Shown here piece by piece: positions 1 to 64,000 of a stretch of 64,000 nucleotides of DNA (the first letter of the stretch is position 1; each line of letters opens with the position of its first letter). This DNA is from Nanobdellota archaeon (GTDB lineage Archaea; Nanobdellota; Nanobdellia; Woesearchaeales; DATGWN01): NCBI GenBank assembly GCA_051819685.1, contig JBNJGI010000001.1:18-64017 (forward strand). Reading direction: 5' to 3'. A program made the position numbers and the translations under genes. The notes under the pieces were generated by a model, which saw nothing but the letters and a program-made list of their open reading frames with translations, was not told the DNA's origin and ran no database searches.

Positions 1-3000
1 AATTAACAAACTCAGAAAAATTAATATTCCTGAAATTCTCAGAAGGCAGATCATTAACAAAATTCGTATTTGAAACAAAATAATAACTTCCATTCGAAAC
101 ATTACCAAACACTGAAACTGAATCAACCGAAAAATTATTCGAAGGAATCATAACTGTTTTTGAAAAATTCCCATAAAACCTAAAATCAGCATTTGAAAAA
201 TTAGAATAAAAACTTGATGAATTAATAACATCAATATAACTTTCCAAATCCAAATCAGAAAAGTTATAATCAGAAACTTCAAGCTCTAAAACAACATCGC
301 TCTCATTCAAAGAAACATTCCCTGACAAATTATCAATACTTGAAAGCAAAGAATAATTTCTAAAATCAATCATATTGGAAGTATTCCAAGAATAATTCCA
401 AGATGGAATGTGAGTTTCTTCAAAAACAAAAACATTACTTGAATTCAAATAAGGCAAAAACCTTGACTCATTAAAATACTCATAATTCAATTCAAAATCA
501 AAAGAATAATTCTTCAAACTTGAATTTTCTTGAACCAAAAACCATTTCTGCAATGAATTCCCTGAAAATGATCCATCATCATAACTCCCATTCAAAGAAA
601 TCAATTCATTCAAAGAATTCCTGAATTCAATAATAGAATAATTATAATAATAAACATCTTCAGTAAAATTAGAAGAACCATTATACACATAAACAGTAGA
701 ATTAGTTTTACTTCCATTAACAACTGAATTCGAAGAATTAAGAGTTGATGAATTCAAAAACAAATCAACAGAAGAATCATCAATTGAAATCGATGAATTA
801 TGCACATCAAAATTAACATTGTCAAAAATACAATTAGTAAATTTAATATCAGGCAAATTAAACATAGTTATATTTGAATTTGAAAAATTAGAATTAATAA
901 TTTCACTTCCTGCACTTGAATTAATAAAAGTCAAATTAGAACTTGCACTAATATTATTCCAATCAACTCTTTTACCAACAAAACTTGAATTTGGAGAAGT
1001 AAAAACAACATCATTATAATCTCCTCCTGTTGTATTAACATAACAACTTAAATTTGATACATAAGGGCAATCTGCTCCTTTCGCTTCTTTTTCTTTATTA
1101 GTTGCATTAGCTAAAATCATTGAATATTTATTCGGTTGAAAGCTAACAACATATTTATCTTCATTTGGAACTTTAAAATTATATGAATTATTTTCATGAA
1201 CTTGATAATATTTCAAATTTTGTTGTGAATCAAAATAATCATTACGATATTTCTGATTTACTTCATAAAAATCTGCTGAGAAGAAATAATTATTATAATT
1301 CCAATCAGAAGATATATTTTCAAATGAAAATGAAACATTATCTGAATATTTTTCAGCAAATATATCCATTGAATAATCAAAGTTATCATCTTTGTAATCG
1401 GTTATGTTGTTCTCGGTATATTGAATGACATAATTGTTACAATTTACTGTATTTTCTAGACATTCGCTTGATATAATTTTTTCATTTTTAGTAATTAAAC
1501 TATTTCTGGGATTTAATTTAGTTGTATTATAAATTTCATTTTGATTATAAATAATGCTTGTTTCAAATATTGATGTCTTAGTTCCAGTTATAAAATTCAT
1601 CTTGTTTTCTCTCATCAAGTCAGTTTGATAATGACTATAAATATTATAAGCATTTGGATTAAATTCAATGCTTTTTTTACTTAAATTTTTTATTTCATAA
1701 AATAATAAGGAATAAAATGTATCAAAACCAGTAGTTTCTTTTTTAATAACACCCAACTCCCACTCTCCATCGGAATCAATGTCAGTGAAAAAAATATCTG
1801 ATGGAGTGTAATCTAGCTCATAACTTTGAAATTCTGCGCTTGAAAGATTGACTGATAGATTGTCTCTTTGAAGAATTCTAATATAATTTTGTGTTTTATC
1901 AAGACAAACTAAATCTTGAATAGTATCTTTATTAAAATCAAAAATTATAAATTCTTCACAATATTCTAAATTATTATTATCAAGATTTAGTGTTCCTGAA
2001 GTTATTTTTTGTGAATCAGAATCCTCAATTAATGCATAATTCCAAGGTTCATCATGACTCCCATTCAGCACAATAATGTCCTTATAGAAATCTCCATCAA
2101 TGTCAAAAGAACCAAAAGAAGCCAAATTATTAAAAGTCCCACTCCAAGACTCAGAAAAACTAAAATCACCATCATAAGTAAGCAATATAAGCTCATCATT
2201 TCCACCAATCAGAATATCGCCATCTCCATCCCAATCGAAATCAGTAATAAAAAACTCATAAGAAGAATCAAAAGAAGAAGAATTAAAAACAGGATCCAAA
2301 GAACCTGAAGAATAAGACTCCAAATCATCACCAGAATAAATCAACAATTCCGAACCTAATATAATAATATCATCAACACCATCTAGATTGAAGTCATAGT
2401 TTCCTAACTTAAATCCATTCATAGAACTCAAATCTGAAAAAGGATTATCATCAGCCAAAGACAACTTCGGCTCATAAGGAGAAACATTCACACACGAACC
2501 ATTATCCATAATACAACCTGAAAAAGAAACATCACCTACATCAGAAAACGAACAATTAGCGCTCCAATTAAAAGTCCCTGATTCAACAAAACTATAATCA
2601 AAAGAAAAAGGCAAAGAAGAAAAAGAAAAATCAGTCTCCTCAAAACTCAAATTACAATCAATAAAATCATGCCTCACACCCTCGCCGTCAACATAATGTA
2701 CATCAGTTATATTATAATCATTCTCAACCGAAACCATAGGAAAAAAAGAAGGATTTAAAGACAAAGCCCAGTGTTCCTGATAACCGATACTTTTACTTTC
2801 AATCGTACCATCAGCACACTCAACTCCGACATAAGAATTATCACACTCATAACAAGTATAATTATAATAGCCATTCGAAAAATCAGGGACTAAAGAAAAA
2901 TCAGCATTATTATCCGTAGAATTATAAAACGAAACATTACAATTTCTGTCTTCTTCTACAAACCCTTCTTCATCTGAAATTGAAAAATTGATATAAAGAT

Positions 3001-3112
3001 CGCTTTCATCCCTGAAAAAATAACCTGAATCCGAAGAAATATCAAAAGAAACATCTTCTGCATAAACAAATGGAATTACAAGTAAAATTAACAATAACCA
3101 ACCTCTTCTCAT
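1..3112 (-). CDS. Giant secreted cell-surface protein, FG-GAP (integrin-like) repeats, N-glycosylation-sequon rich; 5'-partial in window (start codon at 3110-3112, runs off window edge)
   Basis: Reverse-strand translation from cat(3110-3112) gives MRRGWLLLILLVIPFVYA signal peptide; no minus ORF is listed in the track because the frame stays open to position 1. Repeated DxDGDGxxD-type motifs (FDWDGDGDILIGG, FDIDGDFYKDIIVL, TDIDSDGEWELGV) and many NxS/T sequons. Confidence 0.6.
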   Translation of the reverse strand, partial: MRRGWLLLILLVIPFVYAEDVSFDISSDSGYFFRDESDLYINFSISDEEGFVEEDRNCNVSFYNSTDNNADFSLVPDFSNGYYNYTCYECDNSYVGVECADGTIESKSIGYQEHWALSLNPSFFPMVSVENDYNITDVHYVDGEGVRHDFIDCNLSFEETDFSFSSLPFSFDYSFVESGTFNWSANCSFSDVGDVSFSGCIMDNGSCVNVSPYEPKLSLADDNPFSDLSSMNGFKLGNYDFNLDGVDDIIILGSELLIYSGDDLESYSSGSLDPVFNSSSFDSSYEFFITDFDWDGDGDILIGGNDELILLTYDGDFSFSESWSGTFNNLASFGSFDIDGDFYKDIIVLNGSHDEPWNYALIEDSDSQKITSGTLNLDNNNLEYCEEFIIFDFNKDTIQDLVCLDKTQNYIRILQRDNLSVNLSSAEFQSYELDYTPSDIFFTDIDSDGEWELGVIKKETTGFDTFYSLLFYEIKNLSKKSIEFNPNAYNIYSHYQTDLMRENKMNFITGTKTSIFETSIIYNQNEIYNTTKLNPRNSLITKNEKIISSECLENTVNCNNYVIQYTENNITDYKDDNFDYSMDIFAEKYSDNVSFSFENISSDWNYNNYFFSADFYEVNQKYRNDYFDSQQNLKYYQVHENNSYNFKVPNEDKYVVSFQPNKYSMILANATNKEKEAKGADCPYVSNLSCYVNTTGGDYNDVVFTSPNSSFVGKRVDWNNISASSNLTFINSSAGSEIINSNFSNSNITMFNLPDIKFTNCIFDNVNFDVHNSSISIDDSSVDLFLNSSTLNSSNSVVNGSKTNSTVYVYNGSSNFTEDVYYYNYSIIEFRNSLNELISLNGSYDDGSFSGNSLQKWFLVQENSSLKNYSFDFELNYEYFNESRFLPYLNSSNVFVFEETHIPSWNYSWNTSNMIDFRNYSLLSSIDNLSGNVSLNESDVVLELEVSDYNFSDLDLESYIDVINSSSFYSNFSNADFRFYGNFSKTVMIPSNNFSVDSVSVFGNVSNGSYYFVSNTNFVNDLPSENFRNINFSEFVN

Positions 3113-3187
3113 ACAAAATTAATAACCAAAATCATTTATAAACCTTTTGACTCATTCGATGAATCATGGAATAAAGTTAAGGATTTT

Positions 3188-3304
3188 AAGTGATAATATT
3201 GTCTTGAAGTAATTTTTGAATTTGAAGTAAAACGACTTACAGGAGCGTAAATTCAATCAAATTCACCCTGAGGGACGAACATTAGTTCGCAATATCCCTC
3301 ACTT
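3188..3304 (+). repeat. Intergenic repeat element A copy (about 120 bp, TIR-bounded hairpin element)
   Basis: Matches the A consensus (gagtgatgatattgc...cgacttacaggagcgyaaattcaatcaagttcgccc...gttcgcaatatcactcac) seen in at least 9 copies. Confidence 0.7.
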
Positions 3305-3315
3305 TTTTTATTTTA

Positions 3316-3400
3316 AGTGTCAATTATTTGACAAAATTAGTCTATCCAAATTTCTGGGTTTTCTGCAAGGCAATATAAAAATACAACAAATTTCATGTCG
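3316..3400 (-). repeat. Repeat module B (left half of composite element BC), inverted
   Basis: Reverse complement matches tagtaggcgacataagattgttatatttttatattgccttgcagaaaacccagaaatttgg... found at 26731, 35581 and 44031. Confidence 0.65.
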
Positions 3401-3466
3401 TTAACTAAATAAACAAAGGATTTATAAATATAAATTTGATAAAATCTATTAAAAGAGGGGCTATAT

Positions 3467-6400
3467 ATGAATGAAATAAAAAAAACAGGATTATTAGTAT
3501 TAACCTTGATTATAATCCTTTCCCTAACTTCCCATGCACAAATAACTAAAACCTCAGAAATAGGACTACCTTCAAACACGGCAAGAATATTCGATTTTGA
3601 CAATGATGGAGAAAAAGAAGCTCTTGCATTCTCAGATAAAATAGACTCCACACTATCGAAAATATCATATTGGGACTACGATGGAAATTACTATTTAAAA
3701 CAAAACATAACCAAACACAAGCTAAAAAGATGCTCATTAAGCTATCAGGACTATAATCTAGACGGAAAAATAGACATATTCTATACATGCATGGACAACA
3801 AAAGCAAAATAATATCAGCGCTCTATCAATACAATGGCACACAATTTCAACTAAAAAAGAATTTTACTCCATATACGCTTGACAAACAAAAAATAGATGA
3901 AAATGCATACGGAGACACAATATTCTTTGATCTGAACAATGACGGATATTCTGATATAGCTAACGCATTTCTATCAGAAGGTCAAAACCTTTCAATATTT
4001 TATTACAATCAAACATCAAAAGATTTTAATAAAAAGACATCAAGAATACCTCTTATAAACAACACAATCAAAACATTCTTCATCAAAAATATTGACTACG
4101 ACGCAGACGGTGATTTTGACATAATAACTTATTCCTACGATGACGACCACTTTGATTTATTTGAAAATCAAATCTGTAATACAACTTCATGCTCTCAAAA
4201 AGCTTTGTTCAGAAAAGTGAACAACTCTAAATTCATAAACAACACCTTCTTTGAAGAAAAACATATAAAATCATTAAATATATTCGATGAAAATAAAGAT
4301 GGATTTCCTGATCTATATTACATTGTAGATAAAGGAGCTAGAGATGAAGACACAAGAAACCTTGAATTCGGCTATTTCCTTAACAAACACAGAAGAATGA
4401 ACCACACATTCTCGATAACCATCCCTTCAAAATACAACTTCACCTACACACACTCATCAACAAAACTGATAAACGAGTCATGGGAAAATTATTCAGGGAA
4501 ACCTAATCATTATCAAATAACAATAAAAAATTCCAATTACACATTATCAACAGGCAGGACACAGAAAAAAAACATATTCTACAACCTTAACATAACTGCT
4601 GAAGATTATTCAAACGGTGAATATTTTACAAACAACTATGATTACAACTCCCGAAAAGGAAACCTATTATACAGAAAAAAACTGAATCTTACAATACCTA
4701 ACCAATGTTACAACTACACACTACAAGCTGAATCACCTAATCTATTAAGAAGCAATATTTCAAAAAAATACAACTATTCAGACAATCTTGAATACTGCGA
4801 TGGATATGACAATAATTGCGATGGAAAAATAGATGAAGCATTCAACTACACATGGCCGGATGGAAATAAAACATTAGTAAAACAAGGTTTCGATTATGAT
4901 GGAGATGGATTTTTCCCTCAATATTATACAATAAATCATACAATCAATGAAAGTGGAAACATCACACAATACCAAGTAACATTCAATTGCACCCTTAAAA
5001 AGCAAAGGGAAAATACATTATACGATACAAACGATTATGACAAAAACATAATACCTATAGTGAATACTCCTAAAGAAACTATTAAAAGCGACAAGTCTTC
5101 AGGTAATACAGGAAGCATATCGATAAGAGAACCTACTGAAAAAAATAAAACAGAAAAAAAAGATAAAAAAGATGAAAAACCAAAACCTCAAGAAAAGCAA
5201 ACAGAAGAATCATCATCTAAAAAAGACACATTTGCCCAAACAATAACCAAAGAGCTTTCAAACAAAAAATTCAGCCAAAAAACAACTATAGAACATCACA
5301 ATGGGAAAACTGTAGTGACCGAAGAGATCAAGAATATAGACATATATCCATTAAATAAAGTAAAACTAAGAGTTAAGATACCCAAATACATATCAAGATC
5401 TGCTGAATATATAAAATCTCCTATTAATTTCAATATAATACAAATGGACCCTATAATAGATTTCGAAATAGGTAAAATTGACAGCTTCAGGAAAAAAACA
5501 ATACAATACAAATTCGACAAAGAGATATCAGAAGAAGACGCAAAATTCATCCAAAGCACAATCACCTATAAAAATACGACAAAAGAAGAAAAAAGACAAA
5601 TAGAAAAAAACATAAACGATACCAAAAAAACACTTAACATTTCACAAAAAACTAAAGTCAAAGACAACAAAACAATCGTAACTCTGGACCTTAATCCTCA
5701 GAACGAATCTGCAATGTACAATGTATCAGTCTTCCAGCAAATACCCAAATGTCTTATCGAAATAATAAACGATGAAGTAGCTGAATCTGATGTTAAATTC
5801 GATATATTGAACGCAGACCCATTAATAGTATGGCATTTTGACAAACTTATAGACAAGCAGAAAATACAACTAAGCATAAACTCAGTAGCCGACTCAAATT
5901 GTAGCGACATGATAACAACAAAAGCATTAGCAAGGCAGATAGTATTCTCTGAAAAAAAGATAAACTACACAAATGTAGCAATTGGTCTTCTATTCATCCC
6001 TCTCATAGGATTCATATTCATCCTTCTTTCTAACCTTACCAAAAAAGCGCCTGAAAAAACCAACAAAAAAGGCATAATTGGAAAAATAAGAAAATTCTTC
6101 AACAAAATAAATTTCAAGATACATGAACTAATACTCATAGTCCTGATAATACTCAACATACTCGATTTCATAGAGCTCCTTCCAGGTGATATTGATTACT
6201 TTAAAAAAATAATATCATGGATAATACTTGGTTATGTCCTATATGATGTAAGTATAACAGGAATAGTCACCGGAATAAGAGACAAGACACTTGACATAGC
6301 CCTCATAATATCTTTCTTCATGCTGACACTAAAAAACCTTGTCGGATTCGCTAAAGTAGCCATACACGAAGTAAATCTCATGAAAGACCTATACTCATTT

Positions 6401-8335
6401 ATATGGAAACACAATACAATATTTGAAATCAACCTATTCCTTCTCGGAATAGCAGGAATATTTATTTGTTCATACATACTTGCAAAAAAAGAATCAAGAA
6501 ACCCTTCAATAATAGCTACCTTCATAAAAAAACAGACATTCTTCAAAAATTTCACTCTAATCTTCATAGTATTATCAGGATTTTTCATAACAGTCTTTAA
6601 CCTTATGTTTGAATGGCTTGCAATAGCAGTAGATGCCTTCATACTAGTAACGACCATGATATTCATTATATTTATCATAATAAAACACCACAAACATTTT
6701 AAGAAAAAAAGTAAAATAATCGAAGATATATCAGAAAAACCTGAAGAATTCTATGAAAAAGTAATATCCCTGTTCCATTATAGAAAATTCATCCCTCTCG
6801 CATTTTCAGGACTACTAATACTATTCATGCTGACCGAAATAGCCAACTTTCTAATACCTTACCTGACCGGAATATACGACATAATATACTTCGGTAACTT
6901 CACAGAACAACACATACCTATATTCAACATAAAAGAGTTCTTCAACCCTGATGCAAGCCTTTTTGCTCTAAAAGCTGCGCCCTTAGACCTTCCTTACAAA
7001 GCTTTAGTATTCTCTGCATACTGCTTCAATTTCTTTGCACTCATATACCTTCTCATACTACCTGCAAGATACTGGTATAATTACTTCGTCCAAAAAGATA
7101 AACCTATAACAGAAATAAAACACTTCCACCTATCGCCTGGAGAAACAGGATTCTTCTTCGCAAGCCTTATAATATACTTATTAAAACCAGCTTTCGGAAT
7201 ACAGAAACTTAAAACATATGACATAATAGCAAAAGAAAAAACACTAGTAGGGGTTAATATAACAACAAAACTGATAAACCTCGATAACCTTCCTATAATA
7301 CTCCTTGTAGCTGTAATTGGAGGAATAATAATAACATTCCTTGCCTTCAGATTCAAAAAACAATTCACAGACTATCTTCTTTTAGCATCACTCATATTTT
7401 TCATAACCTATATATTTAAATTCTTTTCCACACAACTAAATTATTACACATCAACTATAATATCACTAATCACATCATCAAAAATACCTGCAATTATAAT
7501 AGGAATATTCTTTATACTTCTATTTATAATATCATTCATATCGATATACGGAATTGGATTCGCCACCATGATATACCTTTACTTACCGACATCCTTTCAA
7601 CATTGCTTAACAAAAATGCCTTTCTTCAAAGTAATATTCCACACTCAAAAAATGCATCACATCTCACACAGGAACTCCTCAGGAGACTACATAAAAAATG
7701 CATCTGAATTCATCAAAAAATCCTTAAAATCCAAACATGAATTATATTACATAGTAGAACACCTTGAAAAAAAAGGCTGGTCGATAGAAGAAATTGAAGA
7801 AGCTGTATCAAAAACAGTTAAAGATGAAGAAATATGGAAAGGATTCGATCATTACAAACATTACCATCACAACAAAAAAATAATCCATGCATTAAGAAAA
7901 TACATAAAAAAAGAACATAAAACAAAAAATCTTGAAGAAATAATAGAAAACCTGAAAAAATTAAGACTTGACATAAAAGACATAGTACATGCCATAAGAG
8001 AAACTTCCAAAGAACACCAAATAAATAAACCGTACTTCAAACCTGGTTTCCAGGAAGAATGGACACATCACAAACTTATAAAAATTCTTAAAAAAGCCGA
8101 AAAAGAAGGAATCTCATTCAAGGAACTTCACGGAAGTTTCAAATACATAAAAAGCGAAGACGGAAAAAAACTTGCTGAAGATATAGCTGAAGCTTTATTA
8201 GAAAGACACTCAAAACTATCTGACCTTGCAAAAACCCTCAAGAATTTCAAAGTAAAAGAAGATGATATAAGAGTAGCATTGAAAACAATAAGACCTAAAA
8301 ATGAAAAAGAAGAAGAAATCGTAAGATACTTATAA
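3467..8335 (+). CDS. Giant (1622 aa) surface/membrane protein: signal peptide, FG-GAP-like repeats, CxGxDNNCDGxIDE metal-binding-like motif, N-glycosylation-rich region, K/E/T/S low-complexity linker, about 12 TM helices, His/Lys/Glu-rich cytoplasmic tail
   Basis: ORF track; MNEIKKTGLLVLTLIIILSLTSHA signal peptide; FDFDNDGEKEALAF / DLNNDGYSDIANAF / DYDADGDFDIITYS repeats; long hydrophobic block aa ~835-1330; TATA-like tttataaata about 40 bp upstream with agagggg SD-like. Confidence 0.7.
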   Translation: MNEIKKTGLLVLTLIIILSLTSHAQITKTSEIGLPSNTARIFDFDNDGEKEALAFSDKIDSTLSKISYWDYDGNYYLKQNITKHKLKRCSLSYQDYNLDGKIDIFYTCMDNKSKIISALYQYNGTQFQLKKNFTPYTLDKQKIDENAYGDTIFFDLNNDGYSDIANAFLSEGQNLSIFYYNQTSKDFNKKTSRIPLINNTIKTFFIKNIDYDADGDFDIITYSYDDDHFDLFENQICNTTSCSQKALFRKVNNSKFINNTFFEEKHIKSLNIFDENKDGFPDLYYIVDKGARDEDTRNLEFGYFLNKHRRMNHTFSITIPSKYNFTYTHSSTKLINESWENYSGKPNHYQITIKNSNYTLSTGRTQKKNIFYNLNITAEDYSNGEYFTNNYDYNSRKGNLLYRKKLNLTIPNQCYNYTLQAESPNLLRSNISKKYNYSDNLEYCDGYDNNCDGKIDEAFNYTWPDGNKTLVKQGFDYDGDGFFPQYYTINHTINESGNITQYQVTFNCTLKKQRENTLYDTNDYDKNIIPIVNTPKETIKSDKSSGNTGSISIREPTEKNKTEKKDKKDEKPKPQEKQTEESSSKKDTFAQTITKELSNKKFSQKTTIEHHNGKTVVTEEIKNIDIYPLNKVKLRVKIPKYISRSAEYIKSPINFNIIQMDPIIDFEIGKIDSFRKKTIQYKFDKEISEEDAKFIQSTITYKNTTKEEKRQIEKNINDTKKTLNISQKTKVKDNKTIVTLDLNPQNESAMYNVSVFQQIPKCLIEIINDEVAESDVKFDILNADPLIVWHFDKLIDKQKIQLSINSVADSNCSDMITTKALARQIVFSEKKINYTNVAIGLLFIPLIGFIFILLSNLTKKAPEKTNKKGIIGKIRKFFNKINFKIHELILIVLIILNILDFIELLPGDIDYFKKIISWIILGYVLYDVSITGIVTGIRDKTLDIALIISFFMLTLKNLVGFAKVAIHEVNLMKDLYSFIWKHNTIFEINLFLLGIAGIFICSYILAKKESRNPSIIATFIKKQTFFKNFTLIFIVLSGFFITVFNLMFEWLAIAVDAFILVTTMIFIIFIIIKHHKHFKKKSKIIEDISEKPEEFYEKVISLFHYRKFIPLAFSGLLILFMLTEIANFLIPYLTGIYDIIYFGNFTEQHIPIFNIKEFFNPDASLFALKAAPLDLPYKALVFSAYCFNFFALIYLLILPARYWYNYFVQKDKPITEIKHFHLSPGETGFFFASLIIYLLKPAFGIQKLKTYDIIAKEKTLVGVNITTKLINLDNLPIILLVAVIGGIIITFLAFRFKKQFTDYLLLASLIFFITYIFKFFSTQLNYYTSTIISLITSSKIPAIIIGIFFILLFIISFISIYGIGFATMIYLYLPTSFQHCLTKMPFFKVIFHTQKMHHISHRNSSGDYIKNASEFIKKSLKSKHELYYIVEHLEKKGWSIEEIEEAVSKTVKDEEIWKGFDHYKHYHHNKKIIHALRKYIKKEHKTKNLEEIIENLKKLRLDIKDIVHAIRETSKEHQINKPYFKPGFQEEWTHHKLIKILKKAEKEGISFKELHGSFKYIKSEDGKKLAEDIAEALLERHSKLSDLAKTLKNFKVKEDDIRVALKTIRPKNEKEEEIVRYL

Positions 8336-8377
8336 AAAAATAAAAAAAAATAAAATTCAATCAAAAAAATTCAATCA

Positions 8378-9430
8378 TTAACTTTCTACAGCACTAATCT
8401 CGATAATACCACTATACTCTCCTGAAGGTATGTTCTTAGGAAGATCAAAACTAATACTGACATTATCCATATTACCCTTTGAGATAAACTTCTCACCATA
8501 ACCATCCACAGTTAAATTTGCAAATCCTTCAAAACCTTCAAGAAGAGCACTAAATACAATATTCTTATTAGCTCTAACACCAATTCTAATATTTACAGTT
8601 TCACCAGGAAGAGCTGCATCACCTTCAATACTTTCAATAAAAAAAGGAGCATTAATGATATCTGCTGATATCCAATCACTAACTCCTCCACTCTTATCCA
8701 AAGCTCTTACAGAAATATTCACCTGATCATTATAAGACACATTGAAATTTGTATTATTTCCTTCCATAATAAAATCCTGTATCGCCATAATAGAATCATT
8801 AAAAATATATTCAAAACCATCAATATCATCATTACCATTAACATCATGAGACAATAAACTTAACATAAGAATATTATCTTCAGCCACAGCAGAAAGATTA
8901 CTAACAACAGGAGCTCCATTAAGAACAATTATATCAACAGAATCCTTATCTTCTTTATAAAAAAAAGGATCAGAAGAAACAAAATCAGCTGAATTATTAC
9001 CAGTATCCGAAACTCTTAACAAAGAATAACCATCACTAACAAGACCTACAGGACTCCCTTCGAAAACCTCACTATCACCATATCCTACAATCTCCTCATT
9101 CAACTTTACAGCGCCTTTATTATTCTGTAATTCGAGATCTCTAATAATATCGAAAGACTCATTCTCACCTATAAAAAAACTGCTCCTTGGAAGAACAGTC
9201 CTCTTTTCAAGACTTCCGTTCCAAACAACATTCCATAAATCATCTCCTGTAGAAGTATAAATATTAAAGCCGACAGTGTTCTGAGGCTCATAAAGGGGGT
9301 TATAGATTTCAATAAATTCTTTTCCATCATCACTACTGTCGGCATTATAGAATATCTGTTTTATCTGCAAGGCTTCAGCGCCTGAAGTCGCTATAATAAG
9401 CATCATCATAATAATAATCATCTTTTTCAT
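8378..9430 (-). CDS. Secreted protein with lamin-tail-domain-like motif (EFIEIYNP) and CARDB-like C-terminal domain
   Basis: N-terminal signal peptide MKKMIIIMMMLIIATSGAEA; LTD signature FIEIYNP; ALPGETVNIRIGVRAN CARDB-like. Confidence 0.55.
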   Translation of the reverse strand: MKKMIIIMMMLIIATSGAEALQIKQIFYNADSSDDGKEFIEIYNPLYEPQNTVGFNIYTSTGDDLWNVVWNGSLEKRTVLPRSSFFIGENESFDIIRDLELQNNKGAVKLNEEIVGYGDSEVFEGSPVGLVSDGYSLLRVSDTGNNSADFVSSDPFFYKEDKDSVDIIVLNGAPVVSNLSAVAEDNILMLSLLSHDVNGNDDIDGFEYIFNDSIMAIQDFIMEGNNTNFNVSYNDQVNISVRALDKSGGVSDWISADIINAPFFIESIEGDAALPGETVNIRIGVRANKNIVFSALLEGFEGFANLTVDGYGEKFISKGNMDNVSISFDLPKNIPSGEYSGIIEISAVES

Positions 9431-9563
9431 TGTAGAAACAAGGAAGCATCAATCTGATTTATAATCTTCGGAGAAAAATCCGGAAACTAATCGAAAAAAA
9501 TGAAAAACATAAAAATAAAATAAAAAAATTTCTAAAAATAATATACACAAAAATAACAAAAAA

Positions 9564-10148
9564 TTAACGATTCAATGATACCAGACATTTTTTTCTCGGC
9601 ATATTCTCAAATCTCAAAACATCTTTCTCTTCTTTTATATCATGGTATTCAAGGATAGTAAGTAATTCCTTAAGAACTTTTACAGTCGCATAAACATCAG
9701 ACATAGCACGATGTGCTTCAGAATTAACAATACCGAAATGATTACATAAAGCACTTAATCTTTTGCTATAAAGATCAGGCAACAACCTATTTGCAAGCTT
9801 TCTTGTGCATAACTTATCATTTTTTAAATCAATACCATGATAAAACCTTGAATTATGTTGTAAAAAACCAAAATCAAAAGAAGCATTATGAGCTACAAAA
9901 ATATCATCACCAATAAAATCCTTCAAGAAAGGTATAACATCCTTGATCAAAGGAGCATCTTTCACCATCTCATTATCGATTCCCGTAAGATTAGTAATAA
10001 AAGAAGGTATCTTAACTCCAGGATTAACTAAAGTATGGAATTTATCGATAATCTTTCCACCATCAACCTTTGCGCACGCAATCTCTGTAATCTTATCGGA
10101 ATTTTTGGAAAGACCTGTAGTTTCAATATCAGTGATAACATAAGCCAT
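9564..10148 (-). CDS. DEDDh 3'-5' exonuclease (DnaQ/epsilon-like)
   Basis: VITDIETTGL (Exo I), FVAHNASFDFGFL (Exo II), HRAMSDVYAT (Exo III). Confidence 0.8.
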   Translation of the reverse strand: MAYVITDIETTGLSKNSDKITEIACAKVDGGKIIDKFHTLVNPGVKIPSFITNLTGIDNEMVKDAPLIKDVIPFLKDFIGDDIFVAHNASFDFGFLQHNSRFYHGIDLKNDKLCTRKLANRLLPDLYSKRLSALCNHFGIVNSEAHRAMSDVYATVKVLKELLTILEYHDIKEEKDVLRFENMPRKKCLVSLNR

Positions 10149-10259
10149 TTATATTAAACATAGATTCCTGTTTATAATTTTTATTGCGATATACTTTATA
10201 ATAACTAAAAAGTAGTCACAACAAATAAATTTTTAAATTCGTAAAAAATACAAAATAAA

Positions 10260-10574
10260 ATGGACAGAACTATAGAGAAGCTAATATGTAATTTCAAAAA
10301 TAATTCGAATAATCATGAAACTGTCGAATTGACTCCTAAAGAAAGGTATAGATTTAATGATGTTTCATCAGATAGGATAAACCAGCAAATGAGAAATCTT
10401 ATAAAAGAAAATTTCAATCTTGAATCAATAGACCCTGATACAGGCAAAGTAATTTATCATGATAGTTATAATAGAAAAACAATATCATTAGAAGTGCTTG
10501 GATATGAAGAATCAATCATCGGTCATTATAGACCTTCACAAACAATTTTCTCTAAATTAAGGGATGAAAAATAA
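10260..10574 (+). CDS. Hypothetical protein
   Basis: ORF only, no recognisable motifs. Confidence 0.3.
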   Translation: MDRTIEKLICNFKNNSNNHETVELTPKERYRFNDVSSDRINQQMRNLIKENFNLESIDPDTGKVIYHDSYNRKTISLEVLGYEESIIGHYRPSQTIFSKLRDEK

Positions 10575-10578
10575 AAAT

Positions 10579-11067
10579 TCAAACACCGATAACATCACTT
10601 TTAGTAACTATACCTGCAATCTTACCTTTATCATTAACCAAAACCATAGAAGAATGCTTTAAAATCTGTATTATAACATCCACATTAGTACTCCTGCATA
10701 CGACAGGTGGAGGACTTTCCATGACATCCTTAACATTACAAGAACCTGAAGTACCTAAAAGACTCCTTTCAGTCACAACACCCATGACCTGATCTTTATC
10801 CTTGACAGGAACCTGTGAAATATTCTGTTTTTTCATAATATCTGTAACCTGATTGCATAAGTCATCCGGCTTCACAAAAAAAATATCTTTTTGCATAATC
10901 TCATCAGCACATAATTTTCTATCGCGAACCTTACCTTCAAGAGCTTCAATAATTTTTATCGCCTTTGAAAAGCCGGGATCTATAAGCCCTGATTCTATCT
11001 TGGCTATAAAAGACTGTGAGACATCCGAAATTTCAGCAAGACCTTTTTGAGTTATTCCAAGATTCAT
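10579..11067 (-). CDS. HTH (XRE-type) + CBS-pair domain regulator; start trimmed to MNLGITQ
   Basis: MNLGITQKGLAEISDVSQSFIAKIESG HTH, followed by two CBS-like segments; divergent to metK. Confidence 0.65.
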   Translation of the reverse strand: MNLGITQKGLAEISDVSQSFIAKIESGLIDPGFSKAIKIIEALEGKVRDRKLCADEIMQKDIFFVKPDDLCNQVTDIMKKQNISQVPVKDKDQVMGVVTERSLLGTSGSCNVKDVMESPPPVVCRSTNVDVIIQILKHSSMVLVNDKGKIAGIVTKSDVIGV

Positions 11068-11194
11068 TCTTATACTTTTTATTTCATAAACATTCTTTAT
11101 CATGAAAATAAAAAATAAACAATCATTAATAAATATTCTCATTGGAATAAAATTTTCAAAATATTTTATAAAAAGAATACGAATTTTTAAAATC

Positions 11195-12310
11195 ATGGCG
11201 AAAAAAATAATAACATCGGAAAGTGTCACAGAAGGTCATCCAGACAAAGTATGTGATAAGATAAGCGATTCATTGCTTGATGCTTACCTTGAACAGGATC
11301 CGGAATCAAGAGTAGCGATAGAAACTTTAGTCAAAGAAAACACAGTCATACTGGCAGGAGAGCTGACAAGCAAAGGAAGTGTAAACATCCAGGAAACAGT
11401 AAAAAAAACATTAAAAGATATCGGATATGACAACGAAGAATTTGGGATGGATCTTAATCTCATCGAAGTAATTTCCAAAATCAACAGGCAAAGCCCTGAT
11501 ATAGCTCAAGGAGTAAATGAAGACGATCATGAACAAGGAGCTGGAGATCAAGGGCTTATGTATGGTTATGCTTCTAACGAAACCGATAACTACATGCCTT
11601 TACCCATTGACTTGGCGCATAAGCTTACAAAAAGATTAAGTGAGGCAAGAAAATCAAAAGAAATAGAAAATTTAGGACCTGATGGAAAAAGTCAAGTATC
11701 TGTAGAATATGAAGATGGAATACCCAAAAGAATTGTAAATGTAGTAATAGCACAGCAACATACAGATGATATAAATGAAGATAAATTAAAACAAGAAATA
11801 AAAGAAAAAATAATAAAACCTGTATGCAATAAATACATAGACGAAAATACAAAATATTATATAAATGGTACAGGAAAATTCATAATAGGAGGACCTGCAG
11901 CTGATGCAGGATTGACAGGAAGAAAAATTATCGTCGATACATATGGTGGAATAGGTCGTCACGGTGGTGGTGCATTTTCAGGAAAAGACCCTTCTAAAGT
12001 TGACAGAAGCGCTGCTTACATGGCAAGACACATAGCTAAAAACATAGTAGCAAAAGGATATGCTGATAGATGTGAACTACAAGTAGCTTATTGCATAGGA
12101 GTTGCAGAACCAATGAGTATTGCGATAAACACTTTCGGAACCTCTAAAATTCCAGGCAAAGATATAGAAAAATGGGTAAGAGATAATTTCAGTCTTAAAC
12201 CGGCAGAAATAATAAAATATCTTGAACTAAAAAAACCAGTATTCTATGAAACAGCCGCTTATGGCCATTTCGGAAGAGAATCTTTCAAATGGGAAAAAAT
12301 AATAGAATAG
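11195..12310 (+). CDS. metK: S-adenosylmethionine synthetase, bacterial/eukaryotic-type (MetK)
   Basis: MAKKIITSESVTEGHPDKVCDKISD, GGGAFSGKDPSKVDRSAAY; TATA-like tattttataaaaag about 25 bp upstream of the ATG at 11195. Confidence 0.9.
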   Translation: MAKKIITSESVTEGHPDKVCDKISDSLLDAYLEQDPESRVAIETLVKENTVILAGELTSKGSVNIQETVKKTLKDIGYDNEEFGMDLNLIEVISKINRQSPDIAQGVNEDDHEQGAGDQGLMYGYASNETDNYMPLPIDLAHKLTKRLSEARKSKEIENLGPDGKSQVSVEYEDGIPKRIVNVVIAQQHTDDINEDKLKQEIKEKIIKPVCNKYIDENTKYYINGTGKFIIGGPAADAGLTGRKIIVDTYGGIGRHGGGAFSGKDPSKVDRSAAYMARHIAKNIVAKGYADRCELQVAYCIGVAEPMSIAINTFGTSKIPGKDIEKWVRDNFSLKPAEIIKYLELKKPVFYETAAYGHFGRESFKWEKIIE

Positions 12311-12324
12311 GCACAATCAAAAAA

Positions 12325-12449
12325 GTGAGTGATATTGCGAACAAATGTTCGTTCCTCCGGGCGAACTTGATTGAATTTACGCTCCTGTAAGTCGTTTTAC
12401 TCCTTACCGCAAATTCAAAAATTACTTCAAGGCAATATCATCACTCATT
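12325..12449 (-). repeat. Repeat element A, most complete (canonical) copy
   Basis: 125 bp between convergent metK and nucleotidyltransferase genes; terminal inverted repeats gtgagtgatattgc / gcaatatcatcactca; internal complementarity (ttgaatttgcg / cgtaaattcaa; gtaag / cttac). Confidence 0.75.
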
Positions 12450-12497
12450 TTATTGCATGTGCCATAGAATAAAAAAATACATAAAAAAGCAAAGTTA

Positions 12498-13319
12498 TCA
12501 CTTTGCTAATTTTTCTTTAAGTTTTATTTCATCACCTGGATGTGTCACACCATACCAAGTCTCATCAGTAGGATAGATTGACAAACTTATCTTTCCTTCT
12601 TTAATAAGTTCACCAATATCATTAGGAAGAAGACATTCTGCTTTCCTGTCACCCTCATGCGACCTCTTGAATGAATTAAGCTTTTCCTGAAGCATATCAA
12701 GTACCTCAGGCTGGAGACCAAAAATATTCATACTACAATATTCATTCCCTGTAAGACCTTTCTCTGAAATATTTTCCTTATAGATACTATAAATTTCTTT
12801 AAGGTCTTTAACCTTTCCATCCTCAACTTCAAAAACACCTCTATTATCATTACCATCTTCAGTTAAAGTATTCTTTAGGATAAAACCTGTAGTAACATTA
12901 TTATCTTTATTTCTTAAATGATCTATAAGAATTTCAAAAGTTTTATCACCATAAATATCATCCCCGTTGCATACAACAAAAGGATTATCTATAAGATCTT
13001 TCGCTGAAAGCAAAGCATCCGTAGTACCCCATGGTTTATCCCTTGAAGCTTCATCAAAACTCTGTTTAGCATACCTGACACTTTTTCCCAAAAATAAATT
13101 TCCAAAATATTCTTTAAAAGCATCTTCAGTCTTATTTCCTACAATAAGAATAAAATCGTCAACACCTGCCTTGATAGCTTGTTTCATAGAAAATTCCAGA
13201 AGGGTTTCTCCTTCAGGTCCCACCTTTTGCAATCCTTTAATCTTTCCTCCGAATCTCCTTGAAATCCCTGCAACCATATAAACCAAACTTATTTTTTCAT
13301 CCATTTTTATACCTCTCAT
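12498..13319 (-). CDS. Sugar-phosphate nucleotidyltransferase (NTP_transferase family)
   Basis: LVYMVAGISRRFGG...LIVGNK glycine-rich nucleotide-binding N-terminus. Confidence 0.6.
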   Translation of the reverse strand: MRGIKMDEKISLVYMVAGISRRFGGKIKGLQKVGPEGETLLEFSMKQAIKAGVDDFILIVGNKTEDAFKEYFGNLFLGKSVRYAKQSFDEASRDKPWGTTDALLSAKDLIDNPFVVCNGDDIYGDKTFEILIDHLRNKDNNVTTGFILKNTLTEDGNDNRGVFEVEDGKVKDLKEIYSIYKENISEKGLTGNEYCSMNIFGLQPEVLDMLQEKLNSFKRSHEGDRKAECLLPNDIGELIKEGKISLSIYPTDETWYGVTHPGDEIKLKEKLAK

Positions 13320-14524
13320 TTATTAGCCATTATTTCAATAACATCTCTGTGAGAAATTTTATGTTCCTTCCCTACAGGCATCTTAGTCCTCACATCAACT
13401 GCTTTGATAAAATTATCTCCAAAATCAGAATGGAGCTTATAAGCAAAATCTAAAGCAGAGCTTCCAGGTGGCATAAGAAAACAATCAGGAAGAACATTAC
13501 CATCAGAATCTTCCAACTTATTCACTCCTCCTGGAAAAATAGCTATATAGCCTAAAAAATCAAAAACTGCTGAATTTATAGACTTTTGCACTCCTGTCCC
13601 TTCTTCCAGCTTATCAAGAACATTTTTCTTGATAAAATCCAAGGCATTCTTCTGCTTATCGGTCATTTTACTTTCGCCTTTTTCAGTAATTTCAAAATTA
13701 TTTTCACCAGGAACATAATCTATAAGACCATGTTTAGCAGCTTCTCTCAAAGCTAACTCACCTTCTGCAGAAGTAGGTACAATAATATGATCTGGAAAAT
13801 CTTCCTTTAACTTATCTATATTCTCTCTTGATTTAGGGAAATCTGCTTTATTAGCAGCAATCACTGTCGGTTTTGTTTTTTTCCTCAACCCAGTAGCCAA
13901 AGATTTGAGATCATCCTCACTCCACTTCATTACATTTTCAGTATCAAGACCAAGATCTGATATAACTTCTTCAGCGATTATATCAGTAACACCAAGACCT
14001 GAAAGCTGTTTAGAAAGAGCATCTTTAATCTTACCATGAGTTTGTTGAATCTGTTTAGCAAACTTTTCCCAACCTCTTTTTATAATACCTAAATACCACA
14101 TATCAAGCTCAATCTCTAAAAACTTTATATCTTCAGCAGGATTATAACTCCCTTGTTCAACAGGTTCACCTTTCTCGTTCGTGGAACCTGAAGCATCAAT
14201 TACATGGATAAGGACATCAGCTTGCCTAATATCATCCAAGAACTGATTACCCATACCTGCACCTTTATAAGCTCCTGGTACCAGACCTGCAACATCGATA
14301 ACTTTTACCGGAACAAACCTGAAATTACCAGCAATCCATCCTTCTCTGGGATTCGCAGTTTTCCCGAAATCTTTAGCAACGCTTTCTACCTTTACATAAC
14401 CCACACCTTCATTTGGTTTGATAGTAGCAAAAGGATAATTAGCGATAAGAATCTCAGCTAAAGTGCTTGCTTTAAAGAAAGATGATTTACCAACATTAGG
14501 TTTTCCAACAAGACCGATTATCAT
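13316..14524 (-). CDS. YchF/OLA1-family GTPase/ATPase with C-terminal TGS-like domain
   Basis: MIIGLVGKPNVGKSSFFKA...NYPFATIKPNEG. Confidence 0.7.
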   Translation of the reverse strand: MIIGLVGKPNVGKSSFFKASTLAEILIANYPFATIKPNEGVGYVKVESVAKDFGKTANPREGWIAGNFRFVPVKVIDVAGLVPGAYKGAGMGNQFLDDIRQADVLIHVIDASGSTNEKGEPVEQGSYNPAEDIKFLEIELDMWYLGIIKRGWEKFAKQIQQTHGKIKDALSKQLSGLGVTDIIAEEVISDLGLDTENVMKWSEDDLKSLATGLRKKTKPTVIAANKADFPKSRENIDKLKEDFPDHIIVPTSAEGELALREAAKHGLIDYVPGENNFEITEKGESKMTDKQKNALDFIKKNVLDKLEEGTGVQKSINSAVFDFLGYIAIFPGGVNKLEDSDGNVLPDCFLMPPGSSALDFAYKLHSDFGDNFIKAVDVRTKMPVGKEHKISHRDVIEIMANK

Positions 14525-14581
14525 AAAAAAGTCTTTTTCATGGATTTTAAAAATTTTACTATAAAATTAGTATATTATCAC

Positions 14582-14662
14582 CGACATAAAATTTTTGTAT
14601 TGCCTTACAGCAATTTTTAATTATTCTGCGCCATATAAAATACTTTTATTTATGTTACCAAC
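14582..14662 (+). promoter_or_regulatory. Degenerate BC promoter-like module upstream of the pilin-like operon
   Basis: acataaaatttttgtattgccttacagcaa ... ttattctgcgccatataaaatacttttatttatgtt matches B and C modules (ccatataaaat TATA-like). Confidence 0.5.
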
Positions 14663-14736
14663 CACTAAAAAAAAACATTTATAAATACAAAGAGAGAAAA
14701 AAGTATATTGAATATAACTTTGCGAGGTGAAAATAA

Positions 14737-14994
14737 ATGAAAAAAGCTCAGGGAATGTCTTTGAACACAATAGTTATCGCTGCCCTAGTAGTAATGATCC
14801 TAGTGGTACTTTCAGTAATCTTCTTAAGATCAGGAGGTAATGTAAGTGAAACAGTAGGAGGATGTGAAGTACAGGGAGGAAAATGCGCAGTTGAATGTGG
14901 TCAAGGCGTATATAACACTGAAGAACATTCAATTAGGAGACCTGATTTGGATGATTCATGTAGTGAAGGAAAAGTATGTTGTATTAAAGGATGA
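14737..14994 (+). CDS. Class-III signal peptide (pilin-like) fused to 6-Cys defensin-like domain (C-x6-C-x3-C-x21-C-x5-CC)
   Basis: MKKAQGMSLNTIVIAALVVMILVV; GGCEVQGGKCAVECGQ...CSEGKVCCIKG; gaggtga SD 7 bp upstream. Confidence 0.7.
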   Translation: MKKAQGMSLNTIVIAALVVMILVVLSVIFLRSGGNVSETVGGCEVQGGKCAVECGQGVYNTEEHSIRRPDLDDSCSEGKVCCIKG

Positions 14995-15260
14995 AAATAA
15001 CAAAAAAATCGCAACAACTATCTTTATCTACTGTAATAATCGCTGCATTGCTTTTATTAGTTCTTGCAGTGATTATCTATATTTTCAGCACAAGATCAGG
15101 AGACTTTAACAAAGGAGTTGGTGAAGTTGCCGGTTGTAAGGAAGAATTTTGTGTAGATAATAAAGATGATTGCAAAAAAATAGAAAATCGGCCTGTTGCA
15201 GTCCCTTCTGATTGTCGTGAATCCGATGAAGTTAGTTATTGTTGCAAACCATTAGGTTAA
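14991..15260 (+). CDS. Paralogous pilin-like signal peptide + 6-Cys domain (C-x4-C-x6-C-x13-C-x8-CC)
   Basis: MKITKKSQQLSLSTVIIAALLLLVLAVIIYIF; 4-bp ATGA overlap with the previous gene. Confidence 0.7.
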   Translation: MKITKKSQQLSLSTVIIAALLLLVLAVIIYIFSTRSGDFNKGVGEVAGCKEEFCVDNKDDCKKIENRPVAVPSDCRESDEVSYCCKPLG

Positions 15261-15263
15261 AAA

Positions 15264-15398
15264 ATGGATCCTACGGAAATAGATTTCGGAAAGACCCGGT
15301 ATCTTACGATAGGGATGGCGGTTGTATTAGTGTTGCTTATACTCATAGTAATAATGGTAATTATGAGTAAACATGCTTCACTCGCATTTGGACAATGA
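15264..15398 (+). CDS. Small (44 aa) single-TM protein, stop overlaps next start
   Basis: MDPTEIDFGKTRYLTIGMAVVLVLLILIVIMVIM; below the ORF-track size cut-off; ATGA overlap with 15395. Confidence 0.4.
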   Translation: MDPTEIDFGKTRYLTIGMAVVLVLLILIVIMVIMSKHASLAFGQ

Positions 15399-16579
15399 AA
15401 AAAATTAAATTTTCAAAGAAAGGAGCTCTAGGTATAGTAATGATGCTTTTCCTTGCTCTTGTAGCTTTTCTTATACTTTTCACTTTCGTAGGAAGATTTC
15501 TTAAAGTAGCAGATGAAGGTTTGCAGAGTGAAATATGCAGAGCGAATATCGCTCTTTTAAATTCAGAAATCAAAGAAAAATCTGATGAAAATTCTGGCAT
15601 TATTGCAAGTACTTGGAATTTAGTTAAAGATAATAATGCCCGAGCAATGCTTAAAAATCCATTATGTACTTCTTTAGTTGAAGTATTTGATTATAGAGAT
15701 GTTAAAGATAAAAACCAATTAAGAAAAAAAGTAGCAACTGATATTGGCGAAATGATGCAAAACTGCTGGAAAACATTTGGTGAAGGAAAACAAGGAAACA
15801 CATTCGGACAGGAAAAAGGTTGGGCAGGAAGAGGAGATAAAAATAACTATTATTTTTCATGCTACAAATTCAAATTTAAAATGAAAGATTCATCTGATAG
15901 CATTTCAATGGAATATTTAAATGGAGATAAAGGACTTCTCTGGAAATATAATGTAGATGGAAAACCCTTATTCAATGAAAATGGAAGACTTTTAGAAAAC
16001 AATAAACTAAAAGATGAAGATAAAATGATTGAAGCTACAATAAAACAATCTTCATTGATGATGCTATATGAAGAATACTATAATAATCCTTCTAGTGATA
16101 AAATACCTTACCTGGGATACATAACTTGGGATGGATATGGATATTATGAATTTGTTAAAAAAACTGCTTCCGGACTGAAAATTGATTCAGCTGGTGAAAA
16201 TGTAGCAAAAGGCGCGATATCAGGAACAACTGCTGGAGTAATTGGAGCTGTAATTGGTACAGGTTTATGTTTTTATTTAGGACCCGGAGCTGTTGGTTGT
16301 GCTGCGTTAGGTAGTGCTATTGCAGGTGGTGCTGCTGCAGGTGGCGCTTCTCTTGCATCAAAAGGTTTAATTGATTCTTTTCAAAATAAAAATGTACCTG
16401 TAATGGCTGATGAATACAAATTAAAAGAAATATATTCTGATCAATACTATGAAGTAAGATACTATTCCCCTTATATAAAAAATATAGATGAAGAAAGCTG
16501 GGTTCTTAACAACATAAAAATCGTACCAATAAACGAAGAAAGTAAAGACAATAAAGAAATTCCGGGAGGAATATCATAA
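15395..16579 (+). CDS. Pilin-like N-terminus protein (394 aa) with Gly/Ala-rich glycine-zipper hydrophobic segment
   Basis: MKKIKFSKKGALGIVMMLFLALVAFLIL; GAISGTTAGVIGAVIGTGLCFYLGPGAVGCAALGSAIAGGAAAGGASLASKG. Confidence 0.65.
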   Translation: MKKIKFSKKGALGIVMMLFLALVAFLILFTFVGRFLKVADEGLQSEICRANIALLNSEIKEKSDENSGIIASTWNLVKDNNARAMLKNPLCTSLVEVFDYRDVKDKNQLRKKVATDIGEMMQNCWKTFGEGKQGNTFGQEKGWAGRGDKNNYYFSCYKFKFKMKDSSDSISMEYLNGDKGLLWKYNVDGKPLFNENGRLLENNKLKDEDKMIEATIKQSSLMMLYEEYYNNPSSDKIPYLGYITWDGYGYYEFVKKTASGLKIDSAGENVAKGAISGTTAGVIGAVIGTGLCFYLGPGAVGCAALGSAIAGGAAAGGASLASKGLIDSFQNKNVPVMADEYKLKEIYSDQYYEVRYYSPYIKNIDEESWVLNNIKIVPINEESKDNKEIPGGIS

Positions 16580-16722
16580 TGAAAAACAAAAAAGCAATGG
16601 AAATGAAAATACTAATGACTTGGCTATTCATAATACTTGCAGCATTGGTCTTTTTAGTTCTAATCGGAATATTTTCAAAAAAAGGATTTGAATTTTTAGA
16701 TGTAATAAACAATATTTTTTAA
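16579..16722 (+). CDS. Small (47 aa) pilin-like N-terminal protein
   Basis: MKNKKAMEMKILMTWLFIILAALVFLVLIGIF; TAATG overlap with previous stop. Confidence 0.45.
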   Translation: MKNKKAMEMKILMTWLFIILAALVFLVLIGIFSKKGFEFLDVINNIF

Positions 16723-16723
16723 G

Positions 16724-18430
16724 ATGAAAAATAAACAAAAAAAAGGAAGCTTCGCACTAATGAAATTAATATCTTACATAATACCTATAATTGTATTCTT
16801 AGTCTTACTAGCTTTTATTTTTCAAGATGATCTTAAAGCTGGAATGATAAATTTTGCAGATAAAAAACAACAAGAAATGGAAGATGCAGGAGAACTTTAT
16901 GAAAACTATGGTGAAGGAAGAAGGAAAACAGGAAATAATGAAATGAAAATACATACGATGAATATAGCTCAGATAATAAGTTCTGCTGAATCTGAAAAAA
17001 AAACTTGCATTATAGATCTATCGTCAGAACCTTACATAAAAAAACCTTATGAAGTATTTGGAAAAACATCAGAAAAAAGTCATTATTCTTATCGGTGTCA
17101 AAACAATATGGAAAACTGCAATTCTAAAATATGTAATGCACAAGGAAACTGCGCTGAATATGAACTGGAAGGCATCAGTAAAATAGTATATTATAGGGAT
17201 GATAAAGGAATGGCTAAGAAAAAAGGATATTCATTCGTTATGGATAAAGTAAAAAACTACATGATAAAAAATGGGCATATTAATGGAATATACTTCCTTA
17301 AAAGCAAAAATAAAAATGAAATTGAGGGAGGTCTTGTAGATTACAAGATAGATATATATTCATCTGAAAACATAGGAAGTGATCTTGAGCTTACAAATAA
17401 AATACAAGATAAAGAACTTAAAAAAAGGTTCTATACAGAACATGCTATAAAATTCTATAATATTCTTATCCTTCTTGACGGCCATGTAAATCTTCCGGGA
17501 ATTTTAGGAGGGTCAGATTTAAAAGAAGAAGACGCTGATTTTTCTGGAATTGAAGTTTGCGAACAAAAAAACAGCAATTTAATTAGTTTCACTGAAAAAG
17601 ATGATAAAAAAGTGAAAAAATATCTTTCTTTAATGGCTGAATCTATAAATAACGCTAAAAAAGAAAACTGCATAATAAAACTAAAATCTGATTTTTCTCT
17701 TGAAGAAGAAAAAGAATACTATTTTGGATTTTACAAAGAAAACAATAAAAACTTCCTTAAAGATGATATAAAGACATTAAACTATTATGATTTTGAAGAA
17801 AATCCTGATTTAGATTCAAGTAGTTCATTCGAAGAATTAAGAACAGGTTATAATTCATTAGAAGAAGAAGGAGAAAAATGGAAAAGAGCTATGATGATAT
17901 CAGAACATTTTAAAAATAAAGGTGATAAAGAATTAGCAAAAAAATGGAAACAAGAAGCAATGGAAATCAAAAATCCGTTCCTTACTAATTATGATATTAA
18001 CTCTGATACTAAAGAAAACCTTATAGGAGAAGTAGAAAGTTTTGATATAGAAAAACCGATAGATGATAAATATAAAAAATTCGGAGTAATTTATGATCGG
18101 GATTTTGTTTTTAATCACATAGAAGAAATTGGAAAAATAATAAAAGCAATAAAAGATAAAGATATAATCATAACATCTCTTACATTGCCTCCTTCAAAAG
18201 AGCTTAAAGTATCTGGTTATGATTCTATTTTTTTCAATATTATAAAAGAAAACGGTATGTTTGTAAAAGATAAAAATTATTATGCCGGTTTTGAAGGAGA
18301 CTTATCCGAAACTATAAAAGTTTCAAAAAAATATCTTATAAAAGCCGGTAACAATATTTATTTTTATAGTTCAAAAGGAAATGAAATTGATATAAATGAG
18401 ATAGATAAAGAATATATTTGTGAGGGATAA
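16724..18430 (+). CDS. Large (568 aa) secreted/anchored protein with class-III-like N-terminus and Cys-rich segment
   Basis: MKNKQKKGSFALMKLISYIIPIIVFLVLLAF; CQNNMENCNSKICNAQGNCAEYE. Confidence 0.6.
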   Translation: MKNKQKKGSFALMKLISYIIPIIVFLVLLAFIFQDDLKAGMINFADKKQQEMEDAGELYENYGEGRRKTGNNEMKIHTMNIAQIISSAESEKKTCIIDLSSEPYIKKPYEVFGKTSEKSHYSYRCQNNMENCNSKICNAQGNCAEYELEGISKIVYYRDDKGMAKKKGYSFVMDKVKNYMIKNGHINGIYFLKSKNKNEIEGGLVDYKIDIYSSENIGSDLELTNKIQDKELKKRFYTEHAIKFYNILILLDGHVNLPGILGGSDLKEEDADFSGIEVCEQKNSNLISFTEKDDKKVKKYLSLMAESINNAKKENCIIKLKSDFSLEEEKEYYFGFYKENNKNFLKDDIKTLNYYDFEENPDLDSSSSFEELRTGYNSLEEEGEKWKRAMMISEHFKNKGDKELAKKWKQEAMEIKNPFLTNYDINSDTKENLIGEVESFDIEKPIDDKYKKFGVIYDRDFVFNHIEEIGKIIKAIKDKDIIITSLTLPPSKELKVSGYDSIFFNIIKENGMFVKDKNYYAGFEGDLSETIKVSKKYLIKAGNNIYFYSSKGNEIDINEIDKEYICEG

Positions 18431-18432
18431 AA

Positions 18433-18708
18433 ATGAAAAATAAAAAATCAATGCAAATGTCATTACAGACAGTCATAGTGGGAGTTATTTTATTATTAGT
18501 ATTGGCAGTGATAATATACATATTCACCTCAAGGATGGGCGAACAGAATGAAGCAGTAGGGGATTTGCAAGGAAGTGTAACAGATAAATGTATTGATGAA
18601 GATGGAAACATAAAAGAAGATTGCGAATACACAAAAAATCTTAATGAAGGTTATATAATACCTTTAATACCTTTTATAAGAAAAAAATATTTTTTAAAAA
18701 GAACATGA
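18433..18708 (+). CDS. Pilin-like small protein (91 aa)
   Basis: MKNKKSMQMSLQTVIVGVILLLVLAVIIYIF, same N-terminal subfamily as 14737/14991. Confidence 0.65.
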   Translation: MKNKKSMQMSLQTVIVGVILLLVLAVIIYIFTSRMGEQNEAVGDLQGSVTDKCIDEDGNIKEDCEYTKNLNEGYIIPLIPFIRKKYFLKRT

Positions 18709-19316
18709 AACAAAATAAAAAAGCCGGAGTTACCATATCGTTGCATGCGCTGATGGGAATAATAATTTCAGCCTTATTGATCTTCTTTGGTTTAGGTCTT
18801 ATGATGAAAATTTTCTATACTCCTAATTACGAAAAAGAAGTTTTGAATTTCTGGAAAGAAGATATAGAAGAATTAAAATCTGGATACTTCACGCAATTAC
18901 TTGATGTTGAAACAAAAAAATTCAATTCAAACAGATATTTACTTGTAATGATACCTAAAAATTATAATGCAGTTACGCTTAAAGCTGAATCAAGGGGTAA
19001 TTTTGATTTTAGGATAAAAAACAAATGCAACAATAAAATATGCTTATGCATAGCTGATATAGAAAAACAAAGAAGCAGATATTGCAAAAGCCTAAGCTTC
19101 AAAAACATGAGATTCTATTCTGAAGGCGTAAATAATGAAATAAGAAAACAAAACCCGACACCTGATGATGGAATAATTAATGAGCCTGTTATATTCAATA
19201 AAAATTATGATATACAAAAAAAATATGATTACACGAAAACACCTTTCGTGATGAACAGAAACAACAATGAGATAGTAGTATGCGATACAAGAAGACTGTG
19301 TGAAGAAAATGCTTAA
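18705..19316 (+). CDS. Pilin-like/N-terminal TM protein (203 aa)
   Basis: MKQNKKAGVTISLHALMGIIISALLIFFGLGL; ATGA overlap. Confidence 0.55.
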   Translation: MKQNKKAGVTISLHALMGIIISALLIFFGLGLMMKIFYTPNYEKEVLNFWKEDIEELKSGYFTQLLDVETKKFNSNRYLLVMIPKNYNAVTLKAESRGNFDFRIKNKCNNKICLCIADIEKQRSRYCKSLSFKNMRFYSEGVNNEIRKQNPTPDDGIINEPVIFNKNYDIQKKYDYTKTPFVMNRNNNEIVVCDTRRLCEENA

Positions 19317-20202
19317 TATTTTCAAAAAAGACAAAAAAGGTATGACTTTAGTTATGCTGATAGAAATAATTCTTATGGTCTCTTTTGCAATATTTATAAT
19401 GTTCGGAGCAGAAAAAATAATATCTCATGAAGCTAAATACAGAGAATTGGATGTCAATAATCTTGGGCTTTTTCTTGAAAGAGCACCTTCCATACCATAT
19501 AATTTTTATTATAAAATAAACTTCAAAAATAATTACAGTCTTGAAATTAATGAAAAAAAAGTCCTTCTTGACAAGCCCGATATGATAAATAAAAGATACA
19601 TATATGACCTTTCAGATCTCGGTACATATTCAGTGGATATAAAATTCAAAAACATCAAAAACATTCACATCTATAAAATCGGCAATGATATGCACATAAA
19701 AAAATCCTATGATAACAACTTAGCTGACAGGATAATAAAAGAAAAAACAGAAAAAAAACCTCAAAAGATTAATTTCTATTATGAAGGTACTTCATCTTTA
19801 AGAACATCTATAAATTCCCACGATAAATTCAAACTAAAATCTCAGGAGAACGCTCTTGAGGATAAAAAAATTCCAATAATTATAATAGAAGAAAAAAAAG
19901 GCAAACCTGATATAGGCATATTCTATAATCCTGCATCTAAAGAAACAGCAAAAATATTATACAACGCAGCACTTGAAACCATCTATGAAGAATATAAAAA
20001 TATTTTTGAAAAAGAAGACAAATATTATCCTTCCTTTCAGGATAAGATAAAATATTATCCGATTAAAGACTATAAATTCATAAAAGATAATGACATAGAA
20101 AGAAAAGGTGATCTGTTAAAAACACCAATAATTCATCTTGAGATTTATGACAATAATAAAAAACAAAAATACATGGATGAAATTATAAAAGCCCTTAGAT
20201 AA
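19309..20202 (+). CDS. Prepilin-like protein (ATG at 19309; track shows GTG-extended 19300)
   Basis: MLNIFKKDKKGMTLVMLIEIILMVSFAIF (KKG|MTLV...E resembles pilin cleavage motif). Confidence 0.55.
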   Translation: MLNIFKKDKKGMTLVMLIEIILMVSFAIFIMFGAEKIISHEAKYRELDVNNLGLFLERAPSIPYNFYYKINFKNNYSLEINEKKVLLDKPDMINKRYIYDLSDLGTYSVDIKFKNIKNIHIYKIGNDMHIKKSYDNNLADRIIKEKTEKKPQKINFYYEGTSSLRTSINSHDKFKLKSQENALEDKKIPIIIIEEKKGKPDIGIFYNPASKETAKILYNAALETIYEEYKNIFEKEDKYYPSFQDKIKYYPIKDYKFIKDNDIERKGDLLKTPIIHLEIYDNNKKQKYMDEIIKALR

Positions 20203-20203
20203 A

Positions 20204-20695
20204 ATGATGAAAGATAAAAAAGCTATAGCAGACATTTTTACAATAATGTCAAGAATGGGATATTATGTATTCGCAATCCTTATAGCTTCCGCATTATTTC
20301 TTTTCATCGGAGTTCTATTGAAAATGGGTTCTATAGATTATTACAAAAGCGATTATGGAACAGGTGCTATAAATCTTGAAGAAAGATTCTTTAATGAATT
20401 CGCTTATGAAGATGAATTTACAGGAAAAAAATATGCAAGAACGATGGATATTCCCAAAATAAAAAAAATTTCAAAAAAACAGCAATTAGATAATATAATG
20501 GGTGTAAGAGGAAAAAATTCGAAAAAAGGACTTAAAGTCACTATCTTTTCTAAAGAAAAATCAAAAATACTTGAAGTATCCACTTCTAATTACCCTCAAA
20601 CACATGATTCTTACAAAAAAAAATATCCTATAATGATATATGAAAACGATAAATTCCAGGCAGGATTTATCGAAATGAGGTATTGGCAACCATGA
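20204..20695 (+). CDS. N-terminal TM protein (163 aa) of pilin-like operon
   Basis: ORF; hydrophobic segment YYVFAILIASALFLFIGVLL. Confidence 0.5.
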   Translation: MMKDKKAIADIFTIMSRMGYYVFAILIASALFLFIGVLLKMGSIDYYKSDYGTGAINLEERFFNEFAYEDEFTGKKYARTMDIPKIKKISKKQQLDNIMGVRGKNSKKGLKVTIFSKEKSKILEVSTSNYPQTHDSYKKKYPIMIYENDKFQAGFIEMRYWQP

Positions 20696-21258
20696 AAAGT
20701 AAAAGAAGCCAGACAACACTAGTAGTAAATATAACTTTCGGAGTAATCTTTGTAATAGCAGTTTTTTTTGCATACCTTTTCATAGACCATGAATTCAAGA
20801 AACTGAAAGATATGGAAATAATAGAATTCCAGGAAATAGACAGTGCTTCAGCATATATATCCACATTGAAAGAAGCTGACAAAGATGCAGTTAAGGATCT
20901 TATTTCTATAAATAAAAAGATAATTGACAATATGGTAGAAAGTGATACAGCAGAAGGGAGACAGAAAGATAGGATAAAATACTATAAGACTTTCAGAAAT
21001 GAAATAGGGAAAGAAAGTAATGCTGACTTTTCTCCTGAGTATTGGGTACTTAGATATTATCCTCTAATAAAAGACAATGAGCTGGAACTATTTGTTCCTG
21101 CCACTCTTTTTTTCGGAAAAGGAAAAGACCCTTATGAATTAGACTGCTCAAATTTTGGTGAAGCAGGGATATACACTTGGAATCCTTCAGTAAATCCTAA
21201 TCTTCAAATAAGTACATTTTACAAAGAATACTGCAAGCTAATGGTGTTAAAAAAATGA
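20692..21258 (+). CDS. Pilin-like protein (ATG at 20692; track TTG-extended)
   Basis: MKSKRSQTTLVVNITFGVIFVIAVFF (KRS|QTT motif shared with pilins at 32040 and 40998); ATGA overlap. Confidence 0.55.
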   Translation: MKSKRSQTTLVVNITFGVIFVIAVFFAYLFIDHEFKKLKDMEIIEFQEIDSASAYISTLKEADKDAVKDLISINKKIIDNMVESDTAEGRQKDRIKYYKTFRNEIGKESNADFSPEYWVLRYYPLIKDNELELFVPATLFFGKGKDPYELDCSNFGEAGIYTWNPSVNPNLQISTFYKEYCKLMVLKK

Positions 21259-22010
21259 TAAGGAAATTTTCAAAAAAAGGCGTATCAATTTTCATAGTAG
21301 CTCTTATAATGTTTTTTCTCCTGGGATCCCTTACAATAGCAGTACATGAGATAACAAACAGAATAGATTTCCGTGAATATGCAGGAAAAGATGCAGCAGT
21401 CTTGACAAGATTACAAAGAATAACCGAAAGCCATATATTTTTTATTGAGACAGTAGCTGAAGATTACTTTAAAAACAAAGCATCAGATTACGAAGAAGCT
21501 ATTAAAGGAGTCAAGTTCGAGCTTGAAAATACTACAAAACAAAAATATGAAATGCAGAAAAATCTATTCTTAAAAAATCTTGAACAAAAATTCAATAATT
21601 ATTATAAACAAAAAGCAGAAACCTATAATAATTACATACAGGATAATATCAGAAAAAGAGATGGATATTTTCTTGATAAAAATATTGATTTCAAACTATA
21701 CTCTTATAAAGACAAGCTCAAAGGAATTGCTTTAAAAAAACAAATAATTTCATCATGGAAAAAATCCGGAGGATATTTACATTACTTTCCTCATTTCAGT
21801 ATAAATATGCCTGAATTAAAAATGCTGAAAAATATAGAAAAAATAAAAAAAGAAAGAGTAAAATTAGAAAAATGTCTCATAGAACAAGATAATTTCGATA
21901 ACTGCAGGAAAAAATCTGATCTTGATATTCAAGGAGATTATAATAACAAAATAGCTGATCTTGAAATCAACATAGACGGATTCATATATCTTATAGAATT
22001 CAAAGTATAA
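21255..22010 (+). CDS. Pilin-like N-terminus protein (251 aa)
   Basis: MIRKFSKKGVSIFIVALIMFFLLGSL; ATGA overlap. Confidence 0.55.
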   Translation: MIRKFSKKGVSIFIVALIMFFLLGSLTIAVHEITNRIDFREYAGKDAAVLTRLQRITESHIFFIETVAEDYFKNKASDYEEAIKGVKFELENTTKQKYEMQKNLFLKNLEQKFNNYYKQKAETYNNYIQDNIRKRDGYFLDKNIDFKLYSYKDKLKGIALKKQIISSWKKSGGYLHYFPHFSINMPELKMLKNIEKIKKERVKLEKCLIEQDNFDNCRKKSDLDIQGDYNNKIADLEINIDGFIYLIEFKV

Positions 22011-22398
22011 TTAAATAAAAAATAATCGTTAATATAATACCTGAAACAATACCTGTAAGTACTTCTGGAACAGAATGTCCGATTCTTTCATCCATTTCTT
22101 TCTTTTTTGACAATTTATTAAGCTTCAAAGAATGATTTTGCAACTCTCTTCTTAAACCTAATGCATCTCTTATAAAAAGTGCTGAAAATATCAGAGATAC
22201 AGCAAAAACAATGCTAAAACCTTCAATCAAAAAAACAGAAGTGCATAAAGCTGCAACAAGTGAGGCATGGCTACTTGGCATCCCTCCATATGAAAAAAAC
22301 CCTTTAGAACCATATCCTTTATTAATCAATGGTTTGACTACTTGTGTAAGCATTACAATGATAATACAATTAATTATTACAAATAAAGTTCCATCCAT
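22000..22398 (-). CDS. Divergent PAP2/DUF212-family membrane protein
   Basis: GGMPSSHASLVAAL motif, multiple TM segments. Confidence 0.55.
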   Translation of the reverse strand: MDGTLFVIINCIIIVMLTQVVKPLINKGYGSKGFFSYGGMPSSHASLVAALCTSVFLIEGFSIVFAVSLIFSALFIRDALGLRRELQNHSLKLNKLSKKKEMDERIGHSVPEVLTGIVSGIILTIIFYLIIL

Positions 22399-22551
22399 AA
22401 ATGTTAAATAATTCCCATATTTATATATTTTTCAATATATATTCCTTTTCCATTCCTTACTCTTAATTCAAATATTACTTCAAAATAATTCATAACTCAT
22501 ATAATTTTATTTCCAAAATATTTATAAAAGGATGCAATTCCACAAAACACT

Positions 22552-22815
22552 ATGGTAGCAGGAAATAAAAAAAGCGGAAGCGCTAAGAAATTCCATAAAA
22601 AAGTCTCTAAAGATACAGTGTTAAGGTTTAAGAACAAAAAACCTAAAGTTGCACGATGTCAATTGACTGGTGAAAAACTAGCAGGAGTGCCAAGACTTTC
22701 AAAAGCTAAATCCGGAAATGCTTCTAAAAGTAAAAAAAGACCTGAAAGGCCTTTCGGAGGCGCATTAAGTCCAAAAGCTACTAAAAGAGTAATGATCGAA
22801 CGAGCTCGTAGTTGA
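22552..22815 (+). CDS. rpl34e: Ribosomal protein L34e
   Basis: KVARCQLTGEKLAGV...RPFGGALSPKATKRVMIERA; TATA-like atttataaaag about 23 bp upstream. Confidence 0.7.
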   Translation: MVAGNKKSGSAKKFHKKVSKDTVLRFKNKKPKVARCQLTGEKLAGVPRLSKAKSGNASKSKKRPERPFGGALSPKATKRVMIERARS

Positions 22816-22855
22816 ATTGGCGACAATCGACATGATTCTCAGCTCGGAGGTTAAG

Positions 22856-23227
22856 ATGATATACGAAATAGGAAGAGTATGTATGAAAATAGCAGGAAGA
22901 GATGCAGGTAATTACTGTGTTATCATAGACAAGAAAGATAATAATTTTGTAGAAATTGACGGGCAGACAAGAAGGAAAAAATGTAATATAAACCACCTTG
23001 AGCCTACAGAAAAATCAATTGATATAAAAAAAGGAGCTTCTAATAAAGAAGTATCTGAAGCTCTTACAAAAGAAGGTTTTGAGACAAAAGAAAAAAGCAG
23101 TTCGGCAAAAAAACCTTCAGAAAAGCCTAAAAAAACAGGAAAAAAAGTAAAGGCAAATAAAAAAGAAGATTCAAAAGAGAAAAAGAAAGAATCTAAAAAT
23201 CAAGAATCTTCTGAAAAAAAAGAATAA
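22856..23227 (+). CDS. rpl14e: Ribosomal protein L14e with K/E-rich tail
   Basis: MIYEIGRVCMKIAGRDAGNYCVIIDKKDNNFVEIDGQTRRKKCNINHLEP; ggaggt SD before ATG 22856. Confidence 0.7.
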   Translation: MIYEIGRVCMKIAGRDAGNYCVIIDKKDNNFVEIDGQTRRKKCNINHLEPTEKSIDIKKGASNKEVSEALTKEGFETKEKSSSAKKPSEKPKKTGKKVKANKKEDSKEKKKESKNQESSEKKE

Positions 23228-23231
23228 AAAG

Positions 23232-23915
23232 TTATTTTTTCCTTAAAAATTTCCTGAGTTCATTATTAATTTTATTGAAATCAGGAAACAATTTTTCTTC
23301 CTTCTTGAATTCTGATGTATGATGCATCCTCTTTCCAGTATCAGATGAACGGAACTTATGCTTCTTATGAAGCATCTCATGATAGACAACATACTTTAAA
23401 TATTTTTTTTCGTTTTCCTGCAAATCCTTAAATACTCTGCTTATAGTAATCTTATCCTTAGTGTAACTATAATGCCCTAAAGTCCTTTTAGAATATTTGC
23501 CCCAATCTATAGATGAGACTTCAATTTCTCCAGAAAAATAAATATTATTTATATCTTCAAAAATTTTCAAAAGATAGGGGTCAGAATACTTCTTTTCCGG
23601 ATATTTACCCAAATTAGCTATAAAATGATCATAAATATCCATATTAATAGTTCTATTCCTATTGATTCTGAAAATCTTTTTCATAAGAGATTGTAAAAGC
23701 CCTATAACAATATCTTTAGAAACATCTTTCCACTTATAGCTCAAATTAAAATTATATTCTTTATTCTTGTATTTAACATTAGCATTAAAATCACTAAAAC
23801 GCCTTGAATAAGACAAACTCATATCGAAATTATCGAAATTAACATCAGGTTCAAGCATTTCATAAGCATTTCTTAATAATTCGTTCTCCATTTTATTTTT
23901 TAGAATTAAGGTCAT
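23232..23915 (-). CDS. DUF45/YgjP-like zinc metallohydrolase (HExxH)
   Basis: YVVYHEMLHKKH. Confidence 0.55.
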   Translation of the reverse strand: MTLILKNKMENELLRNAYEMLEPDVNFDNFDMSLSYSRRFSDFNANVKYKNKEYNFNLSYKWKDVSKDIVIGLLQSLMKKIFRINRNRTINMDIYDHFIANLGKYPEKKYSDPYLLKIFEDINNIYFSGEIEVSSIDWGKYSKRTLGHYSYTKDKITISRVFKDLQENEKKYLKYVVYHEMLHKKHKFRSSDTGKRMHHTSEFKKEEKLFPDFNKINNELRKFLRKK

Positions 23916-25677
23916 TAGGAATCTTTAAAACAAATTCTGAACCTTTATTAAGCTTACTATTCAATGTTATATTTCCATGATGAAGCTCTATAATATGTTT
24001 AGATATAGTCAAACCCAAACCACTTCCTTTAATATTTCTTTTCATATGCCCTTCTGCTTGTAAAAATGGTTGGAATATATTTTTCTGATCTTTCTTTGAA
24101 ATACCTATACCTGTATCTTTTATTCTTATAGTACAATAATTCTTTCCGCTATTTATCTTAACAAATATCTTGCCGTTATTAGGAGTAAATTTAATAGCAT
24201 TACCTACAAGATTATAAATGACTTGATATATCTTATCTTTATCATGAGCAATAAACAAAGATTTCCTTCCTTCCCTTTCCAGAGAAATATTCTTATTTTT
24301 TATCTGTATCATAAGACTATCGATAGCTCCTTTCACTGTATTTACAATATCCTCATCCTGTAAATTTAATGTACTTCGGCCTGATTCAAGTCTTGAAAGA
24401 TCAAGAATATCATTAATCAGATTAGATAACCTTTTACTTTCGTTATCAATAACACTTATACTTTCCTTTTGCTTATCATTAATATCCCCTAATCTTTCTG
24501 AAAGAAGCAAAGAAGCATAACCTCTTATAGAAGTCAAAGGAGTTCTAAGTTCATGAGAGACGACAGAGACAAACTCTGATTTAAGATTATTCATTCTCCT
24601 TAATTCAATATTTGCATCCCTCAATTCTTTAGTAGCTGAATTAACTTTCTTCTGCAACTCTTTCTCTCTGAGCTTATAAGCCTCCTCAAGCTCTTTCTGA
24701 AGAATTATATTTTCAGATACATCTCTTATCATAAGAACAGTTCCATCAAAATCGCTCAATTTACTTTTCAATGGATAAGAAAGGATATTTAGATATCTCG
24801 TATTACCTTCTTCATTCTCAAATTTAATATATTTAATCTCATGGTCTTTCATATAAAAAGAAGTATTCTTTACAATTTTCTTAACATTATCCATGTTTTT
24901 CTTTTTGCTGAAAATTTGTAGAAAATTTTTTCCTAAAATATTATTCTCATCTAACTGAAATAATTTACTTGCATTATCGTTCCATAATACAACATTATCA
25001 TTAGAATTATCTATACCTATAAGACCAACAGGAAGATTATCGACAATATTCTGATACACATTTTCAAGAACTTCTATAGTTTTAGAAAAATGTGAAAGTC
25101 TGCTTGAAAGATTGATAGATTGAAGCCCGAAAGCAAAGTGATCTATAATAATCCTCAAATAATCATAATCTCCATAATTAAACTTATTCTTTTTTGTACC
25201 GAAAAAAAATGCTCCGAAAGTATTTTTCTGAAGATAAAATTTAATAACATGCAAATAACTATAATCCGAATAGCTTTTAGAATAAGAAAGATAATTATTC
25301 AACTTTACATCTTCTTTTGATATATTAAAATAATGTCTTGTATTTTCTATTCTTTTTACAAAATTATCTGAAACTTCTATACTACTATGGCCTTTAATGC
25401 TATCATAAATACATGAGAAATTTCTATTAACTGGATCGCAAAAAACAATACCTCCGAATAAAACTCCTGGAGTCATATCTACAATTGTAGAAAGGGCTTT
25501 TTTAGATATATCTTTAAGATTTTTCTGTTTATAGAAACTTTTACTCACTTCGAAAAGAACCCTTAACCTTTCATTCATAGATTTGTTAAATTTCTTTTTA
25601 TTATTTATTAGAATAAATCCCAGAATAAAGACAGAAACGACAAGTATACTTAATTCCGCGATAAGCAGGTTAACCAT
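23893..25677 (-). CDS. Sensor histidine kinase (N-terminal TM, PAS-like, HisKA, HATPase)
   Basis: VSVVSHELRTPLTSIRGYASLL H-box; GLGLTISKHIIELHHGNI G-box. Confidence 0.85.
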   Translation of the reverse strand: MVNLLIAELSILVVSVFILGFILINNKKKFNKSMNERLRVLFEVSKSFYKQKNLKDISKKALSTIVDMTPGVLFGGIVFCDPVNRNFSCIYDSIKGHSSIEVSDNFVKRIENTRHYFNISKEDVKLNNYLSYSKSYSDYSYLHVIKFYLQKNTFGAFFFGTKKNKFNYGDYDYLRIIIDHFAFGLQSINLSSRLSHFSKTIEVLENVYQNIVDNLPVGLIGIDNSNDNVVLWNDNASKLFQLDENNILGKNFLQIFSKKKNMDNVKKIVKNTSFYMKDHEIKYIKFENEEGNTRYLNILSYPLKSKLSDFDGTVLMIRDVSENIILQKELEEAYKLREKELQKKVNSATKELRDANIELRRMNNLKSEFVSVVSHELRTPLTSIRGYASLLLSERLGDINDKQKESISVIDNESKRLSNLINDILDLSRLESGRSTLNLQDEDIVNTVKGAIDSLMIQIKNKNISLEREGRKSLFIAHDKDKIYQVIYNLVGNAIKFTPNNGKIFVKINSGKNYCTIRIKDTGIGISKKDQKNIFQPFLQAEGHMKRNIKGSGLGLTISKHIIELHHGNITLNSKLNKGSEFVLKIPNDLNSKK

Positions 25678-25681
25678 TTGC

Positions 25682-26653
25682 TCAGTGTTTTATTGTATCG
25701 ATAACCAATGACATCTTCTTAAAATCACCTTTATTATCATTACCGGTATAAAGGTAAGGAAGTGTTTCAGTAAACCTTTTCTTCATCTCATCGATACTTT
25801 TACTTATATCTTTTGAAGAAAATATAGTAAAAATATTATCTTCAATATGTCCTATAAAATTATTTTCATCTTTAATACAATCCATTATCATCTTTCCGAT
25901 CAATTGAATTGTCTCATAACTTTTCTTATGACCAAAAAACTTAACATAATCATCAAAATGATTCACCTTGACCTTAATTTCATACCATGAATTCTTTTTA
26001 TCCCATATATTCTTATTCTCTTCTGCAATTATCTTTGATGGAATCCCTGTAATTGGATTCACGGAATAAAGGCCTTCTTTTACTTTAAGTCTGCTTTGTA
26101 TTCTGGCTTCAAGCTCAAGAGGGTCAAAAGGCTTAGTAATGTAATCATCTGCTCCCATATCCATTAGATTAACCTTATCTTTGATTTCACCTTTTGCAGA
26201 AAGGATAATTACAGGTATATTTTTAGTTAATACATTTCTTTTCACTTCTTTACATAAATCTTCTCCACTTTTTTTTGGCATCATAAGATCAAGAACAATT
26301 ATATCTGGAATTATTTTATTGATCATCTCGGATGCTTTTTCTCCATCATAAGCTTCATAAATATCATATCTGCCTTCAGAAAGACTTAACCTTATAAGAT
26401 CCACAATATTCTTCTCATCATCAGCTACAAGCACTCTGAATTTCTTTGAAAATTCAGCCAATTTCCAATACATAGCTGAAGCTATCTTCGTTGAAGTGAC
26501 TAACTTTTCTGCTTTAAGGATCTGAAGATATTTTCCGATAGTAATACGATTATGATTTATTCTATTTGCTATTTCAGAAGCTGAAGCTCCAGCAGGATTT
26601 TCTCTCAAAAAAGATATAATTTTACTTTTTATTTCAAAATCACTTGAATTCAT
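25682..26653 (-). CDS. Response regulator: N-terminal winged HTH + REC + degenerate GGDEF-like domain
   Basis: REC: VLVADDEKNIV...IIVLDLMMPKKSG...ILSAKG; C-terminus NPITGIPSK...VNHFDDYVKFFGHKKSYETIQLIGKMI...NNFIGHIEDNIF resembles GGDEF with motif degenerated. Confidence 0.6.
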   Translation of the reverse strand: MNSSDFEIKSKIISFLRENPAGASASEIANRINHNRITIGKYLQILKAEKLVTSTKIASAMYWKLAEFSKKFRVLVADDEKNIVDLIRLSLSEGRYDIYEAYDGEKASEMINKIIPDIIVLDLMMPKKSGEDLCKEVKRNVLTKNIPVIILSAKGEIKDKVNLMDMGADDYITKPFDPLELEARIQSRLKVKEGLYSVNPITGIPSKIIAEENKNIWDKKNSWYEIKVKVNHFDDYVKFFGHKKSYETIQLIGKMIMDCIKDENNFIGHIEDNIFTIFSSKDISKSIDEMKKRFTETLPYLYTGNDNKGDFKKMSLVIDTIKH

Positions 26654-26730
26654 ATTAATTTATGATAATGTCTTTTCTTTTAAATAATTTGTTATACATA
26701 ACTGTTAAAATACTTCTTATAAATTAAATA

Positions 26731-26815
26731 TAGTAGGCGACATAAGATTGTTATATTTTTATATTGCCTTGCAGAAAACCCAGAAATTTGGCTAGACAAA
26801 TTCTGTCAAATATTG
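26731..26815 (+). repeat. Repeat module B
   Basis: tagtaggcgacataagattgttatatttttatattgccttgcagaaaacccagaaatttggctagacaaattctgtcaaatatt. Confidence 0.7.
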
Positions 26816-26826
26816 AAACTTAAAAT

Positions 26827-27114
26827 AAAATGAGTGATGATATTGCTTCGAAGTAGTTTTTTAATTTGCGGTAAGGAGTGAAACGACTTACAGGAGCGCA
26901 AATTCAATCAAGTTCGCCCGGACAAAATAATTTGCCTTTACAAATTGACTTGTTCGGGGGGTTTTATACCCTTTTACTTTTATTAAACTTGTTTAAGGCT
27001 AGGAACAAAGTGACTATACCGCACTAAAAGTTTCTACTTGTTGAAACCGCCGAAAGGTTTTCCTTGACAGCGTGCCGGAACAGTTTCACGAATATTTGTT
27101 CGCAACATCACTCA
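26827..27114 (+). mobile_element. Repeat element A copy interrupted by a nested ~157-bp GC-richer insertion (26922..27078)
   Basis: A left arm to gttcgcccgg, then unrelated segment ending gcgtgccgg, then A right arm aacag...tttgttcgcaacatcactcac. Confidence 0.6.
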
Positions 27115-27120
27115 CTTTTA

Positions 27121-27211
27121 TAGATGTGCTCAAATTTCTTAATAGTTAAACCATTAGTGTTTAATTATCCTGCGCCATATAAAATATACTTTATTTATGT
27201 CGTCTACTAAT
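27121..27211 (+). promoter_or_regulatory. Repeat module C (right half of BC): palindromic gttaaacc-N-gtttaat site + ccatataaaat TATA-like box, about 100 bp upstream of the 27313 gene
   Basis: Near-identical to 37796..37885 and reverse copy 43958..44030. Confidence 0.6.
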
Positions 27212-27312
27212 ATTCCTTAAATAGTCGTTGACATAGATAAAGTATAACACTCTTATATCGTTGACTAAAAAATCATTTTATTTAAAAATAATAAAAACTT
27301 CCCTATTTCAAA

Positions 27313-28071
27313 ATGGTTTCAGTTGTCAGTACTGCGCAAGTTCAAAAAGGGAAATCTTATTATGGTCTTGGGAAAAAAATTATTGATATAGAAGATTCTG
27401 AAAAAGTTGTTAGCGGTAGCAATTACTATGCAGATTTCGGAATAAGACATTTATTGGAAATCGCAAAAAATCCTCAATATGAAAATGCTTTTGAACCCGG
27501 TACAGGTAGAGGATTCTATTTTGTAGGAGTTATGTCATTACCTAATATGAAATTTGGAAGAGCTGTAGATTTGAATCCTCGTGCTGTAAATCTTACAAAA
27601 AAAAATTTGTGGAGAAATAACATAGAAAAGCCAGTAGATGTTCAAGTACAAGACTGTTTCGAATACATGAAAAAAGATTTCCGGACTGATCTTATTATGG
27701 TCGATCTTCCTCTTATACCAGTACCGAAAGATGAAAAATTACCTTATGGTTTAAGAAGAATCGTTGATGGAGGCCCATCAGGTAATAGGAACCTGAAAAA
27801 GATAATAAATAATTCTCCTTATCATCTTAATGAAAATGGTTCTTTGTTTTTTGTAACATCTGATTTTATTAACCATGATATTTTTGATTTGATGACAGAA
27901 AACAACCTTGAACCTCATCTTATGGGGAGAAAAAAAAAGCATCTTGATGAAACTAAATTAACCTCAAAATTGAGGTCACATATTGAGGAACATCTTGATT
28001 ATCGTTTTAAAAAGGATAATAAAGGATTATATTTTTTGCTTGAAGCTGTTAAAGGTGTATATAAACCTTAA
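27313..28071 (+). CDS. Putative class I SAM-dependent methyltransferase
   Basis: EPGTGRGFYFVGV (motif I), VDLPLIP downstream. Confidence 0.5.
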   Translation: MVSVVSTAQVQKGKSYYGLGKKIIDIEDSEKVVSGSNYYADFGIRHLLEIAKNPQYENAFEPGTGRGFYFVGVMSLPNMKFGRAVDLNPRAVNLTKKNLWRNNIEKPVDVQVQDCFEYMKKDFRTDLIMVDLPLIPVPKDEKLPYGLRRIVDGGPSGNRNLKKIINNSPYHLNENGSLFFVTSDFINHDIFDLMTENNLEPHLMGRKKKHLDETKLTSKLRSHIEEHLDYRFKKDNKGLYFLLEAVKGVYKP

Positions 28072-28126
28072 ACAATCCTAATCTAATACATCATCTATTA
28101 TTTTTAATTTCTTTAATCAACACATA

Positions 28127-28247
28127 AAATAAGGATAATATTTCCTTGAAATAATATTTTAATTTTGGGTAAGAAATGGAATTATTTACAGGAGCGCGAA
28201 TTTAATCAAGTTAACATAGAACAAACATTTTTAACAATATCACTCAC
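28127..28247 (+). repeat. Repeat element A copy (degenerate left arm)
   Basis: ...ttacaggagcgcgaatttaatcaagtt...aacaatatcactcac. Confidence 0.6.
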
Positions 28248-28305
28248 TTTTTTGTATAAGTTTTAAATCAAAGTATTTATAAATAAGCTAAAACGACACT
28301 TTTAT

Positions 28306-29805
28306 ATGGAAGAATCTGATATTTTAGAAAAAGAAAAGAAAAGAAAATTAGAAGAGATAAGAGCTATGGACATTAATCCTTATCCTTATTCTTATAAAAG
28401 GGATTCATATTCATATGATATAAAAGAATTAAATTCTGGGCTTGAAAAAGAACAACATTCTGAAAATAAATGTTCAGTAGCAGGAAGAATAATTTCTATA
28501 AGACGTATGGGGCGTGCTTCTTTTATGCACATTAAAGACCAGAAAGGCAAGATACAATTATACTTAAGAGAAGATTCTGTAGGTAAGAAAAATTATAAGT
28601 TTTTGAAAAAATTAGATATAGGTGACTTCATAGGGGCTGAAGGTGAGATATTTAAGACAAAAACAGGCGAAGTATCGATATATGTCAGTGAATATTCAAT
28701 ATTAAGCAAATCTTTGAAACCCTTACCTGAAAAATTCCATGGATTGAAAGACAAAGAATTAAGATATAGACAAAGATATCTCGATCTTATAATGAATGAT
28801 GAAGTCATGGATATATTCAGGAAAAGAAGTATTATAATAAAAGCTATAAGAGAATTCCTTGATAATAAAGGTTTTTTAGAAGTAGAAACACCTTTACTTC
28901 AAACTCAGTACGGTGGTGCTAAAGCAAGACCTTTCGAGACACATATAAATGCTTGGGATATGAAAATGTACTTATCTATTTCACCTGAGCTTTATCTTAA
29001 AAGATTATTAGTTGGTGGTTTTGAGAAAATATATACTATATGCAAAAATTTCCGTAATGAAGGTGTCGATCAAAGCCACAATCCTGAATTCACGATGATA
29101 GAGATTTATCAGGCTTATACTGATTATAATGATATGATGAAGCTGATTGAAGAATGTTATGAATATGTATCTTTAAAAGTCAATGGAAATACAAAGATAA
29201 ATTATAATGCAAATGGAACTTATCACGAAGTTGACTTAAAAGCACCTTGGCCAAGATTATCTATGGCTGAAGCTATAAAAAAATATTTATCTATAGATGT
29301 TAAAGATATGAGTAAAGAAGAACTTGTTGATTTCGCAACCAAAAATAATCTTGAAGTGAGTGCTAATGACACTTGGGGTGATATTGTTATAGAAATATTT
29401 GAACTAGTGGAAGAAAAAATAATACAACCTACACATATTTATGATCATCCTAAAGAAGGAACTCCTTTATGCAAAAGCAAAAGAGATGATAATAGGTTCA
29501 ATGAACAATGTGAACCTATAGGATTTGGTATGGAATTAGGTAATATGTATTCTGAGCTTAATGATCCTGATCTTCAGGAAAAACACCTTAGTGCGCAAGC
29601 AGAAAAAGGAAGAGGTGGTGATGAAGAAGCTCACCCAATGGATAATGATTTTATCAATGCTATTAAAGTAGGGATGCCTCCTACTGGTGGAATCGGCTGG
29701 GGTATTGATAGGATGGTTATGTTACTGACAGGAGCTGAAAGTATAAGGGATGTAATTCTATTTCCTACAATGAAACCTGAAGATAAAGAAGAAACTAATT
29801 CTTGA
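28306..29805 (+). CDS. lysS: Lysyl-tRNA synthetase, class II
   Basis: OB-fold N-terminus, FRNEGVDQSHNPEFTMIE (motif 2), GGIGWGIDRMVMLLTGAESIRDVILFP (motif 3); TATA-like tatttataaata about 25 bp upstream. Confidence 0.9.
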   Translation: MEESDILEKEKKRKLEEIRAMDINPYPYSYKRDSYSYDIKELNSGLEKEQHSENKCSVAGRIISIRRMGRASFMHIKDQKGKIQLYLREDSVGKKNYKFLKKLDIGDFIGAEGEIFKTKTGEVSIYVSEYSILSKSLKPLPEKFHGLKDKELRYRQRYLDLIMNDEVMDIFRKRSIIIKAIREFLDNKGFLEVETPLLQTQYGGAKARPFETHINAWDMKMYLSISPELYLKRLLVGGFEKIYTICKNFRNEGVDQSHNPEFTMIEIYQAYTDYNDMMKLIEECYEYVSLKVNGNTKINYNANGTYHEVDLKAPWPRLSMAEAIKKYLSIDVKDMSKEELVDFATKNNLEVSANDTWGDIVIEIFELVEEKIIQPTHIYDHPKEGTPLCKSKRDDNRFNEQCEPIGFGMELGNMYSELNDPDLQEKHLSAQAEKGRGGDEEAHPMDNDFINAIKVGMPPTGGIGWGIDRMVMLLTGAESIRDVILFPTMKPEDKEETNS

Positions 29806-30358
29806 ATTCATGTATTTTTTTAAGTATAAGTTCTGCAGATTCTTCCTGACTTATTTCAGAAGTATCTATAGAAATATCGAAATTATCTTTATCATAAGGA
29901 TCCACATCATATAACATTTTATATCTTTTAGAATCACTTTCCATCCTTTCTTTTATTATTTTCATCTGCTTTTCTATACTTGAAACTTCTAGTTCATTCC
30001 TTTTATTTTCTTTTGATTTCTGATTAAAAATTCTTTCAGCAGCGATTTTTTCATTACAATAAAGAAATACTTTGATAGATTGTGGTATGAAATAAAAACC
30101 AAGTCTGGCTACAACTATAAAATCATTGTTATCTTTTCCAAAACTTTCAATTTTATTATCAAAATATTCATCACCTTCAGAAGGATTGTTTTCAGACCAT
30201 TCATTAAACTCTTCAATAGTCATACCTTTATCTTTTGCAAATTGCCTTCTTAATGCACCTACATCCACAATCCTGTGATTTTGGCCTAATCTATTTTTAA
30301 TTAATTCAGAAACAGTAGATTTTCCACTTCCGGGAGTCCCTGTTATAGTTATCTTCAT
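29795..30358 (-). CDS. cmk: Cytidylate kinase, archaeal-type (P-loop NMP kinase)
   Basis: MKITITGTPGSGKSTVSELI. Confidence 0.65.
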   Translation of the reverse strand: MKITITGTPGSGKSTVSELIKNRLGQNHRIVDVGALRRQFAKDKGMTIEEFNEWSENNPSEGDEYFDNKIESFGKDNNDFIVVARLGFYFIPQSIKVFLYCNEKIAAERIFNQKSKENKRNELEVSSIEKQMKIIKERMESDSKRYKMLYDVDPYDKDNFDISIDTSEISQEESAELILKKIHEFKN

Positions 30359-30786
30359 TGACTTGCTTCTTTAGTTCCTTCATTCACATTCACTTTAGGT
30401 AATGGAATTGGACTTGGAAGATTCATCTCTTTGCTTAATACAAGAGCTTCAACATTAGATCTACTCAAAATAGCATTCATGACCGGTTGAATGAAATCTT
30501 TAGGAATCTTTTTATCCTTTTTCCATTCAGCCATGATAGCATCGATTTTTTCAGGAGGAAGCATGTACATAATCTCTCCTTCCAGATTTATAGTAGCGAC
30601 GCTTGGTTCATATTTAGATTCAAATTTGAAAACGACTTTTATACATTTATTCTTATCATTTGAGAATGGTACTTTTTCTTCTGAAACATCAGAAATACCT
30701 ACATTGTTTGAAATATTAAGTTTGCCTTTTTTGCTTCCTGTCCTTTCGACGGAAATTTTATTGAAATTAAATCCTATTACAGTCAT
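30355..30786 (-). CDS. Hypothetical protein (143 aa), co-oriented between S6e and cmk
   Basis: ORF, 4-bp overlap with cmk. Confidence 0.35.
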   Translation of the reverse strand: MTVIGFNFNKISVERTGSKKGKLNISNNVGISDVSEEKVPFSNDKNKCIKVVFKFESKYEPSVATINLEGEIMYMLPPEKIDAIMAEWKKDKKIPKDFIQPVMNAILSRSNVEALVLSKEMNLPSPIPLPKVNVNEGTKEASQ

Positions 30787-30794
30787 TTTTACAC

Positions 30795-31199
30795 CTATTG
30801 TTCTTTATTTTCGCTCTCTGAACTTTCTTCATCCTCTTTCTTTTCTTCAAAAAGAGGTTGAGAACCATATTTTAAAGGTTTTAGATTGATTTGTGAAGTA
30901 TTTTCACCTATTGTGTTTCCGGCTACGCTTTTTCTTATTTTAGCTCCTTTAGCTTTCCTTTTAACTCCAACGCCTTCAACAGCAAGGATTTTTGATCTTC
31001 TTGCACCTTCAACATCTTTTCTCATAGCAGTTCCTATTTTATCGCTTCCACCAGTTATTTCAAATTCATAACCAGGTAACTCTAAAATATCGCCTTTTAT
31101 ATTAGAACCGATTTTGTAACCATAAAGAGGTTTAGCACTTTCTAATTCCTTCTGTAAACATTTACCTTCTTTACTTCCGATAACAATTTTTACTGCCAT
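30795..31199 (-). CDS. rps6e: Ribosomal protein S6e
   Basis: MAVKIVIGSKEGKCLQ...ITGGSDKIGTAMRKDVEG...; tttataaatag TATA-like about 25 bp upstream. Confidence 0.7.
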   Translation of the reverse strand: MAVKIVIGSKEGKCLQKELESAKPLYGYKIGSNIKGDILELPGYEFEITGGSDKIGTAMRKDVEGARRSKILAVEGVGVKRKAKGAKIRKSVAGNTIGENTSQINLKPLKYGSQPLFEEKKEDEESSESENKEQ

Positions 31200-31244
31200 A
31201 TTATTAAGCAAAAAATATTTCTATTTATAAAGCTTTTTGTTATT

Positions 31245-31300
31245 TAGTCTGAACATTAGATTTTTTTATTTTTATATTACCTTGCAGAAAATTCATAAAT
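31245..31300 (+). repeat. Partial B module
   Basis: tttttatattaccttgcagaaaattcataaatttgc. Confidence 0.4.
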
Positions 31301-31437
31301 TTGCTTTTATATTAAAAAGCAGTTTAATTATAAATCTAATTAAAGTTAAATTTCTGTTAATTCCAATTATCATTTATAAATATATTATCTTAAAAACAAA
31401 AAACATAAAAATAACTTATTAACTTTAGCAAATTACA

Positions 31438-31617
31438 ATGGCTGAAGAAGATACAATGCCGGACGATATAGAGAGCGATGAAGTGCTGAATGAACAAGTA
31501 GATAATTCAGAAATTTCATCTGAAGAAGAAGGTTTCCTTAGTGGTTATAATGAAGAATCTGAACCTGATAGATCTGACGAAGAAGGTCTTGAGGATGACG
31601 AAAGATTAGAAGGATAA
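31438..31617 (+). CDS. Small (59 aa) highly acidic protein
   Basis: MAEEDTMPDDIESDEVLNEQ...; ORF below track size cut-off. Confidence 0.3.
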   Translation: MAEEDTMPDDIESDEVLNEQVDNSEISSEEEGFLSGYNEESEPDRSDEEGLEDDERLEG

Positions 31618-31639
31618 ATATTAAAAATAAAAAATAATA

Positions 31640-31975
31640 TTAAATTTTCTTCAAAAGTTCTTCAAGATCATTTTTAAGTTGTTCCTTAGGTCTAAAACCA
31701 ACAAGCCTATCGATTTCTTTCCCATTTTTCATCAAGATAAGGCAAGGGATTCCTTGAATTTCATATTTTGAAGCAAGATCGCTTGATTTTTCTGTGTCAA
31801 TCTTTACGAACTTAACTCTACCTTCAAATTCTTTACTGGCTTCTTCAAAAGCAGGAGCCATCATCATGCAAGGTCCGCACCATGAAGCCCAGAAATCTGC
31901 AAGAACTGGTAGATTCTCATTAATTACTTCCTTCTCAAAATTTTCATTATTAATTTCTGTAACCATATTTATCAC
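31640..31975 (-). CDS. trx: Thioredoxin
   Basis: WASWCGPCMMMAP. Confidence 0.85.
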   Translation of the reverse strand: MINMVTEINNENFEKEVINENLPVLADFWASWCGPCMMMAPAFEEASKEFEGRVKFVKIDTEKSSDLASKYEIQGIPCLILMKNGKEIDRLVGFRPKEQLKNDLEELLKKI

Positions 31976-32039
31976 CTAAAAAGATTGACTAAAGAACTAT
32001 TTATAAATTATATGAAAAATTAAAATAAAAAATTAATTA

Positions 32040-32531
32040 TTAACTACTGGTTCTTTCACCTTCCAGTCTATTACCATCACCATCGAATGTGTATTGTGCA
32101 TTATTATCCACATTAGTATATTCAACATCCAATGTATAAGAGTACCTTTCACCTGGGTTAGCTACATCAAGTGTTTGATTTGTAAAAACAAACTCTCCAA
32201 TATCACCTTGTGCAAGTGTTGGATTATATGAAGCATTTGTAACAGTTGTTCCTTCTGCATTACTTAAGGACACACTTGTAATCTTTATTGTATTAGGCAT
32301 ATTATTTGTTAGCTTTAAGCTTACATTTGTCGCATTTGCAGGTACTGTCATACTAGCTACACCTATTTTAGCTGTTTTCCAATAAGTTGATCGTGAACCA
32401 GCTTTTGCGCCTCCACCAATACTTGGAATTCCTCCTAGAACAGCAACAACAATTAAAGCTATCACTATTACAACAGCCAGAATAATTAGATATTCAGTTG
32501 CTGTTTGACTTTTTCTTTTTTTCATAAACAT
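32040..32531 (-). CDS. Archaeal type IV pilin-like protein (class III signal peptide), many N-glycosylation sequons
   Basis: MFMKKRKSQTATEYLIILAVVIVIALIVVAVLGG. Confidence 0.7.
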   Translation of the reverse strand: MFMKKRKSQTATEYLIILAVVIVIALIVVAVLGGIPSIGGGAKAGSRSTYWKTAKIGVASMTVPANATNVSLKLTNNMPNTIKITSVSLSNAEGTTVTNASYNPTLAQGDIGEFVFTNQTLDVANPGERYSYTLDVEYTNVDNNAQYTFDGDGNRLEGERTSS

Positions 32532-32694
32532 TTTTAAACCTCTAAGTTCTTAAACAATCGTGGAATATTTAATTTATAAATTTTTCTCTAAATCGGGCTT
32601 TGCGTATCATAAAAATCCCATATTATCGGTAATATTTTTCTTTGATTTTTAAAATTTGAATTTACAATAAAAAATGCCTTTAATTGACATATAA

Positions 32695-32790
32695 ACTAAA
32701 ATAAGTGATAATAATACCTTGAAAGCGCAAATTTAATCAAGTTCATAAGAAGAAGAATTGAAAAATTGTTTGCAATATGACTCATTTTTT
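32695..32790 (+). repeat. Repeat element A, internally deleted copy
   Basis: aagtgataataatacc...gcgcaaatttaatcaagttc...tgcaatatgactca. Confidence 0.55.
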
Positions 32791-32830
32791 TAGTGTTACT
32801 CTGAATAAAACTTTTATAGATTAAAAATAT

Positions 32831-33736
32831 TTATTTTAAAGGAATTCTCATCAAATCATAACTTAAAATTGTTTCTGGAAAAATGTTCCCAGCTTCTTCT
32901 AGTAAGCTATTAAGATCATCATATCTTTGAGAAAAATGAAAAAGAACTAGTTTTTTCGAATTGCTCATTGAAGCTATCTGAGCTGCCTGTCTTGAAGTCA
33001 TATGGAAATAACTTTCAGCTCTGTCTTCATGCTTTTCTTCATAAGTGGCTTCAGAAATAATAATATCGCTTTTTTCAGCAAGATCAATAATCTTCTTATT
33101 AAACAATGTATCACTTATATAACTTAATTTCTTACCCCTAATCCTGGTTGTATAATCATCGGATTTAAGTTTTTTATCATTGAAAAATATATCCTTGCCA
33201 TTTTGAAGATCAGACCATAAATGTCCTTCAGGCACACCCAAACTTTTCAAATCTTTTGTTTTCATCCTTCTTTTATCCTTTTCTATCAAAGAAAATCCAA
33301 GACATGGGGCTCCATGATCAAGGTTCATAGCCTGGACAATAAAATCATCTGATTTCAATATAGTTCTCACATCAGGACAATTCAATTCATGTACTTTAAT
33401 ATTAACTTTATTTTCAAAAATTGAGGAACTCATTAGATTAGCGAAAAACTTCTCAGTTCCAGTAGGACCATAAACATCAAGCTGTGGATTGTCGCTATCA
33501 AAACCCATAGTCTGTATAAGCCCTGCTAAACCTGATGTATGATCAGCATGCCAATGTGAAATAAATATATATCTCACTTTACCCCTTTTTATCCCTGCAA
33601 TATTCATCTGTCTCTGAGTACCTTCCCCACAATCAAAAAGAATTCCTTTCCCTTTAATTTCAGCATAAGTAGAAGAAACATTCCTTTCTTTTGTCGGAAC
33701 CATACATGCAGTGCCTAAAATAGTTATATCAATCAT
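32831..33736 (-). CDS. rnz: Ribonuclease Z (tRNA 3' endonuclease, metallo-beta-lactamase)
   Basis: ISHWHADHTSGLAGL. Confidence 0.8.
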   Translation of the reverse strand: MIDITILGTACMVPTKERNVSSTYAEIKGKGILFDCGEGTQRQMNIAGIKRGKVRYIFISHWHADHTSGLAGLIQTMGFDSDNPQLDVYGPTGTEKFFANLMSSSIFENKVNIKVHELNCPDVRTILKSDDFIVQAMNLDHGAPCLGFSLIEKDKRRMKTKDLKSLGVPEGHLWSDLQNGKDIFFNDKKLKSDDYTTRIRGKKLSYISDTLFNKKIIDLAEKSDIIISEATYEEKHEDRAESYFHMTSRQAAQIASMSNSKKLVLFHFSQRYDDLNSLLEEAGNIFPETILSYDLMRIPLK

Positions 33737-33941
33737 TTTTTTCTAAAGCTAAAATAATATCTTTTTTCATAATAGTGTTTCTTTTTCCATAACGCGCAAA
33801 ACCAGAAGCTTTTCTGATAATTTCTTTTGTCCAACTTTCAAGTTCTTCTCGCAGAACTTCCTTAGAATCTTCTGAAACTATTTCAGCACCTGCTTCTCTG
33901 ATAATCCTTTCCATCGACGCCAAAGGAATTTTTTTCACCAT
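33729..33941 (-). CDS. Archaeal histone (histone-fold, HMf-like)
   Basis: IPLASMERIIREAGAEIVSEDSKEVL...ASGFARYGKRNTIMKKDIILAL. Confidence 0.7.
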   Translation of the reverse strand: MVKKIPLASMERIIREAGAEIVSEDSKEVLREELESWTKEIIRKASGFARYGKRNTIMKKDIILALEKND

Positions 33942-34041
33942 AACATAAGATTAATCTTATATTTTAAAAAATTAATGAATTCAAGATAAATAAATGCTAC
34001 ATAACTTAAAGTAAATTTTATATTCGCTATAAAATATTTAT

Positions 34042-34824
34042 TCATCCTTTATATAATTTAGCGGGCGAAATAAAAGTGATATAGACAAAAAATGCTAAAG
34101 CGCTCAGGATTATACTCATAAAAATAGGTATTATTCCACTGGAAAAGAATAAAATAAGAACATTAATGATATAGAAAACTACTGTAAAAACAGTGAAACT
34201 CACAGGGCCCATAATTAAACAACTTCCGAAACTAGGGGGAAATTCTTTTACAAAATAAAAAATGACAGCTTCAAGAGGGAAAAGACTCCATGCAGAAACA
34301 ACCACTGAAGTTAAAACAATCCTGAAAGCAAGATTTTCAGGCAGGAAAAATTTAATCATTGTAACAAAAAAGAACATAGAAAACAAACTCCAAAAAACAA
34401 TATAAGCTCTTTTTCTATAAGGAGAATAACCATGTATATATTTACCTAATTGTAAACTCTCAATCATTTTAAGATCAAACCCTCCTGGTAAAAGAAAAAC
34501 TGAAAAACCATTCGTTATAAATGTAATAAACACATTAGTTACAAGACCTAATTTCCACATACGGTAATCCAGCCTGTAACCAAATCTGATAGATGCGAAT
34601 TTACCTCCCAAAAGCATAAAAAATAAAGTCAAAAAGGAAAAAACAGAAAAAATAAACCAATTAGTCAAACCTGCTAAAGGATTATATGAATTCTCACCCC
34701 ATTTTCTAAAACTAAATATAAAACCGAAAACAATAGAAACAATTATCATTCTTAAAAGTTCTTTAAAAGAAAAGTTTCCGAATTTCCTGAAACCGCTTAA
34801 AAAACTATTATATGTGAACCTCAT
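34042..34824 (-). CDS. Polytopic membrane protein, unknown function
   Basis: about 7 hydrophobic helices. Confidence 0.45.
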   Translation of the reverse strand: MRFTYNSFLSGFRKFGNFSFKELLRMIIVSIVFGFIFSFRKWGENSYNPLAGLTNWFIFSVFSFLTLFFMLLGGKFASIRFGYRLDYRMWKLGLVTNVFITFITNGFSVFLLPGGFDLKMIESLQLGKYIHGYSPYRKRAYIVFWSLFSMFFFVTMIKFFLPENLAFRIVLTSVVVSAWSLFPLEAVIFYFVKEFPPSFGSCLIMGPVSFTVFTVVFYIINVLILFFSSGIIPIFMSIILSALAFFVYITFISPAKLYKG

Positions 34825-34826
34825 AT

Positions 34827-35537
34827 TTATAACCTATCTATTAAATTAAGCTTTTTATTTATAATTTTATCCATTTCTTCCTTATGTCCTGCACCTACAA
34901 CTATAAGAACTCTGCTTTCAGGATATTTTTTTATTATATTGACAATTCTTCGTGACATTACATGATTTCTATCTTCTACTAAAGCCTTATGCATCCCTGG
35001 ATATCTTTTCTTTAACATACCTATTGCTTTCTTAATTATCTTTTTACTAGGAACCTTATTCAAATCCTTTATACCCATATTAAGTCCATAATTATCTCTC
35101 ATAGCTTTTTTAGGGAAAAAAATACCCTTAAAGACATCACACAGCATATTAAATATATCTCTTATACCTATACTTTTTGAAAGTTTCTTTAAAGTTATAC
35201 TTATATCCTGATCCACAAGAAAAATATTTTTATTTGCTTTTTTTGCTTCATTAAAAGCACTAAGCATATCATTACCTGGTATTATATTAAGCTTCTTACC
35301 TATCTTTTTCTGAAAATACTGGCCTATTTTTGCAAAAATAAAACCAAAAAAGCCTATCTTAAAGATAGCAGAAAAACCTATTTTTTTACTGCTTTTATTG
35401 ATAAGACCTGCCAATCTTGATTCATCAAGTTCGATACAAACGATATGAGGGTCAAAACCATCCATCTCATTTTTTATCTCTTTAACAGATTCTTTAGCTA
35501 CATGACTAGTCCCTATAATCTTAAAATTTGACTCCAT
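34827..35537 (-). CDS. TraB/PrgY-family protein
   Basis: IIGTSHVAKESVKEI...PHIVCIELDESR. Confidence 0.6.
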   Translation of the reverse strand: MESNFKIIGTSHVAKESVKEIKNEMDGFDPHIVCIELDESRLAGLINKSSKKIGFSAIFKIGFFGFIFAKIGQYFQKKIGKKLNIIPGNDMLSAFNEAKKANKNIFLVDQDISITLKKLSKSIGIRDIFNMLCDVFKGIFFPKKAMRDNYGLNMGIKDLNKVPSKKIIKKAIGMLKKRYPGMHKALVEDRNHVMSRRIVNIIKKYPESRVLIVVGAGHKEEMDKIINKKLNLIDRL

Positions 35538-35580
35538 AAAATATTATATGCTTTCGTTTTTTAAAAAACTATTCTTTTAA

Positions 35581-35665
35581 TAGTAGGCGACATAAGATTG
35601 TTATATTTTTATATTGCCTTGCAGAAAAACCCGAAATTTGACTAGACTAATTCTGTCAAATATTA
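35581..35665 (+). repeat. Repeat module B
   Basis: tagtaggcgacataagattgttatatttttatattgccttgcagaaaaacccgaaatttgactagactaattctgtcaaatatt. Confidence 0.7.
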
Positions 35666-35676
35666 ACAATTATAAC

Positions 35677-35796
35677 AAAATGAGTAATGATATTGTTATT
35701 TGAGTTATGAGTTTACAGTTATAAGTCTTAAAATCAAAACTAATTTACTCAATCGCCCTGAGGGATTAATATTAGTTCGCAATATCACTAATTTTT
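35677..35796 (+). repeat. Repeat element A, diverged interior copy
   Basis: aaaatgagtaatgatattg ... ctgagggattaatattagttcgcaatatcacta; followed by start of C (gtagatgcgctc). Confidence 0.55.
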
Positions 35797-36320
35797 GTAG
35801 ATGCGCTCTTTTGATAATCTGGTGTAGATAGTATTTCTTCAAATCTGTTCAAAGGGATTTTTCTTTCAAGATTTGCAGGTAAAGAGGTCACTATTATTTT
35901 TCTATCATCAGATTCTTTTTCTGCTAAAATCAAAGGCAAACCTAAATCAAAATTATCCCTTATACCTTTAAAAGACATAGTTTTATGTGTAATATAATGC
36001 CATGGCATGAATTTTTTTGAAAAATTTTGGACTAATTCATCAAAACTTCGATAACCATCATTCCCATTAATTAACTCATCATATAAATTAGATAAATTAC
36101 TTCCTGGAAAAGGTTCATCATTAGGAGTTACAATTGATTTAATTCTAATTTCAGGATCACCTGGTCTTGAAATCCTTTCATCAAGGTAAGATATCATCTT
36201 TTTTCCGCTCAATAAAAGACTTAATTTCGTTTTATGGAAATCATATAAACTACTTTCATATAAATCAGCATTTTGTAGAAAAGTATCGACGGATTCGTTT
36301 AAAAGTATCTTATTATCCAT
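35772..36320 (-). CDS. Hypothetical protein (182 aa)
   Basis: ORF; 3' end overlaps repeat. Confidence 0.35.
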   Translation of the reverse strand: MDNKILLNESVDTFLQNADLYESSLYDFHKTKLSLLLSGKKMISYLDERISRPGDPEIRIKSIVTPNDEPFPGSNLSNLYDELINGNDGYRSFDELVQNFSKKFMPWHYITHKTMSFKGIRDNFDLGLPLILAEKESDDRKIIVTSLPANLERKIPLNRFEEILSTPDYQKSASTKISDIAN

Positions 36321-36375
36321 TCAAAGTAAAAAAATAAATTAATTTAAAAAGTTTTTTATATTTATCACTGTATAG

Positions 36376-37317
36376 TTAAATATTTTTATAAGATTTTATT
36401 GTAGAATCTACCATATCTCTTATATTCTTTTTTGGAGACCAACCCAATATATCCTTAGCTTTTTTACTTGAAGCTAATATCTTAGCAGGATCCCCTTCCC
36501 TTCTGCTTTCAATTTTCAATTTAAAATCTTTTCCTGAAATTTCCTTGAAATATTTGACAAGCTCAAAAACTGAAAAACCTTCTTCACTACCAAGATTAAG
36601 AATACCATTATAACTATTTTCCAAAGCAAGTATATGTGCATCTACCAAATCAGAAATATGTATGTAATCTCTTATACAACTACCATCTTTAGTAGGATAA
36701 TCATTACCAAAGACACAAAACTCCTCTTTCTTACCTTCAATAGTTTCCATAATGATAGGAAATACATTCTTTGCATCAGGATCCTGATAACCTAACTCAT
36801 CACCTGCAACATTGAAATACCTTAAACAACAAAAGCTTAACTTATGAATCTTATTATACCAATCTATGATTTTTTCACATTCAAGCTTAGTAAAACCATA
36901 AAAATTAATCGGATTAGTTAAAGAATCTTCATCAAGTACATTATCGCTATCACCATAAACTCCTGCTGAAGAAGAGAATATAAACCTTTTAACATTAAAA
37001 TCAACACACATATTAAGAAGATTTAAAGTCCCTTTTATATTATCCGAATACTTCACTGCATTTTTCATACTCTCTCCTGCTGCTTTATAAGCTGCAAAAT
37101 GTATAACAGCATCAAAATCTTCATAATTAAAAACATCCCTTAAACCAGATTCATCACAAAGGTCTGCATGAAAAAAAACTGCCCTTTTATCTATTAAATC
37201 TTTATTGCCTTTATACAGATTATCAATAACAAACACCTTATAACCTTTATCTGCCAATCTTTTCACAGCAACAGATCCTATATATCCTGCTCCTCCCGTA
37301 ACAAGTATCTTTTCCAT
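36376..37317 (-). CDS. galE: NAD-dependent epimerase/dehydratase (UDP-glucose 4-epimerase-like)
   Basis: MEKILVTGGAGYIGS...YxxxK region. Confidence 0.75.
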   Translation of the reverse strand: MEKILVTGGAGYIGSVAVKRLADKGYKVFVIDNLYKGNKDLIDKRAVFFHADLCDESGLRDVFNYEDFDAVIHFAAYKAAGESMKNAVKYSDNIKGTLNLLNMCVDFNVKRFIFSSSAGVYGDSDNVLDEDSLTNPINFYGFTKLECEKIIDWYNKIHKLSFCCLRYFNVAGDELGYQDPDAKNVFPIIMETIEGKKEEFCVFGNDYPTKDGSCIRDYIHISDLVDAHILALENSYNGILNLGSEEGFSVFELVKYFKEISGKDFKLKIESRREGDPAKILASSKKAKDILGWSPKKNIRDMVDSTIKSYKNI

Positions 37318-37331
37318 TATGTAATTTTTAA

Positions 37332-37604
37332 TCAAAGTTTATTGATCTTTTCTAAAAGAGCTTTGAATATAATCGCTGAGGATCTATTCCCTGCTTTTAT
37401 TCCTTTAATTCCATCCCTTATTTCATAAGCATCTTTTTTCTTTATATCTTTTATTGAATTCAAAATATCATTAATTTTTTTCTCTATAATAATTATTTCT
37501 TCGACTTCTTTTTTAGATGGTAATTGATCCGAATTTAATTTTGATACAAAATGATCTAACTTATTGAATTCTGTTTTCAATTCATTTTTCAATTTATTTT
37601 CCAT
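37332..37604 (-). CDS. Small coiled-coil protein (90 aa)
   Basis: ORF, K/E-rich heptads. Confidence 0.35.
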   Translation of the reverse strand: MENKLKNELKTEFNKLDHFVSKLNSDQLPSKKEVEEIIIIEKKINDILNSIKDIKKKDAYEIRDGIKGIKAGNRSSAIIFKALLEKINKL

Positions 37605-37664
37605 TTTATATAAAATAATTTAAAACTGACTTATAAATATTTTGAACATTTGAAACATAAAAAT

Positions 37665-37790
37665 AAATAAGGAAGGATATTACTTTGAAATAAATTTTGG
37701 GTTTGCGATAAAAAATGGAACTAGTTACAATAGTGCAAATTCAATCAAGTTCACCCGGAGGAACTAGCATTTGTTCGCAACATCACTCAT
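37665..37790 (+). repeat. Repeat element A copy
   Basis: ...agtgcaaattcaatcaagttcacccggaggaactagcatttgttcgcaacatcactca. Confidence 0.6.
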
Positions 37791-37795
37791 TTTTA

Positions 37796-37885
37796 TAGAT
37801 GTGCTTAAATTTCGTAATAGTTAAACCATTATTGTTTAATTATCCTGCGCCATATAAAATATACTTTATTTATGTTGTCTACTAT
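37796..37885 (+). promoter_or_regulatory. Repeat module C (palindrome gttaaacc-N-gtttaat + ccatataaaat TATA-like) upstream of tRNA-Leu
   Basis: Near-identical to 27121..27211. Confidence 0.6.
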
Positions 37886-37927
37886 TTTATGGATAATTTT
37901 TTAAAGGTAAGTTTTTTCAGAAAGTTT

Positions 37928-38057
37928 GATTTGCGGGGGTAGCAAAGTCTGGTCAAATGCGCAGGACTCAAGTAATTGAGTGATGAGCCGGAAGGCGATG
38001 ATTTTGCATTTGAGCAATCCTGTCTCTTAGTGAGTTCAAGGGTTCGAATCCCTTCCC
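37928..38057 (+). tRNA. tRNA-Leu (anticodon CAA), type II long variable arm, 44-nt intron in anticodon loop (about 37968..38011)
   Basis: Acceptor gcggggg/cccccgc, U8, D-arm, anticodon stem cagga/tcctg with loop c-t-CAA-g, T-arm aaggg-ttcgaat-ccctt, discriminator a; no encoded CCA. Confidence 0.8.
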
Positions 38058-38262
38058 CCGCATTTTATTCTAAAATGCTTTGTCAGGTATTCGAACGTCT
38101 TCAGAATCAAAGATTCTTCGAGTTACTCGTAAACTCGTAACAATCCCTTCCCCCGCATGAACGAAGTGAAGAGGTGGAAGGTCAGGGAAAATACTTTTTC
38201 CCGCTACCTTCCCCCGCATTTTATTCTAAAATGCTTTGTCAGGTATTCGAACGTCTTCAGAA
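38046..38262 (+). repeat. Tandem duplication (unit about 156 bp) of the tRNA-Leu 3' end and downstream 45 bp; a third partial tRNA-3' copy lies at 38137..38152
   Basis: ccttcccccgcattttattctaaaatgctttgtcaggtattcgaacgtcttcagaatcaaa occurs at 38046..38106 and 38202..38262. Confidence 0.75.
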
Positions 38263-38274
38263 TCAAAATAACTT

Positions 38275-38982
38275 CTATTTCTCAATTTCAAGTATTGCAT
38301 TAATCTCTTTATCTACAATAGCACACCCGTTAAGCTTCAAAGCCCATAAAATACCTTCAAGTATACCTTTATCGAAATCTTTCCTTTTTTGGAAATTAGA
38401 TAATTTATAGAAATCAAGAAGACCTTTTTCATATGCAATAGTTGCAAGCTCGCATGATCTTATCGCTCTGATAAAACCAACCTTTTTCTTTAAATTTTCA
38501 ATCATTTCAGTTTTTACATCTATCTTAGTATGAAGTTTTCTCTCAAGTCTTTTCTTTATCTTCAAAGGTGCTTCAATAAGATATCTAGTATTCCTTTCAT
38601 CAATAACAAGAGTCTTAATATCATATTTAATACAAGTAGCAATAGCTTCTGCTTCAGCGTAATGTACTATCTTTACAGCATTCCCTTTATTGAAAAAACA
38701 CTTATTAGCAATATCCAGTATTTCATTTGCTTTTTTAGAAATATCTTCATCATCTTTTTCGTCCACTATCTTTAAAATACCATTAGCAATATAAGGCATT
38801 ATCCTTATACTTTCAAACTTATATTTCTTAGTTTTCATAGGACGATCTATTATCTCTTTACTTACACTTTTAGGTATAATGAATTCACCATTGAAATTTT
38901 TCTTCAATGCTTCTAGAAGCCATTGGGAACCGCTCATAGTAAGACTTATAATAGGACCAGAATCAAAAACAATACCTCTCAT
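38275..38982 (-). CDS. PIN-like nuclease domain protein (putative toxin-like)
   Basis: N-terminal IVFDSGPIISL, acidic residues in HYAEAEAIA / LVIDERN. Confidence 0.4.
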   Translation of the reverse strand: MRGIVFDSGPIISLTMSGSQWLLEALKKNFNGEFIIPKSVSKEIIDRPMKTKKYKFESIRIMPYIANGILKIVDEKDDEDISKKANEILDIANKCFFNKGNAVKIVHYAEAEAIATCIKYDIKTLVIDERNTRYLIEAPLKIKKRLERKLHTKIDVKTEMIENLKKKVGFIRAIRSCELATIAYEKGLLDFYKLSNFQKRKDFDKGILEGILWALKLNGCAIVDKEINAILEIEK

Positions 38983-39542
38983 CTAAAAACCTCCCTCGCA
39001 TACTTCAATCTTATCTTTGTCCTTGTATCGACATCTTCAGGATAATCATTCATAGAAGATTTACCTATATAATCATAAAGTTCCCATTGTGAGACATTCA
39101 TACTATCAGCTGCCAAAGCCACACTCATACCATGATCATAAAGTCTGCTACCTTTTTTAACACCTGCTCTTTCTATAACATTCCCTATTTTCAGCTCTTC
39201 TCCATTTTTTATGATAAGTTTTATAATATCATTTGATTCAGATTCAAATTCTTTAATCTTACCTCTCAAAAGAAAATCGTGCATTTTTGTAAGGTGATTT
39301 ATGAAAGTACTTAAAGGCAAAGGTACATTTTTTTGTATTCCTATTCTTTCTAATTTAAAAATACCAAATATAATTTTTGATATACTAATAGAAATACTAT
39401 CTTGGAATGTTGTTGAACTATGGGTAAGTTCATTTGATATCTTTTCTAAAGAAAGAAGCTCATTATTTCTTATTGTCCTTATAGTTTTTTCAAGGACTTT
39501 CAGAGAATCTTCTACACTCAATCCTTTTTTTAGATAAGTCAT
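38979..39542 (-). CDS. UPF0175-like HTH protein (putative antitoxin-like partner), 4-bp overlap with PIN-like gene
   Basis: C-terminal RLYDHGMSVALAADSMNVSQWELYDYIG resembles UPF0175 HTH. Confidence 0.4.
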   Translation of the reverse strand: MTYLKKGLSVEDSLKVLEKTIRTIRNNELLSLEKISNELTHSSTTFQDSISISISKIIFGIFKLERIGIQKNVPLPLSTFINHLTKMHDFLLRGKIKEFESESNDIIKLIIKNGEELKIGNVIERAGVKKGSRLYDHGMSVALAADSMNVSQWELYDYIGKSSMNDYPEDVDTRTKIRLKYAREVFR

Positions 39543-39600
39543 TAACTCAACCTCTTAACATTACTTTATGAACTGGTATTTAAAAATTTATTTATACATT

Positions 39601-39655
39601 AGTCAACGACCTAAGATTGTTATATTTTCATATTGCTTTGAAGCAATATTTTAAC
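39601..39655 (+). repeat. Partial B module upstream of the aIF2-gamma gene
   Basis: agtcaacgacctaagattgttatattttcatattgctttgaagcaa. Confidence 0.45.
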
Positions 39656-39740
39656 ATTTACTTCTAGGCAATATATTCACTAACTTTTTTTCATGCCAAG
39701 TTGTCCAAATATTTATAAATAGACTTTTTTTCGCATATAT

Positions 39741-40991
39741 ATGGCAAAAAAATCAAGCAAAAACGCCAAAGAAGAAAAATTCATCCAACCAGAAATAAAT
39801 CTGGGTCTAGTGGGTCACGTAGATCATGGAAAAACTACTTTGACCAAGGCTCTTAGCGGAGTATGGACCGATACACATTCAGAAGAACTCAAAAGAGGAA
39901 TAACTATAAGATTAGGATATGCAAATATGGAAGTAAGAAAAACTTCAGATAACAATCTTACTGTTGATAAAAAAGATAGTTTCGGTGTTGATACAGAATT
40001 GGTAAGGAAAATAAGTCTTGTTGATGCTCCTGGCCACGAGAGCCTTATGGCTACATTACTTGCTGGAACAACAATTATGGACGGAGCTCTTTTACTAGTA
40101 TCTGCCGATGATGATTGTCCTCAAGCTCAAACTGCAGAACATTTACAGGCTTTAGAAATATCAGGTATAGATAAGATAATAGTGATACAGAACAAAGTGG
40201 ATATGGTTCCCGAAGAAGATTGTAAAAATAATTATAATCAAATTAAAGAATTTCTTAAAGGAACAAAATATGAAGATTCACCTATAGTACCTATTGCAGC
40301 AAGATTCGGTCTTAATATGGATCTTCTATTAGAAACTATACAAGATTATTTTCCAACACCAAAACGTGATGATTCTAAAGATGCAAGATTTTTAGTTGCC
40401 CGTACCTTCGATATAAATAAACCTGGAACAAGACCTGGAAATCTGAAAGGAGGTGTGTTTGGAGGAGTTCTAAAACAAGGTCGTTTAAGCGTTGGAGATG
40501 ACATTGTCTTAACTCCTGGAAAAATAGTTATTGAACAAAACCAAACAAGCTGGAAACCCATAAAAACTAAAATAACAAACATCATGACTGGAGATGCTCC
40601 GGTAAATACAATTGTTCCTGGAGGTTCTGTAGCAATAATGACAGAGCTTGATCCTGCTATTGTAAAAGGGGATGCCCTTAAAGGTAACACTTTAAGTCAT
40701 ACTGATGAAGTACCTCAGGTATGGACAAAAATAAAACTTGATGTGCATCTAATGAAACGTATAATAAGCAATCAAGGAGAAATTAAAGTTAATAACATAG
40801 CTAAAGGTGAACACCTTCTTATGAATGTCAATTCTGCCGCTACAGTAGGAATAGTAACGGATGTCAGCAAAAAAGGAACAGTTTTTGAGCTTAGAATACC
40901 TATAGCTGCAGAAAAAGGTCAAAAAATATCTTTATCCAGACAGATTGGAAATAGATTCAGACTTATAGGATATGGTGAAATAATAGAATAG
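39741..40991 (+). CDS. eif2g: Translation initiation factor aIF2 gamma subunit
   Basis: GHVDHGKTTL, DAPGHE, NKVD G-motifs; zinc-ribbon Cys; TATA-like atttataaatag about 25 bp upstream. Confidence 0.9.
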   Translation: MAKKSSKNAKEEKFIQPEINLGLVGHVDHGKTTLTKALSGVWTDTHSEELKRGITIRLGYANMEVRKTSDNNLTVDKKDSFGVDTELVRKISLVDAPGHESLMATLLAGTTIMDGALLLVSADDDCPQAQTAEHLQALEISGIDKIIVIQNKVDMVPEEDCKNNYNQIKEFLKGTKYEDSPIVPIAARFGLNMDLLLETIQDYFPTPKRDDSKDARFLVARTFDINKPGTRPGNLKGGVFGGVLKQGRLSVGDDIVLTPGKIVIEQNQTSWKPIKTKITNIMTGDAPVNTIVPGGSVAIMTELDPAIVKGDALKGNTLSHTDEVPQVWTKIKLDVHLMKRIISNQGEIKVNNIAKGEHLLMNVNSAATVGIVTDVSKKGTVFELRIPIAAEKGQKISLSRQIGNRFRLIGYGEIIE

Positions 40992-40997
40992 ATTTAA

Positions 40998-41429
40998 TCA
41001 TTCTTTTTTAAGCATAATTTTAGGCCCGTCCATTGTATAATTCTTATCGTTCTTTAAATTCTTATAATTGAACTTAACTACAGCAGAAGGAGAATCCACA
41101 CTTATATCCAGTTTATAAGTTTCTCCCGGAGTCAAATATTTATTCAATGAAAAAGTATTTTCATCAATTTCTATGGATGTAATATTTATGTTATAAGGAA
41201 GATTATTCTGTATAATCGCTTCAAGTTTTTCTCCATCCCATTTAATTTCCTTAAGTGCTATATCAGAAGATGCCCAGATACTCCTTGATTGTGATATTTT
41301 TTTATCATCAGCAAGACTTGTAAGATTGACAATTGTACCTGTAAGAATTAAAAGAAAAGCTATGACTACTGATATAATAATTATAAACTCCACAGTTGTT
41401 TGCGTTTTTTTTCTAAAAAACATCTTCAA
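40998..41429 (-). CDS. Pilin-like protein (class III signal peptide)
   Basis: MKMFFRKKTQTTVEFIIIISVVIAFLLIL. Confidence 0.65.
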   Translation of the reverse strand: MKMFFRKKTQTTVEFIIIISVVIAFLLILTGTIVNLTSLADDKKISQSRSIWASSDIALKEIKWDGEKLEAIIQNNLPYNINITSIEIDENTFSLNKYLTPGETYKLDISVDSPSAVVKFNYKNLKNDKNYTMDGPKIMLKKE

Positions 41430-42502
41430 GAAAAGTCATTAAGGTCTTTTACAGTAGTATCATAATAAATAAGAGTGGTTGTCCCTTCAATACCGCCTTT
41501 CTGTTTTTTTACTTTAATAAAATTATTTTCTTGCAGTTTATCCACTCTTCTTTGAAAAGTCTTATAACTTATATTACCTCCTCTTTCAGTATAAATATTA
41601 TACAAATCACCTATTCTTGCAGGAGAATTATCTTTAATTATATCTAATATACCTTTTTCATCCCCTTTCAGATCATCTACTTTTTTTGTCTTAAAATCAT
41701 GAAGCTTATTAATAGCCTTTTCAACATCTTTATCTTCCACTTTTTTTCTGCTTTCTTCCTCTGCAGAAAAGGTTGACTCTTTCAACAAGAAAAGTCCTGT
41801 CCTTATATCCTTCAGTTCATAAGTCTTATTGTAAATTTTTTCTAAAGTTTTTTCTTCCCAAACTCCTGGTTTAAAAGCGAGGTCTTTTCTTTCTTTGATA
41901 ATTTCTTTAGTCTCATTTTTGCTATACGGAAGAAACTCTATTTTTTCAGGTACAAACCGTGACATAATTCTTTTATCTAATGAAGAAATCCAACTCTTAT
42001 AATTAGTTATACATATAAGACTTTTTCTATATATTTCTTCGAGTATAGAATACAAAAAACCCTGATCTTCAGCTTTATCTATTTCATCAAAAACAAAAAC
42101 TGCTGATTTTTTATTAACAATACCTTTGATAACAGCAAATAATTCTTCAGTCCTTTTATTATGAGTGAATTTATAATCTAGCTGATAACAAATATCAAGA
42201 AAAATTTTATAACTCGTATTTTTCTGCCAACAATTAACATAAATCGGCAGAATATCATCTGTCTGGTCCTCCATTTCAGAAAGAATGTGTTTAGTTGCTA
42301 CAGTCTTACCAACTCCTGGAAGACCAAATATTATAGCATTCTTTCCATTCATATCTCCGAACAAAGGTTTTATACATCTTGCGATAGAAAATTGAGATTT
42401 TTCTCTAAAAGGAATAAGTTTAGGTATATAGTCATAGCTTAATGCTACCTCATTTTTGAAAAGAGTTTCGTCACTTGATAAAATTTCATCGAATACGCCC
42501 AT
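41426..42502 (-). CDS. cdc6: Orc1/Cdc6 replication initiator (AAA+ + winged helix)
   Basis: YIPKLIPFREKSQF...NAIIFGLPGVGKT (Walker A), VFVFDEIDK (Walker B). Confidence 0.8.
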   Translation of the reverse strand: MGVFDEILSSDETLFKNEVALSYDYIPKLIPFREKSQFSIARCIKPLFGDMNGKNAIIFGLPGVGKTVATKHILSEMEDQTDDILPIYVNCWQKNTSYKIFLDICYQLDYKFTHNKRTEELFAVIKGIVNKKSAVFVFDEIDKAEDQGFLYSILEEIYRKSLICITNYKSWISSLDKRIMSRFVPEKIEFLPYSKNETKEIIKERKDLAFKPGVWEEKTLEKIYNKTYELKDIRTGLFLLKESTFSAEEESRKKVEDKDVEKAINKLHDFKTKKVDDLKGDEKGILDIIKDNSPARIGDLYNIYTERGGNISYKTFQRRVDKLQENNFIKVKKQKGGIEGTTTLIYYDTTVKDLNDFS

Positions 42503-42662
42503 AAAATTGATATAATTAATGTATTTTTAAAGTTTGTTACAAGGCGGCAAATACATTTAAATGACTTAAGATATTCTCTTAAAATAAATTGCTATAAAGT
42601 TTTAAATAAAATGGCATATATTTATTTATATTTTTAAGTATTAAATATAGATAATCCAACAA

Positions 42663-43889
42663 TCATATCTTTTTTATCTTTACTTTATCTATTTTATGAT
42701 GCCGTATCTTTTGAACACTCATTGCTAGCCTATTCTTCTTATCTTTTATCTCTTGACCTATTTCAGGAAAATCATTCAATTTATATTGTATATAACCACC
42801 TAAAGTAGAATAATGACCATTTTCAGGAATTTTTATTCTCAAAGCTTCATTTAAATCATTAATATTAACATCTCCATCGAAAAGATAAGAATCCTTACTT
42901 ATTCTTTTAAAAAAATACTCCTCATTATCGCTTTCATCAGTAATCTCTCCCACTATCTCTTCAAGAATATCTTCCATAGTAACAATACCGGCAGTCCCTC
43001 CAAATTCGTCAAGTACTACGGCCATTTGCATTCTATATTTTTGAAACTCTGAAAAAAGCTCCTGTATAATTTTCTCTCCAGAAACGAAAATGATTTTTTT
43101 ATATATATCTTTAGCTTTCTTTTTACTACTATTTCCAGAAGGAATTAAATCACGTATATGGAGATATCCTATAATATTATCTATATCCTTACTATAAACA
43201 GGAACTCTTGAATAACAAGTATTGCTTAACTTTTTTCTTATATCTTTTACTATCTCATCTTCCTGTATAGAAAACACATCAGTTCTTGGAGTCATAATTT
43301 CCTTAACTTTAATATCATCGAACTGGAAAACGCTTTTCATCATCTGTTTTTGTTTCTTGTGAAGCACTTCTTTTTCAGCTCCCATTTCAATCATAGTTTC
43401 AATTTCACTTTCAGTGACAATATCGGGATTTTTATTATCCATCTTTAAAAAATTTGAAAGTAATTCAAAAAGAAAAATGACAGGTAGCAGAAGATATTCT
43501 AAAAATAATATATATTTAGAAGCGATTAAGCTAATCTTGGTCGAATGTTTAGCAAAAGAAGTCTTCGGAAGAATTTCTCCGAAAGTCAGGATGAGCAAAG
43601 TCATTATACCTGTAGCAACACCAATACCTGCGCTACCGAAAGCTTCAGTAAAAACTACTGTAGCAATTGATGAAGAAGCGACATTAACAAGATTGTTCCC
43701 TATAAGAATAGTTATAATAAGTCTTCTTTGATTATTCTTAAGCTTCAATAAAAACTCGCTGTTTTTTTGCTTTTGATTATAAAGAGATCTTGCTTTTACA
43801 TGGCTTAATGTAAGAAAGGCAGTCTCAAGTCCTGAAAAAACCCCTGAGAGGACCAAAAGAACGATAAGCATTAATAAAAATTCTATCAT
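42663..43889 (-). CDS. CNNM/CorC-HlyC family transporter (DUF21 TM + CBS pair + CorC_HlyC)
   Basis: MIEFLLMLIVLLVLSGVFSGLETAFLTLSHVKARSL. Confidence 0.75.
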   Translation of the reverse strand: MIEFLLMLIVLLVLSGVFSGLETAFLTLSHVKARSLYNQKQKNSEFLLKLKNNQRRLIITILIGNNLVNVASSSIATVVFTEAFGSAGIGVATGIMTLLILTFGEILPKTSFAKHSTKISLIASKYILFLEYLLLPVIFLFELLSNFLKMDNKNPDIVTESEIETMIEMGAEKEVLHKKQKQMMKSVFQFDDIKVKEIMTPRTDVFSIQEDEIVKDIRKKLSNTCYSRVPVYSKDIDNIIGYLHIRDLIPSGNSSKKKAKDIYKKIIFVSGEKIIQELFSEFQKYRMQMAVVLDEFGGTAGIVTMEDILEEIVGEITDESDNEEYFFKRISKDSYLFDGDVNINDLNEALRIKIPENGHYSTLGGYIQYKLNDFPEIGQEIKDKKNRLAMSVQKIRHHKIDKVKIKKI

Positions 43890-43957
43890 ATTGAGTCACT
43901 TATATTTTAACAATTACTAAAGACTAACTAAGATATTTATAAATTTTGCTTATTTTT

Positions 43958-44098
43958 AATAAAGTATATTTTATATGGCGCAGAATAATTAAACACTTAT
44001 GGTTTAACTATTACGAAATTTGATAGAATTAGTCTAGCCAAATTTCTGTTTTTTCTGCAAGGCAATATAAAAATATAACAATCTTATGTCGCCTACTA
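43958..44098 (-). repeat. Contiguous composite BC element (reverse orientation); C part carries the palindrome and TATA-like box facing the CNNM gene
   Basis: Reverse complement reads tagtaggcgacataagattgttatatttttatattgccttgcagaaaaaacagaaatttggctagactaattctatcaaatttcgtaatagttaaaccataagtgtttaattattctgcgccatataaaatatactt. Confidence 0.7.
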
Positions 44099-44114
44099 TT
44101 TTAGAACATATAAC

Positions 44115-44243
44115 AAAATGAGTGATGATATTGCCTTGAAGTAAAGTTTGAATTTGCGGCAATAAGTGAAACTACTTACAGGAGCGCAAATTCAATCTTA
44201 TTCGTCCGGAGACACGAAAGATTATTCGCAATATCACTCGCTT
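44115..44243 (+). repeat. Repeat element A copy
   Basis: aaaatgagtgatgatattgccttgaag...cttacaggagcgcaaattcaatc...ttattcgcaatatcactcgcttttt. Confidence 0.7.
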
Positions 44244-44374
44244 TTTGTAAGTATACCAGAAACTGGTAAAATATATATTCAATTTGAATTAACTTATAAA
44301 AAACTACGCAATTTCATTAAACAATAATAACAAATATTTATAAATGAATCTGTTCCTTTAAAAACAGGGGTTTA

Positions 44375-47300
44375 ATGGTAGATAAAAAAGAAGGTGAAAA
44401 GCAGTCTTTTGAGGAACTAAATGAAAAATTTAATAATCTCAAAAAATTAGCTTCAGAATTCGGTGTAGGAACAGATAAAAGCGATAAAGAAAAAAATGAT
44501 AATATAGTAAATCTTTCTGTAGATAATTCTAAACCCTATGAAAAAGAAAACGATCTCAAGTTAGTCGAAAATACAGCTGAATCTTATAATGAAGTTGAAG
44601 TATATGATAGTATTTCAGAAAACAAGGATAAATTTACGCTTAACAAAGAAAATTTATCTGACGATTCCATCAACAAATTCAATGATGGGATAATAAAGAT
44701 TAAAGATGAGATAAAAAAATCTCTTGGTGGATCAATATCGCCTGATATTAAAGAAGATACACCGGAAACTAACACTAATGAAGAAGAATCTTTTGAAAAC
44801 AAACAATCTCAAAAAGAAATAATAGAAAAAGAACCAGTTGAGCAGAATAATTCAGATAAAGCTGAAGAAATCCAAGAAGAAAAAAAGATAGAAGAAGAAA
44901 ACAATAAACTTCAGGAAAAAATAAATAAAAAACAACATCTTAAGAACAAATACATCCAGTTAGAGGAAGATATCAAAGATGCGAAAAACATCCATAAATT
45001 AAGAAAAGAAATAGAAAAAAAGAATAAAAAAATAGATGAGAAACTTTATTATCTCGAATCTAAAGAAAGTGAATTAGCTGAAAAATCTACACAAATCTAT
45101 GAAAAAGAGAAAGAACTTGAAGAAACAAGAAAAAAATTATTCATGAAAGAGCAGGAAGTAGGTGAACTTATAGAAAAAAATGTAGAAAAAGTCAAGGAGT
45201 TCGATGATAAATCTACTGAAATCAGTGATAAATCAAAAGATATAGCTCAAAGGGAAAATGAATTATTGGTGCAAGAAAAAAAGCTAATGAAATTACAATC
45301 AGAACTTAATGAAGAACAGATCAAATTAAAAAATAATTCATTAAAACAAGAAAACAGCTGGAAAAAAGCAAAAAGTAAAATAGATGAGATGGAAAGATAT
45401 GTGACTGATAAAGAAAAAGAGATCAAATCAAGATTAAAACACCTCAATGATAAAGAAAAAAATCTCAAAAAGAAAGAAGAAAAAGTAAACAAAACAGAAA
45501 AAGGTATACATGAACACCTAAACCATATCAGTAAAAGGGAAAAGGAAGTTGATAAGAAAGAAAAAGAACTTCATAAAAAAGAAATAGGAATGAATGACCA
45601 AGAAGAAAAACTATCTCAGAAAAAACTCGAGCTTGAAGAAACATTAAGACATAATAATAACATAAAAAAAGAGCTTGAAGATAAAAGAAAAGAAATTGAT
45701 GAAATTGAAAAAGATAAGCAGAAAGCACTTGAAGAATATAACAATTACCTTAAAGAAAAAGATGCTCTTGAACAAGAAAAAAACAGACTAAAAAAACTTG
45801 AAGAGGATATTCTTGAAAACGAAGAAAATGTAAGAAAAAATGCTAATGTATTGAAAAAACGTGAAAATGAACTGGAAATAAGAGAAAGGAAAGCCGAAGA
45901 TCTGATAGAACATAATAATTCATTAAAACTTAAATTAGAAGAAGAAGAATCTAAGAAAAAAGATGTAAAGAAACTACACAAAGAGTTAAAAGATAAGAAA
46001 ATAGAAATTGAAAAAGAAAAAAATAATTATGAAACATTAAGTGATGAACTCAAACAGAAAATTGAAATAAATAAACAAGAAAAAAATAACCTTGAAAAAG
46101 AAAAGTCAGAAATTAAAAATAATAAAAACAATCTTGAGAAAAAAGAGAAAGATCTTACTAAAAGGGATGCTCAAATACAAGTAAAAGAGAATGATATCAA
46201 ACAAAAAGAGAAAGAAATAAATGTTTATCTAAAACAAAAGAAAGAGTTTGAAAAAGAACTTGAAAATATAGAAACCAAAAAAACTGAATTAAGAGATAAA
46301 GAAGCAGAAATACAAGGAAAAATCGATAAAAATACTGCAATGCTTGATGAAATAGATCAAAAAAGTCAGCAAATTGAAAAAGAAAAGTCAGAAATTTCAG
46401 AAAAAGAAAATGATATTGAAAGTAAAGAAAAAGAATTAAAAACATTATTGGAAGAAGAAAAGAAAAGTAAAACAAGAACCTCTCAAATAGAATCTGAAAA
46501 GAAAAAAGAGCTTAAAGAACTACAATCACTAAAAAAAGATCAAGGAAAAACCAATAAGGAACTTGAAAACAAAATAAATAAGGTTGAAAAAGAAAGAACT
46601 CTTCTTCAAGAAAAACAAGAATCGCTCAAAACAAAGGAATCTGAAATAAAATCCAAACTTGAAGAAATAAAGACCGAAAAGAAAGAAAAAGAAAAACTAC
46701 TTGCTAATCTTGACAAGAAAGAAAAATCTCTTGCTAAAGAAGAAGTCCGTATAGATAAAAAATCAAGTGAACTTGAAGAAAAATCCAAAGAAGATGAAGC
46801 AAGAAAATCTGACATCAAAAATCTTATATCTGAAAAGAAATCTGTTCTGGAAGATCTTGATAAAAAAGAAAAAAACATCTCCAAACTTGAAGAAGAATAC
46901 AATAAAAAACTTTCATCCCTCACAAAAAAAGAAGAATCGCTCAAAACAAAGGAATCTGAAATAAAATCCAAACTTGAAGAAATAAAGACCGAAAAGAAAG
47001 AAAAAGAAAAACTACTTGCTAATCTTGACAAGAAAGAAAAATCTCTTGCTAAAGAAGAAGTCCGTATAGATAAAAAATCAAGTGAACTTGAAGAAAGAAG
47101 TGCTTCAGTCATTGAAGATGAAAAAAATCTTAAAACCAAAAATCAGAATTATCATAAAAAGATGAAAGAACTAGAAAAAAAATCTGAAGAATTGAATATT
47201 CACGAATCTGATCTGAAAGAAAGAGAAATGCAAAATAGGAAACTAATTGATGAAATAAAAGAAGAAAAAACCCAGGTTGAAGGTATCAAACAAAAAATCA

Positions 47301-47935
47301 CTGACATCAATAAAAATATTGAAGATAAAGACATTAATCTAAAAAATAAAGAAAAGGAACTTAATTCACGTGAAGAAAGAGTTAAATCTACTGAAGAAGA
47401 TATCTATAATAGAAAAGATCAAATCGAAAAGAAAGAAAAAGAACTTTTCAACGCTAAAAAACTTGTAGAGGATATGAAGGAACAAATAAAAGAAGAATAT
47501 TTAAAAATAAACCAGACGAAAGATTTGCTTGATGATAAACTAAAAATGACAGAAGAAAAAAGACAGTTATATGAAAAAGAATGGGAAGAATTTCAAGAAA
47601 AATCCAAAGAAACAGAAAACACAAAAACTCAGTTCCTTGAAGCTAAGGAAAAATTGGAAGAGATAAAATCCAGATCAGAAAAAGAATTAGATAATCTTTT
47701 AACGGAAAAGAACAAATATATACGTGAAAACAAAAAAATGCGTCAGATGAATCATGAAATGAAAAAGAAAAAAGAAATCTTGGATGTTTCAAAACATAAG
47801 ATAGCTGGAAAAATAAAAGAACTCACAAAAAAAGAAAAAGCTTTACAATCAAAAGAATCTATATATAATAAAAAAGAAGAATTTTTAAATAGATATGAAA
47901 AGGAATTGGTCGAGAAGGAAAAGAGGTTAATATGA
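44375..47935 (+). CDS. Giant (1186 aa) K/E-rich coiled-coil protein
   Basis: Continuous heptad-like EKEKELKK low complexity; no TM or signal peptide; TATA-like atttataaatg + cagggg upstream. Confidence 0.7.
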   Translation: MVDKKEGEKQSFEELNEKFNNLKKLASEFGVGTDKSDKEKNDNIVNLSVDNSKPYEKENDLKLVENTAESYNEVEVYDSISENKDKFTLNKENLSDDSINKFNDGIIKIKDEIKKSLGGSISPDIKEDTPETNTNEEESFENKQSQKEIIEKEPVEQNNSDKAEEIQEEKKIEEENNKLQEKINKKQHLKNKYIQLEEDIKDAKNIHKLRKEIEKKNKKIDEKLYYLESKESELAEKSTQIYEKEKELEETRKKLFMKEQEVGELIEKNVEKVKEFDDKSTEISDKSKDIAQRENELLVQEKKLMKLQSELNEEQIKLKNNSLKQENSWKKAKSKIDEMERYVTDKEKEIKSRLKHLNDKEKNLKKKEEKVNKTEKGIHEHLNHISKREKEVDKKEKELHKKEIGMNDQEEKLSQKKLELEETLRHNNNIKKELEDKRKEIDEIEKDKQKALEEYNNYLKEKDALEQEKNRLKKLEEDILENEENVRKNANVLKKRENELEIRERKAEDLIEHNNSLKLKLEEEESKKKDVKKLHKELKDKKIEIEKEKNNYETLSDELKQKIEINKQEKNNLEKEKSEIKNNKNNLEKKEKDLTKRDAQIQVKENDIKQKEKEINVYLKQKKEFEKELENIETKKTELRDKEAEIQGKIDKNTAMLDEIDQKSQQIEKEKSEISEKENDIESKEKELKTLLEEEKKSKTRTSQIESEKKKELKELQSLKKDQGKTNKELENKINKVEKERTLLQEKQESLKTKESEIKSKLEEIKTEKKEKEKLLANLDKKEKSLAKEEVRIDKKSSELEEKSKEDEARKSDIKNLISEKKSVLEDLDKKEKNISKLEEEYNKKLSSLTKKEESLKTKESEIKSKLEEIKTEKKEKEKLLANLDKKEKSLAKEEVRIDKKSSELEERSASVIEDEKNLKTKNQNYHKKMKELEKKSEELNIHESDLKEREMQNRKLIDEIKEEKTQVEGIKQKITDINKNIEDKDINLKNKEKELNSREERVKSTEEDIYNRKDQIEKKEKELFNAKKLVEDMKEQIKEEYLKINQTKDLLDDKLKMTEEKRQLYEKEWEEFQEKSKETENTKTQFLEAKEKLEEIKSRSEKELDNLLTEKNKYIRENKKMRQMNHEMKKKKEILDVSKHKIAGKIKELTKKEKALQSKESIYNKKEEFLNRYEKELVEKEKRLI

Positions 47936-49404
47936 TGCAGGGATCAGATAATAATTCAAGCAGTTATGGTAGTTTATTGAAAAATCTAAGTAATCGACTA
48001 AATGAGGTTAAGACTGAAAAAGATAACGAGTATATAACAAAAAAAAACAATGAACTAAAAGAACTTTTAGATTCTTACAGCAAAAAAAATTCATATGAAC
48101 AATCTTCTAAAAAAACATACCAGCATGATTCTGTAACAGAAGCTACTAATTTTGCTAAAAAAGACGATTATCTAAAAGAAAAAGAAGCTCGTCTGAATAA
48201 AGAGCAAGAAGAAATTGAACATGAAAAGTTTATTTTAGATTCAAAACAAAGAGTAATGAATAAAGAACTAGATTCTTTAAATAATCCTGAAGTTGTAAAA
48301 GTGCTTGAAGAGATTGAGAGAAGATCTTCCTTACTTTCTCAAAATAAAAAATATTATGAAGATAGGGAAAAAGAGATATCAAGAAGAGAAGATAAAATAA
48401 GGGAAAGAGAAAATCAGGTACAATTATCACATCAAAAATTATTAGATGAAAAGAAAAAATTATCTCATGATATATTCGATCTTAAATCATCCCGTGATAA
48501 TATTAAATTTGAAATCGACTCATTGCAACAGGAAAAATCCACTCTTGATTCTGTAGTTAAAGAAAGAACTCAATTAATAGAAGATCTCAACAAACAATAT
48601 CAGGAATCAAAGATTGAACTTAAAAAAATACAAGACAGCATATTATCTGAAAGAAAAGCTTTCGCAAGATTAAAAGAAGATACAGATGAAGAAAAGAGGA
48701 ATCTGGAAAGTGAAAAAAAATCTTTTGAAGAATATAAAAATGCTTTTTACGAAAAAGTCAACAGGTTATCTGAAGAATCAAAGAAAGAACTAAGTGATTA
48801 CAAGAAAAATGTGCTTTCTGAAATAGAAGAAAAGTCGGAAAAGATAAATAAAAAATATAAAGAGATTCAGGAAAAAGAAAAGAAGGTCAATAATAAAGAA
48901 CAAGAACTGAAAGATTTTGAAGAAAAGTTATATAGAAAGCTAGAAGAATCAGATAAAAAAGAAAAATCAATTGAAGAAGAAAAAAAGAAAATAGATGAAT
49001 TAAAAAATGATTATGAAAAAAAGAACGAAGAAATAAATAATTATGAAGATGAATTAAAAAAGATTGAAAATACAGTTATGGACCTTAAAAATGTTGTCGA
49101 TCGTAAAGAAAAAGATATAAAAGAAAAACAGAAAATACTCGATGAGAACATAAATTATTTCGAGAAACTGCAACATAATAACAGATATGAAAAAAAATTG
49201 AAAGAAGTAATATCCGGTATAGAGTCTAAAATTAAAGAAAAAAATATAATAGGGGCGCAAAAGCTATATGCTCAAGCCAATATGATATATAAAAATTCAC
49301 CGGAAAACGTAAAAAAATTTTACAAAAGTAAACTTGCTTCAATTAAACAAAGGATAACTATAATGTCAAAAAGAAATTCAGGAGGTGTTTCACATGGTGA
49401 ATAA
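47932..49404 (+). CDS. Coiled-coil protein (490 aa), 4-bp overlap with previous
   Basis: ATGA overlap; K/E-rich heptads. Confidence 0.65.
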   Translation: MMQGSDNNSSSYGSLLKNLSNRLNEVKTEKDNEYITKKNNELKELLDSYSKKNSYEQSSKKTYQHDSVTEATNFAKKDDYLKEKEARLNKEQEEIEHEKFILDSKQRVMNKELDSLNNPEVVKVLEEIERRSSLLSQNKKYYEDREKEISRREDKIRERENQVQLSHQKLLDEKKKLSHDIFDLKSSRDNIKFEIDSLQQEKSTLDSVVKERTQLIEDLNKQYQESKIELKKIQDSILSERKAFARLKEDTDEEKRNLESEKKSFEEYKNAFYEKVNRLSEESKKELSDYKKNVLSEIEEKSEKINKKYKEIQEKEKKVNNKEQELKDFEEKLYRKLEESDKKEKSIEEEKKKIDELKNDYEKKNEEINNYEDELKKIENTVMDLKNVVDRKEKDIKEKQKILDENINYFEKLQHNNRYEKKLKEVISGIESKIKEKNIIGAQKLYAQANMIYKNSPENVKKFYKSKLASIKQRITIMSKRNSGGVSHGE

Positions 49405-51490
49405 TTCTGCTGATTATTCTTATGAACTTCCGGATCTTCCTTCAGATCTAAATCCTGAAGAAAATAACGACAAAAAAACAGAAGAGGAACCTGAAAATAA
49501 TAATTCGTCTGATAATCTTGATTTCTCTCCTGAAGATTATAATTTTGATGAAGAAGAAGAACTTATAAGTACATTTGGTAGTGATGATAAAAAGGTAGCT
49601 GAAAAAGGTGCTCTTGACCATGAAATAAACACCTTGAGTTCAAGAAAACAGGAATTAGAAAATAAAGTATCTGAACTTACTGATAAGATATTCAAACTAA
49701 AAAAAGAATATGAAAATAACAAAGGAGTTCTTGATGATGACATAAAGAAAGTAAAAGAACTCATGGATGAATCCTCAAAAGCCAAAGAAGAATATAACCA
49801 AAAAATAAACGACTTATCGAATAATCAGGATAAAGTGGCTTCTGTTCTTGAAGATCTCGAAAAACAAAAAGAAGCCATAAATAAAAAGCTTGAAGAAGCT
49901 GAAGAAAACAGAAAAACATATGAGAATAAGAAAAAAGAGATAGATGATGAAAAAGAAAGTATTAATCATCTCAAAAAATCTTTAGAAGAAAAAGAAAAAA
50001 GGCTTAATGAAAAAGAAAAAGAGATAAATGAGACTGACAACACAACATCATCAAAAAGGTTCGAGATTTCAAAAAAAATACAAGAAATAAAAGATGCCTA
50101 TGAAAAATTAAAAAATAAAGAAAAGGATCTTGAACAACGTGAAAAAAATCTGGCACTTAATGTAAGCAACCTCAAAAAAAATCAAATTGATTTCTCAAGA
50201 CAAAAAGATCAATTCATGAAAAACACCAAAAACATACATGAAAAGCTCAATTACATAAAAACAAAAGAACAAGAAGTTAAAAATATCTTTAATTCAGTAT
50301 CAAGAAAAGAAAAAGACTTGAACCAAAGGGTAAAAAAACTTAAGGAACAAAAGAAAGATCTTGAAAAAAGGGAAAATAAAATATATACAATATCAGGTGA
50401 AATAGAAGGTCATAAAAGGATTCTTAATGATCTGAAAGAAAAAAAGAAAGAAATATCAAAAGAAAATAACTCATTAGAAAAAGAGAATGAAAAATTAAGA
50501 AAAAAGAAAACAGATCTATCCGGTCAGATTATGTCTCTTGAAAATAAATATAATTCATTAAAAAACGATATAAAAGCTTCAAAATTCAGTAATGCTGAAA
50601 CTGAAAAATATCTTGACTCACAAAGAAAAGAACTTGAAAAGTTCAATAAGGAACTATCGCAAAAACAACTTGAATTAAAACAAAAAGAAGTGGATCTAAA
50701 TAAAAATTCAGTATTGGCAGAACAAAAAAGGATAAGAGCTGAAGGTCTTGAGAATCAACTGGAAGAAAGGGAAAAATTTTTAGTCAAACAACAAGAAGAT
50801 ATTAAAAAAGAAGAAGCAAGAATACAATCTTTAGTATCTAAACATACCGGTCTTAAAGAAAAGATAAAAGAACTTGAGATGAGAGAAAGAGATATGAATC
50901 TCAAAATATTAAGCTTCGAAAAAAGAGAAGAAGCTCTTAAGACACTTGAATCAAATCTCAAACAAAGAGAAGAAGAATTGAAGCAAAAAGAAGAAGCAAG
51001 CTCTCCTCTTCAGCTAGAATCTGAAATAACTAAGAAAAAAGAAAAGATATCGTCTCTTGAAAAAGAAAAAGAAGATCTTCAGAATCAATTGAAACAGAAA
51101 GAAGAAGAAATGAATAAAAAACTTCAAGAGAAAGAAAAACAAGTAGAACAAGATGGAGAAGAAACTTCATCTCTTGAAAAAGAAAGGGATGAACTGAAAG
51201 CCAAGAACAAGGAATTGCTTCAGAATAACACTCAATTACAGACAAATATGGATAGTATTAAGACCGAAAGGGATGCATTAAAGACGCAAGTCAAAGATCT
51301 TAACTCTACACTACTTGATGTTGAAAAGAACAAGGTAAAGTTCGTCGATGAAGATCAGGATGTAAAAACAGTTCTTCAAATAACTGATGATCTATTAGAA
51401 AATCTTCCTGAAGATGTATTGAAAGAATTCGTTAAATCAGACAACTATAAGATATTCGAAAAAGTATTCAAAAAATACAACATAGAATGA
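49394..51490 (+). CDS. Coiled-coil protein (about 699 aa), acidic N-terminus, overlaps previous stop; aggaggtg SD
   Basis: ATG 49394 seven nt after aggaggtg; track shows GTG-extended 49385. Confidence 0.65.
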   Translation: MVNNSADYSYELPDLPSDLNPEENNDKKTEEEPENNNSSDNLDFSPEDYNFDEEEELISTFGSDDKKVAEKGALDHEINTLSSRKQELENKVSELTDKIFKLKKEYENNKGVLDDDIKKVKELMDESSKAKEEYNQKINDLSNNQDKVASVLEDLEKQKEAINKKLEEAEENRKTYENKKKEIDDEKESINHLKKSLEEKEKRLNEKEKEINETDNTTSSKRFEISKKIQEIKDAYEKLKNKEKDLEQREKNLALNVSNLKKNQIDFSRQKDQFMKNTKNIHEKLNYIKTKEQEVKNIFNSVSRKEKDLNQRVKKLKEQKKDLEKRENKIYTISGEIEGHKRILNDLKEKKKEISKENNSLEKENEKLRKKKTDLSGQIMSLENKYNSLKNDIKASKFSNAETEKYLDSQRKELEKFNKELSQKQLELKQKEVDLNKNSVLAEQKRIRAEGLENQLEEREKFLVKQQEDIKKEEARIQSLVSKHTGLKEKIKELEMRERDMNLKILSFEKREEALKTLESNLKQREEELKQKEEASSPLQLESEITKKKEKISSLEKEKEDLQNQLKQKEEEMNKKLQEKEKQVEQDGEETSSLEKERDELKAKNKELLQNNTQLQTNMDSIKTERDALKTQVKDLNSTLLDVEKNKVKFVDEDQDVKTVLQITDDLLENLPEDVLKEFVKSDNYKIFEKVFKKYNIE

Positions 51491-51502
51491 TTGAGGTCTA
51501 AA

Positions 51503-52630
51503 ATGGCAAGATATACAGATAAAAAAGTTTTGATAAGAGTAGAATTCAATGTACCTCTTGATAAGAAGGGAAAGATAAAAGACAACAGCAGGATAAAAAG
51601 AGCAATACCTACTATCAAAAAAATATTATCTCAAAAACCTCGACAACTAATTATTATGACACATCTGGGGAGACCTAAAAATAAAGAAACACATCTTAAA
51701 ACAGACATTCTTGCAAAAGAATTAGAAACATTATTGAGACGTAAAGTCTATAAAACTGATTATTGCGGTGAAAATCCTTTACCGACTAAAAACATTATTA
51801 TGTTAGAGAACCTCAGATTCTATGAAGGCGAAAAAAAAGGTTCCAGAAAGTTCGCTAAGCAACTGGCTTCATTAGCTGATATATATGTAAATGAAAGTTT
51901 CGGCACCTGCCATAGGAAAGATTCCAGTATGTATTTAGTACCTCAATATTTCCCTGAAAACAGACGTTTTGCAGGAGAACTCCTTAAGAATGAAATAAAG
52001 AAGCTTGATAAAGTGAATAAATCAAAAAATATAACAGTAATGGTAGGATTTGCCAAAATAAGTGATAAAATAAAAATATTAAGCAAGCTTTTAAAAAAAT
52101 CGGACAAAACTCTAATAGGAGGTCTGGTAGTATTCAGTTTTCTCAAAGCAAAAGGATACAAAGTAGGAAAAGTGGAATGTTCTGAAGAAGATGTTCAGTT
52201 GGCAAAAAAATTGCTAAAAAAACATGCTGATAGGATAATATTACCAACAGATTTTACAGGAAAAAAAGGAAAAAGAAAATATGAATGTTCTCATGATAAT
52301 ATACCTGATGATTTCATCGGTTATGATATAGGTGGAAATTCCATAGAACTCTTCAAAAATACATTGAAAAGTTCAAAATTAGTATTCTGGAATGGCCCTT
52401 TAGGATATTTCGAGAAAAAACCCTTCGACCATGCAACAAACAAAATATCAGAATACCTTGCGAAAAATTCACAAAACATAAAGACTGTTATTGGAGGAGG
52501 TGACACTGCTTCAGCTGTCTATGAATCAGGTTTCGCAAATAAGATGTACCATATATCTACAGGAGGAGGAGCATCTCTTGAATATATAGAAAAAGGAACC
52601 TTGCCAGCACTTAAGTGGCTTAAGGTTTAA
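51503..52630 (+). CDS. pgk: Phosphoglycerate kinase
   Basis: KKVLIRVEFNVPLD...RIKRAIPTIK...IIMTHLGRPK; track TTG-extended to 51491. Confidence 0.8.
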   Translation: MARYTDKKVLIRVEFNVPLDKKGKIKDNSRIKRAIPTIKKILSQKPRQLIIMTHLGRPKNKETHLKTDILAKELETLLRRKVYKTDYCGENPLPTKNIIMLENLRFYEGEKKGSRKFAKQLASLADIYVNESFGTCHRKDSSMYLVPQYFPENRRFAGELLKNEIKKLDKVNKSKNITVMVGFAKISDKIKILSKLLKKSDKTLIGGLVVFSFLKAKGYKVGKVECSEEDVQLAKKLLKKHADRIILPTDFTGKKGKRKYECSHDNIPDDFIGYDIGGNSIELFKNTLKSSKLVFWNGPLGYFEKKPFDHATNKISEYLAKNSQNIKTVIGGGDTASAVYESGFANKMYHISTGGGASLEYIEKGTLPALKWLKV

Positions 52631-52640
52631 AACAATTAAT

Positions 52641-52952
52641 TTATTTCTTTTTAACTAAAAAAATATCGATTGTAGAAACACGAACTTCCTTTCCTTCTTG
52701 GTTTTTAAAAACTTCAGAATCAGTCTTTATTTCTTTTATATCGACCTGATCTTTAAGAAAGTTATTTCTTACAACTTCTGCAACGTCTACTGCACGGGAA
52801 ATAAATTTTCCTCTTGACTTGATAATAACTTCTTCTGCTTCATGGGTAGTGAACTGCATAATAACACCAGTGACATAATTCATAAAAGGCTTGTTACCCA
52901 CAAAAATTCTATTATCTTTTTCGTTGCTTTCTTTTTCTTCCGGCATTTTCAA
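52641..52952 (-). CDS. albA: Alba (DNA/RNA-binding protein)
   Basis: IFVGNKPFMNYVTGVIMQF...VIIKSRGKFISRAVDVAEVVRNNF. Confidence 0.7.
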   Translation of the reverse strand: MKMPEEKESNEKDNRIFVGNKPFMNYVTGVIMQFTTHEAEEVIIKSRGKFISRAVDVAEVVRNNFLKDQVDIKEIKTDSEVFKNQEGKEVRVSTIDIFLVKKK

Positions 52953-53143
52953 ATCTCTTCTTGTGCTTTCTTAAGTCTTGTAGTATAACCTGCAACTATA
53001 TTTCTCATCTTCTTTGACTTGTAACTCATCAATTCTTTAACTCTCTCTTTATTATCAGAAAAGTTTTCATTGATTTTATCACCTGCAAAGTTCATAAGAT
53101 CTTTTGTTTTCCTTTTTATAAGCTTAGTTTTAATTCTTCCCAT
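52949..53143 (-). CDS. rps17e: Ribosomal protein S17e
   Basis: MGRIKTKLIKRKTKDL...NIVAGYTTRLKK. Confidence 0.65.
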   Translation of the reverse strand: MGRIKTKLIKRKTKDLMNFAGDKINENFSDNKERVKELMSYKSKKMRNIVAGYTTRLKKAQEEI

Positions 53144-53145
53144 TT

Positions 53146-53367
53146 TTACTCCTTATGATGTTTTATTGCTGCTAATCGTTCTTTCTTAACTTTGTTTGCT
53201 TCTTCTGTCCATCTAACATTCTGAGGTTTTCTATTAAGCTTAAACATGTTCTTCTCACATTTCCTATCATAAAAATACATGATTTTACCATCAGGCTTAA
53301 TACGCATAATCCCTTTTCCTCTTGGAATTTCTTTTCCTGAAAAACTACATTTAACCATTATAATCAC
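53146..53367 (-). CDS. rpl24e: Ribosomal protein L24e
   Basis: [34 protein letters not shown]. Confidence 0.75.
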
Positions 53368-53621
53368 CTGCTTCCGGAACTCAAAGGTCTTGCTTCTATT
53401 TCAGTCTCTCTAAGCATAAGCTTATCGCCGACTCTCACTGGGCCTTTAACATTCCTTCTCATAACTTTATTCATATCTCTGCCATCAAGGATCTTTACAA
53501 TAACCTGCATTGCTTCTCCTCTTGTACCTGTTCTTCCGACAAGCTCCTGTATTTCAGCAGGGACAGCCTCGCTAAAGCTTACACCGGATTTCGTTGTATC
53601 TTTGCTTTCTTTTTTAGCCAT
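53364..53621 (-). CDS. rps28e: Ribosomal protein S28e
   Basis: [28 protein letters not shown]...[11 protein letters not shown]. Confidence 0.8.
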
Positions 53622-53622
53622 C

Positions 53623-53964
53623 TTATTCCTCTTTGAAATCTGCTTTCATCGCTTCAATATCTTTCTTAGCATCTCCTGCATTAACAACAGCAACAGCTAC
53701 TGTACTAACAGGAAGACCTGCTGCAGCTCCCAGCTCTTCTTTCGAAGGAACCTTTACAGTCATAATATCTTTTTCCTTACCTAAAACTGATAAGTGCATT
53801 GTAATTTCAGGAGGATTTGCATCTGCTGCGAAAGCTACAAGGATTGCATTAGCTCTTTCCATCTCCTTAGTAACTTCATTAATACCTTTTTTTACTTTTC
53901 CTGTTGATCTTGCAACCTCTATTGAGGTGAATACTTTTTCTGCTTGTTCTTTTGATAATTCCAT
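53623..53964 (-). CDS. rpl7ae: Ribosomal protein L7Ae (K-turn binding)
   Basis: [32 protein letters not shown]...; aggag SD; 7-bp inverted repeat gtaactt/aagttac in 5' leader. Confidence 0.85.
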
Positions 53965-54142
53965 TTTATATTCTCCTAAAGTAACTTAGAACAAGTTACC
54001 TTCCTTCAGGCTTACGCCATCATAATTCATTAGGTATTACTTGGTAAAAAAACAAGAATTTATAAATGTTTACATATGAAATCCTAAAAAAGGATTTTCC
54101 ATTAAAAAATAAAGAAAAACAAGATATACAATATAAACAAAG

Positions 54143-55066
54143 ATGATTTCGACAGATATAATTAGTAACACTACATTAATCATAGGATTTTTAGGACTCT
54201 TTATTGGCACTATTACTGATTTTAAGAAACGTGAAGTGCCTGATTGGCTTAATTTTTTTCTTATATTTTCAGGATTGGGATTAAGTATAATAGGAGCTAT
54301 ATATTATAAAGATATATTCTATATAATAATACCGCTGATATGGCTTTTAGTTGCATATCTTATAAGTGCCATAATGTATTATTCCGGCCAATGGGGTGGC
54401 GGTGATTGCAAAATGATAATGGGTATCGCAACACTATTCGGAATCACCACTTTTGCAATCTCGGATCCAATAAGATATCTTCTGGAAAATTATATAACTC
54501 TTCCTTTCACATATAACATATCCTTTTTTGCAAATTTCATATTCAACAGTTTTGTAATTGGAGCTTTCTATGGAGTTGCATGGATAATATACTATATAAT
54601 AAGCAATTACCGAAAATTCATAGATACTTTGAAGCAAAAACTGAAAACATATAAAAAATTCATATATTTTGTATTGATATTTTTCCTTATAGCTACAATA
54701 TCCATAGCTCTTCTCAATCTATTCAATTGGCATTCATTCTTATTATTATTAATGATACTCCTTTTTCCATTCTTAATTTATTCGGTAAAAAGTGTTGAAG
54801 AATCATGCATGATAAGAGATATGAAAATAAAAGATCTCACAGAAGGAGAATGGATCGCTGAAGATATAGAAATTGACGGAAAAGAAATATGCAAATCAAA
54901 AGAACTTGGTCTCACACCTAAACAATTAAATAAACTGAAAAAACTTGAAAAGAAAGGAAAAATCGAAAAAGTAAAAGTAAAAGTAGGAATACCTTTCGTA
55001 CCGGCTTTCTTCCTCTCATTTATCTTTACTATAATATACGGAAATTTCGTGATATTATTCATATAG
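54143..55066 (+). CDS. A24-family archaeal prepilin/preflagellin peptidase (PibD/FlaK-like)
   Basis: TITDFKKREVPD (first catalytic Asp region) and GQWGGGDCKMIMGIA (GGGD second Asp motif); polytopic; TATA-like atttataaatg upstream. Confidence 0.75.
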   Translation: MISTDIISNTTLIIGFLGLFIGTITDFKKREVPDWLNFFLIFSGLGLSIIGAIYYKDIFYIIIPLIWLLVAYLISAIMYYSGQWGGGDCKMIMGIATLFGITTFAISDPIRYLLENYITLPFTYNISFFANFIFNSFVIGAFYGVAWIIYYIISNYRKFIDTLKQKLKTYKKFIYFVLIFFLIATISIALLNLFNWHSFLLLLMILLFPFLIYSVKSVEESCMIRDMKIKDLTEGEWIAEDIEIDGKEICKSKELGLTPKQLNKLKKLEKKGKIEKVKVKVGIPFVPAFFLSFIFTIIYGNFVILFI

Positions 55067-55070
55067 AATA

Positions 55071-56840
55071 TCAAATATAATAATACTTATTTTCAGAAAT
55101 CTGTTTCTGATCCATCTGACTATTCCTTTTATTTGCCTTAGGTCTATTAGTCTCCTCATCTCTCCTAAAAGTTAACTTGATTTCCTTAAGAAAATCATTC
55201 ATACCTTCCTGAAGACTGAAAGGACCTTTTGCTTTCCCTTCCATAGCGGGCTTACCCTCAAACACAAGCATCTTATCAGAAATATAATCAAGGAAAAGAA
55301 GATCGTGATCTATAATGACAGCTGTCTTTCCCCTCAATTCCATAAGATCTCTTATAATTTTTGAAATAACCAGTCTTTGTTCTATATCAAGATAAGCTGA
55401 TGGCTCATCAAGAAGAAAAAGGTCTGCATCCTGACTAAGTGTATAAGCTATACTTACACGCTGCATTTGTCCTCCGGATAACTCATTCAGTGGCTTAAGA
55501 AGTATACTCTCGATACCAAGAGGTTTAATAAGATTGTTCTTATATTTACTTAAAGCCTCTTTAAGATAATTCATCACAAGTTCATCACTATCTGTCTCTA
55601 TATACTGTGGCTTGTATGAAATATTTATATTCTCTTCAATATTCCCCTTATCCACTTTTATCTCATCTGCAAGAATCTTCATAAAAGTAGTCTTACCTAT
55701 ACCATTTTCTCCAAGAACACCAACAATATCCTTTCTATATATCTTACCTTCACCTGATGTAAGATTAAATCTACCAAAATCTTTTTCAAGATTTTCCCAT
55801 GACACAAGAAGCTCATCTTCTTTCTTGACATTGACGACCTTTTCCGGAAACTTAATTCTATAATCCCTGAACCTTATGTTTTCCTGTTGAAGATAACCAT
55901 CAAGATACCTATTGATACCTCTTTTTGAAGCTTTAGGAAGACTAACTATACCATAAGTATTCTCTTGTCCATAAATAAGATGTATGAGATCGGTTATATA
56001 GTCGAGTATAATAAGATCATGTTCTATTACAACAACAGCAATCTCCTCTCCTTTACTATTTTTCTTCCCTGCAAGATTTTTAATAAATTCAGAAACCTTT
56101 AATCTTTGTTTTATATCAAGGAAAGAAGTTGGCTCATCAAAAAAATAAACATTAGCATCCTTCAAAACAGTAGCAGCAATAGCAACCCTTTGCAATTCCC
56201 CTCCGCTTATTACACCTATATTTGAATCAAGAATATTATCGAAACTCAACTCTTCTGACAAATCTTTTATCCTTTTTTCATCATCAGATACTTTCGATAA
56301 AAATTCTTTAACAGAACCCTTGAAAGCTTTAGGTATCTGATCAACTTGCTGTAATTTATAGCTCACTTTTATTTTTCCATCCCTTAACTTCTCAAAATAA
56401 TATTGTGCTTCAGTACCTTTAAAATATTCAATAAGTTTATTCATATAATCATCTGTATTATCCTCTCCCAGATTAGGCTTGAGTATTCCTGAAAGAATAT
56501 TAATAGCCGTAGATTTACCAATACCATTCTTTCCTATAATACCTGTAACTTTGCCAAAAATAGGGATTGGTAATCCGTAAAGATGAAATCCGTTCCTTCC
56601 ATACCTATGTACAGGAGGTTTGTCGAGATCTTCAGGGAGATTAACAATACTTATCGCATCAGGTGCAGCATTATGACATATACCACAACCTATACAAAGC
56701 ATTTCATCTATCTGGAGCTTCCCGTTTTCAAGATAAATACAAGGATCTCCTTTCTTATTAACAGGACAAATATTGATAAGATGCTTTTTTAAGCTCGGAT
56801 CAGTCAGTTTTTCATTATCTACTACAGCGATACGTGTCAT
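55071..56840 (-). CDS. abcE1: ABCE1 (RNase L inhibitor) ribosome recycling factor
   Basis: N-terminal Fe-S Cys clusters (CPVNKKGDPC, CIGCGICHNAAP), two ABC domains (GKNGIGKST / GENGIGKTT, LSGGELQR / LSGGQMQR). Confidence 0.9.
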   Translation of the reverse strand: MTRIAVVDNEKLTDPSLKKHLINICPVNKKGDPCIYLENGKLQIDEMLCIGCGICHNAAPDAISIVNLPEDLDKPPVHRYGRNGFHLYGLPIPIFGKVTGIIGKNGIGKSTAINILSGILKPNLGEDNTDDYMNKLIEYFKGTEAQYYFEKLRDGKIKVSYKLQQVDQIPKAFKGSVKEFLSKVSDDEKRIKDLSEELSFDNILDSNIGVISGGELQRVAIAATVLKDANVYFFDEPTSFLDIKQRLKVSEFIKNLAGKKNSKGEEIAVVVIEHDLIILDYITDLIHLIYGQENTYGIVSLPKASKRGINRYLDGYLQQENIRFRDYRIKFPEKVVNVKKEDELLVSWENLEKDFGRFNLTSGEGKIYRKDIVGVLGENGIGKTTFMKILADEIKVDKGNIEENINISYKPQYIETDSDELVMNYLKEALSKYKNNLIKPLGIESILLKPLNELSGGQMQRVSIAYTLSQDADLFLLDEPSAYLDIEQRLVISKIIRDLMELRGKTAVIIDHDLLFLDYISDKMLVFEGKPAMEGKAKGPFSLQEGMNDFLKEIKLTFRRDEETNRPKANKRNSQMDQKQISENKYYYI

Positions 56841-57048
56841 ATAGCTTGAAGAACTCTCTCATTTAATAAATTTAACTATGGGCGATACAATAAAATAAAT
56901 GGAGTTTTGCCTTTTGAGTTTAAATTTGTAAGTTTTAACATTAAAAGTAGGCTACTTAATCATCTTATTAATTGAAGGTATTTCGCATGATTTTTTGTTT
57001 CCACTTCACAGTAAAATATATAAATAAGGTTAATCTAGATTTCTTAAA

Positions 57049-58020
57049 ATGAATTTAGAATTAAAACAAGGTGGGAAATTTTCATCCCCTGCACCTTTCT
57101 TTCAAGTTGATAGCCCACAACAATTAAATCAATTGAGGTGTAATCAACGTAATTATTTATTAAATCAACGTAGAAAAGGTGAAGCTTTTACAATAGATCA
57201 ATATGTAGATGCAATGTTAGGTGTGTCTTTAGGTGATTTAATTACTTCAGTTCTAGTAACTCCTATAAGAATTTCACAAAAAGATTTTAATGGATTAACA
57301 GTTTTATTACCTGATGGCATGAAAAAAGAAAGATATGTATTTTCACCTGATGTTCAAGCTATTAAAAGAGAACAGGATGATTATGGACATATTGGAAAAT
57401 CCAATATTGAAAGAACAAGACTTACTGGTAGTTTTTTTGATAGGTTTTTGGCAAAAATATCAACTAATGTTATCCAATTTCCATTTTATAAAGTTGGTAA
57501 AAATGCTTTACAATATAGTTTTAATGTGGCTGAACGTAATTGGAACGGAATAGTTAATAAACTAGATGATGGTAATAATTATGATGTTAAATTAAATGCA
57601 GAAAATTCTGGTTTAGAAGTTAATTTAAAAGTTACAGAAGGAGATATAGACACAGCGAAAATTAAGCAAAAGGCAAAATGTCGCCTTAGTGTTATCTGTC
57701 CTTATGAAATTGATTTTGAATTAGATCTTCCTTTTAGTGGTACTCATAGCGGGTATATTAGTGTAGCAGGGAACGGTTTTAGTTTAGGAGAGAAAGGAAT
57801 TACTTGCATATCTGTTGGTAATTATAGTGGTCCTGCTGCTAATAACTATAAAGCTGTTTGTAGTGAAAGAGCAAAAATTATAAGACAATTAGAAGGTTCA
57901 TATGTTGATTTAGAAGCAACTCTTGGAAATCTTACTCAACCAAAAACTGAACCAGTAAAGTTATATAATTGTGGTGCTGCAATTGATTTAGGACCACTCG
58001 CATTAAGAGATAAAGATTAA
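57049..58020 (+). CDS. Hypothetical protein (323 aa), atypical codon usage
   Basis: ORF; third positions T-biased (ggt, gtt, act, gat) unlike neighbouring genes (gga, gta, aca). Confidence 0.45.
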   Translation: MNLELKQGGKFSSPAPFFQVDSPQQLNQLRCNQRNYLLNQRRKGEAFTIDQYVDAMLGVSLGDLITSVLVTPIRISQKDFNGLTVLLPDGMKKERYVFSPDVQAIKREQDDYGHIGKSNIERTRLTGSFFDRFLAKISTNVIQFPFYKVGKNALQYSFNVAERNWNGIVNKLDDGNNYDVKLNAENSGLEVNLKVTEGDIDTAKIKQKAKCRLSVICPYEIDFELDLPFSGTHSGYISVAGNGFSLGEKGITCISVGNYSGPAANNYKAVCSERAKIIRQLEGSYVDLEATLGNLTQPKTEPVKLYNCGAAIDLGPLALRDKD

Positions 58021-58377
58021 TCAGAAAAGTTAATTAAAATAATTAAATCTTTCAATTATGAAAATCATAAAAACAAAGGCAGAACAATATGCAAAAAAGC
58101 AATATAAAAAAATTATTCTTTCCATCAATATTCATATCTAGAAAAAGTTCTACACATAGCTTTACAAATAGCAAAAAAATAAAAAATGCAATGTTAGGTC
58201 ACTCAACAAAATATAGAATCCAATTTAAAGAAAAAAATTCTAAAGAGGGCAAAATATTATATGGTGCAGATAAATAAATATTTCTTACTACAAATGAAAC
58301 AATTGAAAAATACTTACCTTTACTTTATTTTCAAGAAACAAAGGAATTAGTAAGAAAAAACCTCTGGAACATACAAT

Positions 58378-58504
58378 AAAATAATTGATGATATTGCCTC
58401 GAATTAATATTTGAATTTGTGGTAAGGAGTAGAATTATTTAAAGGAGCGTAATTCAATCAAGTTCGCTAGGATAAAATATTAGTCCGCAATATCACTCAC
58501 TTTT
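58378..58504 (+). repeat. Repeat element A copy
   Basis: aaaataattgatgatattgcctcgaatt...aaaggagcgtaattcaatcaagttcgc...agtccgcaatatcactcactttt. Confidence 0.7.
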
Positions 58505-58561
58505 ATGAATGCGCCAAAACTCCGATAAATTTAAATCTATTAAAAAATTACACTTTTTCTT

Positions 58562-59719
58562 ATGAATTATAATTATAAGCATGAAATCTATAAGTTATAT
58601 CTTATAAAAACTTTAAAATGGTTTATGCTTATAATGCCTATTGTTGTAATATTCTTTCAAGAAAATGGCTTGAATTTAAAAAAAATAATGATATTACAAG
58701 CAATTTTCTCAATATCAATTATATTATTTGAAATACCTTCTGGATATTTTTCTGATGTATTGGGACGAAAAAAAACAATAATAATAGGATGTACTTTAGG
58801 ATTTATCGGTTTTTTTATCTATTCTGTATCTTATGGATTTTATGGTTTTCTTTTAGCAGAACTGATATTAGGTTTGGGTTCAAGTTTTATATCAGGCACT
58901 GATTCTGCAATGATATATGATATATTGTTGCAAAATAAAAAAGAAAAAAATTATACGAAAATAGAAGGAAGGATGAACGCTATAGGAAACTTTTCAGAAT
59001 CAACTGCGAGCATATTTGGAAGTTTAATTGCATTAATAAGTTTAAGATTGCCATTTTATGCTGAAACTGCAATAACATTTCTTACCATCCCTATAGCATT
59101 TACATTGATAGAGCCTAAAAGACATTTTGCAGAATCCTCTAAAAATCCCTTAAATGAAATACTGCGAATAGTAAAATACTCTATGCATCATAATAGAGAA
59201 ATAAAATGGTTGATTATATATTCAGGTTTTGTTGGAGCATCAACACTAACTATGGTTTGGTTCATACAACCTTATTTAAAACTAATAGGGGTTCCTTTGG
59301 CATTATTCGGATTAATCTGGGCTTTATTAAATTTTTCAGTTGGCATTTTTTCAATATATGCTTATAAAATTGAAAAATTACTTGGTAGAAAGATTTCTTT
59401 AGTATCATTAATAATTATATCCTTCATAGGTTATATTTTATTAGGACTTATAAACCAAATTTATGCTATAATTTTCATCTTCTTATTTTATTTAGTAAGA
59501 GGAATAAGCTTACCTATAATCAAAGATTACATAAACAAACTCATTTCTTCAAACATGAGAGCAACTGTTTTATCTGTAAAAAGCATGTTTGGAAGACTTA
59601 TATTTTCAATTATAGGTCCTTTTATCGGTTTTATGGCTGACTTTTATACACTACAAATAGCTTTTATCAATGCAGGTATCATTTTTCTTATTTTTGGGAT
59701 ATTATCATTATTATTTTAA
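58562..59719 (+). CDS. MFS transporter
   Basis: about 12 TM helices; GRKKTIIIGCTLG loop motif. Confidence 0.7.
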   Translation: MNYNYKHEIYKLYLIKTLKWFMLIMPIVVIFFQENGLNLKKIMILQAIFSISIILFEIPSGYFSDVLGRKKTIIIGCTLGFIGFFIYSVSYGFYGFLLAELILGLGSSFISGTDSAMIYDILLQNKKEKNYTKIEGRMNAIGNFSESTASIFGSLIALISLRLPFYAETAITFLTIPIAFTLIEPKRHFAESSKNPLNEILRIVKYSMHHNREIKWLIIYSGFVGASTLTMVWFIQPYLKLIGVPLALFGLIWALLNFSVGIFSIYAYKIEKLLGRKISLVSLIIISFIGYILLGLINQIYAIIFIFLFYLVRGISLPIIKDYINKLISSNMRATVLSVKSMFGRLIFSIIGPFIGFMADFYTLQIAFINAGIIFLIFGILSLLF

Positions 59720-59775
59720 CATAAAAACAAAGCACTTTAATAATATTTATAAACAAAATAAACAAAAAGTATAAT

Positions 59776-60477
59776 ATGACAAAAAAAAGTGGGAAAAATA
59801 AAAAACCAATTATAGAAATAAAACAAGCATGGAAAACATATCATGTAGGAAAAGTAGATGTACATGCTTTAAGAGGCTTGAATATATCAATCAATCCAGG
59901 TGAATTTGTCGCAATACAAGGACCTTCAGGAAGCGGTAAAAGCACTGCAATGAATTTAGTGGGTTGTCTTGACATACCAACAAAAGGTCATATCTATCTT
60001 GAAGGAAAAGATATTTCTCTAATGAAAGAAAGTGATCTTGCTCAGATAAGAGGTAGAAAAATAGGGTTTATATTTCAGAAATTCAATTTAATCCCTACTT
60101 TAAGCGCAAAAGAGAATATCAAACTACCTATGTCCTTCCAAGGAATTCCTGATGAAGAAAGAGATAAAAGAGCTGAAGAATTACTAAAATTAGTTGATCT
60201 GAAAGAAAGAATGGATCACCTTCCAACAGAATTATCAGGTGGTCAACAGCAAAGAGTTGCAATAGCAAGAGCCTTATCATTAGACCCTCCTGTAATACTA
60301 GCAGATGAGCCGACAGGAAACCTTGACTCAACAATGGGAACCAATGTCATGGAATTTTTAATGAAACTACATAAAGAAAAAAAGAAAACAATTGTAATGG
60401 TAACTCATGATGATGAGCTTGCACAATATGCTGACAGGATTCAAGTACTAAAAGATGGTCAGATAGTAAGTTCATAA
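59776..60477 (+). CDS. ABC transporter ATP-binding protein (MacB/LolD-type)
   Basis: GPSGSGKST, LSGGQQQRVAIARAL, ILADEPTGNLD. Confidence 0.85.
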   Translation: MTKKSGKNKKPIIEIKQAWKTYHVGKVDVHALRGLNISINPGEFVAIQGPSGSGKSTAMNLVGCLDIPTKGHIYLEGKDISLMKESDLAQIRGRKIGFIFQKFNLIPTLSAKENIKLPMSFQGIPDEERDKRAEELLKLVDLKERMDHLPTELSGGQQQRVAIARALSLDPPVILADEPTGNLDSTMGTNVMEFLMKLHKEKKKTIVMVTHDDELAQYADRIQVLKDGQIVSS

Positions 60478-60572
60478 AAAGTAAATTTAAGTTAACGAAA
60501 TAAGAATTTTTTATTCATGTCCTTGATTTAAACGATAAAGTTATAAATTAAAAAAATAAAGAGAATGATAAG

Positions 60573-61796
60573 ATGAAAAAAATAATAATGTTGATAGCAA
60601 TAATAATGGTCATGCCATTAGCTTTAGCTGCAAACAATACAATAGATGCATCGCCATTCAGGCCTCAACAAGAATCTTTGAAAGCCACATTCATTAATCA
60701 GGATCCCGATCCAGCAAGACCAGGAGAATATGTTGACTTGAAAATAAGAATTGATAATATGGGACAAGAAACAGCAAAAGATGTTGAAGTTAATTTTGTA
60801 GAAACATATCCTTTTGCATTAGATGCATCTGAAGAAAAAACAAAAAATTTAGGAAACATAGGGGCATTCAACGAGCAGGATTATGGTACAATTATTGAAT
60901 ACAAAGTGAGAGTGGATTCTAAAGCAGTAGAAGGGGATAATAAAGCGAAAATATCCTTGAAATCTACGAATAAAAACCCTGTAATCTATGAATTTGATGT
61001 AGAAGTAAAAACAGTTGATGCAGGTTTGATAGTAGAAAATGTTGAAACTGAACCCTCACAATTAACTCAAGGTAGTAAAGGAACATTAAGGATAGACCTT
61101 GAGAACCCTTCAGATTCTGTATTAAGGGAAGTCACAGTTTCTCTTGACTTATCTGATGATAATCTATTATTTGCGCCTATAGAATCTGCAAGCACAAAAA
61201 AATTAAACTACTTAAATCCTGGGAAAACAAGTACATTCAGATTCGGTCTTATGCCATTCCCTGAAGCACAATCAAAAGTATACAGGATACCTATAACTAT
61301 AAGCTATTATGACTCAACCAACAAAAAAGTAGAAAAATCAGAATTAATTGGTGTTATAGTAGGAAGCGAACCGGATATCAATTTTTATTCAGAAAATTTT
61401 GAGGTAGAAAACGGGAATAAAGGAACCCTTACAATAAATTCGGTCAATAAAGGTTTAATAGATGTAAAATTCCTTAATATAAAACTTGAAAATACTGATG
61501 ATTATGAAATATTATCAAGCAAGGAATATTATGTAGGGAGTGTTGATAGCGATGATTTTGAAACAGCAGAATTTGATATGAACATAAAAACAGAAAAGAA
61601 TAAATTTAATATTAAAGGAAATGTTGAATATAGAGATGCCAACAATAAACTTTTTACAAAGGAAATAAATTTTCCTATAAGAATAAATAATACAAAATCA
61701 GAAAGTTCTTTCAATTGGTTATATCTAGTCTTTGCTTTAATTATATCTTTTATAGGATATAAAATATGGAAGAAAAAAAAGGGAATGAAAAGATGA
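60573..61796 (+). CDS. Secreted protein with tandem CARDB-like domains and C-terminal TM anchor
   Basis: Signal peptide MKKIIMLIAIIMVMPLALA; PARPGEYVDLKIRIDNMGQETAKDVEV; C-terminal WLYLVFALIISFIGYKIWKKKK. Confidence 0.6.
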   Translation: MKKIIMLIAIIMVMPLALAANNTIDASPFRPQQESLKATFINQDPDPARPGEYVDLKIRIDNMGQETAKDVEVNFVETYPFALDASEEKTKNLGNIGAFNEQDYGTIIEYKVRVDSKAVEGDNKAKISLKSTNKNPVIYEFDVEVKTVDAGLIVENVETEPSQLTQGSKGTLRIDLENPSDSVLREVTVSLDLSDDNLLFAPIESASTKKLNYLNPGKTSTFRFGLMPFPEAQSKVYRIPITISYYDSTNKKVEKSELIGVIVGSEPDINFYSENFEVENGNKGTLTINSVNKGLIDVKFLNIKLENTDDYEILSSKEYYVGSVDSDDFETAEFDMNIKTEKNKFNIKGNVEYRDANNKLFTKEINFPIRINNTKSESSFNWLYLVFALIISFIGYKIWKKKKGMKR

Positions 61797-61797
61797 A

Positions 61798-63021
61798 ATG
61801 GCAAGGATTAATGATTATCTAAAACTTGCATGGGAAAACATAAAGCATAAAAGGCTTAGGAGCTGGCTTACGCTTCTTGGCATTTTTATCGGCGTAGCTG
61901 CCGTAGTATCTTTAATTGGTCTTGGTGAAGGTCTTAAACTTGCAGTTTCTTCACAATTCGGAGTAAGTTCAACAGAAGTTATAACAGTACAGGCAGGAGG
62001 AATGACAGGCCAAGGTCCACCTGGGACTGGTGTTGCTAATCCGTTGATAGAAGATGATGCTGAAGATATAGAAAAAATTTCTACTGTAGATTTCGCAGTA
62101 ACAAGAATAATAGAACAAGTTAAATTTGAATATGATGATCAGTTAAGTTTCGGTTTCGCTGCAGATGTTCCTGATGGTGAAGAAAGAGACTTTGTCTATG
62201 ACAGTTTAGAACTTGAAGTAAAAGAAGGAAGATTTCTCAAAGATGGTGATGGCCAGAAAATAAATCTTGGCTACAATTTCGGAAAAGAAGAGAACAGGTT
62301 CGGAAAAAAGATAAGAGTTGGAGACAATATAAAAATAGAAAACAGAAATTTTGAAGTGGTCGGAATATATGAAAAACTTGGAAGCTTTATTTTTGATAAT
62401 ATAATAATAATTAACAGTGATACTCTGAAAAAATTAGTGGATAAAGAAGAAAAAGTTGATGTAATTGTTGCAAAAGTAAAAGATAAGGAATACATGGACA
62501 AAACAAAAGAAGAAATTGAAAAACTATTAAGGAAAAACCGTGATGTAGATGAAGGTGAGGAAGATTTTTCTGTTGAAACTCCCGAATCTTCTTTATCGAC
62601 AGTAAACGATGTCTTGACAGGAGTTCAAATATTCATATCCTTGATTGCAGCTATTTCAATTATTGTAGGAGCTATAGGAATAATAAACACTATGTTTACA
62701 TCAGTTGTAGAAAGAAGATCTCAGATTGGTATCATGAAAGCCTTAGGGGCTAAAAATTCAGATATTTTTTTTCAGTTCACCATAGAAGCCGGACTTATGG
62801 GATTAATAGGGGGTATAATAGGATCTATAGTAGGAGAGCTTATAGCATATTTAGGAACAATGGGATTAAGTTCTTTCCTAGGATCAGACATATCACCTTC
62901 GGTGAATTTCATATTGATAGGGTTGACTTTATTCGGAGCATTTATGATAGGGGCTATTTCCGGAACCATACCTGCTTTACAAGCAGCAAAACAAAATCCT
63001 GTTGATGCAATAAGGAGTTAA
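61798..63021 (+). CDS. ABC transporter permease, FtsX/MacB-type
   Basis: N-terminal TM + large extracytoplasmic loop + 3 C-terminal TMs. Confidence 0.75.
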   Translation: MARINDYLKLAWENIKHKRLRSWLTLLGIFIGVAAVVSLIGLGEGLKLAVSSQFGVSSTEVITVQAGGMTGQGPPGTGVANPLIEDDAEDIEKISTVDFAVTRIIEQVKFEYDDQLSFGFAADVPDGEERDFVYDSLELEVKEGRFLKDGDGQKINLGYNFGKEENRFGKKIRVGDNIKIENRNFEVVGIYEKLGSFIFDNIIIINSDTLKKLVDKEEKVDVIVAKVKDKEYMDKTKEEIEKLLRKNRDVDEGEEDFSVETPESSLSTVNDVLTGVQIFISLIAAISIIVGAIGIINTMFTSVVERRSQIGIMKALGAKNSDIFFQFTIEAGLMGLIGGIIGSIVGELIAYLGTMGLSSFLGSDISPSVNFILIGLTLFGAFMIGAISGTIPALQAAKQNPVDAIRS

Positions 63022-63022
63022 A

Positions 63023-64000
63023 ATGATAACTTTACAAAACTTAAAATATTCATTAAGAAACCTCTGGATGAGGAAAGGTAGAAGTTTTCTTACAATTTTC
63101 TCCATTTTCATAGGCATCGCTACAGTCTTCATATTCATAAGTTTTGGATGGGGATTGTATGATTATATTGAAGAACTTACTGAAGGTGGTTCAGCCAATA
63201 AATTTTGGGTGCAAGGAAAAGGTTCAGGAGCTCCGGGAACTTCTGAAATAAAACTTAATGATGATGACGTCGATGCAATAGAAAAAACGAGAGGCGTATT
63301 TGACACTTCAGGAGTTCACTTCAAATCTATACAATTAAAAGAAAATGATGTGTTGCGTTACGTTTATCTGACAGGTTATAATCCTGATAAAAATCTCCTC
63401 ATGGAATCATTCGACATAGGTATAGAAAAAGGAAGGATGCTTGAAGATGATGATACGAATAAAGTAATTTTAGGGTATAATTATATGGTAGAAGATAAAA
63501 TATTCCCTGATAAATTTGAAATAAATGATAAAATTATGATAAACGAGAAAAAATTCCGTATAATAGGGTTCTTAGAGTCAATCGGAAATCCTGCTGATGA
63601 TTCTAATGTATACATGCCAAAAGAATCTTTTGAAAACTTATTCCCTGAAGTAGATTCCTATTCCATGATAGTTGGTGAAGCAGATAAAGAAAAAATTGAA
63701 AAAACAGTAAAAAGTGTTGAAAAAAACCTAAGAAAATCAAGAAATGAAGAAGAAGGAAAAGAAACTTTTGTGGTAACCTCTTTTGAAGAACAACTGGAAT
63801 CGTTCAGTACAATACTTAACATGGTAATAGGATTCGTCATATTTATAGCTTTTATTTCAGTCATAGTATCAGCAATAAACACAGCAAACACTATGATAAC
63901 TTCTGTTCTTGAAAGACTGAGGGAAATAGGTATAATAAAATCTATAGGAGCTAAAAACTCTGAAATATTTAACATTTTTCTTCTGGAATCAAGTATACTG
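63023..64000 (+). CDS. Second FtsX/MacB-type permease, 3'-partial (runs off window)
   Basis: MITLQNLKYSLRNLWMRKGRSFLTIFSIFIGIATVFIF; frame open to window end. Confidence 0.65.
   Translation, partial: MITLQNLKYSLRNLWMRKGRSFLTIFSIFIGIATVFIFISFGWGLYDYIEELTEGGSANKFWVQGKGSGAPGTSEIKLNDDDVDAIEKTRGVFDTSGVHFKSIQLKENDVLRYVYLTGYNPDKNLLMESFDIGIEKGRMLEDDDTNKVILGYNYMVEDKIFPDKFEINDKIMINEKKFRIIGFLESIGNPADDSNVYMPKESFENLFPEVDSYSMIVGEADKEKIEKTVKSVEKNLRKSRNEEEGKETFVVTSFEEQLESFSTILNMVIGFVIFIAFISVIVSAINTANTMITSVLERLREIGIIKSIGAKNSEIFNIFLLESSIL

What the first reader, a model, noticed from the sequence alone, without database searches (positions are those of the whole stretch)
44375..51490. Operon of three giant K/E-rich coiled-coil proteins (1186 + 490 + ~699 aa)
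Three consecutive, overlapping (translationally coupled) genes encode almost pure heptad-like coiled coil. There is no TM segment, signal peptide or nucleotide-binding motif. The third has an acidic D/E-rich N-terminus and a distinct C-terminal non-coiled segment. Filament-forming coiled-coil proteins of this size are rare in archaea. The proteins could be cytoskeletal, cell-envelope scaffolding or cell-cell contact proteins. The operon sits directly upstream of pgk and downstream of a BC + A repeat cluster.
Basis: partly seen in the sequence, partly recalled or inferred. Interest (0 to 1): 0.65.

Follow-up and report, generated by a model that had tools for sequence, protein, structure and literature searches.

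The report
Coiled-coil partners of a DPANN pilus motor
Three back-to-back genes in a tiny symbiotic archaeon (Nanobdellota) encode very long coiled-coil proteins with no membrane or export signal; in related genomes the same gene set sits directly in front of a type IV pilus motor, so they are most likely an internal scaffold for the pilus machine these cells may use to contact hosts.

Summary
Three overlapping + strand genes encode 1186, 490 and 698 aa proteins with strong heptad periodicity (z = 7.5-12.6). They have no TM segment, no Walker motifs and no cysteine. They are not SMC/Rad50.

All three have full-length orthologues in the same order on another contig (42, 30 and 26% identity). 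In 5 of 5 orthologous loci the third gene lies immediately upstream of a type IV pilus ATPase (T2SSE), two T2SSF platform genes and class-III-signal pilins. This matches the "CCP + CpaF + TadC" loci reported for cluster-2 DPANN by Hamm et al. 2024.

The window lacks the ATPase; pgk follows instead. It does hold a homologous major pilin, a minor-pilin-like gene and a prepilin peptidase within 13 kb.

The non-coiled C-terminus of protein 3 is a 45-aa three-helix module, Pfam PF27359 "TP_0179". In 37 of 38 other loci examined, the gene directly after a module gene encodes a protein whose N-terminus is MGLL(E/D)KA(Q/K) or a variant. That protein is usually the pilus ATPase.

Best reading: a cytoplasmic coiled-coil scaffold tethered to the pilus ATPase. 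It is a new member of a known but uncharacterised kind. The module/N-terminal-motif pairing appears unreported in the searched literature.

The parts
44337..44344 (+). TTTATAAA, a candidate archaeal TATA box about 35 nt upstream of the P1 ATG, followed by a GGGG Shine-Dalgarno-like run
   Evidence: Read directly from the sequence. Promoter function is inferred, not tested.
44375..47935 (+). P1/CC1: 1186-aa giant coiled-coil protein. The acidic, probably disordered N-terminal ~170 aa contain a conserved N-terminal helix. An uninterrupted proline-free helical rod spans aa ~170-1186 (about 150 nm if fully extended).
   Evidence: Orthologue L001:868-4944 (1358 aa, 26% identity, both termini aligned).
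46611..47096 (+). Recent internal duplication in P1: 171 nt at 46611-46781 and 46926-47096, 99% identical, 315 nt (105 aa = 15 heptads) apart; aa 746-803 and 851-908
   Evidence: It suggests the rod length evolves by in-frame duplication (inference).
47932..49404 (+). P2/CC2: 490-aa coiled-coil protein whose start overlaps the P1 stop (ATGA)
   Evidence: Orthologue L001:4941-6446 (501 aa, 30% identity over the full length, E = 1e-52). The equivalent middle gene is also present in L003 and in L005/L006.
49204..49365 (+). P2 C-terminal conserved helical motif, A..(L/I)Y......Y..(L)P...K......L...I (aa ~425-478)
   Evidence: The same motif occurs at the C-terminus of the middle gene in L001, L003 and L005/L006. 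It has no Pfam match.
49394..51490 (+). P3/CC3: 698-aa protein. It has an acidic disordered head (aa 1-66), five long helices (67-207, 224-395, 401-535, 538-586, 593-653) and a C-terminal module.
   Evidence: Orthologues: P0004/L001 (42% identity, 94% coverage), L003, L005/L006, L007 and L041.
50702..50968 (+). Most conserved block of the P3 rod (aa 437-525), including ELEMRERDMNLKILSFEKREEAL. It is a probable partner-binding site.
   Evidence: Nearly invariant between P3 and P0004. Recognisable in L003 (RERKMNLKLLDFEKREEAL) and in P0005. A binding role is inferred.
51347..51487 (+). TP_0179 module (Pfam PF27359): a ~45-aa three-helix C-terminal domain, VDEDQDVKTVLQITDDLLENLPEDVLKEFVKSDNYKIFEKVFKKYNI
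   Evidence: An exhaustive HMMER search found 159 hits, almost all matching only this segment at their extreme C-terminus. Hits carry PF27359 'TP_0179'. AF2 gives three helices with pLDDT 86.9. It is the only copy in the window.
51503..52630 (+). pgk (phosphoglycerate kinase), 12 nt downstream. It is probably co-transcribed and occupies the position that the pilus ATPase holds in relatives.
   Evidence: MGM5483332.1.
32040..32525 (-). Stand-alone major pilin with a class III signal peptide (KRKSQTATEYLIILAVVIVIALIVV), assigned to the same pilus system
   Evidence: 35-44% identical to pilins encoded in the CC3-ATPase loci L003, L005 and L004. Its N-terminus is near-identical to the L041 pilins.
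40998..41423 (-). Minor-pilin-like protein (RKKTQTTVEFIIIISVVIAFLLIL)
   Evidence: resembles the first pilin-like gene after T2SSF in L003 (147 aa) and L005 (140 aa), but with weak identity.
54143..55066 (+). Archaeal prepilin peptidase (Peptidase_A24 plus archaeal C-terminal domain)
   Evidence: Pfam E = 1.2e-10.

Best explanation
P1, P2 and P3 are the cytoplasmic coiled-coil accessory proteins ('CCPs') of a DPANN type IV pilus-like (Tad/CpaF-TadC type) machine. They are made in fixed proportion from one translationally coupled operon. They probably assemble into a long rod or lattice under the membrane; the individual rods would be about 50-150 nm if extended. The TP_0179 module at the C-terminus of P3 is the link to the motor. 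I infer that it docks onto the short conserved N-terminal peptide, M-[G/A]-[L/F]-[L/F]-[D/E/S]-[K/R]-A-[K/Q/R], of the pilus assembly ATPase. That would position, cluster or regulate the ATPase, in the way ArlX or ArlCDE scaffolds surround ArlI in the archaellum. In this genome the operon has been separated from the ATPase/TadC genes, which are not in the window. The pilin, minor pilin and prepilin peptidase remain nearby. Shown: the coiled-coil nature, the absence of export signals, the conservation of the trio, synteny with T2SSE/T2SSF/pilins in relatives, and the module/N-terminal-motif co-occurrence. Inferred: physical binding, scaffold geometry and a role in host contact.
For: (1) Synteny. 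The P3 orthologue is immediately upstream of T2SSE, then T2SSF x2, then class-III-signal pilins, in L001/L002, L003, L005/L006, L007 and L041. That is 5 of 5 independent orthologous loci. CC1 and/or CC2 orthologues lie upstream of it.
(2) The window encodes a pilin 35-44% identical to pilins in those loci, a minor-pilin-like gene and a prepilin peptidase.
(3) The TP_0179 module is tied to T4P ATPases well beyond DPANN. In 26 of 26 loci retrieved with the module alone, the next gene, 0-23 nt downstream, is a T2SSE ATPase (22 loci plus 1 truncated case) or a small wHTH protein of the kind that precedes the ATPase in L004 (3 loci). The same holds in Thermoplasmatota locus L014 and in L008.
(4) In 37 of 38 non-window module loci, the downstream protein starts with MGLL(E/D)KA-type residues. 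This includes non-ATPase partners: giant coiled coils in L010, L012 and L013, and a DUF2226 protein in L011. In the first locus set (L001-L014) plus the window, the strict pattern matched no other ORF among 1701 Met-start candidates of at least 80 aa.
(5) Cytoplasmic location. P1-P3 have no signal peptide or TM segment. In membrane proteins that carry the module (P0046, P0041, the L004 196-aa protein, L020, L039), the K/R-rich flanks place the module on the cytoplasmic side. Its usual partner is a cytoplasmic ATPase.
(6) Literature. CCP + CpaF + TadC loci are conserved in cluster-2 DPANN, and the CCPs are detected by proteomics (PMC11291902). An intracellular coiled-coil protein (arCOG07564) occurs in subclade 4F T4P loci, and that ATPase clade also occurs in nanoarchaea (PMC4858521).
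Against: In the window itself the operon is followed by pgk, and no T2SSE or T2SSF gene and no MGLL-type N-terminus exists in the 64 kb. The link therefore rests on relatives.
Homology to the published Nanohaloarchaeum CCPs (NAR1_03220, NAR1_01690) could not be tested.
The TP_0179 module also occurs without a nearby T2SSE: L009 KaiC-like fusion, L010-L013 and L011. It is therefore a general docking module and not pilus-specific.
Module-peptide binding is inferred from gene order only. No complex prediction or experiment was done.
The 26 metagenome loci come from one sequence pattern and are phylogenetically clustered, so they are not 26 independent observations.
Confidence: 0.55

Rival explanations
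1. A free-standing coiled-coil cytoskeleton (CCRP, crescentin or intermediate-filament-like) that shapes or organises the small cell, chromosome or division site. On this view the adjacency to pilus genes in relatives is only operon mosaicism.
For: In the window the trio is co-transcribed with pgk and sits among housekeeping genes (Cdc6, aIF2-gamma, ribosomal proteins). Thermoplasmatota pair a TP_0179 protein with a 1385-1697 aa giant coiled-coil protein and no adjacent T2SSE. The P1 rod length drifts by duplication, as is typical of structural spacers.
Against: 5 of 5 orthologous loci place CC3 directly before the pilus ATPase with gaps of 2-75 nt. The module's usual partner is a T2SSE ATPase. 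No filament-forming signature could be tested.
Confidence: 0.2
2. Extracellular attachment fibres resembling the reovirus sigma-1 trimeric coiled coil, exported by or displayed with the pilus machinery to bind the host, as raised by Hamm et al. 2024.
For: The locus type is linked to type IV pili in host-dependent DPANN, and CCPs were predicted to resemble sigma-1 (PMC11291902). Long coiled coils are common in adhesins.
Against: P1-P3 have no Sec or class III signal peptide and no TM segment. Foldseek finds only generic coiled-coil matches, with best E = 4e-3 and none at E <= 1e-3, and no receptor-binding head. The TP_0179 module sits on the cytoplasmic side in TM proteins, and its neighbour is a cytoplasmic ATPase.
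Confidence: 0.12
3. Divergent SMC, Rad50 or ASRP-type chromosome proteins.
For: NCBIfam gives weak matches to the SMC, Rad50 and ASRP coiled-coil arms (E down to 3e-17, 17-62 bits). Foldseek lists SMC arm fragments.
Against: The scores are 5-20 times below the family cut-offs and cover the arms only. There is no Walker A or B motif, no ABC signature, no hinge, and no Cys for a zinc hook. phmmer finds no PDB sequence match.
Confidence: 0.02
4. Spurious or decaying low-complexity ORFs in an AT-rich genome.
For: The sequence is extremely A-rich and low-complexity, and long antisense ORFs appear by chance (for example 46606-47139 on the - strand).
Against: Three intact ORFs total 7.1 kb. They have Shine-Dalgarno sequences and overlapping stop/start codons. 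They show significant heptad periodicity. Full-length orthologues lie in conserved order at 26-42% identity.
Confidence: 0.01

Closest known systems
Coiled-coil proteins (CCPs) of the two conserved type-IV-pilus-like loci of cluster-2 DPANN (Hamm et al. 2024, Nat Commun, PMC11291902; e.g. NAR1_03220, NAR1_01690)
   Same: DPANN (Nanobdellota/Woesearchaeota-type) genome. Long predicted coiled coils with no recognisable domains. In relatives they are encoded next to a CpaF-like ATPase and TadC-like platform genes. No function has been shown experimentally.
   Different: Here there are three consecutive CCP genes (about 2370 aa), whereas that paper mentions 'one or two'. In this window they are detached from the ATPase/TadC genes. 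Sequence homology to the Nanohaloarchaeum CCPs could not be tested. That paper suggested sigma-1-like attachment proteins, whereas my evidence favours a cytoplasmic location. The TP_0179 module and the N-terminal partner motif are not mentioned in the sections I read or in any term search of it.
Pfam PF27359 'TP_0179' domain proteins (the family name appears to derive from Treponema pallidum locus tag TP_0179; my reading of the name)
   Same: The last ~45 aa of P3 match this module. Relatives with 40-60% identity in this segment carry the precomputed PF27359 tag. The module lies at the extreme C-terminus, as in about 95% of hits.
   Different: Most family members are 50-570 aa K/E/R-rich or TM-anchored proteins without real heptad periodicity. 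P3 attaches the module to a ~590-aa true coiled coil and is accompanied by two further giant coiled-coil genes.
Archaellum cytoplasmic scaffolds ArlX (FlaX) and ArlC/D/E around the T2SSE-family ATPase ArlI and the KaiC-like ArlH
   Same: Coiled-coil-rich accessory proteins encoded in the same operon as a T2SSE-family ATPase and platform protein, and acting on the cytoplasmic face of the machine. This is a functional analogy from my knowledge of the archaellum literature.
   Different: No sequence relationship: there is no Arch_fla_DE Pfam hit. ArlX has an N-terminal TM anchor, which P1-P3 lack. P1-P3 are several-fold longer.
arCOG07564, the intracellular coiled-coil protein of subclade 4F T4P loci (Makarova et al. 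2016, PMC4858521), compared there to the H. pylori HP0958/CT398 coiled-coil hairpin
   Same: An intracellular coiled-coil protein encoded in archaeal T4P loci, and the ATPase clade is said to occur also in nanoarchaea. P3 gives weak CT398-type signals (Pfam CT398_CC 16.8 bits vs cut-off 27; Foldseek 4ilo_A E = 0.019).
   Different: Membership was not testable, because no arCOG profiles are available here. P1-P3 have no Zn ribbon (no Cys).
SMC / Rad50 / archaea-specific SMC-related protein (ASRP)
   Same: Long antiparallel-capable coiled coils of similar length and K/E-rich composition.
   Different: No ATPase head, hinge or zinc hook. Scores are far below the family cut-offs.

Membership tests
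SMC / Rad50 / ASRP | N- and C-terminal ABC-type ATPase head (Walker A, Walker B, signature motif) | tested here: not met
   No Walker A or B pattern in P1-P3. No SMC_N or AAA Pfam hit. NCBIfam matches cover arm positions only.
SMC / Rad50 / ASRP | Whole-protein score above the curated family cut-off | tested here: not met
   Best scores are 61.6 bits against 567 (SMC_prok_B), 56.8 against 300 (ASRP) and 34.7 against 1000 (Rad50).
SMC / Rad50 / ASRP | Hinge domain or CxxC zinc hook in the middle of the coiled coil | tested here: not met
   P1-P3 contain no cysteine. There is no SMC_hinge Pfam hit.
DPANN T4P-locus coiled-coil proteins (CCPs, PMC11291902) | Encoded in a cluster-2 DPANN genome | tested here: met
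   Flanking proteins match NCBI records exactly, and the records are named 'MAG... [Nanobdellota archaeon]'.
DPANN T4P-locus coiled-coil proteins (CCPs, PMC11291902) | Long predicted coiled coil without other recognisable domains | tested here: met
   Heptad periodicity z = 7.5-12.6. AF2 predicts long helices. No Pfam family reaches its cut-off.
DPANN T4P-locus coiled-coil proteins (CCPs, PMC11291902) | Gene adjacent to the CpaF-like ATPase and TadC-like platform genes | tested here: inconclusive
   Met in all five orthologous loci: L001, L003, L005/6, L007 and L041. Not met in the window, where pgk follows and no T2SSE or T2SSF gene is present. A pilin, a minor pilin and a prepilin peptidase are within 13 kb.
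DPANN T4P-locus coiled-coil proteins (CCPs, PMC11291902) | Sequence homology to the published CCP profiles / NAR1_03220, NAR1_01690 | not testable with these tools
   The sequences and HMMs are not in the held text or supplements.
Pfam PF27359 (TP_0179 domain) | Match to the family model | tested here: inconclusive
   PF27359 is absent from the local Pfam copy, so P3 could not be scored directly. Indirect evidence is strong. A profile built from P3 retrieves proteins tagged PF27359. P3 orthologue P0006 carries the tag, though weakly. P0012 (tagged) is 61% identical to the P3 module. A home-built HMM of the module scores P3 at 72 bits.
Pfam PF27359 (TP_0179 domain) | Position at the extreme C-terminus, and a following gene that starts with the MGLL(E/D)KA motif (a rule derived here, not a curated definition) | tested here: inconclusive
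   C-terminal position is met. The following-gene rule is met in P3 orthologues (MAFFDKAK, MAFYDRKP, MGFMDKAR, MGLLSRTK, MGFLKNAR). It is not met in the window, where pgk starts MARYTDKK.
Archaellum scaffold proteins ArlX / ArlCDE | Arch_fla_DE domain (ArlC/D/E) or N-terminal TM anchor plus coiled coil (ArlX) | tested here: not met
   No such Pfam or NCBIfam hit. No TM segment.
HP0958 / CT398 (FlgZ) coiled-coil hairpin proteins | Coiled-coil hairpin followed by a C-terminal Zn ribbon | tested here: not met
   CT398_CC scores 16.8 bits against a cut-off of 27. No Cys, hence no Zn ribbon. Foldseek 4ilo_A gives E = 0.019 only.
Arcadin-4 (Rkd4) / crenarchaeal cytoskeleton-associated coiled coil | NCBIfam NF053563 score above cut-off | tested here: not met
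   8.7 bits against a cut-off of 860.
Intermediate-filament-like / CCRP cytoskeletal proteins | Self-assembly into nucleotide-independent filaments | not testable with these tools
   Requires purified protein and electron microscopy. Sequence shows only a head-rod(-tail) layout.

The most novel reading that the evidence does not exclude
The TP_0179 module and the N-terminal MGLL(E/D)KA(Q/K) peptide form a previously undescribed, portable docking pair in archaea. The pair is always encoded as neighbouring genes, with the module at the C-terminus of the upstream protein and the peptide at the N-terminus of the downstream one. It is used mainly to tether type IV pilus ATPases. In Woesearchaeota/Nanobdellota-type DPANN, this tether has been expanded into a three-protein coiled-coil scaffold, with individual rods of up to about 150 nm if extended. 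The scaffold would organise the pilus motor, and perhaps the still unidentified host-attachment apparatus, from inside the cell.
Probability: 0.35. Interest if true: 0.75.

Novelty: new member of a known kind. Interest (0 to 1): 0.55.

Why it matters
DPANN archaea depend on physical contact with hosts, and the molecular parts of their contact machinery are largely unknown; cryo-ET shows cones, tubes and appendages of unknown identity (PMC11104419). The coiled-coil genes next to DPANN pilus genes have been noticed but not explained. This analysis gives them a concrete and testable role: an internal scaffold joined to the pilus ATPase through a defined 45-aa module and an 8-aa N-terminal peptide. 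If the module-peptide pairing holds, it offers three things. It is a general rule for finding partners of archaeal type IV pilus ATPases. It is a handle for pull-downs and localisation. It also explains why unrelated proteins in Thermoplasmatota and Altiarchaeales (KaiC-like, DnaA-like AAA+, Zn-ribbon proteins and giant coiled coils) carry the same tail.

Tried and rejected
- Pfam and NCBIfam scans of the full proteins and of the non-coiled termini gave only sub-threshold coiled-coil noise.
- Exact-sequence look-ups of P1-P3 under several start choices were not in the collection. The look-up of pgk for contigs was not on record.
- The word-indexed homology search with full-length P3 found only one orthologue, because K/E-rich words swamp the index. 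The searches with module alignments A2 and A4 found only 8 and 4 hits.
- The first genome contigs and first metagenome-contig scans picked uninformative patterns and found nothing. Alignment A2 was too diverse for pattern design.
- PDB sequence searches with P2, P3 and the module profile found nothing significant.
- Foldseek of the module against PDB gave only villin headpiece at E = 9.7, which is not meaningful. Foldseek of full P3 gave generic coiled coils only.
- tblastn of the L001 pilus ATPase against the window found no homologue.
- I considered whether P2 + P3 (1188 aa) pairing along P1 (1186 aa) is meaningful. I rejected it as coincidence, because the L001 orthologues give 1155 against 1358.
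- I considered pgk adjacency as functional (pgk also lies 5 kb from the module gene in L009). I treat it as coincidence.
- Rfam search of the upstream intergenic element found no match, even at E <= 1.
- Literature searches for PF27359, TP0179 and the N-terminal motif strings returned nothing functional.

Full report
**1. What is in the sequence**

The window comes from a Nanobdellota (DPANN) MAG. Flanking proteins (pgk, Cdc6 and a 1622-aa hypothetical) are exact matches to NCBI records MGM5483332, MGM5483327 and MGM5483284 on a 70,433-bp contig.

Three + strand ORFs lie at the stated coordinates: 44375-47935 (P1, 1186 aa), 47932-49404 (P2, 490 aa) and 49385-51490.
- For the third ORF, the ATG at 49394 follows AGGAGGTG at the right distance. 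I therefore take P3 as 698 aa.
- P1 and P2 overlap in ATGA. P2 and P3 overlap by 11 nt.
- pgk most likely begins at ATG 51503, 12 nt after the P3 stop.
- A TTTATAAA box sits about 35 nt upstream of the P1 start.

The proteins are 35-43% K+E, with almost no Pro or Gly and no Cys.
- Hydrophobic periodicity peaks at 3.5 residues. It exceeds 300 shuffles by z = 12.6 (P1), 7.5 (P2) and 11.9 (P3).
- The highest 19-residue Kyte-Doolittle mean is about 0, so there is no TM helix or signal peptide.
- There is no Walker A or B motif.
- P1 has no proline between aa 155 and 1186.
- P1 carries a 171-nt internal duplication, 99% identical, with a 315-nt (15-heptad) offset.
- AlphaFold2 of P3, using the alignment with its orthologue, gives a disordered acidic head (aa 1-66), five long helices (67-207, 224-395, 401-535, 538-586, 593-653) and a compact C-terminal three-helix unit.

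**2. What it is not**

Pfam finds nothing above threshold. NCBIfam reports SMC, Rad50 and ASRP matches, but only at 17-62 bits against cut-offs of 300-1087. Those matches cover arm positions only. With no head, no hinge and no zinc hook, SMC/Rad50 membership fails. phmmer against all PDB sequences finds nothing for P2 or P3. Foldseek of the P3 model returns only generic coiled-coil hairpins, with best E = 4e-3.

**3. Conservation of the trio**

The word-indexed search with P3 found one orthologue, P0004 (654 aa, 42% identity, 94% coverage). Its contigs (L001, L002) carry the same three genes in the same order: 1358, 501 and 654 aa.
- P2 aligns end to end with the 501-aa protein (30% identity, E = 1e-52).
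- P1 aligns with the 1358-aa protein at 26% identity, with both termini in register.

Further P3 orthologues were found in L003, L005/L006, L007 and L041.
- L006 shows three coiled-coil genes again (at least 307, 676 and 610 aa).
- L003 and L005 retain the middle gene. It has the same C-terminal helical motif as P2.

An exhaustive HMMER search of 1.84 billion representatives found only about six clusters that align beyond the last 45 aa. The P3 family proper is therefore rare. Where a source organism is named, it is a Woesearchaeota MAG (P0006; L041 assembly); L003's record is labelled 'uncultured Methanosarcinales archaeon'.

**4. Context in relatives**

In L001, L003, L005, L007 and L041 the P3 orthologue is followed, after 2-75 nt, by these genes in order:
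- a T2SSE-family ATPase;
- two T2SSF (TadB/TadC-like) genes;
- a minor-pilin-like gene;
- one to three pilins with class III signal peptides.

This architecture matches Hamm et al. 2024 (PMC11291902). They reported conserved loci in cluster-2 DPANN (Nanohaloarchaeota, Woesearchaeota, Pacearchaeota, Nanoarchaeota, Aenigmarchaeota) that encode CpaF, TadC and coiled-coil proteins (CCPs). The CCPs were detected by proteomics. Makarova et al. 2016 (PMC4858521) had earlier noted an intracellular coiled-coil protein in subclade 4F T4P loci, whose ATPase clade also occurs in nanoarchaea.

The window differs from these relatives.
- pgk follows P3, and no T2SSE or T2SSF gene is present in 64 kb.
- It does contain a stand-alone pilin (32040-32525, - strand) that is 35-44% identical to pilins of L003, L005 and L004. 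Its N-terminus nearly matches the L041 pilins.
- It also contains a minor-pilin-like gene (40998-41423, - strand) and an archaeal prepilin peptidase (54143-55066).

The pilus system is evidently dispersed in this genome.

**5. The C-terminal module of P3**

The exhaustive search with P3 aa 430-698 gave 159 hits. Almost all of them match only the last ~45 aa.
- The segment lies at the extreme C-terminus in about 95% of hits. Its consensus is EELDEDVKKVLKILDDLLEKLPEEVIEEFAKSDDFKLYEKVLKKYKI.
- Hits carry the precomputed Pfam tag PF27359, named TP_0179. That family is missing from the local Pfam copy.
- AF2 with 52 sequences predicts three helices at pLDDT 86.9. There is no significant PDB match by sequence or fold.

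The module is attached to varied proteins:
- Thermoplasmatota double KaiC-like ATPases;
- Zn-ribbon/coiled-coil proteins;
- an Altiarchaeales DnaA-type AAA+ protein;
- membrane proteins.

In the membrane proteins the K/R-rich flanks put the module in the cytoplasm.

**6. A gene-order rule**

The ATPases downstream of module genes share an N-terminus:

| Locus | Downstream protein | N-terminus |
|---|---|---|
| L003 | ATPase | MGFMDKAR |
| L005 | ATPase | MGLLSRTK |
| L007 | ATPase | MGFLKNAR |
| L008 | ATPase | MGLLEKAF |
| L014 | ATPase | MGLLEKAQ |
| L001 | ATPase | MAFFDKAK |
| L041 | ATPase | MAFYDRKP |

The same start appears on non-ATPase proteins that follow a module gene:
- the 1385-1697 aa giant coiled-coil proteins of L010, L012 and L013 (MGLRDKAK, MGLRDRAR);
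- the DUF2226 protein of L011 (MGLLDKAK);
- the small wHTH protein of L004 (MGLLEIGE), which itself precedes an ATPase.

In the first locus set (L001-L014) plus the window, a strict pattern matched nothing else among 1701 Met-start ORF candidates of at least 80 aa.

A metagenome scan seeded only with the module then returned 26 new loci.
- In all 26, a gene starting 0-23 nt after the module gene begins MGLLE[KQ]AQ or a near variant.
- 22 of these are T2SSE ATPases, one is truncated at the contig end, and three are the small wHTH protein.
- These loci come from one sequence pattern and are related to each other, so they are not independent events.

The non-ATPase partners argue that the module and the N-terminal peptide travel together as a pair. 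The only exception among the other loci is L009. The window has neither a second module nor any ORF with the partner motif. No paper in the searchable library contains these motif strings.

**7. Most likely mechanism**

P1-P3 are cytoplasmic. Translational coupling fixes their proportions. In relatives they belong to the pilus operon.

I infer that they form an extended coiled-coil scaffold; the individual rods would be about 150, 50 and 87 nm if fully extended. I infer that the P3 TP_0179 module docks on the ATPase N-terminal peptide. By analogy with ArlX and ArlCDE around ArlI (my knowledge of the archaellum literature), this would position, cluster or gate the motor.

In most other archaea the module protein is a 150-570 aa K/E/R-rich or TM-anchored protein without heptad periodicity. 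The three-gene true coiled-coil set is therefore a lineage-specific elaboration.

Shown: composition, periodicity, absence of export signals, orthology, synteny and motif co-occurrence. Inferred: binding, geometry and any role in host contact.

**8. Rivals**

- A pilus-independent cytoskeleton remains possible (0.2). The window operon is detached from the ATPase, and Thermoplasmatota pair the module with giant coiled coils that have no adjacent T2SSE.
- An extracellular sigma-1-like fibre, the idea of Hamm et al., is disfavoured (0.12) by the lack of any export signal and by the cytoplasmic topology of the module.
- SMC/Rad50 and spurious ORFs are effectively excluded.

**9. Novelty and score**

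The trio is a new member of a kind already noticed bioinformatically (DPANN CCP/T4P loci). Its function is still unknown. Within the limits of the literature I could search, three points are new:
- the C-terminus of P3 is identified as the TP_0179 module;
- the evidence favours a cytoplasmic location;
- there is a module/N-terminal-motif neighbour rule.

Interest is 0.55. The finding is not a surprise in kind, but it makes an open question directly testable: what the DPANN coiled-coil proteins do, and how archaeal pilus ATPases are tethered.

Noticed in passing
window 44100-44245 and 37649-37794 (also 44070-44103 and 37856-37889): A ~146-nt element in the 485-nt gap upstream of P1 has a second copy 6.4 kb away (73% identity), and a 34-nt companion piece is also repeated. 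It folds into nested stems (MFE -40.6 kcal/mol, z = -3.9) and ends in a T-run on the + strand. It has no Rfam match even at E <= 1. The two copies show only one-sided (G-U type) changes.
   Followed up: partly
window 37933-38062; 38051-38124 and 38207-38280: Rfam calls a 130-nt tRNA (47 bits), presumably intron-containing, that ARAGORN does not find. A 74-nt direct repeat (92% identical) starts inside its 3' end and recurs 156 nt downstream.
   Followed up: no
loci L010:4741-10290, L012:7001-13149, L013:7001-13193: A Zn-ribbon + coiled-coil + TP_0179 protein (342-459 aa) is followed directly by a 1385-1697 aa E/K/R-rich giant coiled-coil protein that starts MGLRD(K/R)A(K/R). Pairs of KaiC-like ATPase genes lie upstream on the same contigs in L012 and L013. 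No source names the organism for these three loci; related module proteins in the same searches are from Thermoplasmatota MAGs. This looks like a second, pilus-independent use of the module/motif pair.
   Followed up: partly
locus L011:8001-10732 (Altiarchaeales GCA_001742785.1): A bacterial-type DnaA AAA+ domain protein has its C-terminal region occupied by two TP_0179 modules, with no Pfam hit to the DnaA DNA-binding domain. It is followed, with a 1-nt overlap, by a DUF2226 protein that starts MGLLDKAKK.
   Followed up: partly
locus L004:9545-12437; also L020, L035, L039: In some loci the module sits on a small TM-anchored protein. The MGLL N-terminus and a winged-helix domain form a separate small protein, which in L004 is 189 aa with a C-terminal TM segment and lies between the module gene and the ATPase. 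It looks as if the N-terminal region of the long DPANN ATPases had been split off.
   Followed up: partly
window 11102-12310 (+): The S-adenosylmethionine synthetase is of the bacterial/eukaryotic three-domain type (S-AdoMet_synt_N/M/C, E down to 1e-67) and not the archaeal AdoMet_Synthase type seen in L012 and L013. This may be a horizontal acquisition.
   Followed up: no
window 23893-26653 (-): A PAS-HisKA-HATPase histidine kinase lies next to a response regulator that has an N-terminal HTH. This is a two-component system in a reduced DPANN genome.
   Followed up: no
window 15395-22010 (+): A block of seven co-directional ORFs (394, 568, 203, 300, 163, 191 and 251 aa). Five of them were scanned against Pfam and none had a hit; the 163- and 191-aa ORFs were not scanned. 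It is an uncharacterised gene island.
   Followed up: no
window 3467-8335 (+): A 1622-aa hypothetical protein (exact match to MGM5483284.1). I did not analyse it.
   Followed up: no
window 51503-52630; locus L009:1795-3051: pgk lies directly after P3 in the window, and a PGK gene lies about 5 kb upstream of the KaiC-TP_0179 gene in Thermoplasmatota locus L009. I treat this as coincidence.
   Followed up: no
locus L007:2-874 (C-terminus) and L003:9487-9993: A short motif, L(I/L)(D/A)AGW(D/N)..., occurs at the C-terminus of the L007 upstream coiled-coil protein and near the N-terminus of a small protein in the L003 pilus locus. It may be another small docking element in these loci.
   Followed up: no
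window 46606-47139 (-), 45247-45492 (-), 46197-46475 (-): Long antisense ORFs inside P1 (up to 177 aa, S/F/L-rich) are by-products of the purine-rich low-complexity coding strand. They are not genes.
   Followed up: yes
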